The position numbers and the translations under genes were made by a program. Of a stretch of DNA of 64,000 nt, positions 1 through 64,000 are shown in pieces (position 1 is the first letter of the stretch; each line of letters starts with the position of its first letter). Source of the stretch: Auanema rhodensis (taxonomy: Eukaryota; Animalia; Nematoda); NCBI GenBank assembly GCA_964057225.1, contig OZ059897.1, forward strand, positions 14,508,001 to 14,572,000, given 5' to 3'. Below the pieces are notes generated by a model. That model saw only the letters and a program-made list of their open reading frames with translations. It was not told where the DNA came from and searched no databases.

Positions 1-3000
1 ATACATCATCACAGTTTCAATTGGACAAGGCAGATCATACACAATCATACATACACGATCCAAGCTGAAATAATTAATTTGGGGACAGAAAGCGGAACAG
101 ATTGAAGGGAAATAACATAAAAGAAAACAGATCAAGAGTCATGTTTTCAAAATGTTTTGACGAGATGATGTAGTCCAGCTAAGAAAAATGAATATCGCTT
201 GGCTTCTGTTATAGTAAAGCAAAAAATATATATTTGCAGCTTTGCAATCTAAATTCAGCAGATCTCTCATTCAGCTTCAGAATGAGAAATGTTCATATCA
301 TATCCGTGAAGACGAGGGCGATTGATGAAAATCGTTGAGAAGTGATGAGAAAGTAGGGGAAGCTAAACGAAACTGAGAAAACGATGAAATAAATCTGAAG
401 GTTGTGCATCGCATGGGTGAACGAACGAGCTAAAAATGTGTATACTAGGCATGTGGATACAATGTGGTTGACAAGGAGGACATAGGCTGGGATATAACGA
501 TATAAGAGATGCAAAATAGTATGGAACGAGCAGATTGAAAGGGAAAGGTACACAGGGTTAGAGATCAATTGTATCAAAGTGTATGCCAGAGAGTAGCCTA
601 TAATCTTAAATAGTAATCAAAATGAACAAATAAGCTAAATGGACAAAATGAATATTACTGGAAAACTAATCCAACAATGTTGTAATCTTATTGTATACGT
701 CACTACGACGGATGGTATGGCAATGACGTCCGGTCATCAGAATCCTAATGACCTGCCGCATGGCAGAATGGTCTGTCTTTTAAAAGGTGCAGACAGATCA
801 TATGAGTTTCTTCACAAGATAACAATAACGTCAACTTGTCATCATTATAACTTTTTCAAAAATGAAAAAAATTATGCAAAAACGAAATTTTAAAAAAAGA
901 AAGAAAGATACCGGTTCCAGACTAGAGTCTCTAAAATTCTGCAGCAGACTTTGTTCATTTTCTTTTGCCTTTTTTTTTCAAATATAAGATTGATTCTATT
1001 AATAGTCACTCGCACAAAACTAAGACAAGAGGCAGATTTTGACGTGAGATGGACGTTTACATAACAAATATTTTACGGAATTAACTGAACATAATTTCGG
1101 CAAGAAATAAGTAGATCCAGTTATTCAATTTATTTTACCGATTTTTATGATACTCGGCTCATTTTTTTAATTTTAAACTTCAAAAAGTGTTGAGCTATGT
1201 ATGTTTTAGTTTGAAAACTATTACACAAAAGCTATAATAGATATAGATCACTACAGATTAAGTAAAGCCTTATTAGTACAAATTAATGAAAAACAGAGAG
1301 AGGTCAGTTGATGAATTGAGAAGAAAATATAGTTTCAAATCTCAAAAAATAATATAATACTACAAAATATTAAAATATATTTTAAAAAAATAACAATTAT
1401 CCTCAGTTAGTAATATAAATAACAGCTAAATATTCCATTTATTTGTGAAGAAAAATGAAATTAAGAATAGCTAATGTATATGTTCATATGTATATTTCTA
1501 AACAAAATACAATGAAAAGAGAAACAAATAACATAGAAACTTCCATTTATCAATCTCCTTTATCTGTTCCCAGATGATTATGAAGCCAGATAATTGATGT
1601 TTATTTTATTTTTGAAAAATATATGAAGCTTAATATAGGCAACAAAGGAAAACAATCTAGATAAACGTATGTATGTTGAAAATGGTTGAGAAAATTTTTT
1701 TCTTATATAATTTATAATTTAATATAATAACTTTTCTTTTTATTCAATTTAGTTCGTATTTTTTGTTACTGGCTTTACCAGACTCTTAAACACATCATTG
1801 AGAATTAACTAACTTATATACATATATGAACATATACATACATATATATAGTATATAGTATACTAATATTTGTATCTTTTTTTAGTCCAGTAATACGAGA
1901 AGAATCAAGCGACAAACGGAAATAATAATAGTTGATATACATATATGTAGGTACATGAGAAAATATGTATAATCTGTTGTTTTTAATAATAAATAAGAAA
2001 AAAATTATCTTCTTTATACAACAAGAGAAAATAAAGTTTTTTTTTCTGGGACACAGCAAGATATTCTAAAACCATTTTTACAAAACATGAATAGTGAATG
2101 AAGGTAAAGTTCGAGCCATTTTTTCTATATAATTCTGAAGAATGTTTATTTTTTTTTATTCTTCATATTTTTAATGAAAAAAACACGAAAAACACACTTA
2201 ACTATGAAAATTGAATTGATTTTCAATTGAATCTATAAGATTTATGAATATAAACAATTTAAATTATTAACAAGGATAAAATGAATATATATAATATCTA
2301 TCTATATATATGCATTTATATAATATATATTTATATTTATATGCGTGTATATGGGTATAAATAATTATTTTTAAAATCGTTACAACCGCTCATATCATCC
2401 ATATCGTTAAAAAAAAAACTAATTATCATATTCAGAATACGGCTGCTTGAAATATGACAAGTTGCATCAAGGCATTCGTTAACAAAATATTAAAAATAGA
2501 AAACATAAAAAACATTTTTTAAAACGATTAAGAGCCTCAAATATTCAATCTTTAAGTATAATTGTTGTGTATATTGAACTCTAAAGATTTGGGATATACA
2601 TTACTTTCTTTTCTTATTTTTGATCTTAAAATTAATATTTTTTCGTTCCTTTTTCTGAAATAATTAATATTTATCTCTGGTGCCACATACTATTGTTTTC
2701 ATTTCTTTTTTTTTCGTTTTAATCTATTGTTTTGAAGCCTGAGAATATCCTGCAGCCGGATAGAAAAGATGAGTAGTTCCAGTAGAATGGCTAAGTAAAT
2801 AAGTTTGAAAATAAACTGAGTAACAATATTTCCTTTTTCGAAAAGTTCAAAAAAAAGTGTTTTTCAGTTATGTAACATGTGAATATTATATAAAATATTA
2901 ACATTTCCCTCAATTTCTTTATCAATAAAGCTGTAAAACTCGAGAACTTTCTTGCAAAAATAGATTGAGATGCTAAGAATATGCTGAGATAAAGTGGAAT

Positions 3001-6000
3001 CTATGTAGATGTTGTCAAAAATAGAATATTGTGTTTCAGGCTAAGGGAAGCCATTTAAGTGACCAATAAAATCTCAATATTTCTTTTTTTTAAATCATAA
3101 TAGAATGTTGAAAGATGTAAGATGAATATATGAATGTGAATATCGAAAAATAAGCCTCAAAATAGAAAAAGAGATTCTGCTGCGAAATTGAACAAAAGCT
3201 TTTAATTATAATAAAAGTAGTAATAAATATAATTCATAACAATGTAATTGTTCAATTCAATATAGAGAACTGTACGTATATCAAGTTGGTTTTTTATTAT
3301 TTAATTAATGAGAGAAATACAGCTCTAATAAGAGATAGGATATCAAGCTGGAATACAAAGAAGAGTTGAATATATAGTGGAAAAGATATTAAAAGAGAAC
3401 TAGAAAGAGAGAGGGAGAGAAAGAGAGAGAGAGAGAGAGAAATGCAAAAATGTAGAGGAAGTAATAGGTATAGAGAGAAAAATTATTACGAGGTAGAAGG
3501 GGTATAGTGAAGCAGAATATAGTAAACGAATGAATAGAATTGAAATAATCAAGTAGGAAATTGAAAAATGAGCAACAGCTAGAAAAAAACAAATAACTTC
3601 AATCTTTTTCAATTTTAGACATAATAAAAACAATATAAATTAATTAATAAAATTAATAATACATGAATGCGAAAGAATATAAAATACATAAACTATGCAG
3701 ATAAATATTGAGCAATATTCACGTCTTCAGGCTATATCATGGTCAAAGGTGTGACCAGTCTGTGCATAAGAACATACCAGCTGATCAATATACTGTTGGT
3801 TTGAGGTAGGAGATGAACGAGAAAACTTGCCGATGCAAAGAGAGACAACAAGAGAGTGAATGTGAGAGCTAAAAGCAAAACGTTGAGAAGAAATAGAATT
3901 CAGAGAAAATATTTTGACGAGAGATGTTTAAAGATTATTTCAAACTACCTAGACGACATAGAAAAAAGACGAAAGGATAGAAATGGACACGATCAGCTCC
4001 ACGACTGTACAAACAAAGCCAGGCACACACCCACTAGTCAGCCAGACATACATACCTCAGTCCGTCATTGAGCTAGCCTTCGCCTCTTGTCTCTTCACAG
4101 TTCTTATTCCCTCTCTCACCCACCTTTCATCACTCCCCTAAATTCCTTTTCTATTTTATTCCATCATGATCATCATTATACAGATACATGCATGTAGGTC
4201 TCCTCAGCCGGGCATTAGATTGTATAGATGACAAAACTACACAAATCAACGAGAAGTTTTTCTGTCGAAAAATGTGAAGCATCCGTTGATGACGTCAAAA
4301 GAGCACATTATAAGATTTTCATTAACACCAAGTTCAAACTCTTTAAACTTCTGGAAACAACAAAAGATATAAAACGTACAGTTTTATAGTACTGTAAGTC
4401 GTATAAACGAATAGTCAGCATAACAAATAGTGTAGTTACTATAAAAAGCTTTTGAGCGTAAATGACCGATAGAGGACATATCGAAAGTACTGTCAACGAG
4501 TCATCTATAAGTGATTCACTCAATTATTTCTTCTCGAAGAGGAGGATATACAGAGAGAAGGAAGAGTGGACAACAAGACAATTGGAAATAAGGAGACTAG
4601 TTAGACATTCCTGAGAAAAAGTCAATACTGATCAACGATGGCTATTTACAGCAATTTCGCAACTATTACTTTGCTTTTCATGCACTTCTTTCTCTTCTAT
4701 AACTTCTTTTTTTTGTCGTCACAAAACTTCGAAAGAAATGCAAACCAGCTCTATCGCGGAAAATAAATATATTTTGACCATACGTATTGGTCAGAATACC
4801 AACAATCTAATACGGTAATCTAATGTTACAGTAACTGGGAATTATTGAACGTAGGCGTGAGAGAGGGGGCGAATAGTAGCATATAACGCTACGCTTCTAT
4901 AGGTTGCATCAAACGCCTGTTGACGACCTTAAATGAACGTTGTGGTAAGGAGATGCCAGTAGAAGCGTGGGTATAAAACAAAACTATAGCAAAGAATGAT
5001 CAAAGAAAGTATCAAGTAGCTCAGCTTAAAGAATCATGCTTTCACTGGCGTTCAACAACCATATAAAAGGCAAAAGAGAATGTCAAAATACTACAGGCTG
5101 GTCTAGAGAAAGAAAAGAGACAGAAGGAATTAGAAGAAAACAACAACAACAAAGCTGAAGTTGGAGAAGGCTACTGCTAGTTCAAGACAGAAAGATAAAG
5201 AGGACGCTAGCTAAGTCTTAAAGACTAAGCTTTTTCAGCAGAATAGTATTTTTTCCTCTTTTTTTTACAAAAAAATAGAAATGCTTGAAATAGAAGACGT
5301 ACAAGACAAAACACTTGACAAACCTTGGGTATATTATAATGTGACACAAGTTGATGTGTTTTTTTGTCTCATAAAGTTAATTATAAACATCATCTATTTC
5401 TTTACTGCCTTATTGCTTTTTAGCCCCCCCCCCCCCCAACCCCAACCCTCTCTCTCTTTATATCATTTTTTCCTTCTCCTGTTTTTCGTTTCAAATATAT
5501 ATATCTCACATCACATATTTAACGGATTTGATAACAATAAACAACTCAAAATGGAGAACCGAGACAGGTGGAGCAGCGAATAAGACCGTTAGATCAAAGA
5601 CAGCATTTGCTACAGCTGTTTAAAACAAAAAGATAAATCCTTTCATGGGATGTATCACACAACTGCTGTGTTAGTATGACGTGAACGAGGGCGTTGATGA
5701 AGCACGATATCATCATTCACAATCCTTACGCAAAAGTACTTTTGCAGTTTGTGATGCGTTTGAGGATGACGCTACAGGGATTGAACAAGAAAACATATGA
5801 GAAACAGAGAATAGGATTTTTACTGTTTCCGTGCCTACTATTCTGGTCCTCCAGGATTTTGAGAAGGGACCCAGATTGCATACAATGCTATCTACGTTGT
5901 TGGTTTTAAGCAAACAACGAGACATTCCGAAAATACTCGCGTCAGCCTTTGTAAAAATGACGAGAGAAGAGTCGTTTGATTACAAACTAGTCAAAACGTA

Positions 6001-6135
6001 GTTTACGCTCGTATAACTTAACACCGGCGACAAACAGTAAAAACAGAAGGTGAAAAATGACTATATGAAAGTACTTTAAGAACGATTTTATAAAAAAAAT
6101 ATTATAATATCAACAATGAAGAGAACCACAAAATC

Positions 6136-7618
6136 CTAACATTTTCCCAGCAGTTTCCGGTACATTATTACCCATAGAAGTAGCGCATTACGTCTTTGGA
6201 TGCTAGAGTTATAAAGATCATAATCAGCCTAAAATTAATGATGAAACTTTTTCTACAAGAACATAAACATACTTTTTTGATGATCTTCAAAATATGATCA
6301 GATGTTGCCGATGTTGCTATAAAAGCTGGACGGATAGAACGGGGGAGAGCAGCAACACGATCACGGCCAGAAGTCAAATGTTTTTCACTAATCTTAAAAT
6401 AAGAAAATAAGCAAGAATCCTCAAAAATAATGCTAACCCGAATCATGTCTTTCACAACATGTTTGCAATCATCTAAATGTGTTTTTCTATAAACCCTGTC
6501 AGGAGTAAGATTGTTTAGAGATAGTAAATCCTGAGGAAGCAAGACAACACCTCTAGTCAACAAGGGCAAAGTGGACCTTGAGAAAACAGTAATACATAAA
6601 AAAGCAACACTGCACACAAACCTGATCAGATTGAGCACACCAAATGCTCCACCAATATCTGATGCTGCTTTAGCGATATCGTCATCTGACACTTCAACAT
6701 TGTGATGTGCAAGTAACGTATTAGCTGACAATCTCATTAGAGAACCAGCAGTTTTGTTACCATAACCACATACCTGTAACTCATAGTTAATTAAAAATTA
6801 GTTCTCTAAAACTACATCGAAGACGGTAGAATACGGTCTATCGCCAAGAGATTGTTGCCGAGCCAATACAAGATTTTCGAGAAGTGTAGGAGAAGCATCA
6901 GGAGCAAAAACACATAGAGAAATAGCAACAGGTTGTCTAGAAAAAAATGTATAAATTTGACAGTGAGAAAAAGAAAGTTCACCTAGGGATAGGCATTAAA
7001 GAATCTCCATATATGGAAGATAGAGAATCTTTCCAAAATTGAAGACGATACATACCTAAATCAACAATTATTAAAAAAAGGAAATTACAAATTATAACTA
7101 AACCTGAAGTATCATTATTGCCACGAGAATTTACTTTATCACGAATAAGAGCAAGCTCAACATTTAAAGCATGAATCTAAATACACTAATTTTATCACAA
7201 CCATTAAAATAAATTATAGTTTACCGCCATCAGCTTGGGTTGGATTTTGTTTGGCATTGTGATGATAGATAGAAAATTATCCATATCATTACGACGTACA
7301 AGCTGACAATTCAAAGTATTGAAAGGTTATTAAATATTAAATACCTCTGTACAATGCTTAAAAGCTTCCTCGGCTTGTTGTTTGCTAATTTCTAACGTTC
7401 TTACGCGTGCACGCTCATTGTTTTTGGGTAATCTAGGGTTTTCGAATGTTGTTATAACATCGAGAAATCTTGAGTATACCTAGCGCCGGGAAGGTGGGAA
7501 AAATCAGGACTGGGAGAAGAAAAATTAAATGATGAAGAATGAATCGTTCGAATATTAAAGTTACTATTACTGAGCAAAAATTTTGATGAGCCTAAAAAGG
7601 AAGTTTATATTTAACCAT
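6136..7618 (-). CDS. NDUFAF6: NADH dehydrogenase complex I assembly factor 6 (squalene/phytoene synthase-like fold), multi-exon
   Basis: Spliced translation includes AEEAFKHCTELVRRNDMDNFLSII, HALNVELALIRDKV, RLQFWKDSLSSIY, RQPVAISL, GVVLLPQDLL and ADYDLYNSSIQRRNALLLW..KLLGKC* (TAG 6136-6138). The start is uncertain; candidate ATG at 7618 follows TTTTCAG. Confidence 0.85.
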
Positions 7619-7640
7619 TCTGAAAACAACTAACAATTGA

Positions 7641-8057
7641 CTAGTGAGTTTCTTCCGAACTGTAATAAGGTGACATAGCCACAGCTCGATGATTGAAAAC
7701 GGCGAAAGAAAGACAACTGGCCGCCTCGTCCCATGATCTATCACGATTCTGAAATTAAAACGTTAATAAATCAAACACTTAGTATAAAATTACAGGATCG
7801 CTTTTGATATGTTGGAATGGAGTAGCAACGTAAGAAGCACCGTAAATCAAAGCTACCAATGAGATTAGAGTTTGACAAATAACGTCAGCAGGAAGTGAGA
7901 CAAAAGATTGTTCAGTAAGACGAAGATATGAACGATGCTAAAAATAAATTTTCAAAATTTAAATAAAAGGAAAATAAACCTGGGCAGCAGAATAAGCGCA
8001 ATGAAGTAAACTGGCTAAGGAGAAGATGGTAAGGACAGCGTGAAAAGAGATGGACAT
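7641..8057 (-). CDS. emc-5: ER membrane complex subunit 5 / membrane magnesium transporter (MMgT family), 3 exons
   Basis: Spliced protein MSISFHAVLTIFSLASLLHCAYSAAQ/HRSYLRLTEQSFVSLPADVICQTLISLVALIYGASYVATPFQHIKSDP/NRDRSWDEAASCLSFAVFNHRAVAMSPYYSSEETH*. LLHxAYSAAQHRSY, LPxD and FNHR are MMgT/EMC5 signatures. Confidence 0.92.
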
Positions 8058-8474
8058 GCTCAAGCAGTCCTTGGAAAACAAAATTAAATAAAGAAACAAA
8101 ATTATGAGATAAAAGAAGGTAATAAAACCTATTAAAAGCAGAAAAAATATCAAACTTTATAATTAAAAAAATATACTTTCGAAAAAAAAAACGCAACAAT
8201 GTAATATTTGTATGTATATAGTGTATATGTATATATTATCAACAAGGTTCCTGTTCACGTAAAGTTAGCCAACTTCCAAAAACAGAAAGAACAGTAACAG
8301 AATGTTGGGATATTGATAACATTTTGAACAATCCTGATATGTTAGAGATGAAGACAACGGATCTTTAAATCATGACTACTGAAATTGTTTCATTTGTAAT
8401 TTATCACTACTCTAAATTATACCCTATATGTTTGACTACAAGCATAGATATGGGAGGGGGGAGAACTAGTAAAT

Positions 8475-9469
8475 CTACTCTTCACATTTAGCTTCACTTA
8501 CTAAAGGTGATTTTAACAGTTTTTCCTTTAAATGTTTTAATTTTTCGGAATGGTTAGTTGGAAATGTGCGAACACCGTGATTTTTTTCCAAAACTTCCAT
8601 CATGCCTTTAGCAGTGTTAGCAACCTGAAACATTCCTTATGCATTACCTTAAAATTAAAAACTTACAGATTTCTTAAATCCTAATAACATTAATTTTTCA
8701 TATACTGCACTCATTTTGCCACTGCATATTGTAATATGTACACTTCGTAACAATTCTGTGACTGGAAACTGTAACGAGTCCTGAAAAATTATAACTGTGA
8801 CATTGGTCAGTCTTCACCAACTTACAGGTAAAGGTTTATACAAACACTTTTCATGCATTAGGAACAATTCGTTATGAGAAACATTTCTCGTATAAGTTGT
8901 CAAAGTACGAGTACGCCTAAAATTAAAATATCTAAAGCGTTAACACTGATATTATGAAATATCGAATAAAATAGTAAGATTATTATCATTGAGACATTAG
9001 TACGTGATTATATCTACTATATCAATGGCACTTCAAATTATAGTAAAGCACTCATCGAGAAATGCAGAAATCATGTTAAACAGAATATACGCGAAACTAT
9101 AAAACAAAAATCAAAAACCTGTCATATATGCTTTCTTCAATAACTGGAACAGTTCTGATATCTGTCATTCGCGTGAGCCATCGAGGAACGCGTTTTAAAA
9201 TTGAACTGCCTGTTAAATACAACAGTAATGAGATTTTCACAATGTAACCAACCTTGTTTAACGATAAGCTTTTTTGTAAAAATAGTGTGTTCAGTGATTT
9301 TCCGCTCTAACACATCTTCAGATAATATGTGTTTCGCAAAACTATTAGGATATCTATCCCAAAATGCTGCTACAACCTATTAAAAACAAACAATTGGTTA
9401 TAAATTTTGACATTAAACCTCATCAAAAGAATAAGGAAATATTCCAGTAGGAGCACTCCATAACCGCAT
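8475..9469 (-). CDS. PRELI/MSF1-domain mitochondrial lipid-transfer protein (PRELID1/Ups1-like)
   Basis: MRLWSAPTGIFPYSFDE/VVAAFWDRYPNSFAKHILSEDVLER..TKKLIVK..VPRW..VIEESIYD..LTTYTRNV..MHEKCLY. The RYPNxxxxHxLSED and EES..D..TYTRN motifs match the PRELI domain. TTTTTTCAG lies ~45 nt upstream of the ATG. Confidence 0.9.
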
Positions 9470-9862
9470 TTCCTACAAGTTTGGAGTTAATTTAGCAGCT
9501 ACTACTAAATCCTGAAAAAACATATGACTAGACAAATATGTACAGAAGAAGAGAAAAAATAAACAAACTATTCATTAAAATTAAAAGAGCCAGTATTTAA
9601 AAGATCAAAAAATTGGTTCAAGAATAAGCTCTGCTCCAACGCTAATTTATTTCAAGGCAGAGAAATGGGGCTGTAAGTGAATGGTCATAGACATAGCGGC
9701 GGAAGAGACGCAGAGATACAAATAGATAAGACACAGAGGAGCACTATATCGTTTTTAAGATTCGTTTTATAATATTTTTTTTTGCTTTTTCTTATGTTTT
9801 AGTTCTATTTTTCTACTCTAAATCGTTTAATTAAGGTAGCGGGGCCTTGGAATTCTTTCTAG
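9470..9862. promoter_or_regulatory. Probable bidirectional promoter between the divergent PRELI-EMC5-NDUFAF6 cluster and VPS55
   Basis: Head-to-head ATGs at 9469 (-) and 9863 (+), 393 bp apart, with a relatively GC-rich core near 9660-9750. Inferred from gene geometry only. Confidence 0.5.
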
Positions 9863-10841
9863 ATGATGGGAGGTGTACGAGGTAGTTTTAGCGCAGTACT
9901 TTTATTTATTTTGATTATATTTAGTAAAGTTATATTTTTTCAGCTGTTTTATTTCTTTCCCTTGCTGGAGTACTAGGGCTTACTCTTTTGGTCTTAGGAT
10001 GTGCCCTCCCCATGTATGCGTAAGTTGCTAAAATTGTTCATAAAGTTTTACCAAGACGTATTTCAGAAACTGGTCTCCTTTCTTTGTCATCATATTCTAT
10101 ATTTTATCACCTGTACCTCTTCTGATTGCTCGTCGTTTTCAAGAAGATATGGCTGGTATTGTTATATATTAGTGCGATTGTATATATATAAGTTTTAGGC
10201 ACAAATGCTTGTCTTGAGCTAGCCTTATTTATGACCACTGGAATAGTTGTATCTGCTTTCGCACTACCTACAGTTCTTGCTCATGCTGGAGTTGTGAGTT
10301 TTTTTTCAATTGCCTTTTGTATGCTCTCTGCATGTATATCTTCTGATGTGCTTTAAAATTATATTAGAAATGTGAAGCATGTAATGTGTTGTGGTTTGTA
10401 GATTAAGCCAATGGCTGCTATCTTTTCCAATGCCGGCTCCATTGTCATGTTTGGCACAATCATGGCTTACTTTTATGTTCACAGAGAAGAGGATTCCGGT
10501 AGCTGGAATCAATCGCTGTTTTAAATTTTCATTTTTATGGCTCGTAATGTGAATTGGTTTGTTTTTGTTCTGTTTAAGACTCATAGTCTGTATCGCATAA
10601 TATGCGGAGTTATCCCTATTCCTCCCAATAGTGTATAGTACATTGCCATATTTCTGTGATCCCTGTTAAGCACGCCTTTTCTTCAACATGTTCGAGAACT
10701 TTTTTCTTTTATGCTCTGCTTTTATAGATAGCAGGATTTCCCCTGTTTCTTGTCTATCTCGCAAATATCGTACTATTTGGCGCAATTATTGCATATTTCC
10801 GAGTGTTTGGAGGAGAAGAAACCGAGTCTTCACTCTGGTAG
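9863..10841 (+). CDS. VPS55: Vps55 / leptin receptor gene-related protein (LEPROT/OB-RGRP family), with two alternative terminal exons (stop 10524 or 10841)
   Basis: [110 protein letters not shown] and LAHA are Vps55 motifs. Last exon is either 10402-10524 or 10728-10841. Confidence 0.92.
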
Positions 10842-11286
10842 TACTGTAAGTTAAGCTGGTTTTAAAATTTATTCACTTCTTAAATATTATGTGAGACTTG
10901 GTGAAACTAACTACTTATCTCATACAAATCTAACCCCACCCAATTAAAAATTTTGATTTTACTCTTGTATGTTTGTTTCTTGGAAATAAGGGTTTGTTCA
11001 ATTGTTTGTAAATGTATATCATGGACTTTGAAATGAATTTAAGATTATATATATTTCAATGTTTTATTTTGTATCATATGAACCGTAACAATCGAACGAA
11101 TATTATGTCATACATATGCATAAAAAGAATGTGAGTAAAAGCTCATGAATGGGGGGAATATATATATCAAAAAAGGCACATTTTTCCAATGGATTGACTG
11201 TAAACGTTTTAAAATTTAATTTTCTTTATGTCATTAATCTTTTCTGGCATCAATTTTCACTTCTAATTTCGACAAATCAAAGATAG

Positions 11287-14200
11287 TTAACAAGGCGTTC
11301 CTTCTGAAATTAACGCTGAGGTTGTTTCTCCCGGACAGATAGTAATTGTTGTCTTCCTCATAGATCTCCCGTTTGTATTATCTCCTGAAAATAGTTAGAA
11401 CGTAGTCTTGTGTTTACTTTATTTCAAATTTACCATTTTGTAATATTTTTATTGGTGAGGCTTCAACATCCTTGTCATCCCTTTCACGATCCAAAAATCG
11501 TGTTTGTTCTAATCTCTGAAGGCCAGGAAAGTCAATTTGCGTGGTAGAATACTAGAAAAGGAAAAACGTGGATAGGAAAGATGGACAGAGCATGCTTTGA
11601 TAGTAGCATGCACATTATATTTTATTTACCCGTTGTCTGGCTCCACGTGCACTGATACTTAATGATCGTCGAATTTCTTTCCCTCGTTTTGTCCAAGACC
11701 TAAATTCAAATTCATTATAAAACTACATATAAAGACGAAATAACGATTATTTCTATCTCAAAGTTTTATTTGTGTGGTAATAGCAGCTTTACTCTAAGCT
11801 ATTATCTCACGTTGCAATTTTGCGTAAATTTCTCACGTCAGATTTTTGTTTACTTTTGAGCAAATATACAAAACGGTTGTATTTCAGTTTTACCAGCAAA
11901 AATATAAATAAAAAGCTCTACAAAAAGTTTAAAATTGAAAAATTCTGCTTGCCTCCATATGGAGAATTTATCATGGACGGGAAGCTTCATTTGAATACCT
12001 CGCACTCCGCAGCCGTAAACAATAACCAATTCTTTCCTGAATATGTTATGTTTAATTTCATGAAGATAATAATATAAAAAAAACCTAAAATCTTTTCCGA
12101 ATACAATGTAAATGACAAAATTGATCGAAGAGTTAATGATGGCCAAGAAGTTAATAGCTTCTCGGGAAAAAGTATAAAAAGCTCGATGCTTCACCATCTG
12201 AAGTTAAATTTTGCTAAGGTAATGAGTATTTAACAATTACCAATGTTTGATGATCAACAATTCGTTCCAATAATGTTAGAACAAAACCCCAAAAATTGCA
12301 TCCCAGAAAGATACACACGATGATAACCAATACAAGGGTTGCTTCTCTACTTTTTTCTTTAAGCTCATTACGCCCGGACACTCTGAAAACAGGCCACATT
12401 ATAGAAAATCATAAATTATTTTCAACTACAAATGTTATAATTATTGAAACAATCTACTAGCAAACAAACAAGTCAACATGAAATCGAAGCGTTTTAAGAA
12501 TATTAATGAAAAAGACTTGTAGTTTGTTGTCATCGCTTACACACATACGTAATCACATGCGTTAGTAGAAATTAAACAAAAAAAATAAAGAAAGCTTTAA
12601 GTATATGATAAAGGACTATTCCATTATCTCATAAAAATTAAAATAAACTATTACATAAACAATTATTTGAGAGGATGCTAAGTTGATTAATCAGTAATCT
12701 AAGGACATGTCCTTGATATATGATGTGTTTGAAGAATTTCTTGAGTTCTTAGATTTCACCGATTATTTGTTGTTAAAGTTTTTGTAGATAACTCCAAACT
12801 TAATAATGAAAGAAAAATACTTACAAATATCGAATTCATGCTACATTATAAAAATAAAAATGAATGTAATGCTGCCATGCTGAATCGAAAAGTACAGAGT
12901 TAAAACTGTTTTTTTTTTTGAAATTTATCTCTGCGATTTTCATGAGCAAAAAATAAATAAATAAATGCATTCTATTATCGACTAACATAAGCAAGTGCAG
13001 ACAGACAGGCTGACATAAAACTTCTGTACAGAGCAGCCAAAATCTTTCAGTAAAAGCAATAAGCAAGCTATCATTTATAAATAAAAGACAATTGCAAACA
13101 AGAAATGAAACGAAAAAGGACAAAAAAAATCTTCTTTTTTTTTGTTTCAACTACACATCCGAACCTGACTATTTCTCGTGCAACATTTGTGCACGTGGAT
13201 AGAGCATCAGCTATGGATCTGAAAAATATAGAACACGGTAGATGCTTAACTTAGACAAAGGACAGACGTTGTTATACGTCATTAATCGTGAAAACATAGA
13301 CTGCTGGTATAAAAAATTCAATTGTCTTCAGATTTTTATACGGTAATCTGATCGGTTTATGAGAAGCATTACTATTAATAGGGTGAATAACATATAAGTA
13401 TATATAATATAAAGGTTAGAACTACGAACATATTCAGCCAAAATATATTTGGGGAGGGGGGGGGGGACTACTAGTTAGGTTGAAGCAGGTGATAAAGCAG
13501 ATAGATGAAGAACTTTGAATTAAAGACCATGAGATCAACAAACTTATATATATATATATATATATAACTTTGAATTATATATTGATTTTTGCATACACAT
13601 ATTGTATTTTTTTGAATTTAAAAGTAATACATTGTAATATATGTATATACTGAAAATACTAAGATTTTTCTAAAACTTACTTTTGTTGATAATCATATTT
13701 TTCTAGACTTTTCTTAATAGTATAGGCTATATATGCATTGAGAACGAGAAGTGTTACAAACGGAAGAAACACCATAACTATATTTGTTAACCATAAAGCA
13801 TAAACCTACAACAGAATATAATGAGAATATATCAAATTTTTGAAAATCAACCTGTTGATAAACCGGATTCTCAGCCATTTCTGAGGGAAGTAATATGTAT
13901 GATTGCCAGTTTTTTCCATCTGGACATTCGGGGTTCACTTTTACCTTAATTATTGATATTCAATTGTATTCTCAACTTTAGTTCAATACCTTTAGCTCAA
14001 AAAACTTTGTAGCATTGAACAAAATGGCAAACGTTGTGACACCTAATATAGACCATGCAGCTCCTCCTAAATCAAAAACAACTTATTTTCTATAATCTAT
14101 CAATTGTTTTTTACTAAATTCTTTTATTTGAAGCTTACTATATGTGTATACTTTATTTATTACGAGAAATGTAAAACAAAACACTTCCAAACAAAGATTC

Positions 14201-15800
14201 TCCACTCTTCAAGAATTACGGAAAACACATATTGTTCTTGAAGCTCACAGACGAAAAAAGGTTTCAAATATGATTGGATAGTAGTTTAAATTTTCACAAA
14301 ATAAAACAAAAAAGTTTAAATTGTATTTTATATAAATTTTATTTTCGTTTTTAAGGATGATTTGCATATTTCAATAAAAGAATGAAAAACAAACCGGAAC
14401 TGCACATTTTCTTGCTTCTACATGGATGACACACTGCCAAATATCTTTCTATAGTTACGGTTACCGTAATATAGACACTACCAGTTTGAGAAATGTGTGA
14501 TAAAGCAAATGCAAACCTTAAGTTATTTTGTTTCAAAAACATAATTTATGAAAACTATACCGTAAATAGGTTAGCCAAGCAACATAGAGATCAAATGCTT
14601 GTGTATATTCTATTATATATTCCATTGCATAAATGAAGAAAGCCGTGATAAGTAGACAAGAATCAAAAACAGCCAAGGCAGTTAAGAATAAATTATTCGG
14701 ATTTCTCATGGAAGGCCTGAAAATAAACGAAAAATTGGAAAATTGAATAATTAAACTATGAATGGTTTTCCTTTAAACAATTTGAAACCCTAAATAGTAT
14801 TTCTTGTATGGAAGAAACACATGTTAACTGGTGAATCTAACACATTTTTCTAAATTTCGTTCTATTTTTTTAGAATTCCGGATGGAATTCAGGTAAACAG
14901 GATGTTAACCTCTTTAATCCATCTGCATTTCTTGTTAACACCTACTCTTTTTTTCTCTCTACTCGTTTTCCTCATGTTTTGATCTGACTATTGAAAAGCA
15001 GATGCTCGGATAAAGTGCAGCATGTTGTTTGGTTTTTATGTATATGTATGTGTGTGACAACAATTTGAAATGCTATTTTTAGACTTTTTTGGCCAAAAGT
15101 TTCATTTTTTTTCTGATTTTGATGAATATGTTTAAAAAAAAAACTTGTGTAAATAAATATAAATACTTAAAAATATATGAGAAGAAACATATTGTGCAAA
15201 CCTTGTTAATATCAAAGCAGTGCTGGCATTTCCAAAAAGACCAAAAAGGCCAATCAAGCTTCCAACAATGCTGATCAAAAAGAATTTGACCTAAAATTAA
15301 TGTAAATTACGACAAATAAATATTTTATTTTTTAAAAATTAGATTTTCGAACGTTCCTAATTCCCTTCTCCTCATCACCCAAAAACCACCTCGTATAGAA
15401 TGCATATTATGCTTTTGACACATTACTTGTTATATAATCTTCTGCATAATCAAATATATTCAAATATTATGATTTTCTTTTTTATATAACAAACAACAAT
15501 ATATAGAAATAACTAGACACTAGATTAAGACATTGCTACTACTAACTATGGATTTTGGAAAAAAAAAACAAGATATGTGTATAATAAGGATATGTGTTAT
15601 AACATATATTGTGAAGTATTTACGTAATTGTATCGAAATATAATACTTTATCAAGCAATTTTTGCTAGAGAATAATACACCCTACTTTAGTATATGCATA
15701 AATTTTGTTTTAATTTAAAAAAATTAAATTTTACCTCCAAATAGTCGTGTGGTTCGAGCCCGCATTCTACCGACGAAGAATTCGTTAAGTTACTAGACAT
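11287..15800 (-). CDS. daf-37: Rhodopsin-class, FMRFamide-receptor-like GPCR, DAF-37-like
   Basis: [153 protein letters not shown]. Seven TM segments with ERY and NFVIY motifs. Closely resembles C. elegans DAF-37 as recalled, not searched. Confidence 0.85.
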
Positions 15801-17814
15801 AGTATTGAAATATTACCTCATTAACTGAAAAATATATGAAAATTGTGAAAAAACATTGCAAATACATATCAATTCATAAAAATATTATACGAATGAGCGA
15901 TAAAATAAAGTATTCAATAGAATAGTTTGTGAAGAACTTCTGTCTAATAATACGAATATACCATTCTTGAGCTTAATGAGGAAAGCCATCAGTTACGTCA
16001 CAAAGGCATGGGTTAGAAAAATTATAAAAATAATGAAAATATGCATGTATGTACATCTATGAATAGTACATCAAGTTTTCTATTTAAAAATATAGAAGTC
16101 AGAATATGCATTTCTTTTTAAAAAGTTCAATAATTAATGTAAAACTGATTTTTAGACTGGTGCGTTTCATTTTTATTTTTAGACAGTTGAGATAAAAATA
16201 TAAAAATTGAATTGATTTTGAGAATAAAATTAGATTGTAAAGATAGTTACGAATAATATCCAAGATGATCAAAGAAGAAGGGGATACGGAAAAGGAGAGG
16301 GAGGGAGAGATTCACAAAAAATGAGATAGAGAGGTAGGGTCAAGACAACAGACAAAATGAAAAGAAAAGACAGAATAAGGAAGAAATATTCCAAACAATC
16401 TGAAGCTTTGTATGTCGTTTGTTGTCAGCCTCATTGTCGAGCTTACACACAGAAGATGATGTGAGAAAACGAGATTCAGCTGTGTAGGTTAGCTAGAGTT
16501 GAAAAACAATAATGTTCTTCTCTTCCGCAATCTTTCCTTTCCTTTATATCTTTTTGTTCCCTCCCTCTCTTTTTCCTCTAACTTATCATTATATACCAGT
16601 AACTTTTTTTTTAATTTTAATATATAAATGTATGTACCTTGGTGTAAGATATGATTTAGAATTGTTTGTTGATCACTCAAACTTTGGAGTTCCAACTTCG
16701 GAAGTCAAAGAAAACAATCTCAATCATCGCATCAACGATGATACCTCTTTGACTCATATGATGGCAGAGCATGCAAATGTAATGCTAAGATTATAAGTAC
16801 TATCATAGTCGTCATCTAAATCTTGGCAAACTTTAAACAATGCATGTTGCATGTGCTCAAAGCTTACTGAGACTAGTTTCAAACTCTGCGAGCGGAAGAT
16901 CGTCAAACTGTTTGGAGCTATTCTAACTTTTCTCGAGAAGAAAACTCAAAATGCAAATTTATTCTGTTTGCCTGTTCGAAAAGCAAAAAAATCAGGAATT
17001 AAAAATGTCTATCATGAAATCAGGCTTAAAATTTAATGTGAAAAAAGAAGCTTTATATATGCAAAATGGCTTAATATAGTTCAGTTAGAATATAAATTGT
17101 ATTTTCATAATTTTAAAATATAAAAAAGGTTAAAAGAAGTAGAATAATAGAAATGAGATAGATAGATAGAGAGAGATACGTCATTACGTGCAGTCGAAAT
17201 ATTTTCTCCTTAGGATCTAGTAGTCTATGGGGAATACTCGGAATAGAAGGCCAGTAACAAGGAGGTGACAAGTGGAACACCAACAATTTTTGTTTCTCAA
17301 AAAGTTGTTTCTGTACCTTTTGATTCAAACAAATAGAAAGTCGGATATTGGCACAAAACTGTGTTTGGTAGAGGTTTCTCGGAACGAAAAATTGAAAAAT
17401 TGAATTCTAGAAAAGAACTTTATCTCACTCGCTAGAGATTGTTTATTATTTCCTTTTTTGACAAAGAACTTTAAGGCTTGAGCTCTCCAGGGAAAGTACT
17501 TATTCTCATCAGCTCTAAAAATTATTTGTTGGGAATTAAAGAAAATTTTTTTGCTGGATGTATGGTCAAAAATTCAAAAAGTTTCTGCATAAGCTGTGAA
17601 AAACAATTGCAAGAAGACATAATCTTCCTTTCTTAAAATTTCTAAATTTTCCACAAAATAGGTTTCGAGAAGTCGAAAATCAAAGAATATGAATATAAAT
17701 TGATACATAAGTGTTAATATTAAAAATAAAAGGAGAACTTAACAAGACACTGATGAACCCACGATGATGAAACAGTAGACAGGAAAAATAGGAAATACAA
17801 AAAGATATAGATAA

Positions 17815-17822
<8 letters not shown>

Positions 17823-17862
<40 letters not shown>
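17823..17862 (+). repeat. (GA)n microsatellite inside a purine-rich tract (~17810-18000)
   Basis: Perfect AG dinucleotide run. Confidence 0.95.
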
Positions 17863-17870
<8 letters not shown>

Positions 17871-20800
17871 TGAGGAAGGGGAAGAGGGAATGAAGCGAGG
17901 GAGGGAAAAAAAGAGAGCAAGGGAGACACTGAAAAAGGGAGAGCGAGGGAGAGAGAGAAATAGAGAGAGAGAAAGATAGAGAGGGTGAGAAAGAGAGAGA
18001 AAAAGAACTAGAACTATAGGACGTTGACGATAAGATGATGGAGAAGTAATGGCATAAGGAAGATGAACAAACGACTACGAGGAAAACGACGAAAAGAAAG
18101 GAAGCACAAGCCTTGACGAGTGTGAGGATGTAGAAAAGGGAAAACAAAAAGAAAACAACCTATATACCAGACACAAACTAAGTGAAAAGATGCTGCTCAA
18201 TTTCAAAATTGAGAGAGGAGAAAGAGATAAAAAGAGGAATGAACAGGGTCACAATAAATTTTTTTCAACGGGTCTGGACGAACAATGGGACATGAAAATT
18301 TGAAAATTCATGGATATTGAACTGGGCTTCATCTTTCATTAACCTAGATGCAGAGATCATTCTGTTTGAAAATCTGATGAAAATGAAGCCTGAGCAAAAG
18401 AATTTTGATGATTGAAACGTTATATGAAGAAATAAATATGCCAGACAATTTTAAGCTTTGACTCAAATGTTGAAGATATAGAGAAATTAGAATCTTTTCA
18501 CAGGAGAGCAAGAATCCAATAGATTTCAAGTTAATGAAAGTCTGTTATTCCAATATTCTATTGAACAGATTTTCATTACTTATGAGAGATGTATGAAAAT
18601 GGAAACAAGCTGAGAACAGTGAATTGATAACAATTGAAGATCATTTTTCCATGATTAATTATAAAGATAAGAAATCATTAGTTAAATGATCATAATGAAT
18701 CAGTTCAAACATTAGAATTTCGTAGTTCAAGACTTCAGAAGTTGGATTAGTTTTTACAGAGTAATGTGAACGAAATGTGAATATTGGCACACATGAGACT
18801 AAAAATGCTAAATATACATATATATGAAAAAAATGATATATTGGATGAAATTTGAACAAGAAAAGTAAAATACAAAGCTTATAATCATAATTAGAGTATA
18901 AAATACAGAATAACTTTCAATGTGTGTATATAAGGGAATCAGTTAATAAACTATTTCATGAATTGAAAATAATAAAATTTTAATGGCAATTACATTGAAA
19001 ATGAAAAATAATTTTACTGAATTCATTACGATATATTTGAAAAGAAAATATTCCAGATATCTTTAACAATCAGAGAATGAATAAAGATTGAAATAATATT
19101 TCTTTCATTTTTCTAAATATAATATTCATAAAGGGGATATGAACAAAGATGTGTAACTTAACGTGAATTATGACGATCTATGGCTATATGGATCATAGCT
19201 GTCAAATCATTATGCATTTCATTTCTCTACTTTCAGAATTCATGATTACAAGAAACAAAGGAAAGAACCGAGGAAAGAAAATGTGAATTGAATTAGCTGT
19301 GTAACTGAGACATTCGTGAATCAAAAAATGAGATCAGAGCCAGAGAGCTTGAAGCGAAAGCAAATTTGGCATTCATAGATCTCACCCCAATGTAGAATAT
19401 TTCTACATTCAACTATTCTTAGATAATTAGTATCTAAAAGAAGCTTAATTTTTGGATTGGAAAGTGATTTTCATATTGAATACATCATATAATACGGAAA
19501 CGTATACTTTATAATCCTATTTTGGAAGTACTTGCAAAACAAAATGGAAATTTAATTGTTCAATATGGGGCAGAATATATGTTTAAATTGCTCACTATGC
19601 TATTTCTTGAAGCTATAAGTTTAAAGAAATTGAAGTCATGTCATTATCATATTCAGAATATAACTGGACAAATGCATCAAGTCATCTACCGAATGTAAGC
19701 TAATACATGGTAGAACATGACTAAAATATAAAGTTCAGTTGAAATATAGCTAGTCTTATTAGAAGGTGAAGCGGAAAATTCGACGTCATCCTTCAGCTGA
19801 AGACAAACGCAGAACACTGTGGTGTTAGCAGTTGAGGGGGAAAGTATGTCATTGACACACGAAAATAATGCCGAAACAGAAACGATAATGTTCAAAAGGA
19901 TATCAGAAAGAAGTTAGAAAAAACGCTGAAGTTGTCAAAGACAGAAAGTTTAAATATAGTCTAGTGACATTAGCAACATCATAATTTCTTATATAAATAA
20001 AGAGAGAAAACACCGACAACACAACAGTAAAGCTGACGGCCAATATAGAATTCCTAATTACATATAGCAGTAGTTTTTTTCGTCTAAGAGATTGGTATGG
20101 ATATCCGGCGGAGTCTGGAATCTCTTATCCTTTGGGATGAAAGGAAGATAACAAAATACACGCCAACTGAATAACTAAGACAAAGTTAGTTTTGGATCTG
20201 CAATATGTGGCTCTTGAAATCAATTTTTTTGCCCTGAAACTCTTTATTTTTTTTGAAAAATGAAGAACAAATCTTGGCGCAAAAGGAAAAAATGTTTTTT
20301 CCTAAACATTGACATCAGCCATTTTTGGCAAAAGCGGTGGCTTAGGCTGATTGAACTCTATGCGCATCAAAGTGATTGTCATATACTTATGTTAAAGTCA
20401 CTCATTATCTTCAAAACACTGACAGAATTTGTAATCTTTTGAACAGATTTTTATAATAATAATATATACATACATATATAATATTCATAGAGAATATTTA
20501 ATTATTATTTCTTTATATTATATAATATACTTTATTTTACTAAGATCTTATAAACACATTTAATGTATCTTAAAATTCCAAAAAGGTCAAAAACATGATG
20601 ATACAATTAAAAATTCTTCGTATTTTAATTCAAATACATTAAGGACATATAATGCCGGTAAATATAGTTAAAATTGAAATCTTGTAAGAATCCTTTTTCA
20701 GATGTTTGATATTACTATCAAAATATTGATAATAACAATTATTTATACTATGTTTAATGTATATATCTATAAACTATGTACAGATATATATATATATATA

Positions 20801-23800
20801 CATATATATACATAACTATATGTATATCTATTTAACTATATATATATATATATATATATGTAATGTGAAAACTAAAAAAAAGTATTGAGTTTATGTTTAC
20901 AAAAGAAAAAACCCAAAAAAAGCGAGCAGATGGCCAACGAGATTCTTAATGAGTGTGAATTGTATTTTTTAAATAACAACAAGGCTATAACCTCAGAAAA
21001 AAAATTCGTTGTTTGAAACTAAAAAAGTGGCTCTTCATTGCTTTCTTTCATAAATCTTTGAGAAAAGAAAAAGATTTGAAATTAAATGAAGAATAACTAG
21101 ATAATCTAAGAAACATTTTGATATATCTCAGTATATGTAAAGGATATATGTATGTATATGGGGATGTGTGTTTATCCATGTACGTATGCAGATAACATAT
21201 TTTCATGAACTTATCTGTTTTTTTCTTATTTTGGCTGCAGAATCAAATCCTAAAAAGGTTGATGAGTTCGCTAATAGATTCGTTAATTTTTCCAGAAAAA
21301 AAGAAAAGAGGGAAGATTTTCAAACAGAAAGAATGAAAGAATAGAAGAATGCTAAATGAAGGGATGAGTGTGCGAAAGTTTTGCAAGAAAAACGAAGAAA
21401 AAACGAGAGAGAGAGAGAGAGAAAGATATAAGCGAAAGAACAACCGTTCAATCTGGAAGATTTGAGATAAATGCAAAATAATTAAATATATTTAGAGTTC
21501 TTCTACATATCGTCATAAGAGTAAATTATAAGAACGTGTATGAAAATGTGAGAAAACCTTGACAACGAATGCGAGAAACATTCAGTACATGTGCGTCTAG
21601 AGGATATGAAAAAGGAAAAAGAAGTAGAAGGTGCCGATAAGCAAAACAATTGTTGATGTTGTATCTGTGAGGCTTCCCTTCGACGACAATGAAGAACCCG
21701 GAGAAACAGCTTTTCACATGAATAGGCTTATCACCTTAAACGGCAACTCTTTTACTTCCTTAACGTATTCATTATGGAAGAAGAAGCGTTAGATACTGAA
21801 AGCTAAATATGAACATGAGGGCAAGATACAATTTGTTATTTCTGCCCCCATGCTGTAAAGGAAAAAATATATATTTTTGCGCAGCTGATATTAAATCATC
21901 AGCAACTAGCAGCCTCCACTACCACCACCAAAAATGGAAAGTAATAAATAATTTTTTGTTTCTAATAATATTTCTTGAAGATATATATTTCGATATTAAA
22001 GCCAAGAAATCAACAGCGAAACTTGAATTTGAACAGGAAAATCCTTTCTGTTTGTCACGTAACAAGGAAAGGCTTCCTCTGTGATAAACCAGTAAGAAAT
22101 GCGCATTTTTATAGTAAATTCAGTTCCTTTTTCAACATTTTTTTTGTTGAAAAAACGTGGTAAATGAAAACTTAGAAACCGCTCTTCTGAACAATTTTGC
22201 ACTTCATTTTTCGGTTAAGATGTTCGTGCTTAGATCTATTGAAAGAGTAAAAGAAAGAAAACTAAATTGAAATGATGTTCATTTAATTCAGCTTTTCGTG
22301 CAGTTCAAGGTGAATATTTTCAATTTCTTTTCAAATTTGCATACTTTAAAGACTGTTGAGAGTTTGTACTTAAAATATAATCTGAAGTTGAAGAAAAACT
22401 TAACATTTACCAAAGGGATCGGAAGAGATTATGAAATATTCTATTGAATATACTGAAGCAAAAGTTGTGCTTTTATTATTATTTGATAAGGTTGAGTTTC
22501 GATAAAAAATATGATAACAGAATATTTTTGATTTGCTATATCTATGTTGGTTTTGGCAACTTGTTTTAATGTTTTCCCCTGGCTCCTAAATTTGAGATTT
22601 GTACTGAAAACAATGATGAAAATGGATATTTTAAGGAAAACGGAGAAAGGAGAACAAAATTCCAGGAATAATGACTCTTTTCTTTAAAATTCCAAAGTTT
22701 GCCATCTCAAAATACTTCTGTTAGCTCGGTTCGATCAGTATCAGAAGACGAAAAGCTGAAATGATTTTGAATATAACACGAGGTAATATACTATTGAAAC
22801 ATAAGAGAAAAGAATTATAAAAGAAAACTAAAAAAGTTGTTCCCTCATCTGTTTTTGTAAATGCTGAACTAAATGATATCATATGTAATATTTAATTATT
22901 TATAGTTAATTATGTTAATTTTAGAAAAAAAAGGAAATATACATACAAATAAGGAATAAATACAATATTTAATTATATTTATAAAGTTTGTAGTTTTACC
23001 ACATCTTAAGTATTCAAATATATTTTAGCAAACAACTTGCTATTATTATTATTATTTTTACAGAATTGTGAAACATGAGAACTACAAATCTGATAACTCT
23101 AAGAGTTTCACTTGGTTTTCATCAATTTTCTAAAAGTACTCCAGAAGTAAATGTAGTTCAAATAAATAGTTTTAGCAAATCATATATTTCAATTATTCAT
23201 GTTTTTCTCCAAAAATAGTTTGTGATTAAGGAGCAATCGTTTTAACAAAATGCTAATTTGCAAAAATTATATTACCGTGTTGAAAATTGAAATAAGTAAG
23301 TGCATAGCTAGTTTTGGAGAAAAAGTTGGGAATCTTAACCAAAATCCGGACAATATTCGGGAAGCTGTAAAGGTCTATGAACTTCCGATTTTCATTTTCG
23401 CTTATTCTTCATTTTTACGCTTTCAACTCCTCCCGTTTTCTATTTATTTCTTTGACTTAGTTCTTTCCTTTTTTAACTATTAGTTGCCCTATTACGTAAA
23501 TGAATTTTTACAATTCTATTACGCATATAGTCGGACGACGTATTTCGATCATAGACTTTCAGATAATCTTAGTTCTCAAGTAGTTTATTATCTTAAAATA
23601 GCTTAAGTAAACATAGCACATCTTTTTTATTTTTTAATAAAACGAATAACGTATGAAAATTGGCGACAGATGATCAAAGAATTTTCAATTTTTATTTACC
23701 TATTGACATCATTTCTTAAGCTAAGAAGCTATGATCAATCGACTACCAAATGAGTTATAGTAGCTATTAACTATGTTTTTTTATTTTCAATATCTATATT

Positions 23801-25652
23801 TTTTTTTATATTTTATAAAAATGGTTACATATGTTTAGTAATATTTCAAAAAAAAAAGAGTAATTTATTAGAAAAATATAGGAAAACATACATACATATA
23901 CGTATGTTAAAACTTCATTTTCTCCTTTTCTTTGTACGTTTTTTGAACAGCTCAAAGTAATTCAGAACGAAATAGTTTTAGAAGGCATAAAGAGGTTAAA
24001 TTGATTATTGAACTAATTCTATGAAATACGTTACCGGACGGAAGTAACAAAGAAACAGTTATAAGAAGACAATGTTTTTTTTAATCTGTATTTCTAAAAA
24101 AAGCTTTCTATTTCTAAGAAAAGTTCTCAGAAGCAATGAGGTTCACAACGAAAATAGCCAAATGTTTCACTTAGAGTGTGGCTTAGTTCATGAAAATAGA
24201 TTCTGGTGAAGGATGGGATGAAGATTTTGAGATATATGATAAAAATTTGAAGCAAAGAAGACATTTTTGAGTAAAGAAGATTTACAAATAAATTCGTATA
24301 TATATAGATATAGTAATATATAGACATGTATATAATATTTAAGATAAACATAATATTTTATGTTAGCTAGTTACTTTTACAATTATTTTTCTTCTTAAAT
24401 TATAGTGTTACATTGAAAATAAGAACACATTGACGTAGATAAGAATAAAAATGATGTATATATGTAACTATATTTATATATCTCTCTATATATATATATT
24501 AAACCATAAAGCAGTTTAAAAAATAAAAACTTTCTCTTAAACTGAGAAGCTTATTTATCTTCAACTTTTTCTCAATCCTTCTAGTTCTTTTACTGCATTC
24601 AGTATACAAGTACAAAAGTTATGAGATGTTGGATGTTGTTATGTCACTCTAGAGAAAAATAACAAAAACTAGAAAAAGAAAAGATGAATTGTACTTATTT
24701 TGTAAAGAAAGTTTAAAACGAGTTAGTCAATATAACTCTTTAGAAATGAGACACATCAGATTGTGATGATTCGAAATAAGAATAAGTTTCTAATAAATTA
24801 GAATATTAAAACTTATCTCTTGATGAAAGCTATGTACTTAAGAAAATACACTGTATTTAAACACATTTTACAACAGTGATTAAGAAACAACATATAGAAA
24901 TGTTGAGAGAGAGAAAAAAAGAAAAAAAGAGAGATTAACTTAAATCAAATCATACGTTCAAGATTTCATAAGATTTCACATTAGTTAATATATTTAACAT
25001 CTTAATTATATGCGCTTTATAACATCATCAACCATTTGAAAAATGTATTAAAAATAGTTTTCAATAACATAATTTGAATATTCTTATATCATTAATGAGT
25101 AATGATATGTTTTTCATATTTTTCAATTATTTTTTTCAGTTAAAAAATGAAAAAAACTATTTGCGATAGGAAAACCTATATTTTATAAAGAAAAAAGAGA
25201 AATAAACTACGTATGTATATTGACAGAAGCTAAACAACCGCATTGCATATGTTAAATAGATGAAATGAATCTTTTTTTTTTATTCACGTGGATAACACGT
25301 GAAACCTACAAATTATTTTAATTTGGACATAAGTAGTAGGAAAAGGAAGCAGTTGTTGTCCTAATGAAATTACATATGCTATAAATGCATCTACATGGTC
25401 GAATACATGTACTTTTCATGTTAAAAGAGAAACTTTAAAATAGTTAAGCAAGGTTCAGAAGTTAAGCTTTGGTGTGTGTGTTGAATGAAAGGGCAATTGT
25501 TGACATGAAGAATAAATAATAATAATAATATTATTATATAAATTGAATCCTTAAGTTAATACTATTAGATAAATACAGGATTTTAGTTTCCAAAAAATAT
25601 ATAATTTATTCTAAGGTAGCAACTAGTTAAATATAGGAAAACATACGTATCA

Positions 25653-25654
<2 letters not shown>

Positions 25655-25717
<63 letters not shown>

Positions 25718-25744
25718 TTCTTTCTCTCTCTCTCTCTCCCTCTC
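25655..25744 (+). repeat. (TC)n microsatellite
   Basis: Near-perfect TC run of ~90 bp. Confidence 0.95.
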
Positions 25745-28605
25745 TAGCTTTTATTCTCCTTCTGTACTCACTTAAACTCTTCCCTACCAGTATTCATATT
25801 ACTGGATGTATGCTTCTCTTCTGCTCACCCATTTAATACGGTTCTCCATAATAATGCTTGAAAAGTTTTTTTACAAGAAAAAAAGAGAAGATGTTGAAAA
25901 AATGAGAAGTCAAAATAGCTTCTTTTGTTTCATTAATATCTAATCTTTCCACATCATTTCTCTAAATATTTTTTTTCACTCGGAATAAACTTCTTAATAA
26001 AATTTCTCACTGCAGAATAGCAATAGAATAAAAATATTTTTATTTTAAGAAAATAAAAGAATAAGATAAGGAAATATGACACTCAAATAGAAATAAGATA
26101 GCTTACTATAACTGAATCAATCAAAATTCTGATAGAAAATAACCTTTTTTTCTGTGTCTATTTGTGTATGCGTGAGTTTATGTTTTTTTTTGAAACTTAG
26201 ACTGATTGGCTTTATTTCTATTTTGTTCAATACCTCGTAATGGAAACTCACAGTTTTTCAAAAATTAAAATTTAAAAAAAAACAGAATACGATTTGATAG
26301 AAAAATATGAAATAATACAATGAAATGATTGAATCAGAATTCAATATAAACAGTGGTAATATCACTTATATATATGAACAGATGTTTTTTTCAAATGTAT
26401 GATAAACAAATAAAGATTTTACAAAACTTTCCTCAAAAGGAAAAGAAGGAAATAATTCAAAATAATAGGAAAACACAAAAATCAGTTCGAGCATAATCAC
26501 AATTGAAATAGAAAAAAACGATTTCCCGTTTGATAATAAGGAAGATAATTATAATTAGAAGAGCAAAACAAGGACACAAGCAATATGAAATGTATTCTAT
26601 CTTTAGAATTTTCTATGTAAAACTAAGAAAAATGAATATTCTATATAGACTTGTACATGAGTTTCACCACGATATATAGATAGCTTGAAGAAGCTTCATT
26701 GTGTAATATAATGGCTTCTTCATGTAAAAACTAAGCTTAAAAAAATAAAAGAAAGGAAATATACAGATGATGATAGAGATTCAGACAATTGTTTATATGA
26801 AAAAGAAAAGAAAAGTAATACAAATTATAAGAGCTATGAGAGACTATCAACTGAGTTTCAGTACTGGAATATTCTCTTTTTCAATTTTCTTGTGTAAAAC
26901 CATGTTCTTCAAATAGCTACTTATATCTATTTTTTTAAATTTTTATTATATAAACATACAAATTTATTACTAAAGTTATAAAACATAAAAAAAAACATTT
27001 GTTTAATGTAAACTTTCAATTCTTATATTTGAATTCACTTATACATATGTATATTTTTATATATAATATAAGAAATTACAATAGTATTTTAAAATGATTA
27101 ATTAACATATAAAATTATATTTAAAATCTAAAATCTAAATAGTATCTTTTTTTTTTGCTAAATATTATACTTTATTTTTACAAACTATATCTTTTTTTTT
27201 GTGTTTTCTATGTGTTTTCGGATATATTTTTTGCTAATTTTCGTTTTTCACATAAGACACTTATCTCAAATGCTTATGTTAGATATCAGTTCAGGGAAGC
27301 AAAATGCGAACGACAAGCTGAAACTGCTTTTCCTTCATTTCATTTAACTTTGATTCACTCTCTATGTCATTGACGTTTTCGGTATGCCATCAACATTCAA
27401 GCTTTCAGATGAGGTTGCTCAAGTAGTTTGAATCAAAGTTCATCTTAGGGTTTAACTCGAAGACTCACTACTCGTGGAAAATCGAATGGTTGAAGGGATA
27501 AGACTACAGAAAAAAAAGCAAATGCAGGCCAAGATACTGCTTTTTTCAGTTTTTTTTCTAAACGTTAAAGCTTTGTATGTCAAACGTTTTGGAAATCAAA
27601 TGTTTTTCTGAGAAAAGAAATTATAAGATTACTACTGAATACACTGTATGTACTTAGATCAAGCAAAATATATTTAAAGAAAAGAAAAGAAAATTAAAAA
27701 TAGTTTATAACATCAGACTTTTTTATATAAATTTGCAAAAAAAATTATCTTAATGACATAATTATTTATATTATCAATAAAATATTAATATGCTTTATAT
27801 ATAATTTTAAAAAATAAGTTCCTGTTAATAAGAAAATTGAACTAACATATTCATTTGATATAATTATTCAAACATATAAAAACAAAAAATAAAACAACAA
27901 AAAAGTTTGAGATGGAGAATCAAAGGTGTTGTTCTCTGTTATATCCATGTATTTACATACAGATATGTAAGTCAACAAACTATGCATGATTTATAAAAAT
28001 TCTAATGAGCATAGAACAAGGTTTCAACTTATAAATTTGAAGCAAATTTTTGAACTTATTTATGAACTTTTTATGAATGTAAGAAAGTGAAACATTAAGT
28101 CTTTAAAAATACTCTCAATGTTCAGAGTTTAATCTTGTCATTGGCAAGTTGCAGAAGTTCGCTTAAATATGATAAAAGGTTCTTTCATATAGCTAACTTG
28201 AGGGAAACAAAAAAATTGCGACAAAAAATGGCATAAAATCTTTAGAAATTTTGAAAATAAAATTATATTTGCTGATTTGAAATGAAATTTTAAAGAATAA
28301 TAAGATATAACATATAGTATATGATGTACGTATGTATCAATAATTATATATTTAAAAAAAAAACTAACTATAGTTTAGAAAGATTGAAGACAATTATTTG
28401 TAAATGTTTTTTATCATCTTTATAATAGTAATAATAATATTATAATAAATATATATAATAGATACAATAATCTAAAATCATATGCAGAAAACATGAAAAT
28501 GTGCCGTCATCTAAAAAAACCAAAAATGAAAACTAAATAATTCTAAAAAGAAATAAAGTTTAGATGATATATAATTATATATAAATATTTTCAATTGTAG
28601 AATAG

Positions 28606-28637
<32 letters not shown>

Positions 28638-30392
28638 TATAACTTCTTTTTTGTAGACGTTTTACTACTCAGAGCTGAAAAACTACGTCATTCATCATTC
28701 ATATTCTGCACCCAAGAAAAAGAAAAAATCTTGATGTTTTGACACAAACACTTTTCACCAGAAGAACAGTAATGTAATTATTTAAAACTTTGAAAATTAT
28801 GAAAACTTAATGTATATCATGGGTATAAACTTAAATGTAGAAAACTCATATTTCTCATTATTAGAAGAAAGTAAAGATTTTACTAAAGAAATGTGAGCAA
28901 ATTCTTGTGACATAAGAAGTATCTCATGCTATTCATGAGATATAAGCAAATCATATGTATGTCCATGTCTGTGATGTGCGGGAATTTACCTTTACAAATT
29001 CTTTTTTAATTAGAAAAATCAAAAAGAAAACATTTCTTTTTTCACCAATATTCGTTCTCATTATGAATATGAATTTCGTTCTGCATATTTTGGAAATGTT
29101 TTCATGCTCAAGCCTATGTGGATGCACACGTCAACCAGGCAATACATTGACGATCTTTCTGCATCATTCGAAAGATTAAAATTTTGAAGCCTGTACTGCA
29201 AGTAAGCATAGTAAACGAAGAGAATAAGAAGGAATGGGGGATAAAGAAAGAGATGAAAGCAGGAAGGTGAACTGACAGAAAGAGAGAGAGAGATAGAGAG
29301 AGAGAGATGGAAACAGGAGTGAAGATATACATGAAAACAACATATTAATTATAACTACAACAACTTCCCAAATATAGTTAGTTGAAGCTTTATTAACAAA
29401 CTATACATTTATGCCTATATGCTTAGCGTATATACCTGAAGATAAAGTTACAAATATTATTTCTTTGAATAATTAATGAAAATATCTAAAGAAAAGAATA
29501 TTGTTGAAGCTTATATTATATTTTGATTGAAGTTGTAGAAAAACCGATAACGGGATGTAAGAGTTCGTAGAGAGAAGAGCAAAAGCACATAATTATGACT
29601 AAACTTTACTATTGTTTAGAGCTACAAAGTAATAAGTAAAAAATGGATCAGCTGACCTAATACTGAATACTGGAACTAGCTCATCTGAACAATATATTTT
29701 TATTTATTTATAAATTATAATATATAATGAAATTACTCTTTTATGATTTTATTAAACTTCTAAACATTTTTGCGAACAAAGTGGAAAAAGAAGATGTCAG
29801 ATAAAGGAAGGCTGAAAAAGAGAAAAATAGACATAGATAGCAAGATGTTAAGAGATATATAGAGAGAATCAGAAGCAGAAGAGAGGGTACGGTTGAGAGG
29901 TAAAGATTAAGGAATAAGAAAAAGACGAAAAAGGATGGGATAAGAATGAATAGAAGTAAAAGACTATGTGATGAATTCATAGTCATTTTAAAACTCCAAA
30001 GATCATGCGTGAGAGGTCTTATACTTGAGCAACAAAAAGAAAAGTTTCGATTTAAATACAAATTACAATCTAATATAATGATTTTCATTTCCTGATGGCT
30101 GTCGGACATTACCCAATTGCTCAACCTTAAGCTCTGTTTTTTTCATCTTTAGATCCTTCTTTCGTCTTTCGTTCATGATGTCGGTTTAACAAGGGATGTA
30201 ACATTTGATATAATTAACAAATTTAGTGTAAATCATAATTTACATATAGTGTAATATGATAAAAAGATATATTGATATTACTTCAATAATCTAATTTTTT
30301 TTTATAAAAATTGAATGTTTCGTGTTAACAAGACTTTAAGAAAGTATATCTACATCATTAAAAAAAAGATAATTTGAATGAAACATATAGTA

Positions 30393-30420
30393 TCTCTCTC
30401 TTTCTCTCTCTCTCTCTATT

Positions 30421-30451
<31 letters not shown>

Positions 30452-30500
30452 ATTTCTCTCTTTCTCTCTCTCTCGCTCTCTCTCTCTTTCTTTCTTTCTT
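30393..30500 (+). repeat. Interrupted (TC)n/(TTTC)n microsatellite
   Basis: Degenerate TC repeat. Confidence 0.9.
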
Positions 30501-32482
30501 CTTCTTGGTATTTTGAGTGAAAACTGAAAATTAAAATTTTTTAATGAACCATTTGATGCTATTGCCTTTTCACTTTCTCTACCATATATCTCTGACTTAG
30601 TTATTTCAATGCGAACTTCCAGACATACATCTCGATCAAGTTCAACTACTTTTTTGCTCTCAATTGAGAAAAATAATCATAGCATTTGTGAATTTATTTT
30701 TTGCATACATGCTACTTTGGACAATTATTAGCTGCAGCAAAAAGAATATTTTCAAACTTATTCTTAAACGGTTGAAGACTATCTTGATTATTTTGCCAAA
30801 AAAATTTATCCATCCAAGTATATTCACTTGAAACAAATAAGAATTGATTTCATTAGAGAAATAATGATAGTGATGAGTAATAACCTGGATATATGTAAAA
30901 GAAAACAAAGAAAATTACATATTCAGTATACTGATATGACTTTCTTATATTGAAAATAAATAATTTACAAAAACGTTTAATTCTGTTGCAAGTCACAGCA
31001 TCGAAAACCAAAAATAGAAAGAGGGGAGGGAACGCTTTACATTCAAATTTGAATTTAAAAGTGATCGAAAGCTTGAAGAAAGAGTGGGCTATACTGCTAG
31101 AAGTTTCATGTCTAATATGTGCAAGAACCGATAAAGAGCCGAAAACTCAAAAAGGATCTGTGAGCCTCTGGATGAATGCTGATGGTGTTGATGATGATGA
31201 GGACGTCGTCAGTTGGTTAACTGCTGCTTATTTCTTGCACGCCGGAATAGATGATGCGTCATCTCAAGTGCTCACATGGCAAAAGCCACCCAATCCAAAG
31301 CGGCCCATCATCTAGTATGTTCTGTAGGATTTCATTTCCTTCGCTCAAAACTTGTATGACATTAGGATTATTGTAATTTGGAATAGAAACGGAAAGGATG
31401 TTAGCCATGATGGCATAAATTCTTGATTTTTTCGATTTTCTGAATCTGAAAGGCAACCAATGGCTTTAGTTTTTTAAAGTTTTCAGAAAATAAAAAAAAA
31501 CAATAAAATCAGGAATATTGGACAGCCAAGCCATAGTTTACGTTCGTGATGCTATTAAGAATTTAATTGAATCAAATAAGCTGCTCTACTTTTTTTAAAG
31601 CTTTTAGATCATTCCAATGATTCTAGATTCCTCTAACCTTGTAGATCTTCAATACTTGTTCAAATGAATAAAGCATTCAGCAATAAGAGTATTCTTAAGA
31701 ATCAATTTTAATGAGAGAATTGTCTATCTCTTTTCATTTCATGAGATATATTAATTATAAAATATATAATATTAGCTATAAAAGAGGAAAACTTAACAAA
31801 ATAATTATAATTATGATCTCAAAAAACATATATATTCTTAAAAATAATATACTAATACTGATATAAGGTCTTATGAAAAAAAGTGTTCAAAAAAAGGAAA
31901 AAATGAGGAAATATCTTCTTACTTTAGCTTCACCTTATCGGTTAAAATTTTTTAAGGATGGTAACAATTAAAAAAGAGTTAAATGGCTACAAACAAAACC
32001 ATTGGTTTCTGAAATTGTCACAACTAACTAATTGATGTTTTGAGCATGTACTCATTGCACATTAAACTTTAGTGAACCTTAATTGAATCAAGAAAAACTT
32101 TGAGAAAAACAAAAAAGGTTTTGTACTTTCACAACCTCTACATAGAAAATCGAGTTTTATGAAGTTTCTCAAATCATGCCTTGATGCTATGCTCCAAAAA
32201 AATTTATTCGCTTTCAGTGTTTTGCATTTACTTTTCTTCTAATCTGGACCAGTTAAGCAACAACAGATTTGGAGTGTTTTCTGTTTTTTTTGCTTTTCAT
32301 ATTCGCAAAAATTCGCACGGTGTATGTAAAATGATTTTTAAAGTTTGCTTTCTAAACATTCTCTCAGATAAATTCAAAACAGTAAGATTGGAAAAAAACT
32401 TTTTTGAGAATTGTCATAGATTAGAAAGAATGAAAAAACAAAGACTTATAAGACCAAACCCCCTTAAACCATATCATGTTTC

Positions 32483-32487
32483 AAAAA
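32483..32487 (-). terminator. RNA polymerase III oligo-T terminator of tRNA-Pro
   Basis: TTTTT a few nt downstream of the tRNA 3' end on the minus strand. Confidence 0.75.
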
Positions 32488-32491
32488 GTTG

Positions 32492-32563
32492 GGGCCGAGC
32501 CGGGGATCGATCCCGGGACCTCTCGCACCCTAAGCGAGAATCATACCACTAGACCACTCGGCC
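32492..32563 (-). tRNA. tRNA-Pro(AGG)
   Basis: GGCCGAGTGGTCTAGTGGTATGATTCTCGCTTAGGGTGCGAGAGGTCCCGGGATCGATCCCCGGCTCGGCCC. Acceptor stem GGCCGAG/CTCGGCC; anticodon arm CTCGC-TTAGGGT-GCGAG; A-box TGGTCTAGTGG. Confidence 0.97.
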
Positions 32564-33007
32564 TACTAAGTTGCCCTCAATGAGTAGTTCAAGTACTACA
32601 TTTGTCTTGTATATGAGAGACTAATGTTTCTCTATTTTCAATAGAAATCTTTATCTAATTAATTGAGAAAATATATTGTAACATCAAAAAAAAATTTTTT
32701 TTTTAATAATTAAAACAAATAATGTTATTTTGATTTATTATATGAATTTACTAATTAGTAAAAACAATAAACATATTTTGTACACATTGATACGTTGATA
32801 CAAAGAAAAACAATTGAAACTAATAGAAAATCCGAAGAAAAATAAGAAATAAATAAAAATTCAAATACTTAAATTTGAAAAAATGACATGAAAACCTTTG
32901 TTCGAACCTTTGTGAACAAAGAAAATAAATATATTGCACGTTGAATGAGACGAAACGAAGTCGTTTTGTTTTTCGTAATAGATCATTTCCTAAAATAGTT
33001 TGAGCTC

Positions 33008-35877
33008 CTATGAAAGCCAACTTGGTGAAAGAACGACTTCAGCAGATACAAGCTTGGATTCAATGAGAGGAGAAAGAGCATATGGAGAGAGGACGACAGC
33101 AGATAAAACCTGTGGAGATAAGATGATGGGAGAAAGTACGAAAGGACTAAGAATCAATGGTGAACCAACCATAGGAGTTAAAATCAGAGGATTTAGTACC
33201 ATAGGAGAGAGAATGATTGGGGTAAAAACTTGTGGAGATAAAATGAATGGAGATAATACTAGAGGTGTGAGTACTAGGGGATTGAATATACCTGGTGTTA
33301 AAATCAAAGGATGAAGAACTAGGGGAGACAGAATAATTGGAGAGAAAATCATTGGAGACAAAATGAGAGGAGAGAGGACACGAGGAGATAGGACCAAAGG
33401 AATAAATACCCAAGGACTAAGAGTGATAGGTCCAAGTACAGCAGGAGACAAAGAAATAGGGGATAATACTAATGGGGAAAGTATAACAGGCTGTGATAAC
33501 AAAGTTCCTTGTCTAACTAATGGAGTTAAAACAATTGGACTACCTACAATATCATGTTGGCGAGTTTCAAGTCTTTCAGCACGGGCCATAGCGCGGATAC
33601 TAAAAATCAAGATTATAGTTGCTCAAGTTTCAAAAAATAAAAAAGCTGAAGAATAGCAAAAAATGATTAACTTACTCCTTCTCAATGTAATGGCTTGGAT
33701 CATCTTTGGCTCTCATACGCATAAACTTCTTCAAGCTACCGGGGCGATGGTATGGGGAATTTTTACCGTACATAACTTGAAGCTGTTCAGGGGTTAAGAA
33801 AGCAAATCCTTTTTTTTCCATATGTTCTTTCTATAATCAGTTTCTCGATGTAAAAAAATTTGTTTCAATATGTCGTACCTGTTCCACGGTATACATCTTA
33901 TCCAATTTTTCGAAAATTTCGATTCTTTCAACTTCGCTGACTTCCGTAACGTTTTCTTTGGTCATATAGAGAGGAGTTCCATTTGGACCAACCATTTCTT
34001 GCTCTTGCTTCTTTAGGGTGTCCTTTTCAGCTTTATCAAGAGTATCACTAACTCCTAAAAATTAATATTATATTTTCATACAATATCTTGATAAAACCTG
34101 AAGCTTCAACAACGAAATCCATCCAAGCGTCTTGATTTGAAACATTAACACCTTGAAGCAACTTGGGTAACGAAAATTGACGTTCTTCGGTGTTTCCGTC
34201 CTCGTGAAGGGAAAACAGAGAGGGTGAAAGCAAATTGAACTAAAGAATGTCGCTCAGCAATTTTTAAAATATCCATAGATTCTTACCAAAGTATCATCTT
34301 CTTGCTCTGGTATAATAGACATGAGGCGTGGAGAAGCCAATTTCAATGTTTTATTATCGAAGTCAGATACGTTTTTACCAGCAAACATCAGAGCCAACTA
34401 TAAAATTCAATTGTTGCATCAGTTATATTTTGAAATTATACCTTAACAGCTTCGCGAAGTGTTTGCATTGGCACTCGGAATTCATCGGCTGCTTTATCGT
34501 TTTGTTCTTTTCTTAACTGTTCTTGCTGATCTTCTAGTTCCATTTTTTTCATTGCTAGTGGTTTTCTAGGATCGAGGAATTCGGTAGGAGTTCCACGGAT
34601 CATAGTCATAAGTTTTCTTTTGAGATCTTCTCTTCTTTCCTTGGCAAGCTTAGCTTGTTCTCCAATCTTTTTAACACGTACTAAGGCATCTCTCCATCTG
34701 AAAATGGCTTTTGTGAGATTATAATTTGTTTTACTCAGTATTACGATTCAGAAGTTTCTTTGTTTTTCAAAGCTCTAACAGTTTTTGTCATTTGACGAGC
34801 AACAGATGAAATTGGATCAGAGTCGTGAATACTCTTGAGATGATAGGAATCTCTTGTTACAACCTAGAATATTATTTTAAATATATATCTTTATTTTAAA
34901 TTGTGTTACCTTATAAGAAGCATCACGCTTGGCTCTAGCAGTTCCGAAGCCACCAACCCAGATAAGATCATCTTTAGAATTGTTAGTAACAATAGTTTCG
35001 TTTGCAACAACTTTTTGAGTTTTCTTGATGGTTTTTCTTTTCAAATGTGAAGTTGGAGTATCTGAATTAATATAGATGAATAAATATATATTATTACCCA
35101 TTTCTTTACCTTTTTCTACAACTGACACCTTAATACCCTTTGCAGCATCTAGAACACGAACAACACAACGAGCATGCTCAGGTACTGTTTTAGCGGACTT
35201 TGAACATTCTTCAATAGCTTCCTTTTCATCATCAACGACATGATGCATTCTTTAAAATTAAACATGAATGAATCATTGTTAATTATATTAAATCTTGTTC
35301 AGCACTATTGAATTTACTATCCACTTAATAGATTTTCCAAAAAAAAGCTTATCCAAGAAATATGTAATTAGTATGTTTAACGGTCGCTGCATAATACATC
35401 AGACAACTTGAAACAGTTTAAATAAAAATTGGATGATAAAAAGGCGATTTCTCTAATGTGATTTAACAATGATTTCAATTCAAGAAGCTTACTTTGTGCT
35501 AGCTACAGCAGCCATTAATCCAGAGAAAGCCTGGCCAAGCCATTTGTCCATTAATTCGAATGAAGCTGTCTGGTCCAAAGGTAATTTTAAGGCATTTCCA
35601 TCCTTAAAATTGCTACTATGTTTATATTTAAAAATTGTGTTCTAACTTGATACGCATGTTGAGGCGGAAGTTGAACAGGCTCAGAACAATAAACGACTTG
35701 CAACACTGTAATACAAATTAAAATAAATTATAAAAGCAATAAAACAGTAAATTTTGAATATTCATTAGTTTTAAAAATTAAAAAAATTCTATATCATTCT
35801 TTATAGGTATAGTTATACAATAATAATAGTAGTAGTTACCAACCTACAAGAGATGTAGTGAGAATTTGAAGAAGCAT
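33008..35877 (-). CDS. MLT-10/MLTN family moulting-cycle protein (DUF644), secreted
   Basis: Signal peptide [11 protein letters not shown].., then [38 protein letters not shown], dibasic site [31 protein letters not shown], and a C-terminal tandem array of hydrophobic xxLSP/LTP pentapeptides (33008-33560) ending VLSPSWLS*. Confidence 0.9.
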
Positions 35878-35987
35878 TCGAATTTGAAGATTCAGATCTA
35901 ACTAAATCTCTAATTAATTGAGGTAGGAGACTATCTGCAGCAGCCACCAACGAAATAGCTATCAGATTTGGATCGCTCACCTGCCTC

Positions 35988-35993
35988 TTTATA
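35988..35993 (-). promoter_or_regulatory. Candidate TATA box of the MLT-10-family gene
   Basis: CTTATAAAGAGGC on the minus strand, ~110 nt upstream of the ATG at 35877. Confidence 0.4.
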
Positions 35994-38900
35994 AGCGAAG
36001 AAGGGCGGACGATTTACGTTAAAGAGCGAGATAGTGAACAGAGAGGATTCTCAACACATTGAACATCCAACGCCAACGTTTTGAATGTGTGATGTCGCTG
36101 AGTACAGGCATATCTGACGTCTTCTTTCCTGTGGTCACCCCTTGCACCCTCTTCATCTCGCAATACTCTTAGTTTCTTCTGATACTTCTGCAACATCATG
36201 ATCATCTTTAAACGCGCAAACTCTCCTGTCGTCCAAATAGCTACCTAGCCAGATTTCTCATGGCTATCTCGGAAAAGAATCAGATATATCAATGAAACTG
36301 GGAGCTGAAAGGAGAGAAAATTTTGAACGAAAATTTCGTCTTATCGTGCATACAGTGTCCGATCAAAGTGTATATCATTTCAGTTGGCGATGAAGAAAAA
36401 TAAAAAGAATGAAGAATAAAGAGAGATTATGATAGATAATCAAATGAAAAAAAAAATTGGTCCCTTTACTTCATGAATTCCTACACTTCTTGATCTTTCT
36501 TTTGAAGATAATGAGTCTTATCTCTCAGTCTTGATCAACCTTTTACTCTCAATTTCCAATCAGCCATTTCTTCCTAAATTTCCTTGTTTCCACTTGGTTT
36601 CACCTAATTAATAAACAAATTCGTTTAATTAAAATTCTTCCATTCAAACTCCGAGGTCGTTTCAGTACAAATTTTCTTAATGAGTTCATAATGACCTCTT
36701 AGATCAAAATGTCTTCTTCGTTGACCATACATCAAATTATCGTTGTGCTAAATATTATGAATTTAAAAATAAACAAATGAAATAATTGTCTTTGTAAAAG
36801 ATGTTTGCTTCATATATTCCATAAGAACCTAATGTGTATAAGACTTAAAATGAATAAAATTAAATTTATTCACTTTGTGTTTGTAGTTTCATCATTCATT
36901 CCAAGAAAAAGGTAACTGAAAATTAATGGCAATTCGCTTCCATTAATTTAAAATTCGAAACACTATGAAAATGTTATTATAGATTCACTTTCCATCTAAG
37001 CAGTGTAGATCAAACGATAAAACGAAAACCATAGACATGACCTTTTTAACTGTGAAATCTAATGTTGAAAACTTTTTCAGAACCCAAAAACTATAACTGT
37101 TTATCAATGTATTATATATATTACTTCTTATATACTCATAAATGAAACATACATATTTAAACAATTAAGACGGTATGGATACAATTGATATAACTGACAG
37201 AAACTTTTAAATATTAAGATTTATAAACTATTAAAATTTTAAAATTTGATAATATTGATAATAGTACAAAAATTTAAAACAAATATTTTTTTTTACTTTA
37301 TAACTATATTGAGTACAATGTACCTTTGTTCTTTCTTTCTTTAATCTACATCAATCAGGTTTTATCTCGAAACAATTGTCCTAAATGTTTGACGTAGAAA
37401 AGGATTTTCCAAAAACGGTCTGTATTGTGAGATTCTTATGATGAAAGATTTTATCACTTGCCATAGATGTTCTCGATACAAGCTTTATCATTATTTTAAA
37501 AAAAAAGAAGAAGATGCTTTTTTTTTGGAACAAATTCCGATTCGGCCACTGCCTGTTATCGAGGAGATAAGTACGAATACTCTTTCCAAATATTGATGAT
37601 ATGGATGCTAACGTTTTGTCCAAAACTGGTTGTTGCGATGAGAAAGTCCAAGATGCATTAGCACGTTTCCTGGTCAATAGAGACCAAAATGTGCTGCAAA
37701 TCCTGTCAACACTTATGATGATTTAGCAAAACCGTCATCAACCATAATTATAGGAGATTCTGGATATGATAATGTATTTCTAAAGTGCAATGAAATCGAG
37801 ATTTATATGAAGATGGAGACAATAAGACTAGGTGCAAACGTTGTGAAAGATTGATGCAACGTGTTAACGTGGAGTAAAAATTGAATTTCAAATAGTTTCT
37901 TATCCTATATTGGGTTCATAAACCAGAAAGCTATAAAACATTTGCTAAAGAATATTTATTTGGCAAAGCTTAAAAGATCAATTTGTTCTTCTCATCTTCT
38001 ATGTAGTTTATTCTTTTCCAGTGTGCTGGTCACAAATTTAGTTTCATCATCATTCTCATCACAAATATCCAGCATGTTTGCATATTTCTTGCCTATATCC
38101 GTTTAATCTTTTCGATTTTTCAATATTTCTCTTTAATAGTAGTACGTGAAACATCGGAAGTTTCTTTTACAAAGTTCCATACAATGGTTTTAATTTCAAT
38201 CCAAATGGTAGCACCAGCTGATGTATCAAATTAGGTGGAAAAATGTGGATACATTTGATTCTTGTTCTTTATGAACACGGACTTTGTGCGATCGAAATTC
38301 ATTCCGAATAAAGATATTTCGAACTTCTGAATAAATGAGGAGAGAATCAAATTAGTATCAAGAAATTCTAAATGGTTGGTCACGTTTTATGATAATAAGA
38401 TATGATCTCATTCATCTATTTTGCTTACGTGAATGAATATAGTGCTTCAAAAAATCTTATTAACTTAAAGTATTCATTCATGTGTCATCCAATAAATCAT
38501 TATTCATTATCCTGAAGGCTTTCAAAAAAATTTTGTCTTGAACACCTCCTTCTTCATTAGTGAATTGATGTTATATATAATATGAATAGCACTTACCGTA
38601 ATTGAATCGGTTTTTGAAGAAAACCTTTTTGCGCTCTCGTTTTTTTCACAATTTCGCCGTGTTTGCTTTTTACTATCGACTATGTTCTTGGATTACGGTA
38701 GATTTGTACCGTAATCTAAGATATATATATATAAAATATCTCATAGAGTATTTATATACTTTTTAATATAAAATATTTTATATTAAAAGAAATATTAATG
38801 AAATAGTTTATTATATAATATTTATTTAAAGGGATAATATGATAGTTATATGAAAAATATTTTCAATACATCAAAATACGATAGAAAATTGATCGGACAG

Positions 38901-40247
38901 CACTCTAGAAGATGTTCTTCAATTAAATGCGTTCGGACATAATTTGGTCAATCTATTTAAAAAAAAAAGAAAATCACGTGAAATTTTGCATGAATTCGTG
39001 TTAGCCTCACAAAACATGTATTTCAAGACAAGAAAAAAAAAGAAACTTAAAATACTTGTGTGGTCAGTTGAAACATACGTTAATTAAAATATAATTTATA
39101 AATATAAAATCATTTTTCAAGGGATTATAGAATATAAAATAAATATAAAATATTAATCATGGATCAATTAGAAGAAAGAAAATGACCAAGGGTTCATTAA
39201 TTAGAAAAATATCTGTCAAGATTTTCGCACTTTTTTATACGGACAACGCATGTGAAGATCCTGATGAATGCAATCGCAAAATGCAAAGATAAACATATTA
39301 TAAAAAACTGAAAAAGTATAATAAATCAAATTTTATTAGTATGATTATACGTATGATCATAAAAATTAAATTATCATAAATCTTCGGACGAACATCTAAA
39401 GAAAGTGAAGAAGTACGCTAGAAAAGAGCATGAACTAGACGAACGCAAAGATTAGCCGTCGAAGATGAGAATCTTATTGAAAGAATGAGGAACTTCTTTG
39501 CACGATACGAAGACACTCATACCCAAGACCATTGATACAAGCAGCTTGTTCTATTAGACCTTAAAAGAAAATGTGGAAAAACTTGCAATTTTTCGTTTCA
39601 AATTCTTTCTAAAATTAGGAACGCGCAGCTAAATACAATGTTTGAACAGCTAAAGAAAAAAAAAAATTTTTTTAAATAAACGTTGAGCGTCACAACAGTC
39701 AGGTTCAAGGTATACAACGCTATCTTCATATTTCATTGTGGATAGAAATCTTTGTGTCAAATTTAAATTTCTTTGTAAAAGCTCTAATGTTGAAAAAGAA
39801 TATTGCATTCATTGAGCAAAATTTTGAAAAATAGACTTTTTCTGGAGTACTAGCCAAGGACTTTATGAGTTTTGACCTTCACATGACTAAAAGTATAAAA
39901 TGACTGATGATCATATAGGGAAAAATCACAAATTTCACAGGTTGAAGCCAGAGAAAGAAAGTCATATTTCTTTCCTTATATCATACACTTAACGGTGTCA
40001 TAACTGCGAATAAAGTGATAAGAAAAGAGAAAGAGAGAGTTAAAAGAGGGATACTGCAGATATTAGTGAGAGAAAAAGAAATATAAGTAGAAAGAGAAAC
40101 TCTTCTTACATACAAGGAGTGACAAGTATAAAACGTAGGCGGGCAAATGATTTCTTTTCATTTAAGAGATAAAAATTATTTTAGAGTTCCTATCATTTTG
40201 GCAATAGTAGCATACTTTTCTAATAAATTAGTTTATTAAAAATAAAG

Positions 40248-42646
40248 ATGTTTGCACCTCAAGGTAGTACTAGTCTAAGTATTATATTATTCTTTTCTCT
40301 TAGTTTTGTGGTTAATTTTCCGGTGAGTTGATAATTTTATATAATAATAATATTGATTAGCTAATCATTATATATTTGTTTTAGGAAGGATATACTAATA
40401 GTTACCCAAATACAGCTATAGATTCGTTCCGTAACTTCTATAATGAAAGTTTTTCTAAACGAGGAGTAAGTTAATATAGACATAAGTTTATTCATTTAAG
40501 AATATTAATTACGATTTTTAACTATTAATTAACAATATTCTATTCATCATATCAATTATTCTTATCAATGAATAAACAAAACATTAAAATCTTGCAATAA
40601 ACACAAAAAAGTGAATTGTTCTATTAAATATTTCTTCATGAAAAGAAAAAAAACGTGTTAAATATTATCATTTTCCTTTGTTATCAGTTCAAATTATTTT
40701 TTTTACTTTCTAAGGTGGAATTAACGGAATCAAGTTTTTCATGGATATGGTCAGGAACATTAAATATTTGGTTCGTTGGATACTTTCTAGGAGAACTTAT
40801 TACTCCATTTCTAACGGAAAACTATGGAAGAAAAAGTACTCTTAAACTATTATATGATATACATAAAAAAATTTACAGAATCTCTTCTGTTTTCTTCATT
40901 ATTAGCTTTGATTGGAGCTGCTTTAAACATGTTGTCCCCCATTATGGGTATCCCTGAGTTATTCATAGCAGGAAGAGGATTCAGTTCTATATCAAGTGGA
41001 TTGTCTTTTGGAGTTTTAATTTTATTCCTTCAAGTATGAATACATTAATACTATGTAGTAACGTTATTCATGTTATTCAAGGAAGCACCTCCAACCAAGA
41101 TTCGTGGTAGTGTCTCATCATTGAGTGAAACTGCTTTTCTGCTGTCAACGGTAATAGGAATGCTTTGGGGAATGGATATCTTTTTTGGAAAAAATTTACC
41201 AGTTATAACTGGTTAGAGATTACCTATAATTTCATATTACTAGAAATATTATCAGGTATTCCTATGATTCCTGCTATCTTAACTCTAGTGTTGGTTATAC
41301 CTCTAAAGGAAACTCCCAAATATTTAATGCTTCATTGCCATGACGCTGAAAGAGCTAGAGAATCAATTCGCTATTTTCATGGTAGATTACACTTTTACAG
41401 TTTATATAATATTTTTTTAAAGGAAAAACGAATGTCGACAAAGTACTAGAAGCTATTGTACTTGAAGGACAACGCGAAGGTAAGACCCATCAGAGTGGTC
41501 TTCAGCAAGTCTTATCACTTGTACAAGTACCACATGTTCGGCATGCTTTTGTGATCGGAATCTTAACTTTACAGGTTAGATTTTAAATTAATAATTGAAA
41601 AATGTTTGATGAAAAATGAACAAAAAAGACAAGATCCCTCTAAATGTGTTTAAAGTAAATATATTTCAACACAAAAAACGTATAGCCAACTACATCAATC
41701 ATATTTAACTGTTACAATAATTAGTTTGTGTGAAGTTTGAAAATGATAACACGCACTAATCGCATGAAGAAATTACAAAATATAATAATTAATAAATATA
41801 ATATATATGTAAGAATTGTCTCAGCTTGTCGTCAGCTTCTGGCCAATGACGCAACTTTCAACAATGATTCTTGAAAACGTATTATCACCGGAAATGGCTC
41901 AAATAGCTTCGGTATTGTACATCGCGTCTAATTTTTTTACATCACTAGTCGGTATTTGGCTTGTTGAAAGGTATTATTTAAAGGAGAAATGCTATCAAGT
42001 TTGAGTAAAATTTAGAGTAGGAAGAAGACAGCTTGTACTTGTTCTTGGAACAATCAATGTTTTATCTCTAGTCATGTATATAATCTGTGATGTTTTACCT
42101 CAATCTGATTGGTCAAGATATGGTATCATACTTTCTCTTATAATATTTGGAGCATCATGTGGGTATGTAGCAAAGCAAGCCTAAACTGTCTCACCTTCAC
42201 TTCTTAAGATTGGGATTAGGTTCAATTGCATTTTTCTTGCCTTCGGAGCTTGTCTCCCAACGCCGTCGATCTTTAGTACAATCAGCTATTTATTGCATAA
42301 ACACAACTATGAATCTCATTTTTTCTGGAGCAACCTTGCCATTATACGATATAATGGGAGTAAGACCATTTTTTTAATTTTTGATATTGTTGCAATATTC
42401 TTCCAGTCGTATTGTTTCATTCCACTTTTCATCATACCCGGTTCCATGTCGCTTATCTATCTCTACTTCAATCTGCCAGAAACCAAGGGAAGAGAAATTC
42501 ACGATATCGTAAGAGAAATGATGGGTAAAGGTATTTTGAACACTCATTCAATATATTCTAGATTAAACTTTGTTTTAGATGCGGATGAAACATATGATGA
42601 AAAAGAATTAGAAGCATTGAAACAACCTGAAGAAGGTTCAAACTAG
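40248..42646 (+). CDS. MFS sugar-porter (GLUT/SLC2-like) transporter, multi-exon
   Basis: MFAPQGSTSLSIILFFSLSFVVNFPEGYTNSYPN..LTENYGRK..IAGRGFSSISSG..LQEAPPTKIRG..LKETPKYL..VERVGRRQL..SELVSQRRRS..LPETKGREIHDI. GRK/GRR, PETPK-like and PETKG are sugar-porter motifs. Confidence 0.9.
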
Positions 42647-43029
42647 CATAAATATAGGGGTTTATTCATAGCTTATAAATAATTTATCAGAGAGATGTTC
42701 TTAATGTAGTTCTAGCCTGTTCAAAGTTAGTTATTGAATTTCTTAGAAATTTTTTAGAGAATTTGTTCTAAGATAATTTTTCAACGAATTAAATCAATTA
42801 ATTTATTGAGATTTTTTAATCTTTTCGTCTGATCAGTTGAGAACTTTGAGGCAAACAAATAATGATCTTTCTTGAACTTTTAGATAATGAAATATTTAAT
42901 TACAAATTAGGAACCATATTTCCTTTAACAATAATATTTGTATAAACAGATTTACTAGTATAAGAACGTATTAAACGATTTTTTATCAAATTACATATAA
43001 TGACTATAAAACGAATGAAATATTTAAAA

Positions 43030-44541
43030 TTAATGAATTAATTTAAAAGTATAACCAGAATATCCCAAGTGTACAGTGGAAAGATCAAATCCTAAGGAAC
43101 TGAGTGTGTCTCTAAATAGCATATACTGTTCAGCTTTAAATTGGTTTCCAGAGGCTAAACATTCAATATGATAGAAAGGTAACAGATGATCTTCCTGATC
43201 TTGAGAAATAGATATCATCCCATTGTTTCTCATTCTATCAAACACCACAATGTAGTCCTGTGAATATACAGAATGAAAAGATAATAAAACAAGTTTAAAC
43301 CCGGTTCTCAAAAATTTCACTGGCAGGTGCAACTTCTAAATATTTTTTCAAAGTTATCAGAGAGCATCCTAAATTCCTCGACCCAGCGACTGAGAAAAAT
43401 AGAGGTTCTTGTTGATTACATTCAGTAACATTTGGAATATCTTTTCCTTTAAGATGAGCTCTGAAACAACTAGTGAATTGGCTATTTTTCAATACAAAAC
43501 TACTCAATCAGAATAGCTGCTCTGTTTTTATTCAGAGATTTCAGCGATAGACTTTTGACTGCTTTATAGTTAGAATATAGATGGATTATCGTAAAAAACT
43601 GAAATCTATTAATAGACCAAAAGTTCAAACACGAAGTTCTTTTTTTCTTACCAAATAAAGACACCAAACTAAAGTATATTTTCCACTAACTAACGGGAGT
43701 AAAGTAAGTGAGGATATTAGTGCTGCTACATTTACAAGTGTTTCTTGACTTCCATCTTTGGCAGCTACATCAGCTAAATTGTGACGAAGTGCCTTTAAAC
43801 TGATCATTTCCTAAGCACAACAAAAATCATTCACCTGGTGTTGAACAATTGATGTCCTCGTGGCCCCACCCGCAACTCCAACAACACAACGAAACAAACT
43901 TGAAGTACAAGCAAAAGGTAAAAAAAAGTTCGGGAAAGCCGGGCTTAGCAAATCTAAGAAGAATGCAAAATCGTTTAGGATATCAGCGACTAATCTCCAC
44001 TTCTTAGGGTTACAATCCAAATCAGTACCTGAAGAAAAAAGCATATAAACCCATATTTATGATAGGTAGAAACACCTCGAAAATATGTAAAGGCGATTCT
44101 ACCGATCATTCCCAGGCCATCTTTAACCAACCAAGTTAATGCTGTAGCTAAGGCTGAGGCTTTCTTAATTTTGAATTAAAGAAAACATCTTATTATAAGA
44201 ATTCACATCATTTCCAACACCAGCTCCTCTAAGCACAGCCTCGGTAGCTAAAGCTCCTGTTATTGAGCTTGCAAAAGCTTGTAATGTATCCCATTTTTGG
44301 TAATTCAAATAATCATCACTAACACTATGAGGATACCCTGTGAATAGAGTTCATGCCAATTTTATATAAAAATATTACCTTGAGGAAGAAAAACATAAAG
44401 TAAAAACTGATAAAAAGACTTCAATGACCAGTTTGATAGATTCCCAGTTTGCCTAACAACAAAACTCAACTTCCCAGAAGATTTACAAATTTCAACTTTT
44501 CTCTCTATATTGCCATCATACGATTCTACATAATCAGGCAT
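43030..44541 (-). CDS. RUSF1: RUS1 family protein (DUF647; ROOT UVB SENSITIVE / C16orf58-like)
   Basis: VFLPQGYPHSVSDDYLNYQKWDTLQAFASSITGALAT..GVG..LTWLVKDGLGMIGRIAF..LDCNPKKWRLVADILND..VGVAGGATR..HNLADVAAKDGSQETLVN, characteristic of DUF647. Confidence 0.93.
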
Positions 44542-44700
44542 GCTGTATAACAATGTTTATGTTTTCGTTCGAAAAACGTCAAAGAAACATGATTGTGTCG
44601 TCAAAACGATGAAACTATGAGACAAAATGATTCTAGTAGATTTTTCTAGCAATGAGATCATTTACCTACAAAATAATTAAACAACATAAATAACAATAAA

Positions 44701-47351
44701 TTACTTCAATGTAACAGATAATATCTTAATTTCTTGTTTTGGCCGACCACTCTTTTCATATGTTTGAACTTGGTTAATCTTTTGAACAACACTCATGCCA
44801 TCTACGACCTAAAGCAAAATGAAAACCAAAAATTAAAAATATATCAAATAATCCAACCTCTCCGAACAATGTGTTTTTGCCATCTAACCATTCTGCTGGG
44901 CATACAGTTATGAAAAACTGAGAACCGTTCGAATTGGGCCCCGCGTTGGCCATTGAAACCTAACAATTCAAATAATAATCCAATCGATTATTGCTCGTTT
45001 CCCTACCATGAAAGGCTTGTCATGCTTCAACCGTGGATGAAACTCATCTTCGAAATCCGCTCCCCAAATTGAATTACCTCCAGTACCTTTGCCAGTGGGA
45101 TCTCCAGTCTTTAAAACAGATAAGAACTTAACGTAGAATATACACAAACCTGGATCATAAAAGATTTGATAACTCTATGGAATGTTAGCCCGTTGTAATA
45201 TCCTCTCCTTGATAATGTACAGAAATTCTCCACAGTTTTCGAACATTCTCGGCCAAATAATTTCACAACAATATCGCCCATAGAAGTATGAAGAACAGCC
45301 TTCTCTGATAGCATGTTGGATTCTCTTTCTTGCTATAATATATAAGTTGAGAAGCAATGAAACACAATTATTATACTTCAACAGCTGTGATTTGATCTTC
45401 TTTCTTTGGTCTCTCATTAAACACATCTCGAGTCATTCCAGTATCGTCATTATCATCAGTATGATAAGGTTCGCAGTTTGTGAAGATGTAGAATCTGTTT
45501 TTCTTATGAGCACAACAAACCTAAAATATTCTAAGACTTATATTATAGAAAAGAAAAAAAACCATAATCGGATCAGGCTCCGTAATCTTGTTTAATGTTG
45601 GATTTTCTGCAGCTTCAGTTTCAATAGTGGCGGCTGATCCCTGAAGCCGAGCTCGTACATCAGGAACAGCTCTAAATATAAAGCTTAACTTATTATTTTA
45701 TCATTGTATGAGCACCTGCAGAGTGATACACTCATAAACCTCACAGTTTCATCTTTTCCAATTTCCCTCACAACTTTGTCTGTGACTACATTATATACCT
45801 TAATTTAAGAAAATTTGGACCAAAAAAATAAGGCTCATACCTTGATTCCTAAGGGAGAGGGATATAACAAAAAGTTTCCAGAGTGATCCCATGTAATACG
45901 AGCAAACCGAAAAGCGATTTCTACGTCTTTATCCATATCCTTTTCAAGAGCAATTCTGCGATTAAATTCCATATTTTGTAATCCATAATTTCTAAAAAAT
46001 AGAAATTTTATTTGAATTTATTCCAAAATACTTTACTTATTTTCTTTCGATTCAGAAACTAATTTATGCATAGTTTCATCAACTGTATTAGTAATTTTTC
46101 CTGTTTTTAAGTCAAATATACGAAGTTTGCGATCTTGCGATAGAATAGCAAAATTATTTCCGGTAGGGCTCATTGCTATACAGACAGGAGTTGTTTTAAC
46201 CTTAAATAATGCAAAATATTAATTATCAAAAACATTTATTTTTAGCTTTTACTAACCTTGACATATTCATAGAAATCTGTGTCCATTTTGTATTTCCATT
46301 TAATGTTATCAGGGAATGAACACTCTTTTTTGACACCAGACCAGCATTCAATCATTCCTTTATCGTCCACAGAAACAGCAATATCAAGTTGAGTATTATA
46401 CTTAATATACAATATAAATCTCATATTCAAATACTTAAACCTTACCGCCATCATCCGAACGGGAGCAGTATGAAGCTTAGTAATTTCATGTAGAGGTTCA
46501 GAGGTTCCTTTAGCATCTACCATTGTAATATTCCCGTTTTCAGCATTACTAATTGCCAAGTACGGTACAATATCGCCACCTAAAAACAAAAATAATTAAT
46601 TTGCGTTGTGAGAAAACGTATACCATGATGTACCCAACAGACCACTTTAGGAACAAAGTCGAGCTTCAAAATATTAATCATGTCAAAGTTTTCAACATCA
46701 AAGATTTTGACAGATTTGTCTTGCATGCAAGCTGTTGCTAATAAAGTACCGTTGAAATTGACAGCAATGTCAGAAAAAGCATCTGAAATGTAACATATAC
46801 CGACAACTTTATAACAAGAAATAAATTTTTAAAAAACTATTAAAATAAAATAGTTACTATTTAAAAAAAAATGAAAAATATAAGTAAACAAAAAATGTAA
46901 GAAAAACAAGGAACATACGGAGGTGACACCGAAAATGCTTAACGAATTCAATTCCTTCACTATATTTTTTCTTCCAGAATTTCAGATGACCGTCTGTACT
47001 CGCAGTCACAATGAAATCGGTGCTAAATTATGCTAATGTCATAACATTTGAATGGCCTTCCTCACTCTGTTGCTATGACATGCGATATTGTTTCAATATG
47101 CATGAAGGATTTTTCATATTGGGAAGCAGATGGTATAGATCTTAGATATGTAGACTCAAAGGGAAGAATAGGAACTAAACATATTATCGTTATAAATACT
47201 GTAACTCAATATAAATTATACCTTTTTGTTTCTTTGCAGGTTCCTCGTTAGCAACGGTTTCATTATTTACTCTTTTGCCTTCTCGGGAAGATTGTTCAAT
47301 TAGTCTATCAGCTTCAACATTTGGAGTAGGATCCCTGTTTTCTTCTGACAT
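44701..47351 (-). CDS. cyn-15: WD40-repeat plus cyclophilin peptidyl-prolyl isomerase (PPWD1)
   Basis: N-terminal [44 protein letters not shown] (WD40). C-terminal [84 protein letters not shown] (cyclophilin). Confidence 0.95.
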
Positions 47352-47828
47352 GTTCTAAAATGTTGGAAACAATTTATCAATAGAAATATCCTCTGTATAA
47401 ATGCATTGAGAAGAAATGTAGCACTTTTTTCTACTCATACAAGTTAAATTTTAATTTAAAATATAAGGAGATATATGGATTAGTAGAGATATAAGTGAAG
47501 CTTAATTATAAACTTGAATTAATAAAATTATTTATATCAATTCATCTTTGTTTGAATAATTTTAGAAAAAAAATCGAAATCTTGTGTACTGTATTTTTCG
47601 AATTCTTCCATTAAAATTTCAAAAAAAATTACGTATTCGTGAATTTATTCTCGAACACGAAAGGGTCCTGACGCGATTCTCCTTTCATTAATAGACAATG
47701 CTAGTTCTCCTAGATGTTTCTCTTCATAATTGCCTTTCCGAAACGTTTTTGTTATGTATTCTTATGAAAAATATTTTATTTATGTGTTAAAAATATGATA
47801 AATAGTTAAATAAGTAAAACGTATAGGT
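47352..47828. promoter_or_regulatory. Probable bidirectional promoter of cyn-15/PPWD1 and cct-4
   Basis: Divergent ATGs 477 bp apart. Contains two TTCnnGAA units (47636-47643, 47648-47655) resembling degenerate heat-shock elements. Confidence 0.45.
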
Positions 47829-50027
47829 ATGTCAGCAGCAAAAGCGGCACCAAAGGTTGCTTCAGCACCAAAGTCTGCCTCCGGCACTGAATCCGCATTC
47901 AAGGATAAGGACAAGTCAGCCAGTGTTAGAAACAGGTAATTCGTGATAATAATTTCTTAAATACTAATATATTCAGCAACATCGTTGCTGCCAAAGCTGT
48001 AGCTGATGCTGTCCGTACTTCGCTTGGACCTCGTGGTATGGATAAAATGATCCAATCTGGAAATGGAGATGTCACTATCACCAATGATGGAGCCACAATT
48101 CTCAATCAAATGAGTGTAATTCATCCAACAGCTAAAATGGTATCAACAGATTTTCTATTTTTATAATTTCTTTTTTTTTCAGCTTGTTGAGTTGTCCAAA
48201 GCTCAAGATATTGAGGCTGGTGATGGAACCACTACTGTTGTTGTAATGGCTGGTGCTTTATTGAACGCTGCCCAGAATCTCTTAGAGAAAGGTATTGTAA
48301 TAATTATTTAGCGCTTTATAACTTAACTTGTTCAGGAATCCATCCAACTACCATTTCTGATTCCTTCCAAAGCGCTGCTAGTGAAGCTGAAAAGATCTTG
48401 ACTGGAATGAGTTCACCTGTTGATCTTGGCGATGATGAGTTATTGACTAAAATGGCTACTACTTCTCTCAATTCTAAGGTTTTTTTTAAACTTCGTTTAT
48501 TGTTTTTGATTTTTGCTTTCTAGGTTGTGTCTCAACATTCATGGCTTCTTGCTCCAATGGCAGTAAACGCCGTTAAGAAAATTATCGATGTTAGTAAGGA
48601 TACTTCTGTCGATCTCAAGATGATCAAGATTATCAAGAAGATGGGAGATACCGTTGAGGTAACTTGTTAAACAATACCATGTGAACTGTTTTTCGGTTAC
48701 AGGAATCTGAAATGATTGAAGGAGCTCTTATTGATCAGAAGACAATGGGACGAGGTGGTCCAACTCGAGTTGAAAAGGCCAAGATTGGTCTTATCCAATT
48801 CCAACTTAGTCCTCCTAAAACTGATGTATTTGTAAACCAAGTTTTTCTTTATAATATTGTATTTAACAGATGGAAAATCAAGTTATTATTTCTGATTATA
48901 CTCAAATGGATCGTGCCTTGAAAGAGGAGAGAACCTACCTTCTTGACTTATGTAAGCAAATCAAAAAAGCCGGATGTAACGTCCTTCTTATTCAAAAGAG
49001 TATTCTTAGGTTAGTTTAACTAACTGTTTAGGATATTTCTTTTTTTCTTAGGGATGCTGTTAATGAGCTTTCCCTTCATTTCCTCGCTAAGATGAAGATC
49101 ATGGTAATCAAGGATATCGAACGTGAAGATATTGAATTTTACTCTAAGGTATTAATAATTTGAGAATATATATGGCTACAATGGCTAATACAGATTCTTG
49201 GTTGCCGCCCAGTCGCTTCTGTTGATCACTTTGTTCCTGAAGCTTTGGGAACTGCTGATCTTGTTGAGGAGATCCCCACCGGTGGTGATGGTAAAGTCAT
49301 CAAGGTGAGAAAGTTTATTTTGTTTTGATCTAATTATTTCCTTCAGGTTACCGGAGTTCAAGTTCCCGGGCAAGCCGTCTCTATTTTGCTTCGTGGATCC
49401 AACAAGCTTGTCTTGGAAGAGGCTGATAGATCTCTTCATGACGCTCTCTGTGTTATTCGTTGTCTTGTTAAGCGTAGAGCTCTTCTTCCTGGTTATTTTC
49501 AATTAAGAAATCTTAAATTAGCTCACAATTGTTTATAGGTGGTGGTGCTCCTGAAATGGAAATTGCTGTCAAGTTGCGTCAACTTGCTCAAGCCCAGACT
49601 GGAGCCACTCAATATTGCTGGAGAGCTTTTGCTGATGCGTTGGAATTGGTTAGAGTGCTCTTAGATATTGTTACTTACAATTTTTTACAGATTCCATACA
49701 CCTTAGCTGAGAATGCTGGTCTTTCTCCAATTCAAACAGTTACTGAGCTCAGAGCTCAGCATGCCAATGGAAATGTTGATTACGGAGTTAACGTTAGAAA
49801 GGTTCGTGTTTAGTAAGTATGTGCTATATTTTATATTTGTATTGTAGGGATATGTCACCGACATCCGTGAAGAAAATGTACTTCAACCTCTCTTGGTTAC
49901 ACTTTCTGCTATCAAGCAGGCCTCTGAGACTGTTCGCTCCATTTTGAAGATCGATGACATCGTGAGTTTCATGCTCTATATATATGAGTTTAATTTTTCT
50001 TGTTTTCAGGTCATGGCAGTTCGCTAA
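47829..50027 (+). CDS. cct-4: T-complex protein 1 subunit delta (CCT4 chaperonin)
   Basis: [122 protein letters not shown]. Confidence 0.98.
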
Positions 50028-50342
50028 TTTGATCTGTTACCCTATAATTATTAAGTGATTCTCATTTGGTTTGTAGTGTTTTTATGCCTTGCTTTAGCCT
50101 CGCGTTCGTTCAATCTCATCGTTGAGTTGGCTTTTTTTGCTGTTTTCTAAAATTGTTGTCTGTTTTATGTTTGCAGCTTTTGATTTTTGCAAATACATTT
50201 TTAATGCTAGCAGATATAGAAACTATATATTGACAACAAGATTTATATGAGATCGGAAGATTCCTCGTAGGACAAAGTGAGCCGTAGCTAAATCGAAAAA
50301 AAAAGATCTTAAAAGCAATGATCGTATACGAGGTTGTAGTCA

Positions 50343-50683
50343 CTAGTTGAAACTGCCACCGGCGAGTCTACGATATGTGGAAACATCGTGCTTGATTACA
50401 CAGTTAATAGGACTGAAAAAGTTGTTAGATATCAAAAGAATAATATATGAAAAATACTAATACGAACAATACTCACCTGAAAAAGCAGTTACGGCTTCCG
50501 GCAGGTGATCGTAGTTGTCTTGATTTTTTGAGTAAAGGATAATCTTCTTCAAATCCACGTAAATAAGCTCTAAAAATATCATAAAATATTTGAATATTTT
50601 CTTTTTTCTTACCCGCTGGAGACTGTGAGGAGAAGACATAACAGGAAGAGCTTCATGAACAAAGAAGCAAAGTTACTTTGCAT
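50343..50683 (-). CDS. Small secreted neuropeptide-like precursor, allatostatin-C/somatostatin-like (77 aa, 3 exons)
   Basis: Exons 50683-50613, 50569-50477 and 50412-50343, with canonical GT-AG introns, give MQSNFASLFMKLFLLCLLLTVSSGAYLRGFEEDYPLLKKSRQLRSPAGSRNCFFSPINCVIKHDVSTYRRLAGGSFN*. It has a signal peptide, basic sites and a C-x6-C loop CFFSPINC. Confidence 0.8.
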
Positions 50684-53042
50684 TTCTGTTACCTAGAACA
50701 AATATATAATGACTGAATGAGAAATTCAAAAGTCGAAAAAGGTTAAATAGAACTGAATGATAAATAATTGGAAGGCAATTATAGTAATGAAACTGTTTAT
50801 TCTTGTGATAATGATGATGGGTTTTGCAGACGAATCACATGGGTGTTAATTGCGTTATAAACTTAAGGGAAGCTTAATGAAACTTTGCAAACAACTAAAA
50901 TGCTCTCAAAAAAAGAATAGCGTCAAATCGAAATTTGATTAAATAGTTGAAGATGAGTTTTTTGGTTCATACACTAGGTAAGTAATTACGAAGCAAAACG
51001 CAAAAAAGAGATTGGTCGAGTATGACATATTAATCGGAGAAACTGCTTTAGGGCAGAGAGCGAAGATGTTATTGGTGAAGAATTGCCGAGAATTGAAGTT
51101 ATGTTTGTTGCCGATGAGCTACATTAGTTTTTTATTCGCGAGAAACTCATCCATCTAGAGAAGGCATTGAAGTAACAATTGAAGAAAGCCTGAGCAAGAG
51201 AAATGTTTTGTATTTCTAGTTATGAGTGTAAGATTATTACTTTTTTCTCGTATATGAAGAAACAAAATATAACACGGTTCGTTGATTCTACTAAATACAA
51301 TTTCAGATCACTGCCACTACTAGATTCGTAAATAGACAAAATATATTGAAAGAGATCACAAGGCGTGTCAATTAGTTATGATCGTGACTTCTTCAGGCAG
51401 AAACATAAATATATAGATAAATATATCTATATATATATATCTATATGTATATATAGAGAGAAAGAGATAGATATCCATACATACATCTTCATACATATAG
51501 ATGTAAATGCTCGACAGACTTGAGAGAGAGAGAGAGAGAGAGAATAGAAAGAAAGAGAGAAAAAAAGAAAGAGAAAGGTTGGATATGGGAAATAAATGAT
51601 AAAAAGCAAAATATGATCTTCATCATCAACCATTGAATGAGGAATGTTACCTATAATGTTATGATTATATATGAATGATACAGCTTATATTGTCAAAAAG
51701 CCTGAAAAATATATGAGGAGGACTGTTCGACATATACCTGAGATGACACATCAAGTGAACAAAGTTTTTTTTTCAAGTTAAGTCTGCCCTTCAATCCAGA
51801 TGAAAATAATTAGAATAGTTTAAAGAAGATGTATGAAATGAAGATGTATGCTCAGAGTACTTGTTTGAAATATAATTTATTGTTTAAATTATATTTTAAT
51901 GTATGTATATATTAACTTTGGAAGGCTTATTAAATCATCCTATCAATCTTCAGCTATCTATCTATTCTCAGTTATGCATATAACACAAATTCATCTCGCT
52001 ATTTTATCTAAGAATTATAAATAATATAACTATAATGGCATAAAGAAATATGAAAAATGACTATGACAAGAGTATCATTTCAAGAAAGAGAACAAAATTG
52101 TTAAATAGAAATGTGTTCTGAGTGTGCAAGCTCTAAAGCAAATTCGTATAAGGATTTCCTATTCCAACAACCCATTCAGTATCTCACTAGGATGACCTCA
52201 TGAACCTATTACGTTGGTCTAAAATGGTAGTGCCTCCTACAAATTGGTAGAAAACTCGAAATGTTGTAGGTTATAAAATAAAAAAATTTAAAATAAATTG
52301 ACATTTATTTTTCACAAGTTTCTACGTTTTTACATGACTCTTGAAAATTTAAACAAGATCAAATAATTGTCAAGGGTTTCGTTTTGATTGTTCAACATAC
52401 TTCTCTGTTAATGAGAAATAAATAAGCCTTAACTAAGCCTATCAAATGTATTAAAAGCAGAAGCATTGTTCCTATTTCTATTAAATAGAGAATTACTTTG
52501 CCTTCAGCGTTAGGGTCGTTAAGCATTGAAATTTAGACAATCTTTGGTTCATGGCAATGACAAGAAAAATGTGCATCAATATACACCTTGGAGAAGCACC
52601 AGACAAGAGATTAAGGGGAATTGAAAAAAGAGTTGCAATAAGAATCGTTTACGTAATCTAAGACTCTGATTTCTGAAGTCTAAACGATAAATTAAAACGC
52701 CGAGACTTCATGCTCAACTATACCATAGTTCATTCAGTGAACCTTATACTGAAGAAATTAGGATTCAACTTGAGTTGACATAACGTAGATCTACTAATAT
52801 ACCGGATTTGAATGAATAAGAAACGGAAATGAAGAGGGAGTGTGGGCGTTAGGACATATGAAAGCTAGGTAGAGGGAGATGAAGTGGTGAAACTGAGTTT
52901 AAACTCAGTAGAGGTATAAAAGACATCTCAAGATGAAATAAAGGGCTTGAAGTTACATGGTGAGTTGGGGGCGGTCCTATTGCAAGCTCGCTTGTCTCCA
53001 CCTACTTCTAAGCTTTCTGTCCTCGTTTTTCCTTGCTATCTT

Positions 53043-53084
53043 TCTCTCTCTCTATACCTCTCTATCTACCTTTCTCTCTCTTTC

Positions 53085-53180
<96 letters not shown>
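53043..53180 (+). repeat. (TC)n microsatellite
   Basis: Long TC run, perfect from ~53091 to 53180; source of the spurious SLSL ORFs. Confidence 0.97.
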
Positions 53181-53183
<3 letters not shown>

Positions 53184-56100
53184 ATTTTCGATGTAATATC
53201 GTCTTAAAGGGTGCGGCTAAAAGACAGATGAAGAAATTGACGCCGAAATTGGCATTTTCCTTGAATACTTTATAAATCAAGCACAATGAGATAGTTAATA
53301 GCGAGTAAAACGAGCAACTAGTTTTGAGAATACAATAACAAATAGATCATAAGAACGTTAACAACAATATCGAACTATTTTACTTTGATAAATTGACTGA
53401 TCACACCCCCACATACATGTCACATATTTATATTATTTATTTAATTATTTTCTCATCACTGAACGATGTTTGAAGTATCACACCTGCAAATATGATGCTA
53501 CAATACTCTTTGAATGTCATTCAAGCAGAAGATAACCAGAAGGCAAGAAGGAGTGTGGGATGTGGTCGCATCTCTATGCAAAAGACGATGGGGAGTTGAA
53601 CAGGGAAAAGCAAGCTTATGGAATCATGTGTTTGTTGTTGAGTCACAATTGTAGCCGATCTTCATATGCATTTTTCCAGGACATGTGACGGACTAAGATT
53701 GAGATCAGCTCTATAAACTTCAAAGGATTCTAAGCTTGCAGATGAATTTGGCAACTTTTTATATTTTTTGCAAGTTGTTAAGCTTCTCTAAACTCGGAGG
53801 AACATACCACACTCACAGCAAAATAATGTTTTTAGAAAGTTCAATATGAAATTGTGAAACCTGAATGAATTTAAACATCGAAGACTTAGGATAGATAGAA
53901 AAACATCTGATTCATTCATCATGGCATTTCCGTGAATGTTTCAAGAAGTTCAGAAAACTTTCAAATTCAAATGAATTTAAATGTGAAATTTAGCTCAAAG
54001 AAACATTTCGTCTACTAAAATTAAGCGAAATATCAGAAAAATCATGCATGGAGAAAAAGGCAAAAATTTCATTTGCATTTTAATATGTCTTACGGAACTT
54101 CATACATGCTATATGCTTAAATAATTGAATTTATTTCATATATAAAACTAAATAAAACTAAATAATCATTCAAGAGTGCTGATTTTCTGATGGATTGATG
54201 ACGAAACATTTATTTAATTTTTATAAGTTCCGTTTTTTTTTTCCTCAATATTTTCAGTTGATGAAAAGATATATGAAATAAGAACAATAGAACATTGTTC
54301 GTCTTCGTACCCATAACTTTCATCTCAATTTTCCAATTTGGTTGTATTCATCTTGACTTTCAAAGCGCGTAGTATTCAATAGGATAAAATTTTTTTTTTT
54401 TTGCTGCAAAAAAGCAATCATAACAGATAATGTGAAACATTGGTAAGTTAGATGATCATATTCCACTTTCGTGAAAGTTCTTTACTATTTTTGTATAAAA
54501 TAAAACAAAAATTTGTTATCAAAAACAATAAACTTCTGATATGATAATGCTTCAACACGGAGTAATAAACAGAAGACAACTGTTCATTACCAATAAAAAA
54601 AGAAAAATTGACGTCAATTCCTAAATGTTACTGCATCTAATACAATAAGAGTTGGTACAAAACGTTTCGGTCAATGTATATATATATATATATTCTTGAT
54701 TTTTGAGCTTAGTATGACGTTCTTTTGGTCGGGAAACAGTGGTGTACTGCTCCATCTCACTTTATTTGATTCGACGGAAGTATTGCCAGTGAACAAAATT
54801 ATAAGGGTGCTAATAGTGAAGCTGTGGTTAGCAATAAGTGATGACGAAGACTAAAGTTACATCAAGCTAGCTTCCATCCAAGCAAGTAAGGATACGTATG
54901 CGTATGCCACCCACGTCCACATTGGGAGCGCCTTTACAGCTTAATTTCATTAATGGCTCAGTATAATGGGCACCATCGTTATGAAAAGAGTGAAACAACC
55001 CTAAATGGAAAGTTTTTCGAGAGACCCAGACTCTCAATAAGTGAGCTAGAATTCTCCGGGTATATACACATATCTCTCGCCTTCGCTCTATAGCTTTAGA
55101 ACTCTTAACACTCTTTCAAGCTCTCAAATACTCCTCTCCTTATTTGACTAAAAATATATTTATATATCCGATCGGAAACTTTTCATAATAGAATCTATGT
55201 ATTCAATTCTGAAAATGTGTTATATAGCATAGTATATAAGGATATATTTATATATGGATAATGATTTGAGAGAACAGAAGTCATAACAACGTCATCATGA
55301 CGAAGTTTAGCTCTTTCTTGTTTGACTCAAGCATGTATAGTATATATCCCTGTGAGATTTTGAAGATCACTTATGAAAATAAATTACTCAGGAATATGAA
55401 AACATCATCGGGCATTATTTACAGGAAAAGTTTCTGAAATATTATGATGAACGATTATAAATAACTATTTACCATTCAAAATATAATACTATCTTTAGTT
55501 GCAGAAGGTTAATCATGACGATATATACATATATCATGACGATAGATATATATATACACGCTTTCCTCATTTTCATCATATGTTTTTCTATCTTCATAAC
55601 AGAGGTAAACGTGAAAACAGAAGACAACTTAGATTTTTTTCTAGAGAATCGATAACAAATATAATGATTCATACTTGCAAAAAGCAACAAAATAACAAGT
55701 TCTTGTACGAATTTTATTTATCTGGAGATGAAAAAGGTGAAGCACAAAAAAAAACAGAGCTAAGCTATCACAACAATCTCGAAATTCATGGGCTTCTGCA
55801 ACTTGATGAAATCTGGATTAAATACATTTCCTATTTTTTTTGTCGAAAAAAAATGTTTTGAAGTCATTTCTCATTAACACACAAACTGAAATGTAGATAG
55901 TTTGTAGGTTTATATTATTCAAATGTTTTCGAACGAAATTTTATTTCCTCTGAGAAATAGAATTCTAGTGTACATTTTAAAACAAAAAAAAACAATCACC
56001 CTTTAACTTAAATATGAAATTCCAATCAAAAAATTGTTTATTTTTTAGGTGAGCAATTGTTTTATTCTCAAAGCAAATTAGATCAAATATTTTATAAAGC

Positions 56101-57423
56101 TCTGACGGAATTCATCAACTTTAATTGTCACCATTTAACAATGTAATATAATTTTTTTTTGTTCAGATTTTTTTTTCAAAAGTTAGCTCATTACAAAAGA
56201 ACACTAGCTATAGTTAGACACATTTGTTCCCGAAATACACAATTTGAGAGATCAATCATCGGATGTTGAATAACATTAAAATCTTAAAAATAAAAAGAAT
56301 AGAACAAAGGATGTCACAGTATCAAATAACTAGTGTATAAAAAATCAGAACTACATAAAGTAAAATACGGAACTCTACTAAACAAGAACACACATCTGAA
56401 TATAATGAAGCCGAGGGAGAAAATTAACGATAGAGAATGTGTATGTCGTGTACTGAATGCAGATATATCTATGTAACATAATGAAAAAAGAGCAGAATAA
56501 GATCTCATCAGCAGAATTATACTTTTTTGAACTAAACTACAAAATGTTTGAATACTATTTTCACATAATATAGAATAAGATAGAGTATTCTCTTGCATAA
56601 AAACACAACAAATTTCGTAAATTCATAATGAACTTTTTCACACATTTTATTGTTTGTTATTTTTGTGTCCCATGTCAAAGAAATTACGGAAATTCAAAAT
56701 TTGAACAAAAAATCAAATTTTTCCGAATTGTAGCCTGTTCAAACCATTTTTCGTAGGAAAACAACGTGTTCAAAAATACACAACAATTTCAATCTGAATA
56801 CATTATATTTCAGAAATGTCTCCATTGAACTTTTTTATACTTTTTAATTATTTTCATTGTTTAATTTATGGGGAGATTTGACCACGTCTCAGAAAATAAA
56901 AGCTCAATTGAAATACCAAAATGCATAGAAAACTAAACTCATAAGCCAAAAGCTATAAAATGAAGAAATGATATTACTTTAATGAAAAACAATGAAAACG
57001 TTAGTCATGAGGATAGGCTGAGAACGACAATCTGACACTTTCATTGCCTATAAACTCATCAGACGTATTAGCACTGAAGTGCGAATGAACGCGAATTGCT
57101 TGGAGACTTTACTTGCTTTATTGCAATACCTTCTACGCAAATTAAACTGACATGAGAACATCAAAGTTCATCTCATATCAGATGTATATGTCTGCTATTT
57201 GAATACTCATTCGGTTGATCTCCATTTCTTGGGCCTTCTTCGTAGTAAAAATCTTATATTTTCCGAGGGCGGGGGACGTCTCATTGCTTTTCATTTCCAA
57301 AAAAAATTGCCAATTTTATAGAGAGCAATATATATTTTATTATTACATATTATACAATAATCTACATTGGCTCATCGTAGTACGACGATTGGAAATAATT
57401 TAATTACAAACGGCCTATGACCG

Positions 57424-60046
57424 TTATACATCTATAGAAGGAATCTGATAGTCGTACGGACTGCAATAAGTCTGGGGCGAAAACATATTCATATTAGTAG
57501 AGACACCTACAGAATTTGGCAAAGTCTGAAAAGAATTAAGTAGTAAACTGAATTTACGCATTCAACACATAAACAGAAAAAAAGTGTTTACAACTTGGAT
57601 ACTTACCGTTATATTTGTCTGATGATCATGTTGAGTGGATTTCACATAAGAATAGGGTTCCTAGACAAAGGAATTATAAATAGAATTCTTTAAAAAATCG
57701 TATCGTACGTTACTGTTGTTAAAAACACTTTTCTGGTCGGAATAATTTTGTCCATCATCAGAAAAAGGGGAGCATGGAGTAGTGCATGATTCATATCCAG
57801 AAGAATGACCATCACTAGATCTTCTCTTCTATAATTTAAAATGAATTAACCTTTAATAATATATCCTGTAGCAAACCTTAATTTTAATAGAGCTAACTGT
57901 TGTCTTTCTCTTTTTGCGAGTTACTCTATTGCGTTTTGATTTTTCGATGAGCATAGCAATATCCATGAAACCTTTTACCCTTGCTACATCAACAGGATAA
58001 TGATCCTTAAAGAACGAATATTATGATAAATAATTTGGGAAATAATGAGAATCTAACCAATTCGTCTGGAATATTTCCATTTGCTCCAGCATTCAAAAGT
58101 GCTTCAACTGCATTGTAGTTTCCACAGATAGTAGCTTGCCACAAAGGAGTGCAGCCCTAAGAATACATCAACATATACAACATATATGTCTTATTTAAAA
58201 ACCTGAGAGTCTTCAGCATTGATATTAACTTTTGGTAAATCGACGAGGTATTTAATCATCTCAACATTGTTCATTTTGGCTGCATAATGGAGTACAGTCA
58301 TCCCATTATAATGAAGTGAAGTCTATAATAGTTTGGAGTGAGGAAAACAATTTTTAACTCATAATATGTATTTACAAACCTTATCTCCAGAATCAGCTGG
58401 ATCAGCACCGGCTTTGATAAGAATTTTTGCAAGTGGAATAGCAAGTATAGGTGGATATTCAGCACACAACATAAGCGGCGTTTTATCTAATTCATCAACA
58501 GCATCAATAGAACGTCGACCATCGACCAACTGTAACGTCAAGGATTAATCAAAAAAAAAAGCAGAACTAACCGAATTTACAATCTTATCATATGCTAAAA
58601 GTAATTGAAGCATATTCTTATCCATATTATGAACAGCATGATGTAGGCAAGTTGAATAGTTAATGTTCATTATAGTTCCGTCTGCACCACTGTCTAACAA
58701 AAATTTTGCCAGATGGTAGTGTCCTCCACGAACAGCAACCATTAAGGCAGTCTCTTCTCCTAAAGAATATGAGTATATGTAAAGTTGAAACTTCCTTTTA
58801 CTCACTTTCATCTTGAGCGTTAATATAAACGCCTTTTTCCAATATTCTTTGGGCAGACGCAACAACCGATTGCCAATTGGCTCGTCCACAGCCTTCAGCT
58901 AGCCAATGAAGCTCTGATCTTTCACTGCTTTTCTGGAAAAAAATACATTGAAACAGAACTTTTTTTTGCAGAGTTGTACTTCTTCGTGTTTAATAACAGT
59001 GTAAGTTGGTCGCTGAACTGTTATTCTCGATATGATAGTTCTGAAGACAATTACGTAATGCTAATATAATTTTCTCACAACACACCCTCCAGATTCTTGA
59101 GATTGCCCTGAACCATTTGCACATGATCGTTTAGCAGGTAGACCTTCCTCTATATGTACAAGATCTTTATCTGAAATAGGATTAACTTCATGAAAACACA
59201 CATGCTGTAAATGTTCATACCAGAGAGTTCGGCAGGAGGAAACCATACAGGAGCAGTTACAGCTCTTCGCTTTCTGCTTTTGGTTATAATACCATAAACT
59301 AGGCCTAATACGGCAACTAATGACATCAGACAGAAAGCTAAGGCAACGATGGATGAATCACGTTTTTCTTTTTCATCTTGAGTTCTGATGGAATGATGTT
59401 CACTTAGTACTGCTGCTGTTACAGAAATATTCAGTTCATCCCATTCCTTCAATAAGTATCGAAGTTGCCGTATACATATATATACAAATTACCTTATATT
59501 TTTGAATTCGTTCTTGAATATATTCTGAAGTACAGATATCGCATTTTCTCATAGTTAACCGAACTTTTAAAGTTACAGAAAAGACGGGCAAATTCCCATT
59601 TTCATCAGTCTAAATAGGACATAATAAAGTCGTTAAAAGCAAAGTGTAACCTCATAAGGATCCTCCGTGTATTCATAATTATCAAAGTTGCTCACATCTG
59701 TTAGTAATTCAGCTCTAGATCTAGTAGCCATTTGAATATTTCCAAGAAATATTCCTTGGTATATAGCAAATACATACTCAGTCATGAATAAGGTTACAGA
59801 AACATCTACTGTGGTCTAAAAGTAGAAAACATAATTATTTTAAGAAAAAATATGGCTTACAAATTCTTGGATTGGATCATTTTCGCAATCTTTCTTTTCG
59901 GAATATCCATGATCACATTCGATATCACAAAATCCATTATTATTAATTCTTTCACAGTAATTAGCCATATGAGCAGCAGGAAAATGCTCAGCATTTATAA
60001 ATAGAAATACAGAAAATAAAATAGAAAATCTTAGAGATTTATCCAT
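57424..60046 (-). CDS. LIN-12/GLP-1 (Notch) family receptor lacking EGF repeats; 15 exons, ~642 aa
   Basis: Signal peptide MDKSLRFSILFSVFLFINA; LNR-like YCERINNNGFCDIECDHGYSEKKDC; HD-like region; TM IVALAFCLMSLVAVLGLVYGII; RAM KSRKRRAVTAPVWFPP; ankyrins SELHWLA..GVYINAQD, ETALMVAV..GADGTI, TCLHHAV, KTPLMLCA..GADP, GMTVLHYAAK..NINAED, GCTPLWQA; basic NLS-like RKKRK/KKRR; S/T/P-rich tail. Hand-spliced exons sum to 1929 nt in frame with no internal stop. Confidence 0.88.
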
Positions 60047-60733
60047 GACTAGATGTAATGATTAGAGTTAGCTCTCCAAGAGAGACGACTAAACTGAACT
60101 GCAGACTAACGAAGATCGTTATAGGTACGAATGACTGCAATATTTGATCAGAGCAAATCCGTAGTCTGATAAGGTTATGAACTCTGAGGCCAATCAACTT
60201 ATGATTTATTGGTTCCTATGGTCATATCCCAGTTATGGTTGTTCAGGGAATGTGCCAATGGCATCGATTGGACAACTAGGTGTGAACATGATGTACTGTT
60301 ATATGATTATATGATATACGAGCCAACCGACAATATCTTGAAATTAAAGATTTATTCTTAGAAAAATATTGATAGAATAATAAATATAAACTGTGAGAAA
60401 TATGTTAGAAAGAAAAGAGCCGTTTATAGATCACAGAGAAATATAGAATTTAACAACCTTTTAAACAACCGCTCCCCACAACAATAATGCACAAGTTCAA
60501 ATTATAAAAAAGTATTAACACGTAATATTAAAATTATTTTCAATTGTGGAGGAATGAGGAATCATTTTTTTCTCTTAATTGTTGGGAGAAGATAGCATAA
60601 GAATACAGTTAGTCTAACGCTACATCGGGAAGCCCGATATAGAAAGCAATTCTTCTAGAACGCAAAGTATAAAATAATAAAATACAAATTATGCAATCTA
60701 GAAATTTGGCACTTATACAATATTAGACGATTT

Positions 60734-63700
60734 TTAACGGTTTTTAAGTTCGTAATGAGTTCTCTTCGTTAATCTACCGCAACAGCATCCGAATAGGAAC
60801 AAGAAGAAGATGACACCACCTAGCCATCCCAGCAATGATATCTTGTTGGGGTGGCTGTTTATAAGTTCTACAACATCGTGCCAACTATCAGGAAGAACCA
60901 TCTCGAACTCCTTATGAGCCTTCATCCATAACCGGTTTCTATCAACTAATTTATTTCTACACCCGGGGGTTAATTGAGCATTTGAGCTTTCCGCAGCATC
61001 CATCAAACACATGATTACTAAAACAATTTCAGTAAATATCAAGATAATATGATAATTTTTTTCAGAAATAAGCATAAATTATATTAAATGGACAAAATGG
61101 ATACGCGAAAAAAATATTATTATTTCATTATAAAGTAATTAGATCGGTTGCCTTTTCCATATTTTCAAATTACTACGTAGAATTATAAATAAGAACTAGA
61201 TATTTACCTCTGCTGTTACCGGGAGGGACATCCCTACATAGGCGTTGAATATCAATGCCACAAGCCTCGTGAAGAGAAGGATCAAGGTTGATATCGACTA
61301 ACGTTTCTTCTGTTCTACGTGCCAACTGCAAAGTAGTATATATGCATATTACATAATGATGAACTCCATACCTCCTTACTACAGCTAGGATCACCAATTA
61401 CTCCCTTATAGAAATCTGCTTTCAAACATTCAAGAACAGTATCGAAGTTACCTCCCTGCAAATAAATTATTAATAACCATCAAAGACTTTTGGTTAACTG
61501 TTTGAATGACAGAAGAAGAACAATGTCTTTCAATAGTGGCTTTGCAAGCATCATACAATGAGGGATCAAGTTTAGGGTCAAGCTCAGCTTCCAAAATAGC
61601 TTTAGTAATCTAAATATGTTTATAACACAAAATAATTTTGAGCATATATAATACCTCTTCTTTACATGGAGTTCCAATGTGAATTTGTTCGTGAGCTGAG
61701 CGTCTGTATTGCTCTCTCAAGCATCCGACTACAACTCCTTTCAACATTGTTTGGGCATATTGCGGTTTATTAATTTTGTCTAGATCTTCAGGACAACTGA
61801 AAAGCATTTTCACATTAAATGAAACTACATGCAATTCATACTAAGTTTTAATTTCCTCACGACAAGCACTCAAAAGGCCAGGTCTTAGTCTAACATCGCC
61901 AGCAGCCTCTTGCATACGTTCCTATTACAAATCGGATAAAATATGGATAATAAATCTAATTGTATACCTGAACAACAGCTTTACATTCTCTTTGAAGCAA
62001 TCTAACAATCTTAGTATTTGTCAAACATTCCAAAACATTTTCTCTATTTTGAGCTCCACAGAACTTGCCGATATCGTACTTGCATTTCTTCTACACATAA
62101 ATCATGAATATGATATTCAATTAAAAGCAAGTACCTGAAGTTCATCATCCATTGTGTTATCAACAGCTTCAATCTTTTCTCTATAGAACACCATAGAACG
62201 ACAATCATGTCCCAAAGCATTGAAGTTTTGACGGAGACATTCAACGGTATCTTCAAATGAGTCAGCTTCGTTACATCTGAAAACATTACATAAAACTAAA
62301 TGAAAAACTTAATTTTCTACCTGAATTTCTTTAACTCAACTGCGCACTTCTGTGCGAGTTGTGGATCAGCATCGGCCATATGTTCTTTGTCGTCAAACTA
62401 AATAAGCCTGTTAGTTTTACAAATATTAACATAAAATATTCTTCGTGCAACTAACAGATCATATTAACATATATAGGTATAAGCTATAAAGTGGAAAGGA
62501 GAGGTAGGTAAACTATCAAACGAAACTGTTAATTTCTAAGTGAAATTAAGTGCTAAATATTAGTATGACTCCCAAGTTTAATGCAGACACCCCACAACAC
62601 CAACTCACTTCTACCTGTTCTTGCTGAAGATAGGCCACTTTAAGTTGCTTCTTGCACGGATCAGATAAGTCAGAATTGTGGCCAAGAACCTTGTGCTTGA
62701 ATCGGACTTCAGAGAGACAACGGATAATTTCAGCCCTAGAATTTTAGCACTGCCTCATAAAATTCGAAAAACGACTTACTTATCGTTTCCATGTCCAGTA
62801 CAATACTTCTCGATATCAGGAGTACAAGCCTTTTGGAATTTGTAGGAGAAATGGTAATCCCGGAGAGAAACCAGTTCAAAGTGGTTAACATAAGACTTAC
62901 ATTTTCCAGTCATTTCTGGGGTATCCTGTAATATAGACAAAAATATTATAAGCGTAAAATTTCCTCAATAAAACCTTATTTCTAAGAAGACACTCCATTA
63001 CATCTCCGTGATCAATTTCGTCATTTTGGAATTCCTCACAGTAGGTGGTGATAACTGGCTTACATGCTCTAGTTAAAGCAATATTAAGTTTAGTGTCCTG
63101 TGATTCCATTTGAGTGAATTTCACAAGTTCCTAAAAAAATATCTTAGTGTGGCAAGAAAAGCACATTACCTCATGACATCTTTTATGTTTATTTACGAAT
63201 TCTGGCTTTTCAAAGTTATCTTGTAAACATTGCATTTCCTATAATATAAAATTTATAATTTAGCATAAAAATAAGATAATACCTCCATAGGCTGGACATT
63301 ATGACTACAATACTCAGAAAGAGCATCACGGCAATTATCTTCAACTTCTGGCATCAAATTTACACGGACAGCGCGAGAATGGAGAACACGTCGAACTTCG
63401 ATACCACATTTGTAGGTTAACTAAAAATAAAAAAATAAAAAAGATTAGAAAAAATAGACAAACAGGATTTTTCTCGTCATAGGCGCTTCTGTAAAGACAA
63501 GCAAGAACTTGTGGACCTGGGTCAGGAATATTAGCATCATTGCTAGCCATATGCCAATTATCTAATGCATGACACCTACAAAACAAACATGAATGACTCA
63601 AAAAAAGAAAAAACTTACTTATTAATAGCTTCATCGTGACAAGCAGCATAAAGTTGTGGATCTAATGTCCAATCGCGAGCCATGAAGTATTGTACCTAAA

Positions 63701-64000
63701 CAAGCAATATAAGTTGAGGTTTTCAAAATGGCATAAAATAAACCTCTAAAAGACGTTTCTCACAGTCAGCAGTCATATCAGAATTATCAACATGCTTCAT
63801 TAAACACTCAAGCGTAGCTGTCTCAGAAACAGCATCCATGGAGCACACGCCATCAATTAAGGGACGGCAAGATGCATAAAGGACACGATCCACCTTGTAG
63901 TTGGAGCCAATATCGGCAACCTAACAAACTTTGTTTAGAAAAATAATGTAAATGTATTCACAAACCTTTACAACTTGAGATACTGCTTGAAGACACTGAG
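60734..64000 (-). CDS. GLG1: Golgi apparatus protein 1 (GLG1/ESL-1/cysteine-rich FGF receptor), 3' part; 5' end lies beyond the window
   Basis: Repeated GLG1 Cys-rich modules (DWTLDPQLYAAC, DINLDPSLHEACGIDIQRLCRDVPPG, ELDPKLDPSLYDAC, HGDVMECL). C-terminal TM and tail GCCCGRLTKRTHYELKNR*. Confidence 0.93.

Follow-up and report, generated by a model that had tools for sequence, protein, structure and literature searches.

To our knowledge, in all described Notch receptors the ligand is bound via EGF repeats and the receptor is held off by three LNRs. LIN-12 carries 13 EGF repeats and GLP-1 carries 10. When both EGF and LNR regions are taken out of Notch/LIN-12 by engineering, the receptor is active constitutively, and loss of EGF/LNR in laboratory or oncogenic truncations leads to ligand-independent signalling. 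The LNR/HD region is also where lin-12(gf) and glp-1(gf) alleles are located. Constructs deprived of EGF repeats but retaining intact LNRs are inactive, whereas LNR-deleted ones are constitutive, and in the NRRs of human NOTCH1/2 one LNR is too few for autoinhibition. Partial Notch genes also exist in nature: human-specific NOTCH2NL is a paralogue that keeps one half of the receptor, and its product is secreted, consists of EGF repeats only and has neither TM nor ICD. The Auanema rhodensis gene described here likewise keeps one half of the receptor, but in this case it is the half with TM and ICD, and there are no EGF repeats.

The locus belongs to contig OZ059897.1 of assembly GCA_964057225.1. 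All positions given below are those of the 64,000-nt stretch that was analysed (14,508,001–14,572,000), which is called here the window, and all features discussed lie on its minus strand. The gene model rebuilt from the sequence extends from ATG at 60046 to the stop codon at 57426–57424 and contains 15 exons separated by 14 introns of 41–81 nt, all of them GT..AG, with the frame remaining unbroken from ATG to stop. Logan contigs of three runs (X1–X3, three samples of one study) were used as RNA evidence. These contigs are spliced and identical to the genome base for base, with no mismatches or indels seen, and their pieces agree with the lengths of all 15 exons. The longest of them (X1 record 1, 2266 nt) is composed of 227 nt of 5′UTR, 1929 nt of coding sequence and 110 nt of 3′UTR. 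According to the contigs, exon 8 ends at 58572, i.e. its donor site is used 9 nt past the first possible GT, and this fixes the product length at 642 aa, compared with approximately 1300–1430 aa for LIN-12/GLP-1. The 3′UTR (57314..57423) has AATAAA at 57341 and one FBF-type element, TGTATAATA, at 57356; contigs end at 57314 and 57321. Thus, the intact 15-exon frame of about 642 aa announced in the original prediction, which had been made from the sequence alone, agrees with both the rebuilt model and the spliced RNA. Since spliced contigs were present in X1–X3, the locus is not an unexpressed one, and we are dealing with a real, transcribed and correctly spliced gene.

The DNA upstream of it belongs to a GLG1-like gene, identified by Pfam PF00839 on five of its exons. 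The last exon of this neighbour, encoding TM, a short tail and the stop codon at 60734–60736, together with its 3′UTR (60393..61017, delineated by RNA contigs and Pfam), sets the upstream limit of the Notch-like gene. The neighbour is complete, having a stop and a 3′ end of its own, and its transcript contigs terminate at 60393–60419, leaving 120–146 nt to the longest Notch-like contig. The distance of 687 bp between the GLG1 stop and the Notch-like ATG, given in the original prediction, was verified. An operon with GLG1 is not claimed, because no spliced-leader loose ends were found and the relative depth of the two transcripts differs about 30-fold between samples. The 5′UTR of the Notch-like gene (60047..60273 in the longest contig) is unspliced and was followed up to 60273 in X1, 60188 in X3 and 60125 in X2. 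It contains an in-frame TAA at 60064–60062 and an out-of-frame uORF of 21 codons with ATG at 60264. The X1–X3 contigs have neither joints to upstream exons nor loose ends, and transcripts joining EGF-coding exons to this locus, for which a check had been proposed, are not among them; rare isoforms with other first exons are possible. The six-cysteine EGF pattern is absent in every frame of the window, and exons 1–4 gave no EGF match in Pfam. One may still suppose that further 5′ coding exons have been missed, since contigs do not mark transcript starts and AG at 60050–60049, situated between the in-frame stop and ATG, could accept an upstream exon in frame. However, three independent contigs cross 60050 unspliced, and GLG1 occupies the rest of the window on the upstream side. 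Along with a chance resemblance to Notch, which is considered below, this reading is highly improbable. The contiguous 5′UTR, the in-frame stop, the complete GLG1 and the lack of the EGF pattern in the window thus uphold the expectation that no EGF exons lie upstream. Tandem EGF repeats, which are the DSL-binding part of Notch/LIN-12/GLP-1, are absent from the product (0 against 13 and 10).

The sole Kyte–Doolittle peak above 1.6 falls on aa 189–210 (59285..59350), predicting a single transmembrane helix, in which G208-I209, at most a hint of gamma-secretase (S3) cleavage, stand four residues ahead of the basic stretch. With a signal-peptide-like N-terminus, one TM peak and KSRKRR after it, the product has the type I single-pass topology of LIN-12/GLP-1. 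The basic stop-transfer KSRKRR and the subsequent VWFPP form a RAM-type segment (59231..59281, outlined by PDB alignment), where RKRR occupies aa 214–217 and VWFP, 13 residues after TM, aa 223–226 (59248–59237). In PDB the second-best match to the TM/RAM exon was the LIN-12 RAM peptide (3BRD chain D, 11/18 identical residues, E 0.12), and the alignment spans KSRKRR...VWFPP.E; the exon also gives TM-type matches to the TM of ErbB2. The RAM motif occurs nowhere else in the window and appeared in none of 20,000 shuffles. Like that of LIN-12, it has the form RKRR-x5-VW-x-PP-x-E and lacks the HG and GF dipeptides seen in vertebrate RAM. The succession of TM and RAM with VWFP, proposed earlier, is therefore corroborated by both hydropathy and the LIN-12 peptide. 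The linker between RAM and the ankyrin domain (exons 5 and 6 with the intron, aa 232–280, 58980..59170) produced no Pfam match on exon 5, and the positions of RNA contigs fit both exons. Having approximately 60 aa from RAM to ANK, the protein is shorter in this part than LIN-12/GLP-1.

The ankyrin domain (aa 284–530, exons 7–12 with introns, 57940..58923) was delimited using Pfam, PDB and a self-built repeat profile. Pfam Ank/Ank_2 matches were obtained on exons 8–11. Five repeats are clear (aa 323–507), and divergent repeat-like segments adjoin them at 284–322 and 508–530. Since the self-built profile recovers only its five seed repeats, repeats 1 and 7 are putative, and "about six" repeats of the original prediction are better described as five at the Pfam level plus two divergent flanking segments, which together would make a domain of seven units. 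Exon 7 can be aligned from end to end with the first ankyrin repeat of LIN-12 (2FO1 chain E), including the atypical LHW.A... at its start; this start and a fourth repeat three residues longer are traits shared with LIN-12/GLP-1. Among natural proteins of PDB, LIN-12 (2FO1_E) matches exons 7 and 9 best, with the match of exon 9 falling on LIN-12 repeat 2 instead of the collinear one. Taken one by one, the matches to LIN-12 are weak (E 0.12, 0.28 and 0.0068). In phmmer searches of PDB with exons 8 and 10, multi-repeat ankyrins and DARPins lead by summed scores, which is not diagnostic, and exons 1, 2, 3 and 12 gave no Notch match. Just as in LIN-12/GLP-1, the ankyrin domain is followed by a basic cluster and a Ser/Thr-rich tail. 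The cluster (aa 530–554, 57820..57942 with intron 12), read from the sequence, is NLS-like and occupies the same place as in Notch ICDs. The expected Ser/Thr/Pro tail is present at aa 555–642 (57424..57819 with introns and the stop codon) and is rich in Asn as well; its exons 13 and 15 had no Pfam match.

Given the low statistical weight of every single-exon match to LIN-12, one may ask whether a single-pass ankyrin protein of other origin only looks like Notch by chance. Such a coincidence is hard to reconcile with the combination and order of elements (signal peptide, LNR half-motif, TM, RKRR, VWFP, ankyrin repeats and basic cluster), which is known only from Notch. Affinity to Notch is deduced from the match to the LIN-12 RAM peptide, the LIN-12 matches of ankyrin exons and an LNR half-motif that is unique in the window. 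Judged by its sequence, the gene encodes a predicted Notch-family (LIN-12/GLP-1) protein of type I membrane topology.

Relatives did not come to light in the searches that were run. Among 1.84 billion representatives the TM/RAM exon retrieved no relatives, the sole match being an unrelated repetitive protein (P0001). For the 114-aa ORF containing exon 8, one candidate shared words and none scored, in a search whose length window excludes full-length relatives, and among metagenome contigs exon 8 found only a bacterial ankyrin protein (L001). In tblastn the product finds only itself, being encoded by a single copy in the window. A literature search turned up no nematode Notch receptor that naturally lacks EGF repeats, though such absence is not a proof. 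The missing relatives, as well as an ectodomain too divergent for Pfam, might be taken as signs of a transcribed 5′-truncated copy of a canonical Notch gene that has lost its function and is drifting. We consider such decay very unlikely: the frame of 642 codons is open over 15 exons, all 14 canonical introns are correctly spliced, and none of signal peptide, TM, RAM and ankyrin repeats is damaged. The large divergence from LIN-12 implies great age of the gene, and over such a time an AT-rich frame under no constraint would have closed.

The ectodomain is 168 aa long and has six cysteines and one sequon. The start codon and the signal peptide (aa 1–19, hydrophobic core FSILFSVFLFINA, 59990..60046, read from the sequence) share one exon with an LNR-like four-cysteine module (aa 31–54, 59885..59956) of the form C-x8-C-x3-C-x9-C with NG-x-C-D-xx-C-D. 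Its core pattern, C-x5-NG-x-C-D-xx-C-D, occurs once among the 128,000 residues of the six-frame translation of the window, and in none of 20,000 shuffles. The module, present as one copy with four Cys, agrees with the first half of the LNR consensus only; Pfam PF00066 gave no match on exons of the gene at E up to 10, and exon 1 matched no NRR in PDB. Next to it is the juxtamembrane ectodomain (aa 63–187; exons 2, 3 and the first part of 4 with introns, 59354..59815), approximately 125 aa with Cys140/Cys143 and one sequon for N-glycosylation, at N162. Only position and length make it HD-like, the Cys pair being compatible with such a domain, as exons 2–4 had no NOD/NODP match in Pfam and none in PDB (exons 2, 3 and 4). 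The feature search of ESM Atlas with exons 1 and 2 returned nothing usable. Consequently, of the original description of this part, the location of an LNR-like module directly after the signal peptide and the position of an HD-like region behind it hold, while the names LNR and HD themselves lack a match in Pfam or PDB; we infer them at the level of motif and position. No recognisable furin S1 site was found by reading the sequence, and the sequence AAVLSE, situated some 20 aa from the membrane on the outer side, resembles the vertebrate S2 context. So, at most one degenerate four-Cys LNR is found here against three six-Cys LNRs in LIN-12/GLP-1.

Such an ectodomain is no stub, and its retention of the first half of the LNR consensus could mean that the protein is a regulated receptor, in which the LNR remnant and the HD-like region close the S2 site until some partner opens it by acting on the short ectodomain. 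An EGF-less DSL-type protein, another membrane protein or an endocytic/mechanical pull would be candidates for this role. At the same time, Pfam, PDB and ESM Atlas searches with single exons revealed no recognisable ligand-binding module, there is no DSL- or EGF-like gene in the window, and a single LNR does not suffice for autoinhibition in the human receptors mentioned above. On balance, we see a regulated receptor as unlikely, though worth serious consideration. The Cys module and the structured-looking juxtamembrane region of approximately 125 aa would fit a regulated ectodomain as well as a constitutive one.

Comparison with engineered receptors points in the other direction. In Notch1 delta-E/NEXT, Drosophila N(ECN-deleted) and LIN-12 minus EGF/LNR the signal peptide nearly abuts the juxtamembrane region, TM and full ICD, as it does here, and the DSL-binding region is missing in all of them. 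What differs is that the Auanema gene is natural, spliced and expressed, and that its product keeps more than delta-E stubs do, namely the LNR remnant and about 125 aa of the juxtamembrane region. By analogy, this retained part may place the protein between inactive EGF-deleted/LNR-intact and constitutive LNR-deleted constructs. With no EGF repeats and at most one of three LNRs guarding the S2 site, the ectodomain would most likely be shed by an ADAM protease without DSL ligand, after which gamma-secretase would cut the shed protein and the released intracellular domain would bind LAG-1/CSL via RAM and ANK. The output would in this case depend chiefly on the time and place of gene transcription. 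Ligand-independent signalling is plausible on these sequence grounds, and to the whole explanation, i.e. an EGF-less member of the family with ligand-independent shedding and transcription-set output, we give about an even chance.

The opposite outcome would be a decoy or dampener: a poorly shed, membrane-bound protein that holds LAG-1/CSL on its RAM-ANK part or competes for ADAM and gamma-secretase. It would be compatible with the intact RAM motif and the lack of a recognisable furin S1 site, and also with the length of the ectodomain, since one of approximately 170 aa is too long for direct cleavage by gamma-secretase without prior shedding. A pure membrane sink, however, would have no need of the NLS-like basic cluster and the long tail, both of which are kept, and we regard this role as quite improbable.

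Returning to transcription-set output by ligand-independent shedding, RNA abundance gives some indication of control at this level. In X1–X3 the Notch-like gene was covered at a depth of 70–89 versus 157–241 for the contig of neighbouring GLG1. In X4 only its fragments were registered, with a depth of 2–3, versus 176 for the GLG1 contig. Near-loss of the transcript in X4, while GLG1 stays deep, means that the Notch-like gene has its own regulation, and the contrast between samples suggests its stage-, sex- or condition-specific role.

Thus, the locus encodes a real and new architectural variant of Notch, in which the signalling half is complete and EGF repeats are absent. A natural expressed receptor without the parts whose removal unleashes Notch in the laboratory would be a natural experiment on the minimal Notch regulatory region. 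It would show that a pathway dependent on cell contact can be rewired within a lineage so that it becomes cell-autonomous or responds to a different trigger, and would offer a compact, genetically testable construct, for instance in C. elegans with its readily scored lin-12(gf)/glp-1(gf) phenotypes. More tentatively, and with some doubt outweighing belief, one can imagine that this locus is one member of a lineage-evolved family of natural EGF-less Notch receptors, which would serve as transcription-gated ligand-independent sources of ICD or answer a wholly non-DSL trigger on a minimal regulatory region with one LNR. If such a family does exist, Notch targets would, in some tissue or sex, be activated independently of cell contact.

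On the minus strand, from 60046 to 57424, the Notch-like gene consists of 15 exons, and each of its 14 introns is of the GT..AG type and 41–81 nt long; with the end of exon 8 at 58572 the joined exons give an open frame of 642 codons (ATG at 60046, stop at 57424–57426). Four sequencing runs of one 2019 study (X1–X4) contain this stretch, and the Logan contigs assembled from each were aligned to 57250–63200; since these contigs are spliced, they are RNA-derived. The first X1 record (2266 nt) comprises 227 nt of 5'UTR (60273–60047), 1929 nt of coding sequence and 110 nt of 3'UTR (57423–57314), with gaps between its listed pieces exactly as long as the unlisted exons. Contigs of X2 and X3 have the same structure (5' ends at 60125 and 60188, respectively), and for all three runs no mismatched letters, indels, loose ends or additional joints against the genome were reported. 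Thus, the 15 exons and approximately 642 amino acids of the original prediction are borne out by both the genomic reading and spliced RNA.

The same contigs all cross the ATG into unspliced genomic sequence, where an in-frame TAA lies upstream (60064–60062). The next gene on this strand is complete, the predicted distance of 687 bp between the ATG and its stop codon is correct, a six-Cys EGF pattern is absent from every frame of the whole 64-kb window, and the product, used as a tblastn query on the window, matched its own gene alone. All this agrees with the expectation that exon 1 is the first coding one and that no EGF exons precede it. A distant alternative first coding exon is unlikely in view of the 5' contig evidence, but contigs cannot reveal true starts or rare isoforms. 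The longest 5'UTR, reached by the X1 contig only, also contains an out-of-frame uORF of 21 codons (60264–60199, minus strand; ATG at 60264, second in-frame ATG at 60225).

The upstream gene joins into a single open frame ending at 60734–60736, carries the GLG1-type Cys-rich repeat (Pfam PF00839) on five exons and terminates in a transmembrane segment with a short tail. Spliced contigs confirm this homologue of GLG1, Golgi apparatus protein 1 (60734–64000, minus strand); in X4 one of its exons ends at 62609 instead of 62615 and the 62397–62615 joint is missing, suggesting that X4 uses an alternative donor displaced by 6 nt. GLG1 transcript contigs end at 60393–60419, leaving 120–146 nt (gap 60274–60392) before the longest Notch-like contig (60273), a spacing similar to that in nematode operons. 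Judged by contig depth, which is a crude measure of abundance, the Notch-like gene was assembled full-length in X1–X3 at a word depth of 70–89 alongside GLG1 at 157–241, whereas in X4 only fragments with depth 2–3 were found at a GLG1 depth of 176. This within-study contrast suggests sample-specific regulation independent of GLG1, as well as stage-, sex- or condition-specific expression of the Notch-like transcript, and favours a promoter of its own over plain operon co-expression, even though the gap is short. Simple co-expression is disfavoured, as the two genes are not co-abundant and contigs displayed no spliced-leader ends at their boundary. That this intact, transcribed frame is a drifting duplicate seems very improbable. 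Its 3'UTR has one FBF/PUF-type element, TGTATAATA, at 57356–57348 (minus strand), 15 nt before AATAAA. In C. elegans the germline, which is under Notch control, is regulated by PUF proteins; a motif this short and AT-rich, present once, may be due to chance.

Downstream, about 7 kb of DNA with little coding potential separates the gene from a TCP-1/CCT chaperonin subunit gene (47930–50024, plus strand, PF00118) and a divergently oriented cyclophilin-type peptidyl-prolyl isomerase gene (44168–47354, minus strand, PF00160); no DSL-like neighbour was found in the window. A 200-aa open frame at 33008–33610 (minus strand), in which SP-x-x-LSP-type repeats make up almost the entire sequence and Extensin_1 matches weakly, below threshold, may be an exon of a Pro/Ser-rich structural protein. 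Long CT/GA-type microsatellite tracts at 17680–18147, 51371–51684 and 52920–53272 give Ser-Leu runs in several frames.

In the product, the sole hydropathy peak (aa 189–210) is followed by KSRKRR (aa 212–217), VWFP (aa 223–226), a linker of about 60 aa, an ankyrin region (aa 284–530), a basic cluster (aa 530–554) and a Ser/Thr/Pro/Asn-rich tail up to aa 642. For the exon encoding the transmembrane helix and RAM, the second-best match in the whole PDB was the RAM peptide of LIN-12 in its complex with LAG-1 (3BRD; E 0.12), with 11 of 18 residues identical over the basic stretch, VW.PP and the subsequent Glu, in line with the predicted RAM. Exon 7 aligned over its full length to the atypical first LIN-12 repeat in another LAG-1 complex, 2FO1 (E 0.28), LIN-12 being the sole natural protein among its top PDB matches. 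LIN-12 was also the best natural protein for exon 9 (E 0.0068), but the top stretch was its repeat 2 rather than the collinear one; exons 8 and 10 were uninformative there, multi-repeat ankyrins and designed repeat proteins scoring above all else. Single-exon Pfam queries gave Ank, Ank_2 and Ank_4 matches on exons 8–11 and nothing beyond these families. Where about six ankyrin repeats had been expected, five are clear, and a profile made from them picks up those same five only; the flanking segments aa 284–322 and 508–530 are repeat-like solely by position and pattern. With good confidence, the intracellular half can be assigned to Notch of the nematode LIN-12/GLP-1 type, and the reading that the gene is not Notch, or is mis-modelled, appears the least probable of all.

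The ectodomain includes a signal-peptide-like N-terminus (aa 1–19), a four-Cys module (Cys31/40/44/54), a Cys pair (Cys140/143) and a sequon at N162. Neither the LNR core pattern nor the basic-stretch-plus-WxP pattern turned up in 20,000 protein shuffles, and the 128,000 six-frame residues of the window contain a single instance of each; this supports Notch affinity and gives no formal P value, both patterns having been picked after viewing the sequence. Spacing from the last module Cys to the first hydrophobic strand, the length of the following segment and the Cys pair presumably resemble the human NOTCH1 HD, and AAVLSE, about 20 aa outside the membrane, we take to resemble an S2 context. 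The core pattern, order and length are compatible with the predicted single LNR-like module and HD-like region, but Pfam detected no LNR, NOD or NODP on single exons and the PDB search returned no Notch chain for exons 1–3 (nor for exon 12). By motif, order and length the ectodomain is putatively Notch-derived.

Among proteins, an exhaustive search with the transmembrane/RAM exon yielded a single unrelated repetitive protein, and a word-index search with the exon 8 frame found no relative inside its length window. Metagenome contigs yielded just a bacterial ankyrin protein and no Notch-like relative, Atlas searches were empty, and the literature searched contains no description of a nematode Notch receptor that naturally lacks EGF repeats.

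The gene produces a membrane protein that lacks EGF repeats and carries a complete Notch-type intracellular domain. As neither EGF repeats nor three LNRs were found, it is not a canonical Notch member. Since it lacks DSL-binding repeats and has at most one degenerate LNR, its S2 site, judging from established work on Notch autoinhibition, would probably be poorly protected. The putative LNR-like module leaves some room for a receptor still autoinhibited and opened by a non-DSL partner, which we consider rather unlikely; a dampener tethered in the membrane and acting on LAG-1 or on the proteases, conceivable with such a RAM and ankyrin region, is more doubtful still. An EGF-less Notch-family receptor cleaved without ligand and feeding LAG-1 is the reading we hold with evenly balanced confidence: ADAM shedding and gamma-secretase cleavage would go ahead without ligand, and the intracellular domain would be delivered to LAG-1. 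Such an architecture would surprise a Notch specialist and is directly testable.
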